Assembly (NCBI RefSeq): GCF_964194025.1
Contig: NC_134471.1
Coordinates: forward strand, 40,858,001 to 40,922,000
Source: Convolutriloba macropyga
Taxonomy: Eukaryota
Length of the DNA: 64,000 bases
Direction: 5' to 3'
Part shown: positions 1 to 64,000 of the stretch, piece by piece
Layout of the letters: each line of letters starts with the position of its first letter
Numbering within the stretch: position 1 is the first letter of the stretch
Notes under the pieces: model-generated
Database searches by the model: none
What the model was told of the DNA's origin: nothing
What the model saw: the letters and a program-made list of their open reading frames with translations, nothing else
Program-made: the position numbers and the translations under genes

Positions 1-2749
1 GTATGTAGACGCATTTGATACAGCACGTGCTAAAAAATTGATTGAAAACCAGCCAAATAGCCTTAAAAGTTTGGTTGGTTCAGTTTATCCATCACAAAAA
101 CTCTTCCTATTACCGGCACGATAGCATTTAAGATGGGTTGTCAAACCTTTAAGCGCGGTCCCTTATTGACTGCCCATATGAAGCACAAATATGAATGATT
201 AAAAATGTTTTTTAGGCGGTATCATTCTGATTGATTTATTAGTCTGGGGTAGGTTTCTAGGGGCCCACCATTTTTTCTCTTTTTTGTCTGCGTTTGAATC
301 TCATAATTTTTGTGGAGGCTCATTTTCTAGACACCACCAATACACAGCTAAAATAAATGTGAATATTATAAGTTGAAATTCTGGCTTAAGGTGTGTTCAT
401 TGACTAGCCCAAGCTCAAACAATTATAAAATGCTTCTCTTTTGAAAAGTACTGTTCTTCTAGAACATAATTTAAGCCTATTTTAAAATTTAAAAAAAGCT
501 ATGTTAGGACAGAAATTGCTTGAAATGCAGTTTTTGGAATATTCATAGCCCTTATGCAAACTGATTAAATGATATTCTTCAGGTGAGAGAACAGGAGCGG
601 GAGCGCTGAAGTAAATTATAGAAGAAATTTGATGTGAAAAATGGTTAAATTGATGAAATATTTGTAGAACTTGGTGTATCGGAAATCTGCAGAAAATAGC
701 TAACTCTAGTTTTTTTGCAAATTGGTGTCGATGATTTATCTTGCCTATTAAATGCTTCTTGGGAGAATTTAAAAGAAAAAAGTTTGTGCGATTAGTTTTC
801 AATAATATTGTGTTGTGGAAAAGAACTAGTTTTCCCGAAGAGTTACCTTGAGTGCTTTTTCACCTCTAAAAACTTTAATCGTATGATATTTTTTGCATTC
901 CGTTGAGGGCAATTGATTTTTTTCTCCTTTTTATTTGTTAGTTATTTCAAAATTCGCTTTCTCCTCTGTGAAGCACATTTTCTTTAAAAAAATTGTTTTG
1001 GATTTAATTTTTAGGTCACTCAAATTTATAAGTCATATATGTTGATAATATGACTATCATTCAGCAAAATGTTTGTTTGCTCTGAACAAAAACTTATTTG
1101 GAGCAATATTTCTTCGTAAAGTTAGCCTATACTTTTATGGTAGCTCTATCGCTTAACAATAGCAAATGTTTTGGTTAACATTCACAGGAACGTCATTGTT
1201 GCCTTACGTTGTTATTTTTTGTGAGAGCTCTCTCAAATGCGGTGCAATGTGGTTGCTCGAACCGTTCAACCAATTTGACTCTACTCAAGTTTCATTGTTT
1301 CATTAGTAAGCTCCGAGACTCTAGTCTTAAAACAGCGAAGTGGGAATTTCATAAATTAATTTGCAAAACAAGCTTTTTGCCGTAGAAAGTCTTTGAAATA
1401 ATTGAGAGCCTTAAGATTATGGATTGTTTTGCAGTGATCTAAATTCACGTACTTGAAGATCTACTGAGGGGAGTTTTGAATTTCAATTGCGAGCTAGGTC
1501 AAATCATTTAAGTTTAAAAAAGAAAAATTTAGTGGACTACAAACAACTACAAGGTACCGTTACAAGTTCAACAATTAATAGTAGCTGATCAGCCCTCACA
1601 TGTCTTCAAAGTTTGTCTGAATTGTTTTTTACCGCGGTTCAACATGAAACGTCTGGTGTGTGGTAAATATTTAAACGAACATTTTTATCATTTTATATAC
1701 AAATAAGTTTATGTATACCAGAACTTCTGCGCTGATTTTCCACGTGATCTCAATGGCTTAACACTCTCGCGCCAGTTATCACGATCAACCTAAATCCATT
1801 CGAAATAAACAGTGGGAGAGAAAACCGATTAATCTTGAGTTGTAGCAGGTTTATTTGATAGTGCCGCATACTTGACCGGATTAAGAGACGACAGTGGCAG
1901 TTTTGAACAACCACCAAAGTGCAGATTAGAAACAGTTGAAAATCCTGCAAATTAGCTCACGCATTTGTTCACAGGCTGACAGTTGAACAACTTCACGTTA
2001 TTACGCTCATTTCAGCCAAAAAGGTAAAATACATTAACTTTGTGGTGCTTTTTGCAGCTTTGATGTCACCTTTGTGGTGCACCGAGGTACAGACATTTTA
2101 TGTAAAATATAAAAGAAAATTAACCTCCGTCTTATAATTTTTTTGGAGACATCATGGCATTATTTTTCTCAGAAATTTTAGTGCACATTTAGCTCATTTC
2201 GTCAAGACACCTCAAATATACATCACTCAATTGTTGTTTTGTTTTAAAATTGATTTAGCAATATTTGTAAATTATTGGTGGTTGTCGAGCCGCCACAAGC
2301 ATCGAGTTAAACGTTAGAACTTTAAAAAAAACTTAAGAGCACCAGAACAACTTAAAACTGCACATCAAGATTTAAAATAACACGCCATACACCAATTCAA
2401 ACATAATAGTCAATTTATTAACCTCTTTTTTGTTTTTTTCGATTTATTCCAAGAAATAAAAAGGATATTCATTTCTTAAGAGCAAACACTTGGACGTTTC
2501 TTGCCGTTTCAATAACCAGAACTGCGTCAGAAGCGATGAAATTACACCACTTTGGTGAGATTGTGGTTCAAAAGTACACCTTCGAGATATTAGTATTCTT
2601 CGAGGAAAGCTCTACAATTTTTTCAGTTACCATATCAATCTTCTCGTAATTTTAAATTTCATAATTTTTTAACAGAAATGACACTTTTTGGATCAGGTCT
2701 CACCGCCAAACATGACAACATCATAATTTCAGCTGTCACAATTGCTGTC

Positions 2750-5519
2750 ACAACTTAAGACGTCAACTGCTCGACCAAGGCGTTCCTCGAGAGAAGTTGT
2801 GAGTTCGAAATTTGGAGCTGTTCAATGACGGGAAGAAAGTTCACTTAGAATCTGAGAAAACCGAGTCTTCATGACTAGGTTTCCTCAACATTCTTCAACT
2901 CAACACACGAAATCTGGTAAAGATCGACCGAAGAGCAAAACTTGCCAATGCAGTCCAAATAGCGGACTACACTGTCATATGTCTTTGCGAAACCTGGCTG
3001 AACGAATTGATCAGCGACTCCGAACTACTTTTAAATGACTACAACGTATATTGAAGTGACCGTACACTTTTGAGAGATAAAAACGCCCACGGCGGTAGCC
3101 TCATAGCAGTAAAAAACTCTCTAAACTCTAAGGAGATCAATGCGGATCTTTCCGACTCATGCCTAGCCTGCAAAATTCAACTAGACAGATCTAAAGTGAT
3201 AATCTGTTCGCTCTACAACCCACAAAAAGGCAGTGCATACCGATATATCAACGATTTCCAAAAACTCCTGAAAATCATTCCAAATTCAAAACCGGCCCTA
3301 ATCTGTGTCGACCTGAACTTCCCGGACGCAAACTGGGAAACAGCAGGCAGCTCTAACGAAGAAGAAAAAGATTTCATCGAAATCTTTGACGAACCTCTGT
3401 TCAGACAAACCATTGACTTTCCGACCTGTTCAAATAACACCCTTGACGTGGCCTTCTATCGCTACTGTTTTCTCTTTGCCAAAAAGGATCAGTTCTTCCC
3501 CAGGACATACGACTACACTGATCACGATGCGGTTGATCTTTCGATCAAATGCCCAGTAACTGAACCGAAACCCGTACTCCAATCATTCAGGAGTTTTGGA
3601 AACGTTGACTACGATGGAATGAATAAATTTCTTAAACACAGCCCGTTCCAACTTATTTGACATACAAACGTCAACACAATGTGTGAAGAATATTACCATT
3701 ATGTTGACAAAGTGGTTGAAACATATGTAAACACAAGAAACACCGACGTTATATTCAAACATCTGAAAAGTCTCAATAAATCTTCCAGCCTTCCGAAGCA
3801 AATCGTGAGTGGTGATAAAGTGAGCACCATTGTCCACGAACAAGTCGACATTAGGAACAATTTCTTCCATCAAGTTTTCTCTCCAAAACAACCATTAAGC
3901 ATCGAAACAAAAAATCCTACATTGACAAACTTTAACATATCGGTTGAAACCATATATTCCTTCGTGTCCGAATTGAATATTACTAAATCCAGGGGCCCAA
4001 ATGAAGGTGATAAAGAAGCAAAGAAGTATACCTGTCACATGAAAGACAGCCATTGTGACGCCAATCCACAGAAAGGGAGACAGACGCTACCTACAAAACT
4101 ACCGTCAAGTGTCTCTACTGGACATAGAAAGTACAATCCTGGAAAAGTGCATCTACGTGGCTCTTTACGACCACTTTGCCACTTTCTTGACAAAGCACCA
4201 GCATAGTTTTGTTTAAAATCGGTCTGTTTTCACAAACATGATTATTTTCCTGGAAAAGATCCACGACGCACTCGATAGCGATCTAAACTCAGAAATTATT
4301 GCGTTCTACACGGACTTCTCGAAAGCCTTCGATAAAGTACCGCATTTCGAGCTATTAAAAAAAGATTGCAAAAATTGGGGTAGGAGGATGTCTCCTACAA
4401 GTTCTCATGGACTACCTAAGCAACCGGAAACAGTTCGTCAGAATCAATAACACATGTTCCGGTGTTCAAGACGTTAATAGTGGAGTGCCTGAGGGCTCAT
4501 TACTAGGCCCGCTCCTGTTTTCCATCTTTGTCAACGACTTACCCAACGCGCTGAAGTTCTCAGACACATTAATCTTCACAGAAGATCTAAAAATCTTCGC
4601 GATTGGAAAAGATCATTGGACCATCCAGGAAGACCTAGACAGCATTGCAAGGTGAGTCAGACCAAACAGGATGGAGCTGGCACTGGTCAAATGTGCTCAA
4701 ATAACATTTCGAGGGAGAAAGCGAAATTTCGATATTGTGGGTGAAGATTTGGCAAATGCAGATACAATAAAAGACTTGGGAATTCACATCAAAGATGACC
4801 TAAGCTGGAGTAAACACATAGAAGAGCGACTCAGGAAAGCTAACAAAATACTGTACTTCCTCAGACGAAACGTCGCAGTACAAGTTAAACCAATCATCAA
4901 ACTTGGGCTTTACAAATCACTAATCCTACCCGTTTTGCTGTACGGCTTCACCTGCATAAACCCATCAGGAAGCGAGCCACAAAATTTCGAATCTCAAAAG
5001 AAAGCGGTGAAATGGATCACGGGAAACAAAGGAGTGAATTACATCAGTCAACTTCTGCTGCTCATTATTCTCCCCTTGCCTATGTTTCTCCAAGTGAACG
5101 ACTTACTTCTACTTGCGAAAGTCATGCATGAAAGCTCGCACTACATCGAACTACCTGACCTCACCAGCGCCAGTGGACGCACAAAGGAAGTCTTTCGGCT
5201 ACAAAAAACAAGAACGGAAAAAGCTAGAAGCGATTTCAACTTCCAAAACAGCAAAATCGCAAACCGTTTAAAGAAATATGTTTAAAGAAATATGTTGAAT
5301 TCAGGAGACCTTATGGACTCAAGAAGAGACTGATAAACCTAATGTGGGAGTTTGTCAATAAACGATTTTGCGATAAGAACGTTTGCACTTGGCAAATCTT
5401 TTGCGACTGCCATGTATGCAGAAAAAGATGGACTCTATTTTAACAACTGACTACTGGGCATAAATCAGCCTTGCAGCAAACCCACTGCGAATCCCCAACA
5501 ACAACAACAACAACAACAA
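2750..5519 (+). mobile_element. 5'-truncated, decayed CR1/L2-group LINE (ORF1 C-terminus, APE endonuclease, reverse transcriptase, (CAA)n tail)
   Basis: An ORF1 tail (…LDQGVPREKL*VRNLELFNDGKKV…SS*) ends at TGACTAG (~2872). APE motifs follow: ILQLNTR, ICLCETWL, GGSLIAVK, DLNFP, TLDVAF, TDHDAV. RT motifs are YTDFSKAFDKVPH, SGVPEGSLLGPLLF and a degenerate FTED(=FADD), then KDLGIHI and a C-terminal CTWQIFCDCHVC. A (CAA)n tail lies at ~5496-5519. Many stops, frameshifts and internal deletions are present. Confidence 0.92.
2876..5443 (+). pseudogene. Disrupted LINE ORF2 (APE + RT), seen as ORF fragments 3070-3660, 3679-4206, 4238-4450, 4407-4655 and 4671-5285
   Basis: The ORF-track fragments carry consecutive APE, linker, RT and C-terminal motifs in shifting frames. 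A 14-bp tandem duplication (tttaaagaaatatg x2, ~5266-5295) causes one of the shifts. Confidence 0.9.
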
Positions 5520-5830
5520 AATTGCACAGTGCTTAGTAGCAAAAAGCGAGTCGTTATCTACACAGTCACAAACGCACATTCAATTTTCCTCAACTTTTTC
5601 TGTAATTTTTATTTTTAGCAAAATTTTGTCACTTGAATTGAGCTTCATGTAAAACATTTAAAACGGATTTAATTTGGATTTCGCATGGAAAAGCTTTTCG
5701 TCACAAGTCAATGTAGTACATATCCTATTAAAATTAAACCTTTTGATTTTCAATGCGTAACTAGATAAATTTCAATTTCCATTGGAAACTTTTTTGAAGT
5801 TTGAGAAAAATTTTCATTTTTGAGGAAAAA

Positions 5831-5943
5831 GTATTCTTAAAGTTTTTTCATTCCTCACGGAGTTAAATTTTAATTCGGGATATTTCTGAAATATACCGAA
5901 TTAAAATTTAACTCCATGAGGAATCAAAAAATTCTAAGAATAC
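5831..5943. repeat. 113-bp near-perfect palindrome (hairpin / MITE-like)
   Basis: The arm gtattcttaaagttttttcattcctcacggagttaaattttaattcgggatatttc pairs with gaaatataccgaattaaaatttaactccatgaggaatcaaaaaattctaagaatac, with a few mismatches and almost no loop. Confidence 0.85.
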
Positions 5944-8407
5944 CTTCTCTGCCAGTTAATTTAGTGATTTTTCCCATCTCCTCTTCACTGTTTCTTGGGT
6001 GTCTAACCAAATCACTCTACTCAAAACTATATACTGTTAGACATTGCAAAGTGTTGAAGTAAATACAAATTGAATTGGAAGAAGTCGACGAATGTGCCAA
6101 ACGAAGCCAAATATTGTCTAACATTTTTGCGTCAGTTGACGTGGTTGAGATAAAAGAATGAACAATTCTTTTTTATGGGTCACAATAATTCGAGTCCTTT
6201 CTTACGCTGCATTGATTATAAGCACTCTTTGGATTTTTAAATCGACATAATTCAAAAGACTGAAATTAGTAAATTTTTCTGTTCATGTCAATGAGATGGC
6301 ATAGTTCTAGCTGCATCGTGCTCATTTTAATTTAAAAACACGGACATTCAGTTGGGTTTGCTGCTAAACGAATGCCTAACGATTAAAAATGCAGTTCTTT
6401 AATTTAACGATCTATAATACTATCTTCAAACTAGAATGCTCTCTTTGAAACTTTCAGATTAAGAAAGTCAGGAATTTTGAAATGATCTTAAACACAGTGC
6501 AGCAGTTATATTGAAAAAAAGTGCAGATTGCGGCAAATTGAAGTCTATAATTTAGAACATAGGATACAACCGTGCAATTTAACAAGTTTCGTCTGATCAA
6601 ATTTTAATGCAAAACATCAGTTACAGGATTTTGAAATAATTAAAAAAAACCTTTTTCTGCTTTTTAATCTTGATTGGATGCCGGCGTTCCGTACTAAACT
6701 TCTACCAATTTATATGCAACGCAATCAATATGACAATAATCATTACAGTGTTGTTTCAGTTATGTTTGTTGGTTTTCATTAACTTTCTATTCTTGATTTT
6801 GGTAATCATATTTAAAGAAAGCGTAGACCAATTAATTCACGGTAATTTGGAAATGAAAACATATTAAAAGTAATTATCGTCGCAATTGACGTTAAAACTT
6901 TGAAGTGCTCTCAAGCAGTAGTCCTTTCGATAAATTAGCCTTACTCGCGGTATTTGAAAACAAAATGGTCTTTAATAAGCCAAAAATTAATCACATTTAT
7001 TGCACTAAAAAGCCGGCTTTTACCTTTGATTGTTGAGATAAGCCAGGCCCCTTTTCCGGCTTTTGAAAATTGAAAGAAGGATTGTTGTAGTTTTTAAATA
7101 AGTTGATAAGAGGTTGCGAGGGTTGTTCTGATCAGATTTTTAGCCTGGTCCCATTTTGGGACTTCAAGTTTGATTAAGGGACAATCTGGGAGGGAGATAA
7201 AACAATTATCAACTAATGCAGCTCAACTTGCTACTTAGTTGAGACCGAAAGAGAGGGCTTTTGAAAGGCGAAGCCTACTTTTTGAGCCCCTTGGGGTGAC
7301 GCACAAAACTAGCAGTGAATAACCATTTAATGGACTCAAAAATCTCGTACAAAATGGTCCAGATTGGGTGCGATTTCGTATGTGTGTGGGTGTATATATG
7401 GGGTGGTAGAAACATGATTAGTCAGAATATCGCCTGAAGTTTTATTCCGTTGTTGTGAATCCTCAGTCTGGCTTCAGTGATGTTCTTTCAATAATCGAGA
7501 ACAGGACATTTTCAATTTAAACATTGTTCATTTTGTACTGAAACCTTGAAACCGCAATATCTAAAAACTTAATATTTGAACACCCCCGGAGGTTGGTGAC
7601 AGAGCAAATCAGGGCTGAGTCAGTGTATGGAGATTCTGTTTTCTGTGAATGACCAGTGCTCTGTTCATGTCCCAATTTACACTGGCCTTATGCATAAAAA
7701 TAGTATGTACAGCTTAACTAGCTGAATTTTTTTCTCTTACCTCTCACCCAGCCCCATATAGCTGATTTTTGAGCCCTACCAAAATTTTTACTCAATTACA
7801 ACGCCCTGCTTTAGCTTCATCAATACCTGAGTAATTAAATAGAATGAAACCATATTTGCAATAGTTTTCCAGAAACTAAAATTGATTAGCCCATTTCTTG
7901 TAGTTATGAACTTCAAAATTTGTTTAAACGAGTAAATTTTTGATCCATGCTTTCATTACATTATATGCACAACGTTATATAACTAAATGAAACCTTCGCT
8001 GTGGCAGGATTTAGTGGTTGAACATTGCTCGTATTTTTTTTATTTTTACATGCAAAGTATGCTATATATCAGTATGCTTAATCACATATAAAGGGGGAAG
8101 TGTCAAAATGCGTGTGTGTTGAAGCAGAAAAGATAAAAAGAGCCTCTAGAAAGATTCGTAGAGCAAATTGATAACAACTTGCGGAGACAGATATGAAACT
8201 AATTTTTCTAATTTTGAGCTAAGTTCGTTTGCTTTTGTTAGAAGTTCTGATTGGAACAAAAACTGACCTTTTTGGTTAAAGTTTTATGTAGAGTTTAATT
8301 TCAAACTTTATGAACCAAATTATTGTAAATTGTTCAAGTGGAGCAAAATAGGTTTAGCTCAGAAAATCAATAGTTTGTTAACAACCTCTGATTCATGCTA
8401 GATTATT

Positions 8408-9282
8408 CCCGGGTCCAGACCGAACAATTAACTTGTAAGAACTTACAAAAGATGGTTAACTTGTAAAAATTTGCATGATTTTGCAAAAGAGGTTAACTCT
8501 AAGAATTTGCAAGTCTGATGGTTAACTTGTATGAACTTGCAAGTTGAAACGCTAATTTTGAAGTTTCTTTGAAAGTTCATTCCGATTGAGCTCAAATCTT
8601 AATGGTTGATTCAATTTACACTCATTCATTTGTCTTATAAAAACGCGTGGGAGTTAGTTGCTCAGTTTGGATAACATAATACAATGCGACCTTAGTTGAC
8701 AAAATGGTTACTTTTCAATTTTACCAACTCAAGTTGTCCTTTTGCAATTCAATTAATAAATAGGAGACACCAATTAGCTTCTCCACGATTGCTTTTTTTT
8801 AATGTTTGCAAAATTTTGTACCTCTTTTGACTTTGATTGAATTTTCAAACTCATATGTCACCATTCTTTCGAAAGAATTTAGTCACCCTTCAATTTTATT
8901 CCTTTTTTTCTGTTTTGTAAGTTCTTAATGTTTTTCAGATACTATATTTTTCAAACATTTGTTGACAAACATAGCCAGAATTGTTATCTGGTTACAAATT
9001 GTTTTCCAAGAAATTACGTATGAACGTATAATTTTAGTTTATAGCACCCTGTGAGTCGAACGTTCGAGAGTCTTGTTGGTCGAATGGTTATTTTGTAAGA
9101 ACTTGCAAGTCGAATGGTTAACTTGTAAGAACCTGTAAGTAGAATAGTTAACTTGTAAGAACTTGTAAGTAGAATGGTTAACTTGTAAGAACTTGCAAGT
9201 TTTTGGAGGAACGCATCGCCTTGTAAGAAATTGCAAGAAACTTGCAAGTTCTTACAAATTAACCATTCCAACTGGACCCGGA
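8408..9282. mobile_element. Non-autonomous TIR element with (C)CCGGGTCCAG termini and subterminal ~30-bp tandem repeats
   Basis: The left end ccgggtccag (8409) is the reverse complement of the right end ctggacccgg (9272-9281). Arrays of aatggttaacttgtaagaacttgcaagt-like units lie at 8428-8545 and 9083-9260. Confidence 0.7.
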
Positions 9283-12200
9283 TCATTAATAGCTGCAAAT
9301 TAGTAAATTACCGAATATAGATTATTGCTATCAGAACCCTTATTTTTATGGTGGTTACGTTGCCACCGGTAAAAGAATTAATTCCAAGAAAATCATAAAA
9401 CAATTTCATATATGTTCAATTTCGGGACCTCAACATTTATCATGGTGCTATGATTAGATTCGTGTCCTGATTTTATTTTTTGAATTGGCTATGTATAAAC
9501 GGGAAATTTAGGATCCCTTTTTCAAATCCAATTCACAATCATGATTTGCTTTTCCGATCTATCATCTAAATCTCTCAATTCTACCTTAAAAATCATTTTA
9601 TTTTGCTCTCATCCCAAGTACATGAAAGTCCACAACCCAACAGCTCGCTTTACTGTAGCTTGGATATCATGAAAAAATCATCATTTAATGTTGACGTCGG
9701 AATCAGCGAATGCTTTGTATAAATTACTAAAGCTCTGATATACAGCAGAAATGAATTTCCTGTTCTTCAGTTTTTGTTCACATCTAAATGGAGGCATAAA
9801 TAACATGAAGACAAAAAATTTTAACTTAAAAGAGGGTGGTCAATGGTGGTTATAACTAGAGGAATTAAGAGTGAGGGCGGGGAGTATAAGAGTTTTAATG
9901 GGTTATTAGGAGGTTGGTCCATTTCGAGTTGCTTCTTTATTAAGTGGTGCCGGAAGGTCTTACCGCCACATTTATATTTTAATAGCTGATTTAGCAGTGT
10001 TGTCCCGAGGCACTTACAAACTGCCAGCCATTAAATTGAAGTTTTCCTCCAAACATAATTTATTGACATTGTAAATCTGTGCAGTTCCCCACTTGCAAGA
10101 ATTAAAAAGAATTCAGTTTGAAGCTCAAGTAATCCTGCTCTCACAAAGAGTGTTTCAAGTTGTGAACAAAAGTGAAAAAAAAACTGTGTTTTTATCCGTT
10201 AAATGAAAGGAAACTATTTATTAAAACCATTTGTGTTTTACAAGACGCATTCCTTTCTTTTTCAAGCGTTACGCGGCTTCGCACACTTGGCTTTTCACTT
10301 ATAGTACTTTGGTTATAACTCAAGTAGCTTGTTATCTATTCGTATTAAAAACACACCAGAATTTTGGCTTCAAATCAAATCAATTTTTAGAATTCAATTA
10401 TTTTCTTATAATATATATCCATTCCCTCCCACTATAGGTCCAGTTTCAACCATTCAGCATTTTAAAATTAGCACAGAGGTAAAGTTTTATTTTTCTTCCA
10501 AAAATACCCCCACAACCACCCCATATGTAATAATAGTGTGCAAACTTATTTGAGGGTTAAAATTGCATAAATGAATAGAGCACTATAGTAGAGTTGTTTC
10601 CTTGCTTTTTATCCCCCAGTTTTCAGCCCTTTCTCGGGTTTTTCTAGGGATTAGCATCCCTCCTGTCCGCTCGTTCCTTGGGTTCTTTGGCTTCTGCTGC
10701 TGCAATTTGGCCCCACCTTGCTTCCCTGTTTTTAACCTCCCCTTCTCTGTATGTTTGTAGCTGACTTGAACACGCACCAGATTTGTGCTTGCGCAACTTC
10801 GTGCTACTTTAAGCCGACATCCTAATTAGACTTAAATATTTGATCTACCTCTTTCCCTACAAGTAAATTTTTCTGATTCTTTTTTAATACTTAAATTCAG
10901 TTTTCTTAATGAAGAATGATTTAAAAAATTATAACCAGTTACAACTGGTTAAATAAAGTTACATCCAGTAATAACCACAATAACCAGTATTTACATTTCG
11001 TCTTGTCGGCTTGACAGTTAAAAAAGACTCTTCTGAAAATCAACTATAACATAGATAACAAAAAAATTGCCTCAGTTTTCACAAAGCCTAGAAATATTCA
11101 TTACGTCTTAAATGCAAGACAATATGCAATAAAATGCTAAGAAAAAATAAGAACAAGGTTCCTTCTGAGTTCAAAGATTTTTCAAGAGGACATTTTCTGT
11201 TTTCTCCATTCTTCAGTTCATAATCTTTATCTTCCAATTTTAAATTTTGTGTTAATCAGCGCATATGATTGCATTTCTTGGATTTTTTGTTGTATTCTGA
11301 GCTTACGCTATTTTTAGCAAAACATCATTTAATTGTTGTGATTTGCAAAAAAACAATACGATTTTATGAGCCTCGAATTTGGGCCTTAAGTCAACACCCT
11401 AAAGCATAACCAAGTAAAACATTGAACATAATTTTCTTTTGCTGCGTATACTTTGTCTACTTAGGCCAACAGTAAAATTAAGTTGACCTTCCCTCAATTT
11501 CAATGTATAGACTCTAGACCAATTTGGTCTCAATCGTCTGTTCTCAATTGGGTACTATTGTCCCTTTTTTGCCCCGGAAACACTTTCTAAAAACCCAGCA
11601 TACAAAATCAGCCCAACTCAACCAAGGGTTTCTTCTCTTTTCCCATAACCCTTTAATTTTTACCCAAAATTTTACCCCTTTTCAGCCAATACTACCGTTC
11701 CTCTGGGATTTAGTATATTATTAACTCTTTTCAAATTGAGCCTCTGGTTAATATAAAATGCGAGTAATAAATTTTAGGTTTGGTGCCCACGAGAAAGAAC
11801 TCTTCAATTTACATTTTTCTGTTTCCCTTTTCTGTTATCTTATTCTCCCCATTTTTGTTAATTAACTTGAGTTTTACTAGGCAATTTTTGCTATTCCTTC
11901 AACTATCCAATATGTTAAAATTCATTTTATAGTGGTAAATTATTATTAGCCGTCTTTTTGATTCAATTTTTTTCTTTTTCGGACAAAAAGGGCGCCTAAT
12001 TGGTTAATGGAAAAGTTACTTATTCATGTGAATATTTTTTGTTCACCATTATGCTGCTCTTTTCACTTTTTAATTTCCTGCTCTTGCCTCGATGTCCCCT
12101 CAGTGCTTTGTTTTGCAGGCATTGGAAATATTAGACTAAAATTCGGTCAGACGAAGAAAATTTTGAAAAATAATCTAATAATTTTTATTCAATTTTTGAA

Positions 12201-13729
12201 AAAGAGTTATTGAAATTTTTGAACCGAATTAAATGCTGCTAAGTTATTAATTGTGAACGCATTTCGCTTTTTTCTAGAAAAATGTGAGTATCAAAAACGG
12301 AAACTTCAAACAGAAAAAAAAAACTTAATGATCTGCGCTATGACAATTGATGTTTTGCATCATCAGTGGGTTTTCAACATATAGCTCACAATTGATAATT
12401 AATTGCAAATCTTCAATCAAATTTATACTAAAAGTGCTAAATTCTGCTTAAAATGCGTTCGCCTTATGGAGTTTTCGTCTATTATCCTGCGCCTCCTGCT
12501 TGTGTATTGTGTAGGAGGGGGCGACTTTAATTAAATGAAAAGTGAGAGCTATTCACATGCTGTTTCCTATACTTTCACTTTCCCTACAGATCTGATATTG
12601 ATACCATCTAATTTGTTCCACTTCAAGGATTGGTACATTAAAAACTTACAAATTTGCACACATTTCAGTGAGTTTCATCCTAACGAGAGGTCACTTTGCC
12701 CAGTTTTTATTTCTTCATTTTTTTTGTCCTTCTGAATACGCTCAACTAAAACGCGGCAAATTTTTGCCCAAAATGAGAGCTGATGCTCCAACTAACCAAT
12801 GAGTGGAGAGCTCGTCGGGATCAAGTTTACAATAATCCTGCTAGTTTATCATTCATGTTGACAGATCTTGTAATACTGGCATTCATTTTGCAAGATCTTG
12901 CCAAATTATTGAAGGATGCTGCATGATAACCGTCGGGTTTCACCTAGGGTCCAAATCTTTACAAAATCCGGGGAGGGCATATATTTCCAAGTTATTACCA
13001 TCCATTATTTTTGCGAAGAAAATGCAGATGGATTCTTTTGCTCAACTATCTTTATTCTTGTTATTTTTGAGCCGCAGTCAGCATATTTAGCGTTCAGTTC
13101 AAACGGAACTACATAAAACATAGCTGAATGTATGCCAGAGGCGAAAATAATCATTCTGATAATAGTTCTTATAAAATCTTAAAAAATGATTTTGGATTCC
13201 CTTGCAGATCTTACCAGACATTCACCCGATTTTAGGTGATAGAAGCTCACGTGATAAAATTCTTTTTGTCTTAAAGATTTCCACTCAATGCCGCTTCTTG
13301 TTTCTTCGTACAAAATTTATTTTACCAACCAAGATCCTTCCAGGTTATTTTGCTAAACTTTCTGTTTACAAGACTATATTAGGAAGGATATCCTCTCGTA
13401 ATTTCTGATACGAAGTCAGAAAAGACAAAAATTTTCCGTTTGTTGAGGTCTTCTTTGTTTTTTTTCTCTAAAACAAGGTGTGGACTTTTTGGGGCAATTG
13501 TATCCGTAACTGTAAATTTGACAATAAACTATGGGACTTGAAAATTTTCAACTTTATAACTTTTGAATGTTTTTAGAATTTTTTTCCATTTTCAAAATTT
13601 CATCAGCCAAACGTGACAATTAATTTTTCAAAATCTCGAAGAAGTGCTATCATTGACATTTAACACCAGAGTGTTAGATTGGAGAAATATGAAGCTGCAA
13701 TTTGTACTAAATATTTTCTTTATTTTCTT

Positions 13730-14297
13730 TTTGACAGTTTTTGCGCTCTACTTCTATTTGTTTATACTATTTGAATGAACTATCTTTCTGACACTGACCA
13801 TCCCTTTTTCTCTCTCTCTCTCTCTCTTTCATGCACACATGGATACAAAAACATAAGCGCGTACATAAACAAACACAATTACAAACCTCACAACGAAAAA
13901 GAATCTTATTAAAATTTTCTTTTGGCATGTAATCATTACGCAAAATTCGTCAGCCTTTAAATATGGCTTGAGTGTTTTTTTTCTGGAACACAAGGCGTGG
14001 AGTTCGACTGGACTAATGTTTCGTCAACTGTATCAATGACAGTAAATTCTGAAATGAACTTCTGAAGGTTTTTTGTCATTTTTAATATTCCATGAGCATA
14101 AGAGCACAATTGATTTTTGAATATGTCGCAGACTTGTTATCAGAGAGATTAAAAATGCACAGCCTTAGCATTGAACATAATTAAGTTTGCATTCTTTCAC
14201 AATATGTAGGTAATTTTCCTTTATTCGATGGTTTCTGCCAGTTTTTACTCTCTGCCTCTATTTGTGTCTAAAATTTGACGGAACCATTTTTCTCACA

Positions 14298-14333
<36 letters not shown>

Positions 14334-14800
14334 GACACACAACACAATTTGAAAAAATGCACAACAATGCACACATCTACACAGGCGCACACGTACACAC
14401 AAACACACACGCACAGACTCGCACAAATACAAACCTCGCCAACCAAAAAAATTAAAACTAAAAATTTTTTTTTGTATCGGATCTTTAGAAAATGTATGTC
14501 ACCGTTCATTTTTGATTTTATTGTTTTCAAACAACTGGGTGCGGACTTAGTGAGGCATTTCTTTTGCAGTAAATTATTTTTTTCCTTTATTTCGATAATT
14601 TTAGTCGTTTTTGTTGTTTCATGAGAATAATCAGAGCATTTTTGTTTTCAACAATTACACAGATGTCTTAACATTTACTTTTAATAGACACGGTTTTGGT
14701 TCTGAATTTTTTTAATTTTGCGAGTTTTATCGAAGTTTTTCACTGAAGTAATTTTCTATTTTTTTAGTACATTTGACAGTTTCTACACGCTGCACCTAGT
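13730..14800 (+). repeat. Diverged ~0.5-kb tandem repeat (2 clear units plus the start of a third) containing (TC)n and CA-rich tracts
   Basis: The pattern cagttttt…ctct…ctatttgt…(TC)n…acac…tacaaacctc recurs at ~13735 and ~14238, and tttgacagtttct occurs at ~14771. A pure (TC)15 lies at 14301-14330. Confidence 0.55.
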
Positions 14801-15770
14801 TGTTTTTAACATTATAGGAACGTTGAAAGCTCTTCAAGAAGCCGGTCTCTTATTTGTTAGCTTTGAGTAACATTGGTTATCAAAAAAGTGTTTTAACTTT
14901 TTTCTTCTTTTAAGTAGGAGTTTTTTTGAAAGAAATATGAAAATTAAAAACGTTTTGGAGAGCTGAAAAAGAACACAAAAACCTTCTTTCTCTTGAAATT
15001 GAAATTTTGGTTTTCATATGAGGAGTTTTGCAATCAATGACGAGTTCAATGGTTCAGTTCAATTCACAAAAACACTCAACGACTGGAAAAGATCAGTTTG
15101 AGGAGCACTTTCAAAACAAAGAAAAGTGAAATTTTTTAATTCTCTTTTTCAAATGAAAATTGTGAACTTGTATTAAGGTTTTCAACCTGCCTAACTATAA
15201 AACCTCAATTTTTCAATTTCATCTGTCTTTTTTACTAAAGAAGATTAGTTTGAGCTGTCTTCTCTGACATTATAAAGAAAGGATTTCCTTCTTTTTTCAA
15301 TAATGAATTTGGTTGATTTGATGATCATTTCATGTTACTGATTTTTTGAGTTTCATTTTCTGAAAACATTTAAATGGCTAGTTTTGGTTGAATGAGAAGA
15401 AATTTTTTTGCAAAAACGACTTTAAAATTTAGAAAATTTTTTTTCTAATTTTAGTTTTATATCTTCAAATTTGATTTTTTGCTATTTCGAGAGCTCTAAG
15501 TTGCCTGAAGTCTTCGATTTCACAAAAATGTTTTTGATTCACAGAAAAAAGGATTGACACATTAGCTTGGAATCAGCAGAAATAAGGGAGACGGATGGAA
15601 AAGGTTTTTAAACAAAGTTATCGACATGATTTTTTTTTGGAAATTTTTGGTCATATATTTTAATTTGCTAGTTTTTAGGCTTGAAACTGTAATGTATTAT
15701 GGAAAAGTCTCCATTTAACCGAACTAAATTTACGACAATGTTTTTCATTGGTTTCTATCTTAAATATCAA

Positions 15771-15806
15771 TCCAATCTGACCGCCCACCTCCAACCGCCC
15801 CGCCCT
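15771..15806. promoter_or_regulatory. Possible promoter-proximal cluster (CCAAT box plus GC boxes)
   Basis: tCCAATctgaCCGCCCacctccaaCCGCCCCGCCC sits in otherwise very AT-rich DNA. No transcript evidence is available. Confidence 0.25.
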
Positions 15807-18800
15807 CGAGTGATCGTTCCCTTTTCCTTCTCAATTTTCCTCCAAAAGTTTCAGAGTTGCCCCTTTTTTCAAATTTTTGATAATTTCTTGTAAAAATGAA
15901 AACTAGATCCTGATGGCTACAAAATAGTGCGTTTCTTTTTTCCCTACGATTCTTAAGCAAAAGTTGAAAAGTTGAAAATTTGACTGATGAAAAAAGCCAA
16001 CCTCGCATATATATTCCCCCATTTTTGAAATGTTGGAACAATTAAAACATTGTGCCGACTAAAAGCGCAAAAAAACCTTAGACTGGGATATTAAGCAAAA
16101 TGCAGACGGTTTTCATTGACTACTTGAGCTGAGTATTTGAGATCAAATGTCCGAGATTAATGTTGTTACTTGAAGTCAACTCATAAATTTAGTTTCAGAT
16201 CTGATTGATTTACAGAAAACAGAATGACCAATATCTATTACCGTAATCTATGATAATATTTATATTGAACTTTTGTCTAAGTTTTATGACCATCGTGGCA
16301 TTGTGTTTAGGTTTTATGTGATTTTTATTAGACATTATACAAAATCAAAAATGCGTGATATTTATTTTACAGGACTTTAAACGACAAAAACAGATAAGTC
16401 TGAAATCATATTTATTATGCATATTTTGAGTTAGCCTCTCAAGCGTTTTATCAAAAAGTTTTGTTCTATCAATATACTGGCAAACAACTTTCGATTACCA
16501 ATAAATTAATAACTACAACTTTCTTAGAAATCCAATATGACGCTTTAAAATTTTGGCAGTAATTGTCGAGAAAAAATGTTTCCATTTTCTAAGCTAATAT
16601 TGGCTATTTAAATGATTTCAATTGTTGCTAATTTTTTTCACTGACGTATCAAAACTGAATGTTGGGTCAGTATTGTAAGTAATTTCTCAATAATTCTTTG
16701 GGGCAATCAATTGTAATACGATGAAGAATTATAAAAACTTTGAGGTATTGTAGGAAATTTAGATTAGTTGTTTGGGACTCTGTTCAAATCCATCTTATTT
16801 TTTCCCTCTTTCTTTCCCATTTTTTCAAGTCTGACTGATTTATAAATGGTATTCCAAGGAGGCTCGGTAATTTGCGTTTGCATATAATGTACCGACCCTG
16901 CTTATCCACATTTTTGATTTAATTGTCTTGCAAAAAAGGAAGAGATAGAAAACTTTAAAAATTTTACATGTATCTCAAAATATTTGGTGTATAAAAAAAT
17001 TTATTTCATACTCAAAAAATGCCATGAATTAAACAATGTGGTTGTAGAGGGCCTGATGAAATTTGCCATTAACAAGACTACGCGACAAATCAAACAAATG
17101 AGGAAATAACAAAAGCGAACATTAATTACGAGCAAAACCCATTAAATATTTTTAAAAAACACTTGACATCATCAAATTGGCATCATAAATTGAAAATTAT
17201 ATTTATCAAAATACTTAGTAATTTTTTAAACAAGACTTGGGACGGGCCGTTAGTGAGAGGCAAAAAAAAACAGAAATTGTAAGTACAGTAAAATTAAAAA
17301 AATAGTTTAATTTGTTTTTCGAAAAATAGAAAACTTTCAATTCAAGAAAAACAATAGCTATCGAAAGAAATCATTAAAAAAATTAAATTAAAGCTCCAAG
17401 AAAAGCCATTGTGACCTCTTTTTTTCCAGAATACGTCCTCCGACTAATAAAAGAACAACAAACACTGAAAACAATGAAAACTAAACTGATATTACATAAC
17501 TAGACTGAAATTAAATAGATATAAGTTGGTATGTGTTCAAAGCCAATGGGGACCTGTAACTCAAAGTATCAAAGCCAGAAAACCAATATTTTAAGAACGA
17601 AAGCAAAGTTTTTAAAAAAATATCAGCACATCAACAATGCAATCTATCATTGATGAACTTCAAATTAATTTTAACAAAAACAAGAAAATAAAAATAAAAA
17701 AGCCGGCAAACTAAAAAAGACAATTATAGTTTCTAAAACAAATAAACTCAAAGTTATGAAGACCATTAGCTATGGACTTAAACCCTTAATTAGGATCATT
17801 TCTATCTCTAGAAGAAGCCTGAAACCTGCCATTATCCAGAATATTTCAAACGACTAAAAACATAAGCAAAAGTCAGAACGACAAATATAAGCAAAAGTCA
17901 AAACTTCAATTAAATTTTGTGGAAAATGGTGTTGAAGTTGCTATGACCAAAACCTATTCACTAAGACCACTAGATATGTTCAATTGTGCCTCTTGCAACG
18001 CTGTTGCTGTGATATGTGTTCTGACATTAACTTAAAATGAAAAAAGACAATAAAGACGAACGTCCAAAAATTGTAAATGGTAAAGTACAAAAAAATATGA
18101 AAACTCATATTCGCAAAGTTCAAAACCATTTCCTATCACGTAAAACGCACTGACTACTGAGTTTCAATGATGCGAACTCTCTGCTTAAACAGCGCTCAAA
18201 ATTGAGAGAATTATGATATAATATGTCAAAATCTAGAAGATCCACTATCTTTTGTTTTGCAAACACATTTTTTGAAAGTCATCAAGCAATAAAGTTTTAG
18301 TTGGAAAAGCTAATTGAATTTACTTTTTACTTCCATAGGACGCCAATTGGACATGTCATTAGCGAGGATATGTCCTAAGACTATAAAATAACAAATAAAA
18401 AATCCCAAATCCCAAAACACTTTACGCAAACAAAGTGTTGAAACCGTTGGAACTTTGAGTGTCTAGCAGAATATATGACAAATGCTCATTTGTGTAGCAG
18501 CATTGAGGTTTTAAAATCAAAAGAAACAAAAAAAGCCACAAAACGGTTTTTCAAAAAGCAAACAAATCGCGACCTACACAAATCGAAACTAGGAATGAAC
18601 CCAAACCAGCCTTATTATTGCTGTCGTACATTAAATTGTTCCAATGTTGTTTATACAAATAATCTGATAAAAAAATTAAAAAAAATTATTTATTGTTCTT
18701 TTATAATTGTCGAGTTAAATAGAATAAAACAGGCAAATAATCAATTCCAAAGCACTCTGATAGCACGGAAAAATAAAACAAGTCATTTCGGGAGTTTTAA

Positions 18801-20429
18801 AGATTGTTTCAGTTTTTTGAGTCTGTATTTCTGGTTAATATAATCAAAATGTGCTAAAAAATTTCATTTTTGATGGAAAAATGCTACAAATTTAGCCAAA
18901 GATTTTGCAAACATTTTGCACCAAATTGTTCAAAAACTTTAATCCGTCTTTAGAAATGAAATTTTTTACACTTTTGTTGAAAATTTAACCATATTGACTG
19001 GGGAAAAACAGCAAAAATCGGGAAAATGTGAACAAAAACAACTGAAATTATCAAATGTTCGCAAAAATTTAAACCTCGATAACTCCGTGAAAAAAAAAGA
19101 TATATAAAAAAATTTTTTAAGTCTACATTCTACACTTGACGGGCTTTCTAATGGTACCACTCACATCTCTCTATGATGGATATACCGATAGGCCAGAACT
19201 GACTGCACAAAGTGCCATTTGAGTGTTTAGTTCCTCCGCCAACCAGGTGCGTCAGAACAATAATAGTAACAGTGAACTTAAACAGCACAGGTTAAACCTT
19301 GTTGGTATTGTCCCCCTAATGGGAGTAATTTTTGGACTAGGAATCTTTTGCCAATATAACTATAATGTTGAATCTTGATTACAACATCCTCTGTTTTTTG
19401 TGAATAAAAACAAATTTGGCCTCAAAGACGCATTAAACGGTCTGGCTTGGAATTCTGCTTTTTTTGTTAAATCATCAACTGCCTATTATTATTTAGTCTC
19501 CATGTGAGAAATCTCGTTCCCAAGTTCCTTAAACATAACACCCGACCATTTGTTTCAAAACTAATTTTAGTCAATTGATTTTTTTCTTATAGGCAACAAA
19601 ATAGTATCATTGAATAACTCCAGAAATTTGAATTTTCAAAAATTGGTCAATTAGCGTGCTCTTAGAATACAACACATGAATTTATATGCTACGAATTTAA
19701 TTTTGCCCCTACGAAACTGAAATCAAAAATTTACAAATCAAAAGTTCCCACAACTTTAGCGTAGACTCAGAAGTTCTTCGGCGCAGCAACATTGGGCACT
19801 TGAAAACAGTTCAATTTTTCCCCGAGAACATATTAATCAATCACAGTGTTTTTGTTCCGCTGAAAACGTGTCTTTTGATGCACTTTTTAACACTCAAATT
19901 AAGCAAAATTGCAAATTACATAAAAAAAACTTTGTTGGACTTTCAATTTTTTAAGATCCAATTAAATGAATAGTTTATATTAAAAACTGCCTCTCCTCCG
20001 ATTCCAAAGCTATGTTTGGCAAAACTGCTGCTAAGAAGTAACGCGTTTGTCTATTATTTGTACGGAAAAAAATAGTTGACAGGAAATGTTTTTTTTGTTG
20101 CAATTATTCACACTTAGTTTTCAAAGAATTTTGTTGCCTCATACTTTCTCATTATCACGAAGATTACGCCTGAAATCAATCAAATAATTTTTTTTCGAAG
20201 ATTTTTTAATGGAGAAAACTGGTTGCGGATAAGTTGAACAATTGTGATATATACACCGTTGATCTTAAATGAGATATCATCTATAAGACGTTAATGATTT
20301 AAATTTCTTTAGTCTTTTCTGATTATCTGCTAATGAGCTTGAAAATAGCAGTTCAAATATAGGTTAAAACTGTTAAAAATGTGTATGGTAGCTGTTAGAA
20401 CCTTTTAGCCAATTAATTTTTACTCAATT

Positions 20430-20710
20430 TTATTATACCCAACGCCATTATACTCAGCCTGCCGTTTTACCCAATGGCATTTTACAAAAATGCCAAACTT
20501 AATTTACCCTATTGTCAAAATTACCAGATTGACTAACTAGCCCACTATATAATTGAATGGCCCATGGAAAATGATATTATACAATAACAACGGGGCATCG
20601 GATAATTGAATGAAGAGATCAAAGGGCATTGGGTAAGTTAGCATTGGGTGAAATGGCATTGGGTAAAAAAAAACTGGTTGGGTAAAATAGCATCGGATAA
20701 AATGGAAATG
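20430..20710. mobile_element. Foldback/MITE-like element built from inverted arrays of ttacccaatgcc-like units
   Basis: The left arm has tacccaacgcc/ttacccaatggc units and the right arm has ggcattgggtaa/gcattgggtgaa units (the reverse complements). Confidence 0.55.
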
Positions 20711-21159
20711 AATAAATTCTCATGCCCCCGTAGGATATTGCTATTTGTTTTCGCAAACAAACATTTATTTTTATTTCTTTTTGTAAAAAAAACGAAAACA
20801 TGAACTAAGGCTTTTTTGCGATTTTGATTTCTTCAAAAAATTTTAAAAAATTTTTTTGAACAGCAGATTGCTGAAAAAAACTATCGGTGTTCACATTTTA
20901 ACAATTGTTTTGTTCCCTACAAGTTTTAGGTATGACACCTGAGGGCAACTGTTGTTATTTTTGACTGAATCCAGGACATCAAATACGGACACATCCTAAT
21001 ATCAGCGGGCTCTCGTGTTTTTAAAACTGTACGAGAGCTTAAAGAAAGTTTTCAATGAAGCATTCTTGTTCATGCTTCTAATCAGTTTTTTAATAACCAA
21101 TAATCCCGTCGTTTTCCCAATTAATGCCGTTCCGAAATAACTCTTAAAGATATCCAAGA

Positions 21160-21625
21160 GAAAACACCTTAACTTACCTGGAACTTACCTTAAAATTACC
21201 TGAAAAAATAAAGGGCACCACCCGAAATTTTACCTGAACATACCCTAAATTTAGCTAAAAAAACACACCTGAACATTTAAGAATAAAATTACCAGAACTC
21301 ACCTTAAAAACTTGCAAAAATGACCTTAAAGTTTAAAGTAAAAATACCTGAAAAAATACCTGAAATTCCCCATAACAATACCTTAATTTTAACCTGAACT
21401 TTTGAGGTAAATAATTATAGTGAAACAAAATTTACCTTAAAAATTAAGATGAAATTTTGAGGTAATTTAAAGGTAACGAAGGTTTGTTCAGATTAAAAGT
21501 ACAGGTGGTGCCCCTTAATTTTTCAGGTAAATTTAAGGTAAAAACTAAGGAAATTAAGGTAAATGTTGGGTAGGTTAAGGTGTCTTAAGGTAAAATTCAG
21601 GTAAAGCAAGGTAAAAGTACCTAAA
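21160..21625. mobile_element. Foldback/MITE-like element built from inverted arrays of ttacct motifs
   Basis: The left arm acaccttaacttacc…ttacctgaaaaaataaagggcaccacc mirrors the right arm ggtggtgccccttaatttttcaggtaaatttaagg…ggttaaggtgt. A related ttacct/aggtaa patch lies at ~21860-22050. Confidence 0.65.
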
Positions 21626-24600
21626 TATTATGGTAATTCCGTTGTACACTGGAGAATGAGGAAAAAATATTGGCGTGTTTTAACGAACGACGCTTCAAAG
21701 GATTGGAAGGCGAACAAAAGCGACCATTTACAATTTTCACCTTGAAAAAATAATGTTTGGGTTTTGAGTCCAATTTTTTGAATCGTCTAGTTCATCTGTT
21801 TCTACGACTCGAAGAGGAGTATTGAAGCCGTGTTTGTTTTTGTTAAGCAGGCCTAACTATTTTTCGGTAATTTTACAGCAGAATGTTACAAAAAAGTTAA
21901 GATGATTTAAGGTAATTTTAATTTAACAAAGTTACGGTAAATTTTTACCTTAACTCAAGCTAAAGTAAAGTTAAGGTTAAACTTTACCTTAACTTTATCT
22001 TAACAACGGTTTACCTTAACTCAGTTTAAGTAAATTTACCTTCCATTTCTTTAGTATTTAGATAGTGAAAAAATTATAAATTATGACGTTTTCAAAGATG
22101 CATTTTTGGATTAAAAATGAAAAACTCTTTCCAAATAAGAAATAAAACTGCGCATTCGTTTAGTCATTTATTAAAAAAGGAATCGAATTGCGCCAAATAT
22201 TTAACAGGTCAATCAATTATTTTCAAATATTAACTTTGCCGTATTCGATCGTTTTCTTGAAAATTTGATATATTCTCAATTTTTTCTTTTCATAGTATAA
22301 ACATTCTATGTATTTATTGCAAACTTTCATCCCATTGGGTTGCCTTCAGGAAATCTTCAATTGATCTCTAAATTCTTCTTTATTGCTAAAAGTTGTTTGT
22401 TGAGTATAGAATTCTGGCAGATTTTCGGTAGAGCAATATATTTGTTTCAAAGCTTTCAGATACGCTAAGAACATTTTGAGCTATTGTTCCCATTTTCCTC
22501 CAGCAAAAATGACCCAAAAATAATTCATTTTAGGGTCAATTTTCCACGATTTAGTTTTCTGCTACCCCCAACTTGGCTGTCTTGGCCTGATTTTTATGAT
22601 AAGTTCGTAAAGCTCTATTTTGAAACCCTGTGGCATTATTTTGTATTCACATGTTTATGGTATACAAATCGTCTCCGCTATACACACACGGCTGAATAAT
22701 TCAGCAAGTTTTAGGATTACGGTTATGCAAATTTAATTTTGGCGTGAAAATATTTGTTCTATGCTTGGAAAACAAATTCAATCTTGCCCCCACTTTTGCA
22801 TTGACAGCGAAAAGGCGATGATCAATCATTTGTGCGTTGAAAATGACATTTAAGCAATATGTTAGAAGGGTGACGGCTTTTGTGGTATTTAATTTTAATA
22901 TTTTACACATCTTGCAGCCATAAAACGTGCGATCATAGCACCTTTTTGTAAAAACCAATTGATGTGTTTGTGCTTGTGTAGCAATCGACCTCTTAGCTTA
23001 TCTCGAGATTTTCTGTAATAAATCACGTACAAATCTGACGGATAAATAAGTCATATATCATTCCACAGAAGTGCATTTTGCGACCTTCTCGATTCAAAAG
23101 GAAAATTCATGCATAACCACTATAAAAACTTACACGCGCTTTTTTATCACGCGTATGTATATACTCAAACTGCGCATCTTTTATATCACAGTTCATTATT
23201 TTTAACCTCCAATTGTTATTTTAAATAACCATACAAAATGGTCTATTTTTGACTGCTAAACAAAAGATTTTTAACTACAATGATGTCTGTCCCGGTTTTG
23301 GTTTCAGATTTTTTATTGATTTTTTGGTTTATATGTTTATTTTGGCTGCTGCAACTAGACTTATAACTAGCGCTTACCTGTTATAAATTACAAAAAGTCT
23401 AAAATTGAACAATCTAATTACTTGAGCAGACCAATTTTAGCAAAAGCGCTTCTTATGTGCGACGAAGAGAACTTATCTGTGATCTGAAACCATAACCTCA
23501 GGTGGCAATGTTGGTTATAAATTAGTTATGAGATATAATTTTGCTTAACGAGGCCAAAAAGCAAAATGTCATTTTGCGTTTATATATTTTGTTCACGTAT
23601 AGCTTTTATAGTTGGTAAACAGATTACCACATGCTGGTTAAAATAACTTCAGTTATAACATGACTTCAGTGATAAAATTAAACAATATAATTTATTTGCT
23701 TTCTTTTATATTTGCTACCTGTGTGTAATAAAACTACACGAGATAATTTTTCAGAGACTTTTCAAATTTGAGCCATCTCAGCTTTTAACGATAATATAGA
23801 TTCATTAATTGAGCAACCATTAAAAAACTGGTGGTTTTTGTTATCAACTCGCCGCTAACTTGGCCATTTCTCATGCTTTTGTTACTTTTCTCAAGATGCG
23901 AACAAATTTTCTGTTGTCTTCATTAAATATCAAAGCTGTGCGTCTTTTTGTCCACTTTTGATAAGTGGTTCAAACGAGTTTGAAGGGCATCTCTTAACAC
24001 AACATTGAAACTGCTTATATCCCGCAGTTATCAATCATATATTTAAATCTCAACAAAAAATAACCTTTGTTTACTCCAATTTGTAATACTGCGAACGTAA
24101 TTTGTTGCCGAAAAACAAATATTTGATGTTACTGATTGCAGAATATTTCCTGAGGCTCGAGGTTTTCCTCGATTAACAAGGTAAGCTCGCTTTTCTTTAT
24201 GAAAATGAAAATATGTTTGTTTACCTTGCGGAGTACCGCCGCGTGCATTTTCGTTAAAAAAGTGAAATTCATCTAAAATTCTTAACAAATCAACCAAGTT
24301 GCAGATATGTCTGTAAAATGTTATACCATAATAGTTATTTTGAATTTAATAAAACCTCGCGACAGATTCGACAGATTTTGACAGCATTGCCGGACCAGTA
24401 AAATTGAAGTTGGCTGAAATCTTTTACTAAACCTTTCAACCTTTTGGCTATCTTGTTAATATTGATTCGAGAGAAAAGCAGTGCAGTGTTATAGTTGTTT
24501 TTTAACGTTTAACCTGACACGAGACCGATTGATTGAAGAATCTTGTTAGATATTGCAAAAATGGTAATCTCGCTATAAACACAAAAATTTGCAAGATTAA

Positions 24601-25029
24601 CGTCTATCTTGTCAGATCCTGCAAAATGGAACGTTCTCTTACAATATTATTCCAGGTTCGTAACGATCAAACGCTGCCCTCATTGGTGTTTTTAACAAAT
24701 TATCTTGCAATTTTTTTTCATAAATGTTTGTAGCTATAGTTGCGAGTGTTTTAAATACAGTTTTAAAAAGAATCATGCAAACTTTGTTTCAGGAAAGTGA
24801 ACCATTGTTTTCATTAATTGCAAGGAGATTTAATAGTTAATATTCTGTTAGAAAACAGCAATATTAAGGAATTTGAAAACCTTAAATTTTGATTGTATCT
24901 TATCCAGCAGGAGAAAAACTCAGTTTTATTCTTTTAGTAGTAGTCGCTTCTCACTAAAGTTCTACTCTACTAGCCTAATTTTAAAAGAAATGAATGTATA
25001 TAGTCTATGTAGAACTATCCCAAATAGTT

Positions 25030-28000
25030 TAAATTTTCGTTGTCAAATGTCAAATTTTTGGTGAACTCTGCATGTCCATATTTTCAATATTTCCTATCTG
25101 TCATTATGTAAGTTTAGTTAGTTCGTTTTTAAAATGAAAGCTCTTTTTTCAAAATTACTCGAAAGCAAAATGGTTCCAAGTTTTGCAGCCAAAACATTAC
25201 CTCTGAGCTCAAACAAATAGTTAACTACCACAAGCGGAAAAATCTGTTTTTCGCCTTACCTTAAACAAAGTTGTGTCTAGAATAGTAGAAGTTCGTTGAA
25301 ATTTTTATGATTAAACTAATAGCGAATTAAAAGGGCAAAACAATCAATTCAGCCTAAAAAAGCAATTTCTACTGGATAAACTTTCTCTGAATACGCTGAA
25401 AAAAAAAACGAGTTTTTTCGAACAATTATAATTTGCAATTAAAATTTGCATTAAAACACTATTACATTTTTCTTCAGTGAAGCCTTAGACATTGTCGTCT
25501 TCAGCTTCTCAAATTTTAGATTTTGATGACTGTGATTAGCGCAGAATGTTAACCTACGTCTCAAGTTTGTCAAAGTTTTCCCTTCGATCTGAGATAAAAT
25601 GGGGCGAAGGTTCCAGCATGCGTCTCAACTTCGTCAAAATTCTTTCTCGTCCTGAACTTTTGACATTCAATTTTCGAAACCTAAACTGAGGCAATTCCTT
25701 CCTAACGGACTGTTCTACGACTTTTGTTTTCTCAGGAGAAAGAGGTTATTGTTCCAAAAATTTTTCAAAATTGTGGAGGTGGGCTTTTTTAAAGTTAAAT
25801 CTTCACTTTCGTTCACGCATCGTAGCGAAAAAAGATGAACATAATTTTTTAGCCCCAGATGCTATTTTTTCATTTGATTTTTGATTTTTATTTAGGATGA
25901 GATTTTTGAGTTTTGAAAAACTTGTATAGACAGGGGGAAAGAAAAGGTTCAAAGGGGGTATATTTTTTTAATAATTGTATTGTTACAAAAAAACTATTGA
26001 TATATGATGTTAAAACTAAAAATCGTTATTATATTACCCAAATATTTAAAAAAATAAAAATAACGTAGTTTTTTAATAACGATTTTGAAATCAATTATTC
26101 AAAAGACAAAAAAGCCAAAAAATGTTAAGTTTCTCTAGTTCTTGCCCTTTCAGTCGATTACTCTTTTCAGTTTTTAGAATTTCCTAATTTTTATTAGTTC
26201 AACAGGTTTCCAAAATTATCAAAACAAATGGAATCCAAAAGTTTTAAACAAGAGGAGCTAAAAAAATTAAGAACATATTTTCTCTTCTTTTTTTGAACAA
26301 TTAAACTTGCATATTATAACAGTTAATTTTTGTTATTTACCAAAAGCTTGTCTTGATGGTTTTTCTCACAAAGACTTAAATGCAAAGAGCAGGTGTCATT
26401 CTATTAATGTACACAAGTGATGTACACATTTGATTTAAGTTTTCTCGCAAAAACCTAAATGAAATGAGCAACTAATATAGTACTGATGTACACAAGTATG
26501 AAGGTGAAAAGACAAAGGAAATATAAAAAATTGATTGATAATTTTGCTGGTTTCTCCTGCTGCTTGGTCCATTTTTTAATGTGAGGATGCTAAATTGTGG
26601 TCTGTTTGACTCAACACAGGTTGTAGTTGAAAAGTTTTTTAACTTTTTCTGTTAAAAAGAATTCAATTTTTTTTTAAAAAAAAACTTATTAAACTGTGTC
26701 TTTCTAGGCAGGTAATTAAGACAAATTCGCATCACAGAGTTAAGTTGACAATTTTTAAAATGAGAATTCAAAGAGTGTGCCCAATTCTGGGATACTTGAG
26801 GTCATAACAACAGAAAATCTGGATTCTTATTAAAAAAACAAAAAATTGTGTATTTTTTAAGCTAATTAATGCTGATGGTTCAACCGATTTTCTGATCTAA
26901 GCTCTCAAAAAATCACACTTTACTGTTTATTTCAGCAGCCAATTGTCTCTTTTTGCAATCATTAAAAAATGAGAAAATTCAATTCAGCAAAATTCCTTAA
27001 AAGCAAGAAAGTCATAACATTTTCGTAACAATCTGCTCAAATTCCCGCTATGCCTTGTACCCCTGCGTTCTATTTGCAAAAGAGCTTATTTAAACAACGT
27101 AAAGTTTGAAATGGTTTTTTAAGGATCACTCAAAGACAAAACGTATAAGACAGCCGCTTGAAGAAAGACCGAAAAAAATTTAGAGCCTCAATTTCATATT
27201 GTCTCAATTTGATTAATAGTTCATTCTGTCTCATATGCTGTTTACCGGAAATTCTGTAGGAATCCGTCAAATCTTTCAAATTCAAATAAAAAGTCGATCG
27301 AACAAAATTTCTGTAGCTTATGTTTCTTTCTAAATTGATTGCCTCGAAAATCTATCGGGTGCAATTCGCCTGAAGTTAGTCGGTTTATAGTAAAACAATT
27401 TGAAAACGCAATTCGCTTTTTCATCTATTGAAATGTTATGAACATGAAGATGCCAAATGAAAATTAAACAAAGTATTACTATAACTGGATTCGGAAATGC
27501 TTCAGTTTTTTCTTCGGAAAGTTCGAAGTCAAAAGGTCAGGAGCAAGAATATTTTTTGACAAAGTTGAGATGTGTGCTGGAACATTTGTCCCATTTTATC
27601 TCACAACGAAGAGAAAATTTTGACAAACTTGGGATGTATGTTAGAACATTTTGTACTTAGCACAGTCTCGTGCGAGCTGTCTTGTTCTCGAATGCGAGAA
27701 GTGGAAGACGGCAATGTCTCGGTCTTCCTTGACTACAAGAGTAAATGTCATGATAAGTTTTATTTGTTGGAAATCACTCACTTGTTTTTGTAGCGTTATC
27801 AGAGAAATGTTTGTCCAGTAATATTATACTCATTTTCAGGCTCGTTGATTAATGCGCCCTTTTAATACATAATTCGTTTTTATCATTAACAGTTCTACAA
27901 AGTTCTATTATTCTAGTCGTAACTTTGATTAACGTGAGACAAAAAACCGAGATTTTTTCCACTTGTGGTAGTTAAACATTTGTTTGAAATCAAAGGAAAG

Positions 28001-28180
28001 TTTTTGGCTGCATAACTTGAAGCCTCGTTAGTTTAGATTAATCGTTCCATAGAAAAAAAAGCGTTCATGTTAAAAGCAAGCGATCCAATTAAACTTACTA
28101 TTAGATAGATTGCTAATTTTGAAAATATGGACATACAGGGGTGACCTATAGCTTGACATTTTCCAACACTAGATTGAAAC
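25030..28180. repeat. Pair of diverged ~650-bp inverted repeats (~25030-25690 and ~27500-28180) enclosing ~1.8 kb
   Basis: 25562 caagtttgtcaaagttttcccttcgatctgagataaaatgggg matches the reverse complement of 27590-27631. 25072 atgtccatattttcaa matches the reverse complement of ttgaaaatatggacat at ~28119. The intervening blocks are collinear. Confidence 0.8.
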
Positions 28181-30702
28181 AGTTTCAATAGTTCAACAAT
28201 TAATGTTTAGAAGTAATTGCTTATAAATTTAGCTATAGATTTAAACTTTAGTTTTTTTGAATGTGCATATTACTAAGAGCACTGAAAACTAACTGAGAAG
28301 AAATTTTTTCAAGCCGCTTACATATGGCTCATATCTATAAAGCCACTTATTGATGTCTAGCCTTTGACGCATTTATGTCCAGAAAATTTATCGTTCTTAT
28401 CCAGTCTTTCCTGCGTTCATGTCCAGACATTTTTCCAAGTTTCCCAAATATGAAATATAGCGCAACGACGCGTCCATAATGTCTTCATCATAGTTCAGAC
28501 TAGACATATCAATTTTCGGTATTCAACCTCAACCTGGGCACTGCTTGGTTTCCACAAACAACTATTTTTATTGCTTATTTTGTTTTAACGCTGCATCAAT
28601 GTTTGATTTTACTTCACAAAAAAAGAGATAAATTCTCGTTTTAACTCGTTATTAAATAAGTGTAAATCTATGAGAACCTGCATAGCCTTATGATCAAAAG
28701 CGAAAAAGTGATTAGAGTAAACTGTTTGATTGTTTTCATTCTGCTCCTTTTTCGTTTGATTTGATTACATTTCACGCGCACCTGTTCGGTTAACGGCTTT
28801 CCTATTGTATCCCTGAAACTAATCTGGATAACCTTCTTTTGTCTAGCAAAGAAGGATTAAAATATGACGCAATGAGTTTCAGTCTCTAATTGGTGCTCTT
28901 ATTTCACACAATGCAAAACTGTGCCGTGATTTATTTAATTTTTCTTTCGTTTCCACAGTAATTGGGAAAATAAACAGCAACGCGACCAGGTTTACTTCAA
29001 TAAATTTCAAATTGCATTCATGTAGTAAAGCATAAGTTGTGTTTAGTCAAATGATTCATCTTTTTCGTACCTTTTGTAATAGAAGGAAAACTTTTCTACA
29101 ATAATACGTGAATATAGCTTTTATTTGATGATCAAAATTAATTTTTTTTTGGAAATTTCAAAAAACGATGTCAGCAGTGAATGGTCTCTTTATCGAAAAA
29201 TTGCTGTAATACCCATTAGCTCAACTCAAATTTGGTGATGTAAGCAAAATATTTATTTTAACCATAATTATTTCGAGGTTTTGCATTAATTACGTCGGAT
29301 CATCTTCAGTGAAACCATCAGGAAAGCTAAATACAATTAGGCAAAGCATAAATTTGCATTTCAGGGTTTTTGTGCGGGGGTTGAAGGCTGCTTTTAAAGC
29401 ATAAATTGTTCACAAATACTTTCCTGGTAATTCCTGTTCGAGCCTAAAATGTTTCCCAATAATTTATTTCAAGTGTTTAAAATGGGTTTCAGGCGCACAA
29501 ACTTCACTTTTGGGGGTTGGCAACTGCAATCGATGATCGACTATTACATTTTTGAGGACGAAATTAAGGAGCTGCAACATTATTATATTACGGCTATTCC
29601 TGAACTTACAGAACCTTACTTTTTCGCCTTGGCATTTTCGAGCTGAAAATGTACACCAATAATTATCAGCAGCCTAATGCTATTATGCACTGAAGATTTT
29701 CTGAAGTGTGACATTACAGAAAATAACAAAAGTTACTTGTAATCCAATTTCATTCCAACTTGATATGATATTATCCTGTTGCTTTTATTATTTCATATTT
29801 TTTCACAGACAAAATTCCCTAATCTGACAAGACCCTAATTCCATTGTTAGCCCACCACAAACACCTTATTGCCGCCTGTGAAAACCCCCCTTTGAACGGA
29901 TTAACATATTCAGCTGCACTTGAAAAGTGCGAATAATTCCTGGATTCTAGGGAAGAGTGCTGAAAATTATGACATTGACAATCTGAACTGAGACAAAGGA
30001 ACATTAAACAGCTTCAATTTAAATACTTGTTCAGACGGCAAAAACATGAAATGCCTCTATATATGTTTATTTAACAGTAAGCTTTCGGTGCGCTTTCAAA
30101 TCTGAAACAAAAGGACTTTTGAGTGTTTAATTTCACATGAATTATGACCACATACGGCGTAAAATGCGTCCTTGTTTCGAGACTTAGTTCGGTTCCTGTT
30201 TTAAAAAGCAATATCTCTAAAGATAGCGCGCAAATTTCTAAACAATCGTAAATCATTAATCCAGCTCGATATAAGAGTTTGGGGATTTTTCTAGCGCAGC
30301 TGTATTACCAGTTCCAACGCTCGCTGTTACTGCGCTTGGCTTATTTGCATAATTTTTAGCAATAATTTTTACCAAAAATTGCCCTTACTTCCTAATAAAT
30401 TAAAGGAAAGATAGAATCTTGCCCGTGGAAAAGCATGAAAACATTAGTTGAAGTTTACGCTAACATTGTCTCACAAATTCGCTACGTTCCTTTGGGCGTC
30501 TTAAATCTATTCATGCATAAATATTTGATCCCCCGAGAATAATTAGACAAATACGCAGATACCTTCTCGTTTGATTCAAAATATACAAAAATACAACTTA
30601 ACTCCAATATTTCAACCCCTGTTGCAAATTTCTTTCTCCTCAAAAGTAAACATCCAGCCTTGTTTTTGTTTATTTACTTCTGTTTGAATCTCAAAGCTTT
30701 CG

Positions 30703-30883
30703 ATGCAAATGGGTGGAGGTTTTGTTAATCATGATCAGGGGAGAGGAAAATTTCGGTTCCGTGGCCCAAAATGGGCAAAAATTAGCCGAAAATGGGATTG
30801 CCAAGCCGGTGGTTTTGTCTCCAGAACAGCTTTATTCCACGTCATCGCATTCCATATACTGTCTTCTCACCTTCTGCTAACAG
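30703..30883 (+). CDS. Semaphorin coding exon 1 (N-terminus with signal-peptide-like hydrophobic stretch)
   Basis: MQMGGG…RTALFHVIAFHILSSHLLLT ends at the donor AG|gtatgc. It is 181 nt (phase 1) and joins in frame to exon 2 (G+AT=Asp, …LLLT-D-CKNIDD…). The assignment rests on phase, the donor and hydrophobicity only. Confidence 0.65.
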
Positions 30884-32453
30884 GTATGCTTGTAAAAGAA
30901 AAATAAAGTATCTATTATTGTCCTCTAATTTTTGTATGATGTTTTTTCAGCCTTATCAGTCATTCACCGTTTATCAGGTCAAAGTCCAAGTTCGTTTAGT
31001 CTGTGTAACTATTCTTTAAGTTAGCACCAATTGTTCTGATTAATATAAATAAAGACAAGAAACCAACTTTCAAAATGACCAAGATATACCCAGTATTTTA
31101 CCATATGGTTAAAATTGACAGAAGGACTACCCGAGTCACTCATCATGCAACTTGCTTTGATTTCATAATAGGTCATGCATGATTTTTTCGTAATCCTACT
31201 TGGCTATATAAAATTTGTATGATTTCTTAGTAGTCATAAAAAGATCATGATTTCTTGGAAGTCATATAGGAGTCATACAACAATTTTGGGTGCCAAAAAC
31301 TCGTTTAATCTTCATTTTCGATAGAAGATGAAACAATATCTTGGAAAACTTACAAGGTCATATATGACACATAAAACATTGACTGGTGCCACAGATTCCT
31401 TTATAATTTAGTCGCCGGACTTAAAATTGGGTATATCGACTGTGCAGTCTAAATTTGACTAATGACTAATGACTACTATGGGTGCGCTACAACAATAAAT
31501 TTGGATTTTATCCATACTTAGAAAAAGATTTCGAAGCTATAAGCAAACTTTTTTGTCACGTTTCTTCCAAGTGAGTATTTATAGGTATAAACTGGCCTCC
31601 TTCATTTACTTAGTTATTTAATTTTTAACCAACTTTGCGCGCAATGTTCTTTTTAGATGACAAACGTAGTGATGCCGGGAAAACACATAAGTGGTCCCTA
31701 TCGATTAAAAAACGTGAATGGTAGGAAAAAAGATGTATGAATGCTAGCAATCACGCTAATATCACTTATCATTTTTTGGAAATCAAACAAGAGTCATATC
31801 TTTTCTTTGGTTTCCTACTTGGATCGTACTAAGAGATCATGTATGGACAGTATGAAAGCACATAAGATCCTTGTCTGAAATCGAAAAAAACTTCATCACG
31901 GGTATTAATGATTATTGAAAACAACTTAACATTTTTATTAGTAATTTTAGAGCAACAATTGTGATAGAATATAAGACGCTTAGTTACTAAAGATCTTTCC
32001 TTTCTCCCAGCCTGACTTTGGAAATTTTTCTAGTAAAGACTTGATTGATTTCTAATCAAAAATAATTTTTGTGGTTTATCTATGATTCAAGTATTTCCAT
32101 TGCATGGTAACAAAAATTATTTGGCGTACATACATCTAGTCTTTTCCTCTAACTGGTTTCTCTCGAGATGGTGTTGCAATTCCATCACCTGTAATTCTGA
32201 GTAAAATCTCAACTGACGTGCTAACTTCAAAGTTTCTGTTGGAATTAGAACTCTAATTTTGAAAGTATTATCTGTAAATAAGTTTGCTTTTTGCCGGCAG
32301 AAGCAAACCTGCTGACAAAGCAAACTTAATTTTATAATTCTAAATCTAACTTTAAGACTGAAAATACAATCTTTCAACAATTAGAGAGCCGACTAAAATT
32401 CGCCCAGGTTTAGACATCGACTCATGAAAAGATTTATTTATAATTCAATAGGG

Positions 32454-33071
32454 CCCGGGTCGAGGTTTGGCGGTGAATTTTCGGAAGAAATGCGGTGAAA
32501 TGTGGTGAAAAAAAATAATTTTCACCGCGTATTTCTTACATCTTTTTGCGGTGAATGCGGTGATTCGCTGTGAATTATTTATTTTCACCGCGTCCTCAGT
32601 ATTCTTACAAAAAAGAATCATCCCCACACGAGTTCTAACCTATGACCTCCTGCATGCCATCCACTGCTTAGTCCACTGCGCCGACTATCACTTTCATCTT
32701 TAAAATTTCATGTGAATTTTAATCAGATTGAGTAAACTTTGGAAATCATATGCGGCGAATTTTTTGTAAGAAATGCGGTGAATGTCGCGGTGAATTTTTG
32801 TAAGAAATGCGGTGAAATGTGGTGAATTATTTTTTTTCACCGCATTCACCGCTTTCACCGCATTTCTTACATTATTTTGCCACAAAACTCGATGCGGTGA
32901 ATTTTTGTAAGAAATACGGTGAATTTTGCGGTGAACTTTTGTAAGAAATGCGGTGAAATTCGGTGAAATATTTATTTTCACCGCATTCACCGCAATCACC
33001 GCATTTCTTACAAAAATTCACCGCATTCACCGCATTTCTTACAAAAATTTACCCAAAAACTTCGACCCGGG
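32454..33071. mobile_element. Non-autonomous DNA transposon with CCCGGGTCGA TIRs, internal gcggtgaa/ttcaccgc arrays and an apparent 2-bp TSD (gg); CMC/EnSpm-like
   Basis: The left end cccgggtcgaggtttggcggtgaatttt matches the right end aaaatttacccaaaaacttcgacccggg. Both sides are flanked by gg, and gcggtgaa motifs occur many times in both orientations. Confidence 0.8.
32621..32690 (-). pseudogene. tRNA-like (A-box/B-box) segment inside the TIR element
   Basis: The minus strand reads …gtcGGCGCAGTGGactaagcagtggatggcatgcaggaggtcataGGTTAGAACTCgtgtgggga, with A- and B-box-like motifs at tRNA spacing. No clean cloverleaf can be drawn. Confidence 0.5.
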
Positions 33072-33559
33072 GGTTCCAATATACACGATCCAGCTATTGG
33101 TTAAAGGGTCCAAATGGGTCCAGATAAGGTCTTTTCATAACAAATTAATTAACTTCGAGCATGGTCTTTTAATAGATCAAGCTTGATCTTAGCATGAGCC
33201 GAGGATTGCATTTTTGTTGGATTAATAATAGTTATTTCTCCTTTACTTCTTTTGTAGATGTGACATCTACCGGCAACACCAAACTATCATTACAACAGGC
33301 AGACCACTTTTGAAAAAACCGGGAGGAATTTTGCCAAAAATACTTAAGAAAATTTGAAATGCTATGAAAAAATAGCTTTCGCAAGTAACATATAATGCGA
33401 ATTTGATGGGCTGAGTTCAATTAGTTGACACAGCTCTAACAATCAACTTTTTATTGGCGACGACTTTAGTGTGTTATAATTTACTTCATTTGATTCTGTA
33501 ATTTGTTTTTTTTAATATATTCAAAAAAAGACAGTTTGATATCAGTGGTTCTGAGCATT

Positions 33560-34900
33560 CAGTCCTTCATTGTTTGGGCTCTGTAGCAGAAAAGACATAT
33601 TGGAAGTATTTGACAAAAAGATTGGCTTTTTCAGACGCCAAATTAGCTTTCGAACCGTCAAGATACACTTCATTTGGGACAGGGTTAGCTTTCGACAAAC
33701 TTCTCAGATACTTCTGAATGTCTGAGAATTTGCAGTTCTCGAAGTTTTTCTTTTCAAATGTTCTTTGGTCTTCTTGGAGCATGACTGCCAGTTGGGCTTG
33801 AGCGGCTTCAGTTTTTTCCATCAGTCAGATTTTGAATTGTTGAGTTTTGGATAGATAACCTAGGCAACCACGAGTGGTAGACTCAAGGGACAAGCTTTCC
33901 ATACTCAAATGATTGACAGTGAGAGGATTGTTGGAAGAGGAAATTTTTTTATAGTTTTCGTTGAAATCTGCTCAGTTGTTTCAGCTTGCTTGCTGATGAC
34001 AGGACAAATTTTCATTGACAGATATTTGAAATCTTAAGCAGAATTGTTTGATTTTTCTTTTCGTCAAAACTGCTCATATGGACAATATCACCAATTTCAG
34101 CCACTACTTCAAGCTGAGGCAACATTTTTTGGATTACTACGAGATCATGCTCATTATGAAATCTTGGATTTTGTCTTTCGGCTCAGCGACATCGCGAATT
34201 CTAATACCGGTTAGCTCTTCTTGGGCAGTGAAGTTTTTCTTTCTAGATAACCTTAGTTTATTCTGAGATTCAGCCAGTGGCTTCTGTGCAATGATGGTTT
34301 TGATTTCTTCAACACTTGTTTTGAGGTCATTCATCTCCGATTCAAGAGTTTCCATTTTTTTCCTGCGTTTGGTTCGTCTAGCTGCTCAGCTCCATCTTAA
34401 CCTGTTGTTTGATGTACACGAATTTATTGCACAGAAGCAAGGCATTTTCACCAATTGCTTGGATACCTTTCAGTGCAACATCAGACAAACCTTTGCATGT
34501 TTCTTTTAGATGCATGGCCGACCCAGAAGAATCCAATAAGCCTTCAAATGTTTGGTATCTTTTGAAGAGTCGCTAGCAGATCCTTACCGGCTACTGGATT
34601 GTTTCTGTTTGTCTTGTAGTGTTGTGAGATTGTGTTGTTAATCAGACAATGCCACAAGATAATCTTCTTCTTTTTGAGGTCACTAGAGAGAAGATAGTTG
34701 AAAACGTTCTTCTCTGTTTTGACCGAATTGGGGTTGAGGTTCAATCGAGCAATCGCGTGGACAATCTCGTTCAAATTCTGCTGATCAGTGGCTGAGAGCT
34801 TTTCGATTGAGTGAGACAGGGAGCTAACAGTGATAACTGTCAGCATAGAGACTAGAAAGTTGATAGTGTTGATTTGGGTTGATTCTTGAACTTATTGTCC
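33560..34900 (-). mobile_element. Internally deleted CR1-group LINE remnant: upstream unknown ORF, ORF1 (PHD tail, coiled coil, RRM-like), ORF2 linker fragment
   Basis: Minus-strand order: ORF 34846-34544; PHD-like tail HLKETCKGLSDVALKGIQAIGENALLLC (~34510-34420); coiled coil METLESEMNDLKTSVEEIK; GIRIRDVAE; IGDIVHMSSFDEKKNQTILLKI…VLSSASKLK; then the ORF2 linker KYLRSLSK…SEKANLFVKYFQYVFS (33821-33567), which resembles the linker at 3679-3890. Confidence 0.8.
34544..34846 (-). pseudogene. C-terminally truncated ORF of unknown function (possible SGNH/esterase-fold), homologous to 51886-52524
   Basis: It aligns without gaps to the 212-aa ORF over the first 46 residues (SSL.H.I, Q, V.A…L..NPN..K..K), and also shares KK…WH…NN..S.H and P…L.A.L. 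Confidence 0.75.
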
Positions 34901-37343
34901 CGAAAGGGGTTGCTGAGAATGATTATGGGTCGATGATCGCTGCAGGTCTAATCAGACGATGAAAAATCTCGTTGAGGGTCTTCCACACGAGATTGCCATT
35001 ATCATTTAACATGAAACTCTTTAATAATAGAGAGAAGTTTTTTATGCGTCTGTTCATTTTCGAATTTCTTCTGTTTGTGCCAGTCTGTTTGTACTGGTAC
35101 GTTAGCCTAATTGTTGTTATAATGTTATTTAATGCGTTCATCAGTTTTTTATAGTTTGTGCTAATGTTCTAAGCCCTTCATTGTGGCCCTTTATCCCAAA
35201 CTGTGATAATCTATATGTGAATCTGTTTGTGAAAATGTATCTGTGAAACAAGCAGCCCTCTATTCACCTCTATTCTTCTACTATTCTGACAAAACGGATT
35301 TGCAGTTGCTGGAAACAGTTGATCAACCACAATTTATACCGCTTACAATGCAGCCTATGCCACAAATGGTCCCATATTAGATGCACGAAGCTAAGCAAAG
35401 ACAACATCAAAGGAGAGACAACCTCATAGACCTAATTAGCTGTTGTTTTAGGCCCACAACTCCCCGAGTTAGCTTAGTTAGTCTCCGTGAAGTTTCGCAG
35501 AATCTTCTGGCAGCCGCTACCAGTCAGAGGAGCCGAGAACCGGAATCTGTCATAATGACGGACCTATGCTCAAATTTTTCTCAAATGACCCACTACCCTA
35601 CCCAAAACGACACAGAAACCCTCCCCTCTTCACGATGACTGACAAAACCTGACAACTTCCCGCCTTCCGCTAGTGACTGGTTACCCAAAATATATCTCGA
35701 TGTTGTCCATTGAAAACCAAAGTTCATCAGACTCAATAAGTGCAAAAGCAACAACGCCTTTGTCGAATCGCTTGATGAAGCTCTGCGACAACTAGCCGAC
35801 AACACGTGTCATTCCAATTGCGCAGTGACAGCTCCAATGGTCTTGCCACACTTGATTCTGGCCCGAACAAAGAGGTACTGACTCTGTCAACAAAACCGTT
35901 CTCGAAAGACTTCAGCTGTGCAATCAAGGCAAACTAGACGAGCTCCTTATTGAAGCAAAAGCACTCCAAATTTGGACGAGCATTGGAGCAGAACGCCAGT
36001 CGTAACTCATCAAGAGCTCTACCGGATTCATGAAAGAAGGAAAAATTGGCAAGGCCATCAGAACACTCGACAGTGATGCAAAAAGCAAAGTTTTGTCACT
36101 GAAGGACCAAATCGGGGACAAAACTGTTGCCGTAATTCTAGCCAATAAACACCCCAAAGGCCAACAGATAAACGCTTCATGCCTTGTCAACCACAACAAA
36201 TCTAACCGCTTTCCCTTTTACAACTCAATCTTTGAAAAAAGCGATGATAGCGCAATTGAAAAAGTAGCTCACTAAAGAAAAGGGGCACATGGACCCCGTG
36301 GTCTGGACTCCTGTCAATGGAGAAGACATCTGACCTCGTTCGACAATGCTGAATCAACCTCCGGAAAACAGTAGCCAAACCATCTTGCACAATAGCGACT
36401 GAGGTATTGCCCAATTCTTCATTAGAAGCGGACAACAACAGGAGACTAATCCCACCTGACAATTGTGCAGGCGTACGAGCAATTGGGATAGGGGAAGTTC
36501 TGCGCCTAATTATTTAGCGATGCATCTCAAGCATTCTAGGTGAAGAGGCCCAGAGAATTGGCGGCAACAATCAGCTCTGCCTTGGGCAGACCGCAGATAT
36601 CGAACATTCAATCCACGCTCTGCGTAGCAACTTCCACAACGAGAACTGTTAAGCCATTCTACTAATAAATGCCACTAATGCTTTAAATCTACTAAACAGA
36701 ACAACCGCCCTTGAAAAAATTCGCAGGACTTGCCCTTGTGTCCGCATACCTCTCCTCTCACAAACTCCTACCAGACACCAAGCCAATTTTTGTTGCCAAA
36801 AAAGCCATCTTATCTTGCGAAGGTTGCAGTCAAGGAGATCCACTAGCCATGCTAATTAGCGGGATTGCAATAAAGGCTCTAAGCCTGAAGTTGCAGACAT
36901 CAAGAACCGTGCAGAAGTGGTCCGCTGACGACGGTAACGCAGCCGGGTCTCTCCAGCGTATACACGAACTCTGAGAATTTTTCCAATCAGGAGCCTGGCT
37001 AGAGTTCTGGCTATCACGTAAACGCGCCAAAAAGCCAGGTAATTGTCAAATCATCGACAAAACAAAAGACCGACAATATTTTTGCAAACACCAAAGTCCA
37101 AATTTTCAGTTGTGCGAGAATGTTCGGATCAGTTATTGGCAGTGAGGAGGAAACGCAGAATCTTTGAAAACACAAAACCGACGACTACATGAACTTAATT
37201 CAGAAATTTTAAACATTGGCAAGTCATCAACTCATGCAGCCTACCACAGCTACATCAAAGGGCTTCAAAATAAAATTACCAAGAACAAGCTCATCCCTGT
37301 CTTGACGTACATATGGTCCAGACGAGATAACGAGACAGGTATT

Positions 37344-37346
<3 letters not shown>

Positions 37347-37380
<34 letters not shown>
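37347..37380. repeat. (TC)17 microsatellite inside the CRE element
   Basis: Read directly from the sequence. Confidence 0.95.
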
Positions 37381-37383
<3 letters not shown>

Positions 37384-37790
37384 GAGAAACGGTGGGCTGG
37401 CAATCAACCAACCAGATGATTACAGTGGAGAATACTCAGACTACCAGAATTTGTCAGCGGCACTCGACGACCCATCGTCCGAACTGATGTTTCTGGAACA
37501 AGAGCGAATGAAGAAAGATCCACAAAGGCCTCCTGACGACACCAATGCAGAAGCAAATTTATGAATTCCGACCTCTTATACGCCCTGAAATTTGCCAGGG
37601 AGAAAGGAGCCTCCTCCTGGCTAAACGCTCTGCCAATCGAAAAGCCCGGACTCTGGCTCACAAAATCGGAACTCCGGGACGCCCTCTGCATCCGTTTTGG
37701 ATGGGTTTTAAAAAATCTAACATAAACATGTGCCTGTGGATCACCTTTTTTTTACGTTCCCACGACCTACACTGCTGCAAAGGAGGATAT

Positions 37791-37922
37791 CCGATTGTCA
37801 AGCGGAAAGAAATATTGATCTCTTTGCTAATTTGATGAAGAAAGTTGGTCACGAGGATAACTGATTGTCAAGCGGAAACAAATACTAGATCTCTTTCCTA
37901 GTTTGATGAAAATTGGTCACAA
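37791..37922 (+). repeat. ~70-bp tandem duplication within the CRE element
   Basis: gattgtcaagcggaaa.aaata…gatctcttt.cta.tttgatgaa…ttggtcac occurs at 37793 and 37863. Confidence 0.85.
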
Positions 37923-38819
37923 CGTGGAAGTCAAACCATATGTGCAGCTTCTCGACAACGAGATTTTCACAAACTCTGCCTGCACCGAAGATGAGGCAAG
38001 ACTCGACATCTCCGCCAAAGGAATTTGGGGCAGTCGTTTTGAGCACTCCTTTATGATGTTAGGATTTTCAACCCCTATGCTCCTACAAACGGAATTAAAA
38101 ACAGCAAACATGCATATTTACTACATTTAAAATTAAAACTCCTTAAAAATCCAAACAGAATTGTGGCTATTGAACATGGATTGTTTTTACCGTTGATTTC
38201 TGCCACCACAAGTGGAGCCAGCCCCATCACACACAAACTCATCGCACGCATTGCTGCTTCCCTCATAGCCCAAAAATCAAACGAACGATACCCAGAAGTC
38301 TTTAATTTTATCCATACAAGAGTCAGCTTTGGTCATTTAAAGAGCACTATTTTATGCATTCGTGGATGTAGAGGTCAAAAATCTAAAACGCCAGGTGACA
38401 TCAGCCTTGAACCTTTCGACACAGAAGTCAGATCCCATTTATCTCAAATTTTATAAGATTTAAAAAAGGATTCTCATTTTATAACTTTCTTACGAATGTT
38501 TTTGATCTTTGAGTTTAATGTCACGTTATAAACAAAAAAAATGCTAAAATGAAAAGTCAGAAAATAAAATGCAAATCACTAAAGTCACTCCATCAGGGAA
38601 CTTTAAAACGAAATTTTACATATTTACAGTCGTATCTACAAAATTTTTATATTTGAATAAATATACATTTTCGATTTGATGTTGTAGATGGATATCAACA
38701 GGTTTTTTATTAAAAAACCTACATGAATTACCTTCGACTTACTTTGATTTTGTTCAATTGCAAAGTTGAAATTTTGGTTTCATAACGTGTCTTTCTTTCA
38801 AGTTGGAATTTCATCTCCA

Positions 38820-39810
38820 AACTAAGCTTTAAGTGTCAATTATCATGTTGGGTATTCGTCGCGCGTGTTGATGGCTGGTTTCCGTGTTCTCATACTGAGC
38901 GCCGCTGGTGTCATTAACTTAGACTGATTGCCGCACTGGTCAAATATCTTCCACTGGAAAGCTGTTTTATCACCGTTGCACTCAAATGCATTTATTCCCA
39001 TTGGTGAGTTCACCTTTGCATGCTCTGCAACCCCTTGGGTAATATGTGGGCATGTTTGCCCTACATAGATGGATTTGCATTCATGACAAGTGAGTTGATA
39101 AACCACGTGGGATTTGAGGTCTTTATCAAAGCTGGATTTAAGGCTAGGTAAACAGCTCTTAAGTTTCCGAGTGCTGAAAATTGTCTGTACAGGATGATTT
39201 TTGTTCAGCTTCTTTACAAATTCATTAAAGATGTTGCCTCTGTACTGTAATACAAACTGTTGTTTCTCAGTATTTTTCTGCTATTTTACGGCTACACCCC
39301 CGTTATATCCTTTTCTTTGTTCTTTCATTTGTATCTGTTTAATTGTATCCTTGACAATATTCCCTACCCAAAGCCTAGGATATGATTACGTTCCCAAATT
39401 TCTTTTTTTTCTCAATGCTTTATTGAACGCTTCCCAATTGCTCGTGGCTCGGAACATGCGGTGTTTTGTTGGGTCTTTGCCATTATAGCCCCCAGCTTTG
39501 TGGTCAGGTAACCTATAGCCCCCCAATCATGGTAAATATACCATAATGGGGGGCTATAATATCATGGGAGGCTAGAATGGGAAAGACCCGTTTTGTTCCC
39601 TGTATTATGCTTCTCTTATGTTGAAGGGGGCACAGCTACGATAGTTCAGAATTGTTCCAGTATCTGATGGTTTTTGATACCATGTGCAAAAAATTGTCCC
39701 CACCGGTTTTATGTTAATTGACATGTCCAGAAATGGCAAACTGTTTTTGCCATCCGTTGTTTCTAATGTAAATTGAAGATTTGATGGAGGTTTTTGATTT
39801 GATGGAGGCA
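38820..39810 (-). mobile_element. Penelope-like element 3' fragment (RT thumb plus GIY-YIG endonuclease)
   Basis: LQFTLE…SLPFLDMSI…WYQKPSDTGTILNYRSCAP (39811-39605) is followed by VVYQLTCHECKSIYVGQT…AEH…KPAINTRDEY (39106-38843). It is interrupted by a MITE. Confidence 0.88.
39471..39589. mobile_element. 119-bp MITE with GGGTCTTT TIRs and 8-bp TSD (gttttgtt)
   Basis: gggtctttgccattatagcccc … ggctagaatgggaaagaccc, with gttttgtt at 39463-39470 and 39590-39597. Confidence 0.85.
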
Positions 39811-39955
39811 CAAACGGAAAGGATTCTTGGCTATTACATAGCTCTGTTCTTGCACCAGAATTTGCGTAGTGTAGGAGGTTACAGAATTTTCACTTCGTTC
39901 CAATGATGTGTTGTGAAATTTATATTCCTCCAATAAATGAATAATATTGTTTGTC

Positions 39956-40110
39956 TAGGTAAGACTTTTCGGGTCTTTCCCATTATAGCTTTAGGTAAGA
40001 CTTTTCGGGTCTTTCCCATTATAGCCCCCCAGCTTAGTGGTCAGATAACTTATAGCCCCCCCCCCCCCCCAATCATGGTAATTATACCATAAGGGGGCTA
40101 TAATGGGAAT
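39956..40110. mobile_element. Second, end-damaged copy of the same MITE, with a 36-bp-period tandem duplication spanning its left junction
   Basis: taggtaagacttttcgggtctttcccattatagc occurs twice. The body agcttagtggtcagataacttatagccccc…aatcatggtaattataccataagggggctataatgggaa matches 39471-39589. Confidence 0.8.
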
Positions 40111-41658
40111 ACGTAGTCATACCTTTAAAATTCAAAGATTTTTCTGAGTTTTGGGTTGTTCAGTTGATGTATTTTCAATGCTGAGATCCGCTACAAGCCA
40201 TATTTTGCAGTAATTTATCCCGGCTAATTTAGCGTATTCTATAAAATGTGCACAATCGTGCTACAAAGATTGTGAATTTAATCGTATGGCTGTTAATACT
40301 TGCCTTACACCGCATAGTGCAAAATGCTTGCCTTGGCCTGTATGTAATACATGTCTTATATACATTGGTTACATACTGTATGTAATGCTGTATGTTGATA
40401 CAAATGCAATGAATACAAAGCTAAATGTAAGTTGTTCATATCGAGTATAAAGTACTGCTGAGTACAGACTACGTGTCGGTCCTGGTGGCGCAGGACTGTA
40501 AAGCTAGCTACTTGGCTGACAGAGATTGTAGGATCGGTGCTGAGTGTGGGCAACTGTGGAGTGGTGTATCGTGTTGATCTGGTGTCCACACTAAGCTCTG
40601 TGTCAATATGGTTGTGTGACGCAAGTGGTACGACCAGGTTGGATGATGAGAGGCGAACCGGCCCAGGGTGGAAACACAGCAGGCAAAAGTCTCCGCACGG
40701 AGCGGTAGTTGGATAGCACTAGTGAGCGAGCAACTCTCCTCAGCCACAACAGCAATCTGAAACACAATCTCATTTTTTATTCGTTCTCATTTCCAGTTTT
40801 ATTGATACGTGACTGTGCGTGTACTTTCAGCAAAATTGCGAAAATAGATCAAAAATTAATCTATTGTCATTGGATGAAATTGAGCGTTATTTGCGAGCTG
40901 GCATAAATTAACGCATCCGGCCATGCCTTAGCGCACCGTAGAACTTGATATGAATCTATCACAACCGAAAATGTTATGCGCTGTAAACCGCGACTTGAAT
41001 AAATTGAATTTCGATCAATTGTCCTAGCACCTTTCTCGGCAACCTGAAAGCTGACTTAGCGACAATGTTTTGTGTTTGCATTCTTGTTGTATCTTGTTTA
41101 ACACACCTACCTTCGCCTACTGCCACTTGTCTCCCAAATTGTATGTATCATACAAAAAGATCTTTCAACTGTGTCCTCACTGGTACCTAGTACTCTTCTC
41201 TGGTTGCTTCTTAGCTCCATGCATTGGGCTTTTAACCTGCAGGACTGAGGCTTAAAATGCTATATTATGCCTGCACTGTTGCTTTTTGGGTCTTACATCT
41301 ATTGCGCCCGCATAAAATTATAGCTCCCGCCATATTTTATAAATACGGTAATTGGGATACTACAGGTTACGCCGCTAAGTTTGGTGCGGTTTACTGGTAA
41401 CAAGTCCTTGCGAAAGCAGAGACCGATGCTGAGCTAAGATGGGTAGCAAATGTTTCGATAATTGGCTGGACACTTTGATGATTTTTTGAATTATTGATTT
41501 GAAAAGTTATTGAGGAGTGTTTTTGAGTGGTAAACTGCGAGTTTATAGTTCTCAAATTCATCTCTTCGCAGAGCCGGTACCGATTGTTATTCTTAGATTT
41601 TTACGATTCTGAGGATTATAGCGACAGCACTTACCAAATGGAATTCCCAAAATTGATC

Positions 41659-41807
41659 AGTAATGTGCATATGACTGGCCCCGGACATGGAGAAAAAGTT
41701 CCATCTTTATAATTTTCTTATAAAACATGTAAAAAACATGTACTCTTTTTCCCTCCATGTCTGGGACTTTTTCTCCATGCCCTAGGGCCAGTCATATATA
41801 CATTACT
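41659..41807. mobile_element. ~150-bp MITE/hairpin with ~45-bp TIRs
   Basis: agtaatgtgcatatgactggccccggacatggagaaaaagttcca is the near reverse complement of tgggactttttctccatgccctagggccagtcatatatacattact. Confidence 0.8.
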
Positions 41808-41973
41808 TTGATTTTCTGCATGTTGAAACACGGTACATAAATTGTAACATTGTCGATTCTAGTGACAATTATCCGTATTGCCGATTCTAGTGAGCAATTA
41901 TCCCGTTGATGTTCGTATATAGTGAACATAATGTAATATAATCCATTCTGTTTTGACTAAGGTCCTGTTTCAG

Positions 41974-42387
41974 ATTGCAAAAATATAGATGATGAAATCA
42001 CATCAGCTTCCAGTTTGCCCGACTCTAGCCTCAATATCCAGTACACAGACATCCCGGGTGCATTCCAGTTCCGAGACATCTTATTCGTACAAGATGAAGA
42101 ACCATTTGAGGACTCTTTCATTGTGTCATCGTCAAATCACCTGTACAAAGTTTCCCTTTCATCAATGCGTGAAATTGGCAAATCCACCTGGCTTCCAAGT
42201 AGCGAATTCACAAGAAATTTAGCAGAAGGTGATCCCAACCAATGGTGGGTTTCTGATAACCGATTTTGTAATAACTCGGGCCTAATTTTGAGTCAGTTCG
42301 ATCAGAAAAAGGTGCACGATGAAGGCGCTATTTACGGAATCACCTGTAGATGGTACTTCTACGCTATGTCATCAGTGGACGAAGAAG
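41974..42387 (+). CDS. Semaphorin coding exon 2 (start of Sema domain)
   Basis: Acceptor cctgtttcag|AT, donor GAAG|gtttgt, 414 nt, phase 1-1. FQFRDILF…FIVSSSNHLYKVSL resembles the Sema LYVGARN.LY.L.L blade, and the exon also contains ITCRWYFY. Confidence 0.85.
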
Positions 42388-42675
42388 GTTTGTTAAATCG
42401 ACATTGTACTCTTGTTACCAACCATGTTACGCCTTTTAACTCCATATAAATCCTAAATATCATTTAACCCCGATTTTATGATTAGTACAGAATTGAAATT
42501 GATATAATAGTCATCCTATAATATATAAGCTTAGCAATTATAAATATTGCATTGCATTTTAATTGTGCTATAACCACAATCCTGTACAGGTAATTGCCCT
42601 CTCTAAGCAGTGGGAGCGCAATAACCTGATTGATCGTCTTATTTTTATTCTATTTGATGTTTGTTTTCAATTTAG

Positions 42676-43353
42676 GTAAATTTTGGACATGTTTCTCCAA
42701 GCAGACCATGTCTGGCTGTGTCCAGTTCGCAACGTCTTTGGAGACTACAGGGAAAGAAGAATGGCCTTTTAATTCCACAGACGACGCTTTTCTTGGCTCC
42801 TACCCAAACCATCCTTGGCTGACAACTTGGCAAGGAGCAAGTGTGATATCATTCATCGATTCTGAGCAAAGTAGCGATTCGAAGCCTGCTTTTTCGTTTG
42901 TTGGGAATACATTTCAAATGTTCAGTGTCAGTATGATCAACAATAGAAACCCATTTTTCTCCAAATTGTTTGGAAACAGTCAAAGTTACCCTGTTGGGAG
43001 TTTTGTCGTTGGAAATTATCAGTACGTGTTTTTCCACGATAATGCAAATGAAGCTCGTTCCAGTTATTATGACTTCGATGAACCTGAGAAAGAGTATCAC
43101 AGGTTTAGTCGGGTTGCAAGGTTCTGCGTTGGTTCCGGATCACAGCCCAGAAGGAATTCGGGATATTTGGCAATGACGAGACTTCTTTGCGGAATATCTC
43201 AAGGTTCTTACAACGAATCTGAGAAGTACCAATTTGATCAAAATATTAAGGAATACCATTATCTTGTGTTCTGGAACGTGATTTCTGGCGTGGATTTTGA
43301 TCCCAAAAACGAAGTCTTCTATGCTACCTTCAATCAGTATTATTTGCCTAAAG
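42676..43353 (+). CDS. Semaphorin coding exon 3 (Sema domain)
   Basis: Acceptor ttcaatttag|GT, donor AAAG|gtaagc, 678 nt, phase 1-1. Motifs: GSYPNHP, YVFFHD, FSRVARFC (=SRVARVC), TRLLC (=KARLNC), FYATF. Confidence 0.92.
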
Positions 43354-43476
43354 GTAAGCGCAGATTATTTTGAGCTAAAAAATAACATAATTGTGTCCAA
43401 TTTATTGTTGCTCTCAAAATTGAACCGAAGTCAGTGTTGTTCTTTTTGTAGAAAGGTCTAAAAAGTAAACTGCATG

Positions 43477-43894
43477 TATAGGTGCGAAAACACACAATCG
43501 TTAATTTAAATTGATCGAGATCGATAACTGCATTCAACAACGTATAAAGGCCAAAAAGCCCCTCTCCATGGCCCGGCAAATCCAGCTTGATCTTTTTTAG
43601 CAGGTATTTGTCTGAGTCGATTTTCGACTCAGATTGGTCACCGATACGTTTTCGAAACATAAAAACATTAAGCCTAAAAAGAGCGCAATCGATTCAGTAT
43701 ATTAGTAGGCTCAACGAAAATTATGTTTAACGAACTTTTTCTGAGCTCTCTACGTATAGAAGAACGGATATAAGGCTTATATGGTTAAGAGATTACGTAA
43801 TAAACTTTCTCGCTGGATAGCGCATAGATTTCTCGCTGCTCTTTTATTTAAATAGCGCTTTAAATAGATTGTTCATTTAGTTTACTCGGTAACA
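43477..43894 (-). repeat. 3' LTR (~418-420 bp; minus strand TGTTACC…CCTATA[CA])
   Basis: It begins TGT directly after the purine-rich GGGCCGGAGGA (PPT, 43895-43905), overlapping the pol end GPEDVTE*. It matches 53811-54228 and contains a 10-bp hairpin tctgagtcga-ttt-tcgactcaga (43611-43633). Confidence 0.9.
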
Positions 43895-45315
43895 TCCTCC
43901 GGCCCGGAAGAAAATGTTGGGAGGATCGGTACAAGCTTAACGAGTGGGCGGACGAGCGATCCGGATGACGTGCGTAAGACGGCGGAGCGGGCGACGCTGT
44001 CGGAGCCGTACCGAAGTTCCTCAATCCGAGCGGTTGGATAGTAACTCCTAGGGTTGCTTTCTTCAACGATCCAAACTAAATCACCAACCTTGAGGTGATG
44101 CTCGGCAGGCGTCTGCCACTTAGATCTACGGTTCAACGCAGGTACGTACTCCTTGAGCCAACGTGCCCAAACTGCATTGGCGTATGACTGTGCACGGGCG
44201 TATCGCTTACGATGATCGAACTCGTCGACGCCAACGATAGGCGGAATTCTGGTTGCTTGGTTACCGAGTAGAAAATGATTAGGTGTTATAGCGCCTAGGT
44301 CGGACGGGTCGGCGCTTACGGGCGTTAAGGGACGTGAGTTCAGTGCGTATTCGACCAGACAAAAAGTAGTGTTCAACACCTCATCTGTGAGGCGACGCGT
44401 ACCGAGGATAGTGTACAGTACTCTTTTAAAACTCCGAACTAACCTCTCCCAGATGCCACCTTGGTGTGGCGCACTGGGTGGATTGAACCTCCACTTAATG
44501 CCCTTATGTGCAAGTTCGGTGGCAATGTTAAGCGTATTCCATTTTTCCACACATTCACGGAGCTCTTTCTCCGCTCCAATGAAGTTCGTACCATTATCCG
44601 ACCAAATCATAGCAGGAGTACCCCGACGGGAGACGAACCGCTCCACTCCCATTACACAAGAACTAGTGTCCATGGACGGGACAACTTCAACATGGCCAGC
44701 ACGAGTAGTGAGACAAGTGAAGAGAAATCCCCACCTCTTCTCGGTAGTCCGACGAACTGTGACGTAGAATGGGCCGAAGTAATCAACCCCGGTGTTGGTA
44801 AAGGGAGGAGACTGGTATGCGAGTCTCTCTTTTGGGAGGTTTGCCATTATAGGTTGAATGGTTGCTGCACGGAACTTTCTACACAAGACGCAGTTTGATT
44901 TGATGGAACGCAGTGTGGAACGTAGTTTTAGGATGGCATAACGTTCCTGTACCTTTGACCTTAAGTAATCAATGCCCTGATGATGGTTCTTCAAATGAGT
45001 ATGCCGCAGAAACAGTTTAACAAAAGTATGACGCGCATCCAGCACGATAGGATGCTTAGTGTCAAAGTCAATTTCCACTAGCCGTCGGAGTCGACCAGAA
45101 GAACGGATGAGACCATGAGGCCCAATAAACGGAGTAAACTGAGCAATGCGGCTGCTCTTCTTAACAGATTTGTTGTCAAGAAGATCCTTTCTTTCAGTAC
45201 TAAAGGACTCTTCCTGAACCAAGTACTGGAGATGACGCTCGGCTTCGTCAAGCTCAACAGGATCGGCTATGCTGCCGTCTACGGTACGGTAACTTTCATG
45301 AGATGGTAAAAGACG
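43882..45315 (-). CDS. pol: BEL/Pao integrase region (separated from upstream pol by an apparent 1-nt deletion near 45315)
   Basis: HHCC zinc finger (H…HHQG…CVLC), GVDYFGP, SDNGTNF, GGIWERLV (DDE), LNSRPLT…TPNHFL, WLKEY (DUF5641-type C-terminus). The frame is open from RLLPSHESY to the stop. Confidence 0.95.
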   Translation of the reverse strand, partial: RLLPSHESYRTVDGSIADPVELDEAERHLQYLVQEESFSTERKDLLDNKSVKKSSRIAQFTPFIGPHGLIRSSGRLRRLVEIDFDTKHPIVLDARHTFVKLFLRHTHLKNHHQGIDYLRSKVQERYAILKLRSTLRSIKSNCVLCRKFRAATIQPIMANLPKERLAYQSPPFTNTGVDYFGPFYVTVRRTTEKRWGFLFTCLTTRAGHVEVVPSMDTSSCVMGVERFVSRRGTPAMIWSDNGTNFIGAEKELRECVEKWNTLNIATELAHKGIKWRFNPPSAPHQGGIWERLVRSFKRVLYTILGTRRLTDEVLNTTFCLVEYALNSRPLTPVSADPSDLGAITPNHFLLGNQATRIPPIVGVDEFDHRKRYARAQSYANAVWARWLKEYVPALNRRSKWQTPAEHHLKVGDLVWIVEESNPRSYYPTARIEELRYGSDSVARSAVLRTSSGSLVRPLVKLVPILPTFSSGPEDVTE

Positions 45316-48300
45316 AGCACATATGCGGTGACACGCAGTAATTTTTGATAAGAACTGAACTTATCAAACGGGATTAGATTGATACTTTGTTCCTTAGGGG
45401 GCTTGGTTACGGATGCGGCTAAAGATGAGATGGAGTCATCATCTTGTTCCTTGGTTACAACGCCGAGTTTGATGTTATCAACGACCTCAGTATTTGGCAC
45501 AAAAGGGAATTGCTTAGTTCTCAAGAAGTCAGGACCCCTCACCCAGCTACTTGATTGCAAAACTTCAGCGGACATGCCACGCGTGCCAGCATCTGCCGGA
45601 TTATCACAAGTGGTGACGTGGTTCCATTGGTCAACGCTGGTGTTCTCCAGGATTTCACTAACACGATTTGCAATGAAGATGGGGTGTTTGTTTGTTGAGT
45701 TTATCCACTGCAAGACGATGGTACTATCTGTCCACATAAAGACTTTATCCACAGTAACCGTTAATGCTCGACAGATTTCCCTTTTTAAACGGGCAGCGAG
45801 GAGAGCGGCTTGTAATTCCAACTTAGGAACTGTCATTACCTTCATAGGTGCAACACGGGCCTTGCCCAAGACAAACGCCAGCTCTGTTTCAATCTCCCCG
45901 GAGGTGCAAGTTACTTGAGCCCTGAGAAAACCTACTGCACTGAATACGTCTTGCGAGCTATCACCAAACATGTGGAGTTCAAGATGTTGGAATGGTCCTG
46001 AAAAGTAACTTCTCGGTATAGTGATCTCAGCTAACCGCGGCAGTTCAACACACCAGGCAAGGAATCTGTCAACTGTGTCTTTAGGTAACTCGTCATCCCA
46101 ACTTTGTCCATTGGCACGCCAAATGTCTTTCAAGATTAGCCGAGCACCAACAGTGAACGGTGCGACAAGACCAATTGGGTCGTAGACCTTTGACACAAGA
46201 CTTAGGACCAAGCGCTGTGTTAAACTTTTCGTGATGGTGCTGTTAGTACCCCTGCTCACAACCAGAGTATCGTTGTTGTGATCCCACTTAAGCCCAAGCA
46301 CGTGCATTGATTCCTCCTTGGATGAAACGATGACCTTCGGTTCAGTGGATTGAGCAGACCCATCAATTCGGTCAGCCAGATCTGGTACATTGCTTACAAA
46401 CTTAGTAAGCTTGAACCCACCTAGATGGAGAAGATGAACCAATTCCTTCGACCTAATGAGGGCCCTCTCGGGGGATTCCACTGAGTCCAAGTAATCGTCC
46501 ATGTAGAAGTTCTCAAGGACGGCTTTCGCAGCTTCTGGGTACTCCTTAGCATTATCGCGTGCCGTGCGCTGAAGTGCGTAGTTGGCGCAGGTGGGTGAAT
46601 CTTTTGCCCCAAAGATGTGGCGCGTATACTGGTGTACCACAACATTTGATGTGGGGTCCTCCCGCCACAAAAAGCGCAATGATGGTTGATCACATGGCAA
46701 CACTCCAACTTGGAGGAACATTCCCTCGATGTCGGCGGATACGGCAAATGGATGTTGTCTGAACCGTAGGAGTACATAGATTAGGTTTTGTAGTAGGTCA
46801 GGTCCGGTAAGTAATGACTTATTAAGAGATGCGCCATGGAATTTTGCTGCTCCGTTTAGTACCCTACGAACCTTACCCGGCTTGTTCGGGTTAACAACCG
46901 GATGGTGTGGTAGGTACCACTCTCGTTCCGAGCGACTTTCCACCTTATGAGCATCTTTGACCCTTACTACGTAGCCTTTGTCTAAGTCCTCTTTGATGGT
47001 ATTCGAGTATTTTTCCCTTAATGTCTGATCTTTCGTTAGCCGCTTTTCCAAAGACTTTAATTGAACAAGTGCTGAGAAATAATTGTTGGGCAGTTCGATG
47101 TTATCTTCAGCCCATAGCATTCCGACATCGTACCTTTTTCCATTATGCACGGTGGTGTTTTCAAGAATTTCATGCGCACGTGCATCCGATGAGGATCGTG
47201 GGTCTACTTGCTTAAGTGCGCCGTACGACTCCATGTCGTACCAAGATTTTACCTGACTAGCGAGTTCAAAATCCTGCTCCAAATTAGCTTTGAAACAAGT
47301 CGAGACTAAACCTGAAGACGACGGTAGAGGGCCGCTTAGAACCCAACCTATGGGCAAGCGAACAGCGAAGGGCGAGGACTTCTCGTCGGCAGCGAAGTAC
47401 TCTAACGGGCGGATGGCATGATACACATCCTGTCCAAGTATCATCTCGATGTTTCCATAGCAATATGTAACTGGGTCTAGAACTGCTAGGTGCGGGTATG
47501 TTTCCTGAAGTGCTTTAATGTTAATGACATCGGCGCCTACATTCAAATTTTCCTTTACGTAAGGGCTGACTTTAAATGGTTCAAATGCTTGGTTGTCGCG
47601 TGGTGTTACAATTAGTTCAACTAACTCAGTGTCTACGACCTCTTCGGTATTTATACCCTTGACTGTTAGTTTCAATGCTGTACCGTGCAAACCAAGTCTA
47701 TTTGCAAGATCATTGGACACCCAAGAGTTACTGCAAGCGGTATCGCACAAAACTAAAGCCGTGGTATCTTTACCGGTAGAGCTCTTTAACTGTAATTCAG
47801 TCACCTGAAGGAGGCCTTTCACATTACTCACAGATGACAAAGTGGTGGTCTTGCTCGATGATTGGACACTAGGGAGTTTACTTTGATTTGTGCCAGCATT
47901 AGAATTACTGTTGTTGTTGTTTGGAGGGGATTTTGATGGATAAACCCTATCAGCTCCATGGAGAAGAGTTTTATGGGAGCTGTTGCAACCGTCCTTCCTG
48001 CATTTCCTGGGGTTTGGGCATTGCCTGAACATATGCTTTTCTCTCAAACATGAGAAACACAGTTTTGCTTCAGCCACTACCTTTGCTCGCTGAGTGGGAG
48101 ACTTTTCTTTAAATACCCTACACTCCCAGATGCGGTGAATACCTTTACACACAATGCAGCGAGGGGTTGCAGGCGTTGCTGATGTTGAGGCTGGTCTCTG
48201 AGTGCCCTTAGTTTGTGTATTAGCAGCAAAAGTTCTTGAGGCAACTTTGGTCTTTACTACTGAGTTGGTGTTATCCTCAGTTCTTGCTTTCGACGAAGTT

Positions 48301-49655
48301 TGTTTCATTAAATCATGTGCCTCGGCCTTCTGCTTCAACCAATCGTTGAAGTCGAGGAGTGTTGGCTTAACCCAATGTTTCTTCACGGTGAAGAGTGACC
48401 AAGACTCTTTCAGATTGGGCGGCAATTTTTGCACAGCCGTGTTGAGGAGTGAGGCACTCTTAAGGTCTGCGTCATATGAAAGTGATTTAAAGACCCCAAC
48501 AAGACTTGAAATTGTTGCAGAATAGTTTATGATGTTATCACTATTGTGCATCTTTAGTGGTGGAAAAGAGCTGAGTTTTTCTAAGTGTGCACTGACTACT
48601 GCCTGTGGTTGGCCAAATTTACGTTCGAGTGTCTTAAGTGCGTCCTTATACATTACACCGCAGTATGCGAACTCAGCGATGGCGGTTTTAGCTTTTCCAG
48701 TTACAAGGGTTTTTAAGTATGTTAACTTGACGTCATCAGTCAAGGACTGTGCGTCTATGGCGCTTTTAAATTGCCCGAACCATTCGTGCCACTGCAGGGG
48801 ATCACCATTGTATTGTGCCAACTTCCACTCGGGCAGTGGATCGTTCTTCTTACAAGTAATTGCGTCCGCCAATTGCTTTATCAAATCCGCAGAGTCCAAA
48901 GAAGGAGCCGAAGGTGTGGGATGCGGCGGGCCACCCCAACACAACGGGTTCGGAACGGTAGCTCCATGCGTTGGCGGAATGATCGGAGTGACAAAGGTGG
49001 GGGCGGTACTTGCGGAAGAACTAAATGGATTCGCTTGCATGAAGTCTGATGTTACGTAATTTTGAGCGCCTGCTGCTGCTTGTACATGAGGGGAGCGATG
49101 CGATGTAGATATATGAGGGTTGATTAGCGGGGCCGGTTGTACGGTGTATAAATTTGCAGATGTACGTTCAAGTGGTACTTCATTAGCTGGGACTGCTGCC
49201 GGAAAACGCCAGACATTTGGATCTGGAGGAGCAGGAGGTGCGTGGGTTATGGGTACAAAATTTTGGGGCTGAAAACTCTTTTGTGGAGGTGGTGGATGAA
49301 TTAATTGAGGTACGAAATTAATTGCGGAGGAAATGAATGGTGCAGGCGGAGAATGGGGTAACAGATTGATATTATTCGCCACGGGGTTAGTGGCTTGTAG
49401 TGGGAGTGCTTGTGGCGGGGAAGGAGGAAATCGGAATGCTGGTGGGATTAACGGAAAATGCGGTGGTGCGGGGTTTGGAACGGGGGGTGGAGGGGCTGGT
49501 ACATTTATGTGTGCCTGTTGCGGATTAAGTGCTAGCGGAGCATTAGCGAGTGCATTTAAAGGAGGTGAATGCCGAGGGCTGGTTAAATTCAACTGTCCCG
49601 GCATGCTCGCCCTGCGAGGGAATTGATGATCTAACTGTAAACCATCGAAGTGCAT
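45279..49655 (-). CDS. gag-pol: BEL/Pao gag-pol main ORF: Pro-rich region, DUF1759-type capsid, three zinc knuckles, aspartic protease, RT, RNase H
   Basis: YNGDPLQW…KLTYLK…LERKFGQP; CIVCKGIHRIWEC, CFSCLREKHMFRQC and CRKDGCNSSHKTLLH; LCDTACS; YLPHHPV, SLNKSLLTGPDL, ADIEGMF, FYMDD; LHMFGDSS, PKLELQAA, WTDS, NPADAGTRG. Confidence 0.96.
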   Translation of the reverse strand: MHFDGLQLDHQFPRRASMPGQLNLTSPRHSPPLNALANAPLALNPQQAHINVPAPPPPVPNPAPPHFPLIPPAFRFPPSPPQALPLQATNPVANNINLLPHSPPAPFISSAINFVPQLIHPPPPQKSFQPQNFVPITHAPPAPPDPNVWRFPAAVPANEVPLERTSANLYTVQPAPLINPHISTSHRSPHVQAAAGAQNYVTSDFMQANPFSSSASTAPTFVTPIIPPTHGATVPNPLCWGGPPHPTPSAPSLDSADLIKQLADAITCKKNDPLPEWKLAQYNGDPLQWHEWFGQFKSAIDAQSLTDDVKLTYLKTLVTGKAKTAIAEFAYCGVMYKDALKTLERKFGQPQAVVSAHLEKLSSFPPLKMHNSDNIINYSATISSLVGVFKSLSYDADLKSASLLNTAVQKLPPNLKESWSLFTVKKHWVKPTLLDFNDWLKQKAEAHDLMKQTSSKARTEDNTNSVVKTKVASRTFAANTQTKGTQRPASTSATPATPRCIVCKGIHRIWECRVFKEKSPTQRAKVVAEAKLCFSCLREKHMFRQCPNPRKCRKDGCNSSHKTLLHGADRVYPSKSPPNNNNSNSNAGTNQSKLPSVQSSSKTTTLSSVSNVKGLLQVTELQLKSSTGKDTTALVLCDTACSNSWVSNDLANRLGLHGTALKLTVKGINTEEVVDTELVELIVTPRDNQAFEPFKVSPYVKENLNVGADVINIKALQETYPHLAVLDPVTYCYGNIEMILGQDVYHAIRPLEYFAADEKSSPFAVRLPIGWVLSGPLPSSSGLVSTCFKANLEQDFELASQVKSWYDMESYGALKQVDPRSSSDARAHEILENTTVHNGKRYDVGMLWAEDNIELPNNYFSALVQLKSLEKRLTKDQTLREKYSNTIKEDLDKGYVVRVKDAHKVESRSEREWYLPHHPVVNPNKPGKVRRVLNGAAKFHGASLNKSLLTGPDLLQNLIYVLLRFRQHPFAVSADIEGMFLQVGVLPCDQPSLRFLWREDPTSNVVVHQYTRHIFGAKDSPTCANYALQRTARDNAKEYPEAAKAVLENFYMDDYLDSVESPERALIRSKELVHLLHLGGFKLTKFVSNVPDLADRIDGSAQSTEPKVIVSSKEESMHVLGLKWDHNNDTLVVSRGTNSTITKSLTQRLVLSLVSKVYDPIGLVAPFTVGARLILKDIWRANGQSWDDELPKDTVDRFLAWCVELPRLAEITIPRSYFSGPFQHLELHMFGDSSQDVFSAVGFLRAQVTCTSGEIETELAFVLGKARVAPMKVMTVPKLELQAALLAARLKREICRALTVTVDKVFMWTDSTIVLQWINSTNKHPIFIANRVSEILENTSVDQWNHVTTCDNPADAGTRGMSAEVLQSSSWVRGPDFLRTKQFPFVPNTEVVDNIKLGVVTKEQDDDSISSLAASVTKPPKEQSINLIPFDKFSSYQKLLRVTAYVLVFYHLMKVTVP

Positions 49656-50727
49656 TGTTGCTTGAGACAGTTGTCGGGCTGTTTGGGGCGTTTAGTTGAG
49701 TAGGCATACCAAAGTTTGTTGGTGGTGATGGAGGCGTATATTGAGGCTGTCGTTGCTCTTGCATGATGTTATTTGCAACATGTGCATCGTTGGTTACATT
49801 GGTTCTAGTACTTGGTTCTTGCGGCTCATGGACAGGGAGGTTGATGTTAGCCTCAACTTGACCATGAGTATTGAGATTAGAGTGTGACTTTGGAAGTTGA
49901 GCTGAAGAAGGTCGTTGGACAATTGCTTGGTTGGATTGGGCGATGGAACCAGAAAAGTGCAAACTCGGTTCGTTTGCAACATCTGCCATGTTCCCGGCCG
50001 GTGACGAATTAACCCAATCTTGAACAAGTTTCTTGCTCTTAACTGAACTTCTTTCGGTAAAGAGCCCACTCATTTCGCTTGTATCAGACCCGTCTGTTGC
50101 TGATTTTGTCATCAACTCAATTTCCTCAAGGGCTGCAGCAGCTACTTCCTTGCGATGATCCTCCTCAAGCTGCTCAATTTCTAATTCCCGCAATTTCGTT
50201 TGTTTTTCAATTTCAAGACGTTGTCTAGCAATGCGAAGCTTTGCCTCATTTTGTTTCTCAAGTTCCTCCCTTTTTAGTCTTGATAATTCTAATTCTCGTT
50301 GACGCTGACTTGATCTTTTTGAGGAAGTCATATGCGAACCTGATCTTGAGTGGTGAGAGGTATACATCTCTGCCTTCTCTTTGTCTTGGACCGAATTGAT
50401 ATACCCTCGAGCAGCAGCAATGAACTCGTCAGTTTTCTTTGTTACAGTCTCTAACCATTTCTCAAGATTCTTACAGGCAGCGTCTGGATCTTCAGTCTTC
50501 TGTGCCAGATCAAAGAGCTCTTCATTCTTATCAACCACTCTAGTAAAAGCATCTTTGCACTTCACAATCAGACGTTCGATCTTAACTTTCCTGTCTTGCT
50601 TATCAACAGCATTGTTAATTTCCCCATAGATGTTATTAAGTTCAGCCTCTAATTTTGTCCTCGCACTATAAAGTTTGTTAAATTTGTCCTGCAAAGTTGT
50701 CATGATCTTAAGAAAAACAGGAACCAC
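49543..50727 (-). CDS. gag: N-terminal gag segment (helical/coiled-coil, then low complexity), out of frame with the main ORF
   Basis: 394-aa ORF with an E/K/R-rich coiled coil (RELELSRLKREELEKQNEAKLR…) and an LVQDWV motif. It overlaps the next ORF by 113 nt in the +1 frame. Confidence 0.8.
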   Translation of the reverse strand: MVPVFLKIMTTLQDKFNKLYSARTKLEAELNNIYGEINNAVDKQDRKVKIERLIVKCKDAFTRVVDKNEELFDLAQKTEDPDAACKNLEKWLETVTKKTDEFIAAARGYINSVQDKEKAEMYTSHHSRSGSHMTSSKRSSQRQRELELSRLKREELEKQNEAKLRIARQRLEIEKQTKLRELEIEQLEEDHRKEVAAAALEEIELMTKSATDGSDTSEMSGLFTERSSVKSKKLVQDWVNSSPAGNMADVANEPSLHFSGSIAQSNQAIVQRPSSAQLPKSHSNLNTHGQVEANINLPVHEPQEPSTRTNVTNDAHVANNIMQEQRQPQYTPPSPPTNFGMPTQLNAPNSPTTVSSNNALRWFTVRSSIPSQGEHAGTVEFNQPSAFTSFKCTR

Positions 50728-50991
50728 AAGTTTAATTTGGTACTAATATAGAGTACACACACATGCAACAGCACAACACAAAGGGGTTATACCGAACCCT
50801 AGTGTGACGGTTTGGCTAGCAAACCGCCGAAGAGCAAAGATGTTCGTCGAGTACAATAGTACCCGGCGAAAGAAAGAAAGAACGGTGCGCAGGAAGCGCG
50901 GAAAGGGGCAGAACGGGAGACGGGACGGACGGGAAGAGACGCCGAACGAGTAACGCACGACGCAACGGGAAACCGGACGGACAAACGGGAG

Positions 50992-51206
50992 CGTCGGGCG
51001 AAAAGCGCGCGACGAAGCGGGAAAATGGCACGGGCGGGGCGGAAACGTCGGGCGGATGGCGCGACGAAACGGGAAAACGGCACGGAAGGGGCGGAAACGT
51101 CGGGCGGATGGCGCGCGACGAAACGGGAAAACTGGCACGGGCGGGGCGGAAACGTCGGGCGGATGGCGCGACGAAACGGGAAAACTGGCACGGGCGGGGC
51201 GGAAAC
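50992..51206. repeat. CpG-rich tandem array, 4 units of ~52-55 bp, in the BEL leader
   Basis: The unit cgtcgggcggatggcgcgacgaaacgggaaaactggcacgggcggggcggaaa is repeated, with degenerate related sequence extending to ~50860. Confidence 0.92.
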
Positions 51207-51268
51207 CACAAGCGAGGAGGCGAAAGATCGATGCTAGCAGACCACAGCAACAAACTCAACCAAACAAG

Positions 51269-51615
51269 CTAGCCGTAACTCCAGAATAAACTTAAGTCAC
51301 ACCCTAGAAAGAAGAAGAGGAGCTACTGCCAGGTAAACTAGCACAAACATTATGGGGTTTTATCAACGGCATCAAAACATGAAACAATTTACGGCAACGA
51401 TGTAGTATAACCAAAAGTCGAAAGGGTCAGGAAATTTACTAGCCGTAACTCCAGAACAAACTTAAGTCACACCCTAGCAAACCACCATACCCAGACAACA
51501 AAAGTGCATACTACAAAAATTAATAAAGCTACAACAAATTGCTAGCAAACAAGTGTGGTGAAAGTCACGAAACAAACCAGCCGTAACTCTAGAATGAACT
51601 TAAGTCACACCCTAG
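51269..51615. repeat. Three 39-bp direct repeats separated by unrelated spacers of 131 and 99 bp
   Basis: ctagccgtaactccagaataaacttaagtcacaccctag occurs at 51269-51307, 51439-51477 (1 mismatch) and 51577-51615 (3 mismatches). Confidence 0.93.
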
Positions 51616-51885
51616 CAAGGAACGAGACTAAACAACAAACCGGCATACTAGCAGAAAGAAATTCTACTACAGCAAAACTCAACATACTACATCATACAAC
51701 AAATAAACGGGGAATAGAAAGAAACAAGAAGACACGGAAACAAAGGGGACGGAAACGGAAAATGAAACCAGATAACCTGCGGAAAACGGCCGGTAGTGAA
51801 TAACTCAAAATGGGGAGAGCGAAACGTTTAGTAAAGCGCTATTGGAAGGAATCAACCACAAACTAACCCGCGCAACAACGCAAGA

Positions 51886-52524
51886 CTAAGAGACATTTAG
51901 GTTATTAAAGGCTTGAGTAAGTTCCGCCTCCTCGTACGCATGGCGGTTGCGGAGCGTTTTTCGACGGCGCTTGGAAAGTTTTTTCGGTCGGGACCGTGTT
52001 ATCAAGGACCGGAGGTTGTTCTTATGAGTTAAGACTATAGTGAGTGTTTTCAGCTCAAGCGCAGGCCTTTGGTGTAATGCTCTGTACTCTTTAAGTAAAC
52101 TAGGATCTTTCTGTTTACGTCTAGACACAATGCCTTTCACTAAGTGTATGGTAACTAGAGTACTACGCTTGAGCTGATCAGAAATATCAGGAGTTCCCTC
52201 TCTGGGGCAATACACTATAGCTTCTATGCGCTCCTGATAGTTTTCAAGCACTGCAATAAGCTGTGAAGGTGTTAAAGGCTTATTGTTGTTGCTTCGATGA
52301 CGTGAAAGCGAATTGTTCACTACATCATGCCATATAACTAGGCGCTTCTTATCATGAAAGAAATGACTCAACTGGAACTGCGCTGTTTTTCGGACTTTCA
52401 AAGCGTTAGGGTTGAAGCTTAAACCCGGTAATGCGTAAACGTTACGTTTGTAACGATTTTGTGTTACTTGAGGCGCAGTTTTTATGGCGTGATGAAGTGA
52501 ACTAGCAGCTAATATGAAAACCAT
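51886..52524 (-). CDS. Intact 212-aa accessory ORF in the BEL leader; function unknown, possible SGNH/GDSL-esterase-like fold with a basic C-terminal tail
   Basis: ATG-initiated, with no disruptions, on the same strand as gag-pol, and with a homolog at 34544-34846. The motif spacing VFILAASSL / ALPG / LVIWHDVVNN / ALH resembles SGNH blocks I, II, III and V. The tail is RSRPKKLSKRRRK. Confidence 0.8.
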   Translation of the reverse strand: MVFILAASSLHHAIKTAPQVTQNRYKRNVYALPGLSFNPNALKVRKTAQFQLSHFFHDKKRLVIWHDVVNNSLSRHRSNNNKPLTPSQLIAVLENYQERIEAIVYCPREGTPDISDQLKRSTLVTIHLVKGIVSRRKQKDPSLLKEYRALHQRPALELKTLTIVLTHKNNLRSLITRSRPKKLSKRRRKTLRNRHAYEEAELTQAFNNLNVS

Positions 52525-53796
52525 ATAATGTTTTTACAGCATAAATGATTTGAGCTTTGCTCAAACTCCGAGCCTTGATGTTAAATACACGATTTTCACG
52601 AGTTACCAAGAATAAGCGCTTATTTGAGAAAAAGAATTGTCTTTTTTTTCTTTTAAATCGACAACTTTATGCAATTGTTACATCCGCATTTAATAAGTTT
52701 CCTTTAGAATGATAGGGACAAAGGAATTTTTTTTTTCAAATTTGGTCAAATTTTTCCAAGATTTTTAAGTTTTTGCTACGCTTTTATGTCAAGAACTGTA
52801 AAAAACACCGCAATTTGATTATTTCTGGATTTTGACAAAATTTGTCAAAATTATTGTTTTTCAAAAAAATGTGTATGGGATGGGTTATCGGTGACCAGGG
52901 GTAATGTCGCAAATACCAGATTATAGGAAATGAAACCGAAAAAAGGGGGGTTAATAGATTTGCCGGTTTAATAAATTTAGAACGTCAAATGAAAATTAAG
53001 TTGAAGTTTGGGTAAGTCTTACAAGTTTTTTTTCTCGGTTCCAATGTGCAGCTCTTCGATAGATTTGGAGTCGATTTCTAGATGTGTCGCCAGTTCGAGA
53101 GTTGCCCTGTCATTAGAAACCACAACACACTGTATAGTTTTATGTGCCCTCAGCGTACACAATCATTTACAACCCTGTCTCCATTCGTGCCTCCAAAAGC
53201 GACCGAATCCTTGTTCACCGATGTTCGGGACTCCAGATCGCCAGGAATTCCAACATGGTCAAGTTTTTTTTTGGTACAGGTTCCAAGGCTTCGATTCCTC
53301 AGATTGTAGATCGGCAAATTTCACACTAATCACTTTTCTCATTCAATTTTGAGGGGAATTGAATCTCAAATAAATGAATTGTGTCAATTTTATTGCGATT
53401 CAATTATTATTGCAAATCGCTTTCACGTTAATAACGAAAGCCAATGCCAATTAAGGCCCGCCCCTTCCGAGTTGATTCTCTGCAAAATGCCTGCCAATTT
53501 AATGCCACACGGGAAAGTAACCGATAAGTTTTGGTCACAATCAGATTGGGATTTGCTAACTAATGGAAATAATTTTTTTGGGACTAAGGAGCAAGGTGAA
53601 GGTATCAACATTCCATGATCAATAAAGAGCGGGGAACGATAATTTGACCGAACTTAATTGCAATCAGAAATTATTCTTTGCAGGTTCTTCCACAAGAGTA
53701 GAGGCAATCAATTGTACACTTCGTAAGGGTAAAGCAAATCGTTTGATTTACAAGACGCCCAATCTCGAATCGAGGCCCCCTCGAATTATAGAGGGG

Positions 53797-53806
53797 CGCG
53801 GCACCA
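53797..53806 (-). promoter_or_regulatory. Primer-binding site (tRNA-His-like)
   Basis: Minus-strand TGGTGCCGCG starts 4 nt after the shared LTR sequence. The first 8 nt are complementary to the usual eukaryotic tRNA-His 3' end (…CGGCACCA). Confidence 0.65.
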
Positions 53807-53810
53807 GCAA

Positions 53811-54228
53811 TATAGGTGCGAAAACACACAATCGTTAATTTAAATTGATCGAGATCGATAACTGCATTCAACAACGTATAAAGGCCAAAAAGCCCCTCTC
53901 CATGGCCCGGCAAATCCAGCTTGATCTTTTTTAGCAGGTATTTGTCTGAGTCGATTTTCGACTCAGATTGGTCACCGATACGTTTTCGAAACATAAAAAC
54001 ATTAAGCCTAAAAAGAGCGCAATCGATTCAGTATATTAGTAGGCTCAACGAAAATTATGTTTAACGAACTTTTTCTGAGCTCTCTACGTATAGAAGAACG
54101 GATATAAGGCTTATATGGTTAAGAGATTACGTAATAAACTTTCTCGCTGGATAGCGCATAGATTTCTCGCTGCTCTTTTATTTAAATAGCGCTTTAAATA
54201 GATTGTTCATTTAGTTTACTCGGTAACA
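53811..54228 (-). repeat. 5' LTR
   Basis: Apparently identical to 43477-43894 and followed on the minus strand by the PBS. Confidence 0.9.
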
Positions 54229-54494
54229 TCCTCCGGCCCGGAAGAAAATGTTGGGAGGATCGGTACAAGCTTAACGAGTGGGCGGACGAGCGATCCGGAT
54301 GACGTGCGTAAGACGGCGGAGCGGGCGACGCTGTCGGAGCCGTACCGAAGTTCCTCAATCCGAGCGGTTGGATAGTAACTCCTAGGGTTGCTTTCTTCAA
54401 CGATCCAAACTAAATCACCAACCTTGAGGTGATGCTCGGCAGGCGTCTGCCACTTAGATCTACGGTTCAACGCAGGTACGTACTCCTTGAGCCA
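54229..54494 (-). repeat. 266-bp duplicate of the integrase 3' end plus PPT, attached outside the 5' LTR
   Basis: Matches 43895-44160. The ORF track shows the identical peptide WLKEYVPALNRR…GPEDVTE in both places. Confidence 0.93.
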
Positions 54495-55259
54495 TTTCAT
54501 CTTACTAAATTGTGATCGAACTCTATCTACGATGTTAACAAACTGTTTTTCAGCTCTGAGTTTGCCATTGGAGAACAAGGAAACAGTGCAAGTTGCCTAC
54601 AAGAACTTTCAAGAGCGGGTCTGTTGCGAGGCTCTACAGCAGTGCTCAATTGACGCCCAAAGTGAGGCAACTTCAGAGCCCTCGAGAGTTGCTTTGACTC
54701 AAATCAGCTGCTCGGATTCGTCTGTAAGTTACTCGATACGTATGCTTTTCTAATGAGACGAAGCCACCGGTAGATAATTTGATTGTCCAATTGAAATTTT
54801 ACCACCCGAAAGATATTTTTGGACCCAAAACAAGCATTTCTATTTAAGGTCCGCGAAATAATTCACACTTGATTTGAATACAAACTTGATTTGAATATAT
54901 GCATTCAGACTATAAATGAAGATGTTCGGTCTCATTTTGACTCGCTAAGATTGTTCGATTTTTGAAAAGTAAGAATTAAAGAGTATTTGGAAAACTGTGA
55001 TATGTCTATATCTGTATTTTCTTGACACAGCCTACTGAACGAGATGCTACTTGTATCATTGAACGTTTGAATTTATATTAATTGGACTTGTGAATAATTT
55101 AAACTTTATCCCTCTGTGGAAAATGACCAACCATAATTTCGGCTTATATCTCCAACCGGTTTCAAATGGTAATCCGAATAAATTCTGCTCAGACCGTCTT
55201 TGGAATACAGTTTGTTTTGCAGCTAGAAAAAGAACCATCTGTAACTGGAATTTTGTGTT

Positions 55260-55633
55260 AATTGCTCTCAAATGAAGTTTGTAGCAATTATATTAGTCCT
55301 GTCGGTCTTTTTTTAATGCGATTTTTTGCTTGGCCGATTTTTTGTCTAACGCTTTTGACTTTTCGTCCTCAAAAACGGGATAAGCAGGTAGCGCCCAGCG
55401 TGCCTTTCAGCTCTGTTTCAGCTCAAACTGTTTTGGAGATCTATACTTATACTTATAATGTGAAGAGTGGTTCTTAGAGGTTGAAGACACCCCCACTGTT
55501 GACCCCCCACCCTATTGCCCCACCCCCTACCAAGCTGTTTCCCCCACCCCCCTACCAAGCTGTTGCCCCCACCCCAGTGTTCACCCCCCCCCCCCCCCTC
55601 CCGTGGCTAGCTACTGACGAACAACCGCTTGCT
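55260..55633 (+). mobile_element. 5' part of a HINE/DINE-like (Helentron-associated) repeat with a C-rich insert
   Basis: It starts aattgctctcaa…tgtagcaattatatt…aaacgggataa.caggtagcgccc and shares ccgtggctagct…caaccgct.gct with the copy at 56962. C-runs lie at 55489-55602. Confidence 0.6.
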
Positions 55634-55639
55634 AAAAAA

Positions 55640-56530
55640 ACGCAACTATTCTGCAATTTTTTTCAAGCTTTTTGACATTTTTTGTTTTTTATCAGCCCTA
55701 GATGTAAAGGAACCTCCTCTAGGGTTTGATAATAAGTTATTGCATTGTTTCTAGTGGTAATGGAATCGTTTCAACATTTAAACATCACGAATTTTAGCAA
55801 TCTTTCGACAAAACTTTCAATTTTTTCAAGTTTGTCGACATTTCTTTCCTTATGCCAGACCCAGCAGCCAGAAAAGATCCCACGGGGTTTGATAATAAGT
55901 TACTGATAAATTTTTACTGGTCGTGGAATAGTTTTTCAGCTTTTTAATGTCACAAATTTTAGCAATTTTTTTTTATAAAACTTGCTTTTTTCAAGTGGTT
56001 TTGAATTTGTCATTTTTTAGGTTTCTCTTGCCTCAAGGGCCACGGAACTTCCTCTAGTGTTTGATAGTTTGTTACTGCATAGTTTTATAGGTGTTATGGA
56101 ATGTTCTTCAAGAGTTTAATATCACGAATTTAAGCAATTTTTAAAAATTTTTGCAATTTTTTCATGTTTTGGAATTTTTTACGGCAGCAGAGGCCCTGGG
56201 ATCTCCTCTAAGGTTTGATAATAAGCTGCTGCATAGTTTCTAGAGTTAAGAGTTATTGGGATTGTGATCAACATTTTTTATGACTCCAGTTTTAGTAATG
56301 TTTGGATAAAATTTAAACTTCTCAAATTTTTGGAAAATTTTTATGTTCCAAGCGTATGGATATTTGAGCCAGTGAAACTATTTCAGGCTTGAAACAGGGA
56401 TACTGGATAGTCTCTTGCGACAATGAAATTGTTCTTAAAATATCAATGTCTTGAATTTTAGCGAGATTTTGTTACAATTTGCGATTTTTTCCAAATTTGT
56501 TCAATATTTTTTGTCCTTTTCTGGGTTTAG
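55640..56530 (+). repeat. Diverged satellite-like array, ~5 units of ~155-175 bp
   Basis: The anchor cctctagggtttgataataagttactgcata…ggaa…tcaacattt.aatatcacgaattttagcaat recurs at ~55724, 55887, 56059, 56213 and ~56387. Confidence 0.75.
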
Positions 56531-56959
56531 CGACCATTACTGGCCAACGAAAATTTTCATGTCTCGGAGATGAGTTACTTGGCGAAACTTTCGAGACAAA
56601 AAATGGTTTTGATTTTATTGCGAAGTTCAAATTTTTTTTTAATTTTGCCTTTTTCAGTTTTTTCTATATGATTTATTTATTAACAAGGTTAGAAACTAGA
56701 AGTTGCAGTGTCGAATCCAATCATGGAAGATATTCCTGTCTCCTTCTCTCTCTTTCGATTAGGGTTCCTTTCCGTTTCTTTCTCGTTCACGTTTTAGGGT
56801 TCCTTTCCGTTTCTCTCTCTCTCTCTCTTTGTTGATTCCGCACTTTAGGTGCTGTTATGTGGCGTAATGTCACCATCTCTGATCCTCATTATCAATGAGT
56901 GATAGCTGAAATGTTTTTTTATCATAAATGAGCTAACAGGCACTTTTAGGAAACTATTG

Positions 56960-57186
56960 TTAATTGCTCTCAAGAGCAATTTGTAGCAAATATATTAATC
57001 CTGTTTGTCTTGAATGCATTTTTCGCTTGTCCGATTTTTTGTCTGACTCATTTGACATTCGTATTCAGAAACGGGATAAAGAGGTAGCGCCCTGAGGACA
57101 CTAAACCGTGGCTAGCTGTTGTCGAAGCCAACCGCTCGCTGGTCGTTTGAGAGCAATTCGCCCGACGTTAGTCGGTTATGTTTTTA
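56960..57186 (+). mobile_element. Complete HINE/DINE-1-like non-autonomous Helentron
   Basis: 5' subTIR aattgctctcaa (56962-56973) within a palindrome; inverted 3' subTIR ttgagagcaatt (57147-57158); then the stem-loop ccgac-gtta-gtcgg (57162-57175) and a T-rich end. Confidence 0.75.
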
Positions 57187-57624
57187 ATATTATTTAAAAA
57201 AATGTTCACATGCGCAAAACCCGAGCTATGAATACGCTTCGGCCTAGAGTTTATATGCAAAACGCAGTTGGATATCAGGTGGCCAGCCTTATCTAACGCT
57301 AATTCAGGAATCTGGAAAGTTTTGCGGCTTTAGTTTGAGCGTCTCTTAAAACTCGGCAGAATTCTTTGCAGCTATAGGATTTCTATGCAACATCGCAATG
57401 ATCAAGTTACTTGAATTTAATTATTGGCTCACATTTTTATAGATTGCACAAATTACCAGCAGAGGTTGAAGTTTTGCGCGGAGATTTCAAAAATTTTCAA
57501 TGAGAAGTGAAGACTTGATTTAAGGCAACTTAGCTGCAAGAAAAAAGAGGTACTTTGACCCCCGTTTTTGCTCACTCTCACAATGAAAAGATCCCTGAGC
57601 GATACTATCTCCCACCTCTCTCAG

Positions 57625-57750
57625 CTGCACTCAATAAGTTGTAGCAATTATATTACTCCTGTAGTCTTTTTATGCGATTTTTGCTCGACCGAATTTTCGA
57701 CGGACACTTAACTTTTGGTCCTTAAAAACGGGATAAACAGGTAAAGACCG
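57625..57750 (+). mobile_element. Partial copy of the same HINE family
   Basis: ctcaataagttgtagcaattatattactcctg…aaaaacgggataaacaggta matches the 5' core of the other copies. Confidence 0.65.
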
Positions 57751-58649
57751 GAGGAAAGTAAGTGGCTGAGCAGCTCACATAGAGCCTTACGCCCATTAGT
57801 CTCTAAGTTTGCGGTTCATTGAAACTGCTTTGTGGAGACCATTTCGTGGTTCAAATTTTTAATTGCAACGATCAGATTGGTTATCAGAATTTTGGTCACT
57901 CGGAAAAGAAACAAACAATTCGGCAGGTAGCACTTTCATTTTTTAATAGCCGCACAGCGATAGCTGGGGCTATTATTGGCCTTCTCTTGGTTTTTTATTT
58001 CGTCGTCGCGATTTTTGTTACGATTTTTGTTTCGTTCATGCAATTTCTACTGAATTGCGTGCGTGACGTCATTTTCGCTCTTAATGGAGCGAGTTTTTTT
58101 GTTCATTCGCGTGATTAAATTTTTGGCCACATTTGACGTACCTCACTCTCAAAAATGACTTCCGCACTTTGAAATTGACTTTTATTTACTTTAATTCAAA
58201 GAGATGAGGTCAAATGGGTATGTGTCACTCTAAATGAAGGTTATTTGAGAGCAGCTAATAGACAGCAAAAAACTTATAGATTTTTAATCAAAATATAACG
58301 TACCAGCATTCACTGAAAAGACGAGTTTTTTGGTCTGTCTTTTTTACTGTTTTTTTTTGAGACTGTAGATCTACGAAGCTATTCCGGCTTTTTTCTGGCA
58401 ATCTGCCAGCTATGTTTGAAGAGTAACGACTTCTGAGATGGCCCATTGATGTTGTATTTTGACCTTACATATTATTGACTTCACTCCGAATTATAAGTTC
58501 ACGATGAGTATATATCTATCTGGTTCTGATTTCCGTCTGTTGTGTTTCTTAGATTTAAGGTACTCTTCGAATTTGCGTTTAATTGTTCTGCTGTGGCAGT
58601 TTTAAATCTCTAGTTCTTTTGCAGTTAATATTATAACTGGTGAACTTGT

Positions 58650-58981
58650 TTAATTGCTCTTAAACGCAGTTCATAGCAATTATCGTAAACGTGTTGGTCT
58701 TTTTTATGCAAATTTTTTGTTTGACCGTTTTTGCGCTTTTCTTCTAGAACCTTTCATTCTTCATTTTTGAGCAATCTCTATTGCTCTCACTCCGAAGTAA
58801 AGTTTTTTGCTAATATAAAATCGGTTGCAGCATATCAACAAGGGCCTGATAGCCGTGTGTGTGGGCAGTGCATTTGGTTAGAGATCGGGAGGTCAATCGT
58901 TCGAATCCCGGCGTGGTGAAATAATTTTCCACCCGCCTGTCGTTCGAGAGCAATTCATCCGACATTATTCGGTTTATGTTT
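58650..58981 (+). mobile_element. HINE copy carrying a tRNA-like segment (58842-58916)
   Basis: 5' subTIR aattgctcttaaacg and 3' cgttcgagagcaatt followed by the ccgacattattcgg hairpin. Internally there is TAGCCGTGTGTGTGG (A-box-like) … GTTCGAATCC (B box). Confidence 0.7.
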
Positions 58982-59133
58982 ACTGGTTAGAGCTCTTATT
59001 GGACTTCTCTTTACGACTCGAAGTGGATTTGCGATCTTTTTCTAAAATCGGTGAGGTATAAGCGACACGTGGAAAAATTTTTAGTTCAATGAGATGAATG
59101 AATATAAAGCGATTGAATCCCACATAGGATTTT

Positions 59134-59164
<31 letters not shown>

Positions 59165-59169
59165 GAGAG
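59134..59169. repeat. (GA)n microsatellite
   Basis: Read directly from the sequence. Confidence 0.9.
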
Positions 59170-60424
59170 CGAGAATAATCTTTCCCGTAGTGGGTAGAAA
59201 ATTACCCGACGTGCGACATTTTCAAAGCAGTTATTAAGTTTCAACTTTACCTGAGGTTGTTCTTCGCCCTTGTATTAACAATTAACATTCGCACATGCGT
59301 TAACATTTTGCGCGAGTTTTTGGTAATCTCAATCATGGATTAAGCGTGTGAGCTATTTTTGCCTTTTTGCTGCTTTAGAAGCTTTTTTACAGTTTGTGTT
59401 TTTCAATTTAATAGTCAAAGGAGATTTTATTGTTGCCGTTAGTGTGACCGGTGGTTTTTGATGAACATCTCATCTGATTTGTTTTCATTTTAAGTTGTTT
59501 ATGGGAAGGAAATTTGGTTGAATTAAGTCAAGAACTGACCTGTTTTTGTTTACCGTTTAAGATTTCTGCCCATTTCTTGTTTTTTTTTTCATTTACAGAA
59601 AGTTTTTCTGATTGTTGGTATCTGGGGGAGACAACCGCATGTTTAAAGAGCCTGTTTTTAACTGTGGTAAATCAATGCTTTTGTTTTTGCCTTTGATTTT
59701 TATAGTTGATTGTCGTGTGGGGGTGTCATTGAAGGAACAGATATTTTAAGATTTCGGTGATCAATCGTTTGAATGTTGCAACTGATGGAGCTGTTTGAGG
59801 CAATTGTTAACAGATAATTAATCAGAAAATCAAAATAACTAATCAAAATAAACGGTATCCCGCAATAAATTTAGAAAAAACTGTCTTGCAGTCCTGATTT
59901 AAGAAGATTTTCGAAAGATCATTACATTTTGTTTTTTTTTTGTTTTTAACTCGGTTTTTTTTTAAAAAATGAATAGTATGAAGTAATTCGTCTATTTTTA
60001 AGTAGGTAGTCGCCGGCTCAAGTCCTGTTTTAATCGACTCGATTCTGAAGCACTGCGTGCGTGACTTACTTTCCACATTTATTGGAGCCAGTTTTGTGAA
60101 CATTTGCGCGAGTAATTTTTGTCATTCGTGATTTACCTCACTGTAAAATTCTCTCGACTTGACTTCTGCTTACTTAGGTGATAATGAAACCAGTCCTTAG
60201 AAGTTACAATCTGCAGGGGTTGGAACATTCTTTTTGCTTTGTAAATCACACTCCCCGCTGACTTTCGTTCTGTATTCAGTGGTCGAAGAATATATTCTAT
60301 AACAGCCCAGTTATCCAGTTTTGGATGTCACAGTAATGTAAAAATGAAGATTTCATTGTTTAAGTAAAGGAATTTCATTGTTTAAGTAAAAAATTACCCG
60401 TCGAAGAATCTGATTCTGTTACAG

Positions 60425-61749
60425 GTCTCACAGGCGCTGCTGTTTGCGCCTTCAGAAAATCCAGTATTGACAGGGTGCTAGACAGTAAAAACCTAAAGAA
60501 GCCTCGCAGCTCTCGAGCCGATAGTCATCTTAGTTGGCAGCTTCAATCTAACCAAAGTCTGGTACCAGCCAATTTTTCTTTTTGCCACATGAATGTTCAA
60601 CAGGACCTAACCAGAGACGAAACGTTATCTAACGAGTTTCTACCTTTAATGCATGAGTGGGTCGAACCAGTAGCAAGGCGACCCATTGCCTACTCGTTGT
60701 CATACAATTTTCAAAGCCTAGCTGCGGATGTTTACCAGAACTACACTCAGCTATATGTTACGACGAATAAACTGAACCTTCTAAAGCTTACAGTGGACAA
60801 CAATTTCGAAAATCTTCAAGCCACCACAAGTCATTTCATCAATCTGCCAAACCTAGGTGCTCAAGTGTTCGAAAAGGGTCTCTTTGACGATAATTTTACC
60901 TATTTTGTTCGACTAAAGGACAATAACGTATACGTTGGAAGCACCTGGACTGTGTACAAAGCACCCAGGAATCTCTGTCATCATTACACAACATGCTTGG
61001 ACTGCTTGCAGACCTCGAGGGATCCCGAATGTCTGTGGAACCCGGATTCCGAAATGTGTGAAGGCCACGTTGGTGCCATAATTCCGGAGGGATCCAACTT
61101 GACCACCCAAGTGGCTTCATGCCCAAACAAGGTTCCAGCTGATGAAACATCATATCACGTGGCGTTCCTTCCGCCTCTTCTGAGAGACCAGGCTCCAGAG
61201 GCTGTGTTTGCTGCGAGTGAAGTAACCTTGTTCTGTGGTGCTAATTTTTCCATCTCCAAACATTTCACTCCCGACCAATCTTCCACTGAAATTTATCCCC
61301 CCGAGGCGCGGTGGTACGAAAACAGCCGCGACGTCTCGTCACAAAGTGTAGGCAAGTGCGGAACTAACGTGGGTGTCAATACATTGTCGTGTTTTGATCC
61401 AGTTACAACGTCAATAGCCACAACGGATCAGATTGGCCCGAGTTTAACACGTAAAACAATAACCGGGTTCTCCTATTCCTTACTTAAAGTAGCGGCCCAA
61501 AAAACAGCCAATTATACTTGTGTTTTCCATTATTCGCCAAAAGACTTCAGCTCGGATTCTGTCGTGCTGAAAGTTTTAACACGTAAGGAGCAAGCCGACC
61601 AGCTTTACACAAAATACCTAGAAGAACTTCGCCAGTACTATACACGGAAATGCGAGATTGACGCTTATTGTGAAACTGATGGTTGTAAATTGGATAACGA
61701 AAGACGGTTTCGAAGTTGCTTAAATCAACAGATAACAGCCAAGACTTGA
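60425..61749 (+). CDS. Semaphorin coding exon 4 (end of Sema domain, PSI domain, Ig-like domain, helical Cys-containing tail; no TM segment)
   Basis: Acceptor ttctgttacag|GT in phase 1 gives …FYATFNQYYLPK-G-LTGAAVCAF (the Sema SAVCAF motif). Further motifs: PLMHEWVEP; PSI CHHYTTCLDCLQTSRDPECLW…C; Ig VTLFC…ARWY…ANYTCVF. The stop TGA is at 61747-61749. Confidence 0.93.
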
Positions 61750-62543
61750 TGTTTTGTATAGGAAACTATCTTTATCCAAGTTCAATGCTAGTTTTCTACA
61801 TCGTATAATTTGCTTGTAGCTTATAGATTTTGAAAAGCCACCAGATTCTTTAATTTATTAGTTGAAAAGAGTCATTTTGATAGCGTGGCCGAGTTCAAAT
61901 CTCTAGTTCAGATCTCGCTCACTGATTGGGCAAAACAGGTAATTCAAAAGGCACCTTTAATAAGTATTAAAACGGAGGTGGACAGATCAAAAATGGGCCC
62001 TAAAATTTTGAAATCTTATGCTAAATTCAAATCCAATAGTTAACCTAACCTTAGGGTTATATTTTGAATAATTTACATGTTAACAACAATAAAAAAGATG
62101 CAATTGATGCGGGTGTATTTAATTTAAGAGACAGAAAAAAATGTGAGCAAAAGTATCATAGAAATTGTTTTTTGTCGTCAATGAACTAGAAACTGATTAT
62201 TTTGACAGTTGCAAACAATCACTGCACTGATTTTTTAACAGTTTTTCTGAAATCTCAAATTTTTCGCAAAAAAATTGTAATCTGCAGTTTTTCTATTGCA
62301 GTCAAGAATAGAGGTACCAAGTAGTTGGCAGCGGGCATAATTTCATAGTCTGGCAGACCGGGTGCTATGAGCAAAAGAGGTTATGAATAAATTTTATGTA
62401 GAACGCAATCAGTTGTAGTACTTGCATTTTTATCCTGAGAAACAGTGATAACGAACTTACGAAAAGTGAGGACATCAGATCGCACATGCGAACACCGCTG
62501 GAAAACTGATTTTTCGATCAACTGTAAAAAAAAATGTTAGCAT

Positions 62544-63560
62544 ATGTTGCCAATGTTATTGCAAATTTCAAGATGATTCAAATAAACCGCCAAATTGCAA
62601 CAAAAACTTTTTGTTGACTCTTTTGTCCAGTAACTTGAAACTTAGACGTGCTCTTTTAACAAATGATTAGACTAGAGAAATGTTTTAAAACATGTTTTGG
62701 TGGGTGACGTTTGATCCAGAGCGCCAAAAGAACGCTCCTTCTCATTCTAGGATACAGAAGACTCTTTTGACACTTTCCTAACGATTACGGTGGAAGCAGA
62801 ATCAATCCTCAACTCCGGACCACTGACTAACGTTGCTGAGCAGCCCGACAACGAGGAACCCTTGACTCCAAACCACTTTCTCATCTAGCGTCCCTTCAAT
62901 AGCTTGCCACCAGGACAATTTGGACACCAGCAATCTGCAAGCTTGAAGACATGGAAGAACACGCAGAAGCTGATGACCCACATGGCGACGCTTGGCGAAA
63001 GAGTATTTGCCAACCCTTAGCCGACGGTCAAACAACAACGAGCGACCGCTCAAAGTAGACGACATCGTTTGGGTGTTGAAAGACCAAACAACAAGAGGCA
63101 TCTGGCCACTGTGAAGGGTCATGGAAACTACACCTGGACGAGATGGAGAAAAAAGAGTCGTAAAGGTAAAAACGGTTTTCGGCACGTACGTTCGCGCCGT
63201 TTCCGGTCTCGCGCGTTTTTTCTCTGTATTTTTTTTTATTTTCTTCGCTCCGGTTTTAGGCAAAGCGAGTTACCCCTTTCCCACAAATTGATGTACTGAT
63301 GATATTGACAACATTTCAGCCTACAGTTTCTGAGCCAATTTCAAAGAAGATGACAAAAGACTTCAATCAATTGATGCTTCTGAAAACCCTTGATGCCGCC
63401 TTTGTGCCCTTGCAGCATGTTGCCAATGTTATTGAAACTTTCAAGATGATTCAAATAAACCGCCAAATTGCAACAAAATCTTGGACTCTTTTGTCCAGTA
63501 ACTTGAAACTTAGACGTGCTCTTTTAACAAATGATTCGACTAGAGAGATGTTTCAAAACA
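62544..63560 (+). repeat. ~145-150-bp direct repeats (62544-62692 and 63417-63560) flanking the BEL fragment
   Basis: atgttgccaatgttattg…ttcaagatgattcaaataaaccgccaaattgcaacaaaa…gactcttttgtccagtaacttgaaacttagacgtgctcttttaacaaatgatt is present twice with few differences. Confidence 0.9.
62720..63225 (+). pseudogene. Decayed fragment of a different BEL/Pao integrase C-terminus
   Basis: The + strand reads EAESILNSGPLT…EPLTPNHFLI*…WRRLAKEYLPTL…LKVDDIVWVLKDQTTRGIWPL*RV…PGRDGEKRVVKVKT, with stops and frameshifts. Confidence 0.85.
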
Positions 63561-64000
63561 GCATGAAACATCTCAAATTTTCTTAAATGAAAAAAAAACG
63601 AAACTTTAATTACATGGAAATTTCTTTTTTATAGTAGTGCTTTGCAAGCTGCGATAGCCTTGATCATTATTTTCTTAAAATTTAAAGATTTATAAAGTTT
63701 TCAGATTTTGTTGGAGCGAATTTCCTGTTTTTGCGTATATCAAATCAACCTGTCCCAATCAATCTGTGATACCCAAACTTTATTGCTGGATTGCGATTTG
63801 AGATTTTTGTTGAAAAATTACTTAGACCAGCTATCAGAAAAAATTGCGCGTCCAAGTTTTGATCATTAAATGACATTACCTTGTATTACAGGCAATTTTT
63901 CCAAGTTATAAAATTTTTAGATTGCAAGATTCGAAAGAAAATTAGAACAAACAAAGTGCATTTTTAGGATGCCAACTGAACAGAAGTAATTGCCTACTCA

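Follow-up and report, generated by a model that had tools for sequence, protein, structure and literature searches.

The window analysed here, a 64,000-nucleotide stretch of the Convolutriloba macropyga genome, contains a complete BEL/Pao LTR retrotransposon and a 5' fragment of a degraded LINE, each carrying an ORF of the same family, termed ORF-A and ORF-B, respectively. The features are as follows.

43477 to 54494, minus strand: complete BEL/Pao LTR retrotransposon with ORF-A, 11,018 bp, recognized by its LTR pair and Pfam domains
53811 to 54494, minus strand: 5' LTR, 684 nt, 100% identical to 43477-44160
53795 to 53806, minus strand: candidate primer-binding site, a TGG-initiated 12-mer located 4 nt past the 5' LTR and proposed from sequence alone
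52525 to 53810, minus strand: leader from the 5' LTR to ORF-A, 1286 nt, with 10 upstream ATGs and a longest uORF of 62 aa
51886 to 52524, minus strand: ORF-A, intact, ATG-initiated, 212 aa, an accessory protein with a predicted SGNH fold
50704 to 51885, minus strand: spacer from ORF-A to gag-pol, 1182 nt, with two tandem-repeat arrays
43888 to 50703, minus strand: gag-pol, broken by two frameshifts, no in-frame stop
43477 to 44160, minus strand: 3' LTR, 684 nt, into which the final ~270 nt of pol (DUF5641 region) extend
33547 to 35027, minus strand: degraded LINE, 5' fragment, delimited by blastn to locus L003 and comprising a short 5' region, an ORF0 relic, an ORF1 remnant and a piece of the EN-RT linker
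34544 to 34846, minus strand: ORF-B, 100 aa, relic of a LINE ORF0, covering the N-terminal half of the SGNH-like protein
33979 to 34524, minus strand: LINE ORF1 remnant (coiled-coil type) in three separate pieces, found by tblastn with the ORF1 of L010 (E=1e-23)

Canonical BEL/Pao elements encode a single gag-pol, sometimes with an env-like ORF downstream. The window element shares with them its LTRs, a DUF1759 gag, a Pao-type aspartic peptidase, RT, integrase and DUF5641, with Pfam matches of the internal genes to DUF1759, Peptidase_A17, integrase and DUF5641, but it differs by one further conserved ORF, placed after the 5' LTR and before gag. This intact 212-aa ORF had been picked out in a sequence-only reading of the locus, and its coordinates, its minus-strand orientation and the LTR pair around it were all confirmed. 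The two frameshifts in gag-pol, also part of that reading, were recovered by comparison with the intact 2270-aa polyprotein of a second copy (L001), to which the window gag-pol is 95.7% identical in amino acids over residues 1-2269. The two copies align over 9.7 kb at 93%, and the window element is a mosaic, its 5' third being 66-89% identical to L001 and its gag-pol 98-99.8%. In the leader, identity to L001 is 66-73% and refers to alignable stretches only. Spacer length was counted to the first gag-pol codon alignable to the intact relative; the two arrays within it consist of 52-55-nt units (50954-51238) and 140-170-nt units (51239-51618), and the L001 copy has a similar 54-nt array in the matching position. 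In element orientation the LTRs start with TG and end with TA, not TG...CA. The flanks of the element differ, with no 4-6-bp repeat found as a target-site duplication, and no tRNA genes for comparison with the candidate primer-binding site were found in the window.

The LINE fragment belongs to the family of L003 and is related to L010. Compared with these two relatives, both of which have an ORF2 encoding an APE endonuclease and RT, it carries two internal deletions and lacks endonuclease, RT and 3' end; L003 runs on collinearly into EN and RT. LINE parts were identified by tblastn with Pfam-verified LINE proteins from L007, L010 and L012. ORF-B had been described as an ORF lying directly upstream of a CR1-type ORF1. 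The arrangement stands, with the ORF1 remnant following after about 20 nt, but ORF-B is a truncated relic of a protein of ~200 aa and not an intact gene. When the stop-to-stop pieces that follow ORF-B were run against Pfam, both for the window and for L003, only weak coiled-coil matches emerged, the pieces being short and decayed.

An alignment of ORF-A and ORF-B from the initiator Met at about 30% identity, made by eye in the sequence-only reading, was reproduced by BLASTP, which aligned both from Met1 with 30 identities in 95 residues (32%), one gap and E=4e-16 for the single comparison, a match well outside chance expectation. Longer matches were obtained with the LINE-borne ORF0 of L007 (37% identity over 205 aa, E=2e-36) and of L012 (39% over 193 aa, E=1e-34). 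Hence, BEL-borne and LINE-borne copies are homologous. Among family members drawn from ENA/Logan assemblies we counted 893 clusters (50% identity) at E<=1e-3 and 565 at E<=1e-10; the homologue search with ORF-B, limited by a length window, found one relative. No names or annotation were attached to the members examined in NCBI and UniRef, and Pfam searches with ORF-A, ORF-B and 118 relatives returned no informative family and no GDSL family at E<=1.

We resolved the carrier at 12 places with a family ORF, namely six BEL/Pao elements, five LINE lineages with APE and RT, and one solo copy. The six BEL/Pao carriers represent five lineages, and in 6/6 the ORF sits between the 5' LTR and gag. These BEL-borne ORFs are 33-50% identical to each other, and each lies within its own pair of LTRs that are 98-100% identical. 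Two more BEL copies from the fetched loci, the first one in L005 and the one on the minus strand of L008, lack the ORF. The distribution bears directly on the idea that ORF-A is a LINE fragment inserted in a single BEL copy and irrelevant to BEL biology. The mosaic structure of the window element and its long, variable leader would suit such an accident, but the ORF recurs at the matching position across BEL lineages, LINE ORF1, EN or RT sequence was found beside it in none of the BEL carriers, and one cluster of the family, P0009, by itself holds 432 member sequences. A one-off nested LINE fragment is refuted by this distribution, and we give the idea practically no credence.

The five LINE carriers (L006/L007, L010, L011, L012 and L003) are ordered ORF0-ORF1-ORF2, with ORF2 encoding APE and RT; Pfam confirmed Exo_endo_phos and RVT_1 downstream of the LINE-borne ORF. 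The mutual similarity of the L006 and L007 copies starts 93 nt ahead of the ORF, and in L010 the ORF0 stop and ORF1 start overlap (TAATG). A separate ORF1 is kept in these elements, of the PHD+CCHC type in L007 and with a coiled coil in L012, which also has an (ATTC)8 repeat 45 nt past the ORF2 stop. The PHD+CCHC architecture is type IC, reported from CR1_3 and L2_2, and a 3' end of short tandem repeats in place of poly-A is a trait of CR1-group LINEs. Membership of the LINE carriers in the CR1 group is therefore plausible, on the basis of ORF1 type and microsatellite tail rather than RT phylogeny, and both traits (the PHD ORF1 of L007 and the (ATTC)8 of L012) come from relatives and not from the window LINE's own family. 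ORF0 in the LINE carriers begins at the conserved Met of beta1. Some LINE forms have N-terminal extensions, which we considered as a possible coiled coil like that of ZfL2-1; this was rejected, as they are unconserved and precede the conserved internal Met.

The solo copy, L009, is intact, and the 9 kb that follow it contain neither RT nor EN nor gag-pol. It could be taken as a real gene, and the family as host genes or domesticated copies that merely lie near retroelements. Against this, 11 of the 12 resolved places are inside BEL or LINE units with the ORF at a fixed position, copy numbers are transposon-like, and the members examined are nameless and outside NCBI/UniRef annotation. We regard a host gene family as very improbable.

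The ORF is under purifying selection in both BEL and LINE contexts. For the BEL-borne ORF, dN/dS is 0.19, with 14, 16 and 42 differences at the first, second and third codon positions, and the ORF is 89% identical in nucleotides compared with 66-84% for the flanking non-coding DNA. A pair of LINE ORF0 copies gave a dN/dS of 0.30. LINE-borne copies do not pair with one another as nearest relatives, a hint that the classes may have exchanged the gene more than once; the deep branches, on which the number and direction of exchanges depend, were not resolved in a neighbour-joining tree with 200 bootstraps.

The structure of the ORF-A protein was predicted with AlphaFold from an alignment of 118 sequences (pLDDT 96.6, pTM 0.86), a model that replaced one built from 24 sequences (pLDDT 81). 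The predicted layout is an SGNH-like domain spanning residues ~1-175, with strands at 3-6, 29-31, 62-64, 100-105 and 125-127, in keeping with the five parallel strands of the three-layer alpha/beta/alpha SGNH fold, followed by an Arg/Lys-rich C-terminal helix at ~185-211. In the family, the median share of K+R is 0.34 in the final 35 aa vs 0.15 elsewhere. When the model was compared with PDB structures using Foldseek, SGNH/GDSL enzymes made up ~40 of the best 50 matches, led by 3p94 (E=7.9e-4, probability 1.0, TM 0.51-0.53) and including PAF-AH, 1yzf, acetyl-xylan esterases and PatB/OatA; SGNH proteins also ranked first in the Foldseek viral library. The fold guess of the sequence-only reading was thus supported, the model pointing to an SGNH (GDSL-esterase) fold for ORF-A. 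Sequence searches with HMMER were silent on this point. ORF-A and two family profiles run against all PDB sequences gave chance matches or none and no SGNH protein, and the 118-member profile matched no PDB sequence at E<=10, the ZfL2-1 esterase 4c1b included. Nor was 4c1b among the best 50 Foldseek matches, the split half-domains in its crystal hampering fold matching.

Alternatively, the protein may be a generic flavodoxin-like alpha/beta sandwich whose SGNH likeness is convergent, with the protein acting mainly through its basic tail as a small chaperone for RNA or as an adaptor for nuclear import. The Foldseek matches have modest E-values of about 1e-3 to 1e-2 at TM ~0.5, the earlier shallow model was ambiguous and matched flavodoxin-like and TIR folds too, 8/118 members have a weak match to KaiA_N (best E=4.6e-5), another flavodoxin-like fold, and the strongest conservation in the family, at W65-H66-D67, Y105 and L118, does not fall on SGNH signature residues. 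However, the deeper model is confident, its SGNH matches in PDB and most of the named viral ones have a probability of 0.9-1.0, and four sequence blocks with matching local motifs occur in the correct order after beta1, beta2 and beta3 and before the C-terminal helix. Hence, a convergent sandwich appears improbable next to an SGNH fold.

The family's motifs can be aligned with blocks I, II, III and V in a literature table covering TAP, 1YZF and the ZfL2-1 esterase, and the register proposed beforehand, GDS to AAS and DxxH to RALH, agrees with this published table. Among 118 diverse members, the putative block I nucleophile Ser (S8) occurs in 98, directly after beta1, along with G6 in 75. Block II would correspond to P33 (68/118) and G34 (99/118), cf. 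F-P-G in ZfL2-1, and block III to N70 (99/118) and N71 (108/118), both placed by sequence register and secondary structure; the block III register is uncertain, with the most conserved W65-H66-D67 sitting just before it. In block V, L150, H151 and P152 are found in 65, 105 and 51 members, respectively. The position before the Ser, where SGNH hydrolases normally have a nucleophile-positioning Asp or Thr (Asx/ST motif; PMC10792757), is Ala (A7) in 97/118, and position 148 carries K, R, Q or S, never a conserved Asp. By this register, the family appears to retain the SGNH-block Ser, Gly, Asn and His and to have lost all three canonical Asp, namely the one before the Ser, the one in block III and the catalytic one. 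The motif set had been called non-canonical, which holds for the Asp residues, but it is less degenerate than that description implied.

Esterase activity is doubtful because all three Asp are absent. It may nevertheless be asked whether the protein is in fact a catalytically active member of the LINE ES family (type IV ORF1), too diverged for HMMER and working through a Ser-His pair. Conservation of Ser, Gly, Asn and His (83-89% across the 118 members) exceeds what a pure scaffold needs, block V reads L-H-P-S as it does for the ZfL2-1 esterase in the literature table, and 3p94 is the best PDB match of the L2 esterase too. One carrier LINE also has a PHD finger in its ORF1, and PHD and esterase are ORF1 features first described in CR1-like elements. 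In contrast, the catalytic Asp is missing family-wide, the nucleophile-positioning Asp/Thr has become Ala, HMMER does not match 4c1b, and the architecture is another one, with a stand-alone ORF0 next to a full ORF1. On balance we consider an active esterase rather unlikely, and a non-canonical SGNH-like domain remains our preferred reading.

The esterase (ES) domain of LINE ORF1 proteins is reportedly a description of Kapitonov and Jurka from 2003. It defines the type IV ORF1p of CR1, L2 and RTEX, with the ORF1p of ZfL2-1 known as PDB 4c1a/4c1b (Schneider et al. 2013, PMC3905857). The esterase of ZfL2-1 is a phospholipid binder; ES-ORF1ps combine a coiled coil with the ES domain, lack RRM and CCHC, and rely on Arg-rich peptides (PMC3905857). 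As in these proteins, we find an SGNH-type module 5' of the RT gene in an APE-type LINE, joined within the protein by an Arg-rich peptide and not by a structured RNA-binding domain; 3p94, our best PDB neighbour, is also the top HHpred match published for the L2 esterase ORF1, and blocks II (P-G) and V (L-H-P-S) are similar. Unlike them, the module described here is a separate ORF0 without a coiled coil in elements that keep their own ORF1 (PHD+CCHC or coiled-coil), the three Asp appear lost with no HMMER link to 4c1b, and the family also resides on BEL/Pao LTR elements. Published ES ORF1 proteins of the Jockey superfamily have been found in vertebrate CR1/L2 subgroups only.

Gene sharing of this kind has a precedent in the Vesta LTR retrotransposons of bdelloid rotifers, whose ORF3 encodes a GDSL esterase/lipase common to the Penelope-like Athena elements (Rodriguez, Kenefick & Arkhipova 2017, PMC5408684). 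LINE esterases cluster apart, interpreted as 'independent capture' (PMC5408684). Both cases involve an extra SGNH-type ORF on an LTR retrotransposon that is also present in another retroelement class, a modular sharing of genes. They differ in that the Vesta ORF is downstream of pol with catalytic residues intact, whereas ours is upstream of gag with the Asp lost, and in that the Vesta carriers are not BEL/Pao and their partner is Penelope-like, whereas here LTR-borne and LINE-borne copies are directly homologous (E about 1e-35). A non-catalytic, RNA-binding SGNH fold is known from the OSK domain of Oskar (PDB 5A4A), a host germ-plasm protein. OSK resembles our predicted domain in having an SGNH fold without canonical catalysis, used there in RNA/RNP biology, but Oskar replaces the nucleophile Ser that is kept here and is a germ-plasm protein rather than a gene of a transposon. 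Oskar was not among the best 50 Foldseek matches.

Taken together, we propose, with a probability of roughly 80%, that the family is a retroelement accessory gene encoding an SGNH fold and a basic helix, and that it forms the 5'-most ORF ('ORF0') of BEL/Pao lineages and of three-ORF CR1/L2-like APE LINEs in the same genomes. A stand-alone SGNH-like module with a basic tail, common to BEL/Pao and LINE elements, had been suggested from the letters of the DNA; carriers, fold, selection and the many intact copies support that suggestion. The module would have passed between the BEL/Pao and LINE classes at least once, possibly by template switching between RNAs sharing one particle or RNP. By analogy, the protein may work in the manner of the LINE ORF1 esterase domain. 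Its SGNH domain would offer a pocket for lipids/membranes or for a substrate, the hydrolase chemistry being weakened or altered, its basic tail would bind element RNA or serve nuclear import, and the two could jointly aid the assembly or routing of RNPs or VLPs. Of the roles suggested in the sequence-only reading (lipid or RNA binding, anti-silencing), anti-silencing finds no pointer in these results. LINEs might co-translate ORF0 with ORF1 from one polycistronic RNA (cf. the stop/start overlap of L010), and in BEL elements the ORF would precede gag-pol on the genomic RNA. Translation in the latter is hard to account for, with ten ATGs ahead of ORF-A and 10 further ones before gag-pol. A bolder version, which we hold only tentatively, is that a very large and hitherto unrecognised pseudo-esterase 'ORF0' family has been repeatedly passed between LINEs and BEL/Pao elements of the same animal genomes, both of which would need it for a shared step unmet by gag or ORF1, for example the membrane-associated assembly of RNPs or particles, or the handling of RNA. 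If true, it would be the first accessory gene for which direct sequence homology demonstrates sharing by LTR and non-LTR retrotransposons.

The replication of LTR retrotransposons differs fundamentally from that of non-LTR ones, and RT is usually regarded as all that the two have in common. A selected accessory gene at the 5' end of both classes would point to a common step at the host interface, at the level of membranes, lipids or the handling of RNA, that does not depend on how the element integrates. The family widens the 'modular retroelement' picture of bdelloid Vesta and Athena to a BEL/Pao-LINE pair with direct homology, and adds a LINE layout of three ORFs, with an SGNH module beside a full ORF1. 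With Ser, Gly, Asn and His apparently kept and all three Asp lost, the family would make a clear case for the repurposing of an enzyme fold. It comprises at least 893 sequence clusters missed by current profile libraries and annotation, a gap that matters for transposon annotation because such ORFs would pass as orphan host genes.

The sequence-only reading had proposed that a BEL/Pao element and a LINE in the window carry the same accessory protein, alignable from the initiator Met at about 30% identity. Both ORFs, the intact BEL/Pao-borne ORF-A and its LINE-borne relic relative ORF-B, were confirmed where it had placed them, on the minus strand.

Features of the window
34544-34846, minus: ORF-B, 100 aa
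40475-40773, plus: full-length gene for the metazoan signal recognition particle RNA (Rfam RF00017; 205.8 bits, E = 7e-55), which marks the host as an animal
43477-44160 and 53811-54494, minus-strand element: BEL/Pao LTRs, 684-nt direct repeats identical at every base
50954-51618: tandem-repeat arrays beside ORF-A
51886-52524, minus: ORF-A, 212 aa, ATG start
60475-61749, plus: ORF of 424 aa, Sema plus PSI (plexin repeat) domains, few relatives in the database; probable host semaphorin/plexin-like gene, of which this would be one large exon
62796-63210, plus: short fragment with 35% identity to the C-terminal (DUF5641) part of a BEL polyprotein, and on that basis read as a third, decayed BEL relic

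In a single BLASTP comparison, ORF-A and ORF-B shared 30 of 95 residues (32%) with one gap, from Met1 of both onward (E = 4e-16), bearing out the proposed alignment. No third family copy was found in the window by tblastn or by a family HMM run over six-frame pieces.

ORF-A lies within an 11-kb minus-strand element bounded by the 684-nt LTRs, whose internal ORFs matched DUF1759, Peptidase_A17, the integrase zinc-binding and core domains, and DUF5641 (Pfam), the gene set of BEL/Pao. In element orientation the LTR starts with TG and ends with TA, and a TGG-initiated 12-mer 4 nt past the 5' LTR is a plausible primer-binding site; no target-site duplication was found around the element, whose LTRs are 100% identical. 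The leader between the 5' LTR and ORF-A is 1286 nt long and contains ten upstream ATGs; the spacer from ORF-A to the first gag-pol codon that could be aligned measures 1182 nt and contains ten more ATGs and two tandem-repeat arrays. Aligned to the intact 2270-aa polyprotein of database locus L001, the window gag-pol covered residues 1-2269 at 95.7% identity, in three segments whose frame alternates and which are free of in-frame stops, hence the two frameshifts already read from the sequence. The last ~270 nt of pol run into the 3' LTR. At the nucleotide level, gag-pol was 98-99.8% identical to L001, against 66-89% for ORF-A, leader, and spacer and about 87% for the LTR. Compared with L001, the window element is a mosaic, as would be expected if subfamilies had recombined; such recombination would have exchanged the entire 5' module, comprising LTR, leader, ORF-A, and spacer. 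Tandem-repeat arrays of 48-55-nt units adjoin the accessory ORF in three BEL families (window; L001, 11304-11649; L002, 8275-8987), lying between ORF and gag in the window and L001 and between LTR and ORF in L002; the window arrays also include 140-170-nt units. These arrays may have a regulatory role or may act as an internal promoter or IRES.

The distribution of the ORF among BEL copies refuted the reading of ORF-A as a one-off nested LINE fragment. A protein search with ORF-A returned 175 relatives, all in ENA assemblies and many exactly 212 aa long, with one 90%-identity cluster alone comprising 432 member sequences. At L001 (protein 89% identical to ORF-A), L002 (51%), and L004, L005, and L008 (33-47%), the family ORF precedes by 100-1300 nt a gag-pol in which DUF1759, Pao peptidase, and DUF5641 were recognized, in each case inside an LTR pair of 98-100% identity. 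Counting the window element, a member of the L001 family, the ORF is thus present within the LTR pairs of six BEL elements from five lineages. It was absent from two other BEL copies at the same loci and so marks particular BEL lineages, not all. Purifying selection was evident between ORF-A and its L001 counterpart, whose 72 nucleotide differences fell 14/16/42 by codon position (chi-square about 20 vs equal thirds) and gave dN 0.066, dS 0.351, and dN/dS 0.19; the ORF was 89% identical vs 66-84% for flanking non-coding DNA. For LINE-borne copies, L006 vs L007 gave 34 differences (6/11/17) and dN/dS 0.30, weaker evidence of selection than the BEL pair.

Searching 1.84 billion representatives with a family profile recovered 893 clusters at E<=1e-3, 565 at <=1e-10, and 116 at <=1e-30, almost all members being stand-alone proteins of 190-220 aa; those looked up were in ENA or Logan only, as proteins without a name. 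Several were encoded by the 5'-most ORF of a LINE, before ORF1 and ORF2 (ORF0), and ORF-A matched the ORF0 products of L007 (37% identity over 205 aa, E = 2e-36) and L012 (39% over 193 aa, E = 1e-34). In L006 and L007 (P0176 and P0329), ORF0 is followed by a 436-aa ORF1 (PHD finger and CCHC knuckle), Exo_endo_phos, and RVT_1. Their 95% similarity sets in at one common base 93 nt ahead of the called ORF, which places ORF0 at the 5' end of the element. In the apparently intact L012 (P0152), ORF0 encodes 197 aa, ORF1 a coiled-coil protein of 350 aa, and ORF2 a 1106-aa protein that includes endonuclease and RT; an (ATTC)8 run is found 45 nt past the ORF2 stop. ORF0, ORF1, endonuclease, and RT were also found in L011 (P0168; tblastn) and, in that order, in L010 (P0233), where the ORF0 stop and ORF1 start overlap as TAATG (9832-9836), suggestive of termination-reinitiation coupling. 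The 55-60-residue N-terminal extensions of some LINE forms, unconserved and preceding a conserved Met, were taken to be gene-caller artefacts. PHD+CCHC ORF1, microsatellite tail, and APE+RT ORF2 fit published descriptions of CR1/L2-like elements, in which type IC (PHD+CCHC) ORF1 is reported for subgroup 3 of CR1 and subgroup 2 of L2 (PMC4120745, PMC13343379); by these three features the carrier LINEs are candidate CR1-group members. L009 has an intact solo member (P0157, 9001-9795) that may be an orphaned or domesticated copy: the 9 kb downstream contain neither gag-pol nor endonuclease nor RT. ORFs with a BEN domain and a weak SET domain lie nearby.

The LINE fragment carrying ORF-B was more decayed. 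A protein search found one close relative of ORF-B, P0122 in L003 (74% identity), and window positions 35027-33547 (about 1.5 kb) are common to both loci, the window copy having two internal deletions relative to L003. Similarity to ORF-A goes on in L003 to about residue 149, in another frame, so ORF-B corresponds to the N-terminal half of what was formerly a longer protein. Pfam gave no match to the decayed pieces downstream of ORF-B in the window or L003, and proteins of L010, a better preserved LINE that shares its assembly with L001 and L003, were used as tblastn queries. These matched L003 collinearly (ORF0, E = 2e-19; ORF1, E = 2e-55; endonuclease, E = 4e-22; RT, E = 1e-39) and, in the window, ORF-B and then ORF1 at 34524-33979 (E = 1e-23); no endonuclease, RT, or tail was found there. 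The proposed position of ORF-B directly upstream of a LINE ORF1 therefore held, but for a 5' fragment only and a truncated ORF-B. Just downstream (32836-33053) are satellite-like arrays with a 9-nt unit, TTCACCGCA, and 31- and 34-nt higher-order periods; a Pfam Mrx7 match and ORFs made by these arrays were rejected as spurious. A second LINE (2905-4946, plus strand) retains endonuclease and RT pieces, with an Exo_endo_phos_2 match and 40% identity to the L010 RT; no ORF0-family sequence was detectable upstream, and this copy is probably 5'-truncated.

The nearest relatives of the LINE-borne proteins were not one another. P0176 was closer to BEL-borne P0203 (139 bits) than to LINE-borne P0233 (73 bits), and P0152 was closest to BEL-borne P0127, P0124, and ORF-A. 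A neighbor-joining tree built from 34 members had poorly supported deep nodes, and the split of LINE-borne P0176 and P0233 from five BEL-borne sequences appeared in only 2 of 200 bootstraps. These relationships suggest more than one exchange between BEL and LINE. Both carrier types are found together in assemblies ERZ25071359 (L001, L003, L010) and ERZ25074608 (L004, L006-L009, L012), as well as in the window.

An AlphaFold model from 24 sequences was of moderate confidence (pLDDT 81), and its Foldseek matches were ambiguous, SGNH enzymes foremost. In the confident model from 118 diverse relatives (pLDDT 96.6, pTM 0.86), helices alternate with five strands and the C-terminal helix is long, and about 40 of its 50 best PDB matches were SGNH/GDSL enzymes, supporting the SGNH fold guessed in the sequence-only reading. 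Matches included 3p94 (E = 7.9e-4, probability 1.0, TM 0.51-0.53), the best published HHpred match of the L2 esterase ORF1, along with PAF acetylhydrolase alpha subunits, 1yzf, acetyl-xylan esterases, and the peptidoglycan O-acetyltransferases PatB and OatA. SGNH-domain proteins were also foremost in a viral library, all as weak matches. None of the 118 members matched GDSL Pfam families, and family profiles found no match among PDB sequences, hence none to the ZfL2-1 esterase (4c1b), a LINE ORF1 esterase. Residues were counted in these 118 members, mostly <50% identical to each other, and compared with the SGNH block table for TAP, 1YZF, and the ZfL2-1 esterase (PMC10792757), against which the earlier register proved right for blocks I (GDS to AAS) and V (DxxH to RALH). 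Block I is G-A-S (position 6, Gly 75/Ala 22; position 7, Ala 97; position 8, Ser 98), putative block II P-G (position 33, Pro 68; position 34, Gly 99), putative block III x-N-N (position 70, Asn 99; position 71, Asn 108), and block V L-H-P-S (position 150, Leu 65; position 151, His 105; position 152, Pro 51/Gln 42); position 148 is Lys/Arg/Gln/Ser, with Asp absent. By this comparison Ser and His are retained, as Gly and Asn appear to be, and all three canonical Asp residues are replaced: the one preceding Ser, that of block III, and the catalytic one. ORF-A itself has Ala at position 6, where Gly is usual. W65-H66-D67 (112, 108, and 109 of 118) is even better conserved than the SGNH block residues. 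In the model, the blocks are predicted to follow beta1, beta2, and beta3 and to occupy the loop before the C-terminal helices, a putative pocket placement for the retained residues. The median Lys+Arg share was 0.34 in the last 35 residues vs 0.15 in the rest of the protein.

Two retroelement classes carry this conserved, selected 5' ORF, its product combining a predicted SGNH fold with a basic tail. Esterase modules are already known in LINEs (ORF1 type IV), as is a GDSL ORF3 common to bdelloid Vesta LTR elements and Penelope-like Athena elements (PMC5408684). New here are BEL/Pao as carrier; the position upstream of gag and, in LINEs, as a separate ORF0 beside a full ORF1; the direct homology, at sequence level, between LTR-borne and LINE-borne copies; the residue pattern; and the size of a family undetected by current profiles. 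The ZfL2-1 esterase binds acidic phospholipids, Arg-rich peptides are proposed to bind RNA (PMC3905857), and Oskar is an RNA-binding SGNH fold. By analogy with ZfL2-1 and Oskar, the basic tail would allow the family protein to join the RNP or particle of its element, and the SGNH pocket may serve to bind a lipid or acyl ligand or to turn it over slowly, which would aid assembly or trafficking of that RNP or particle.
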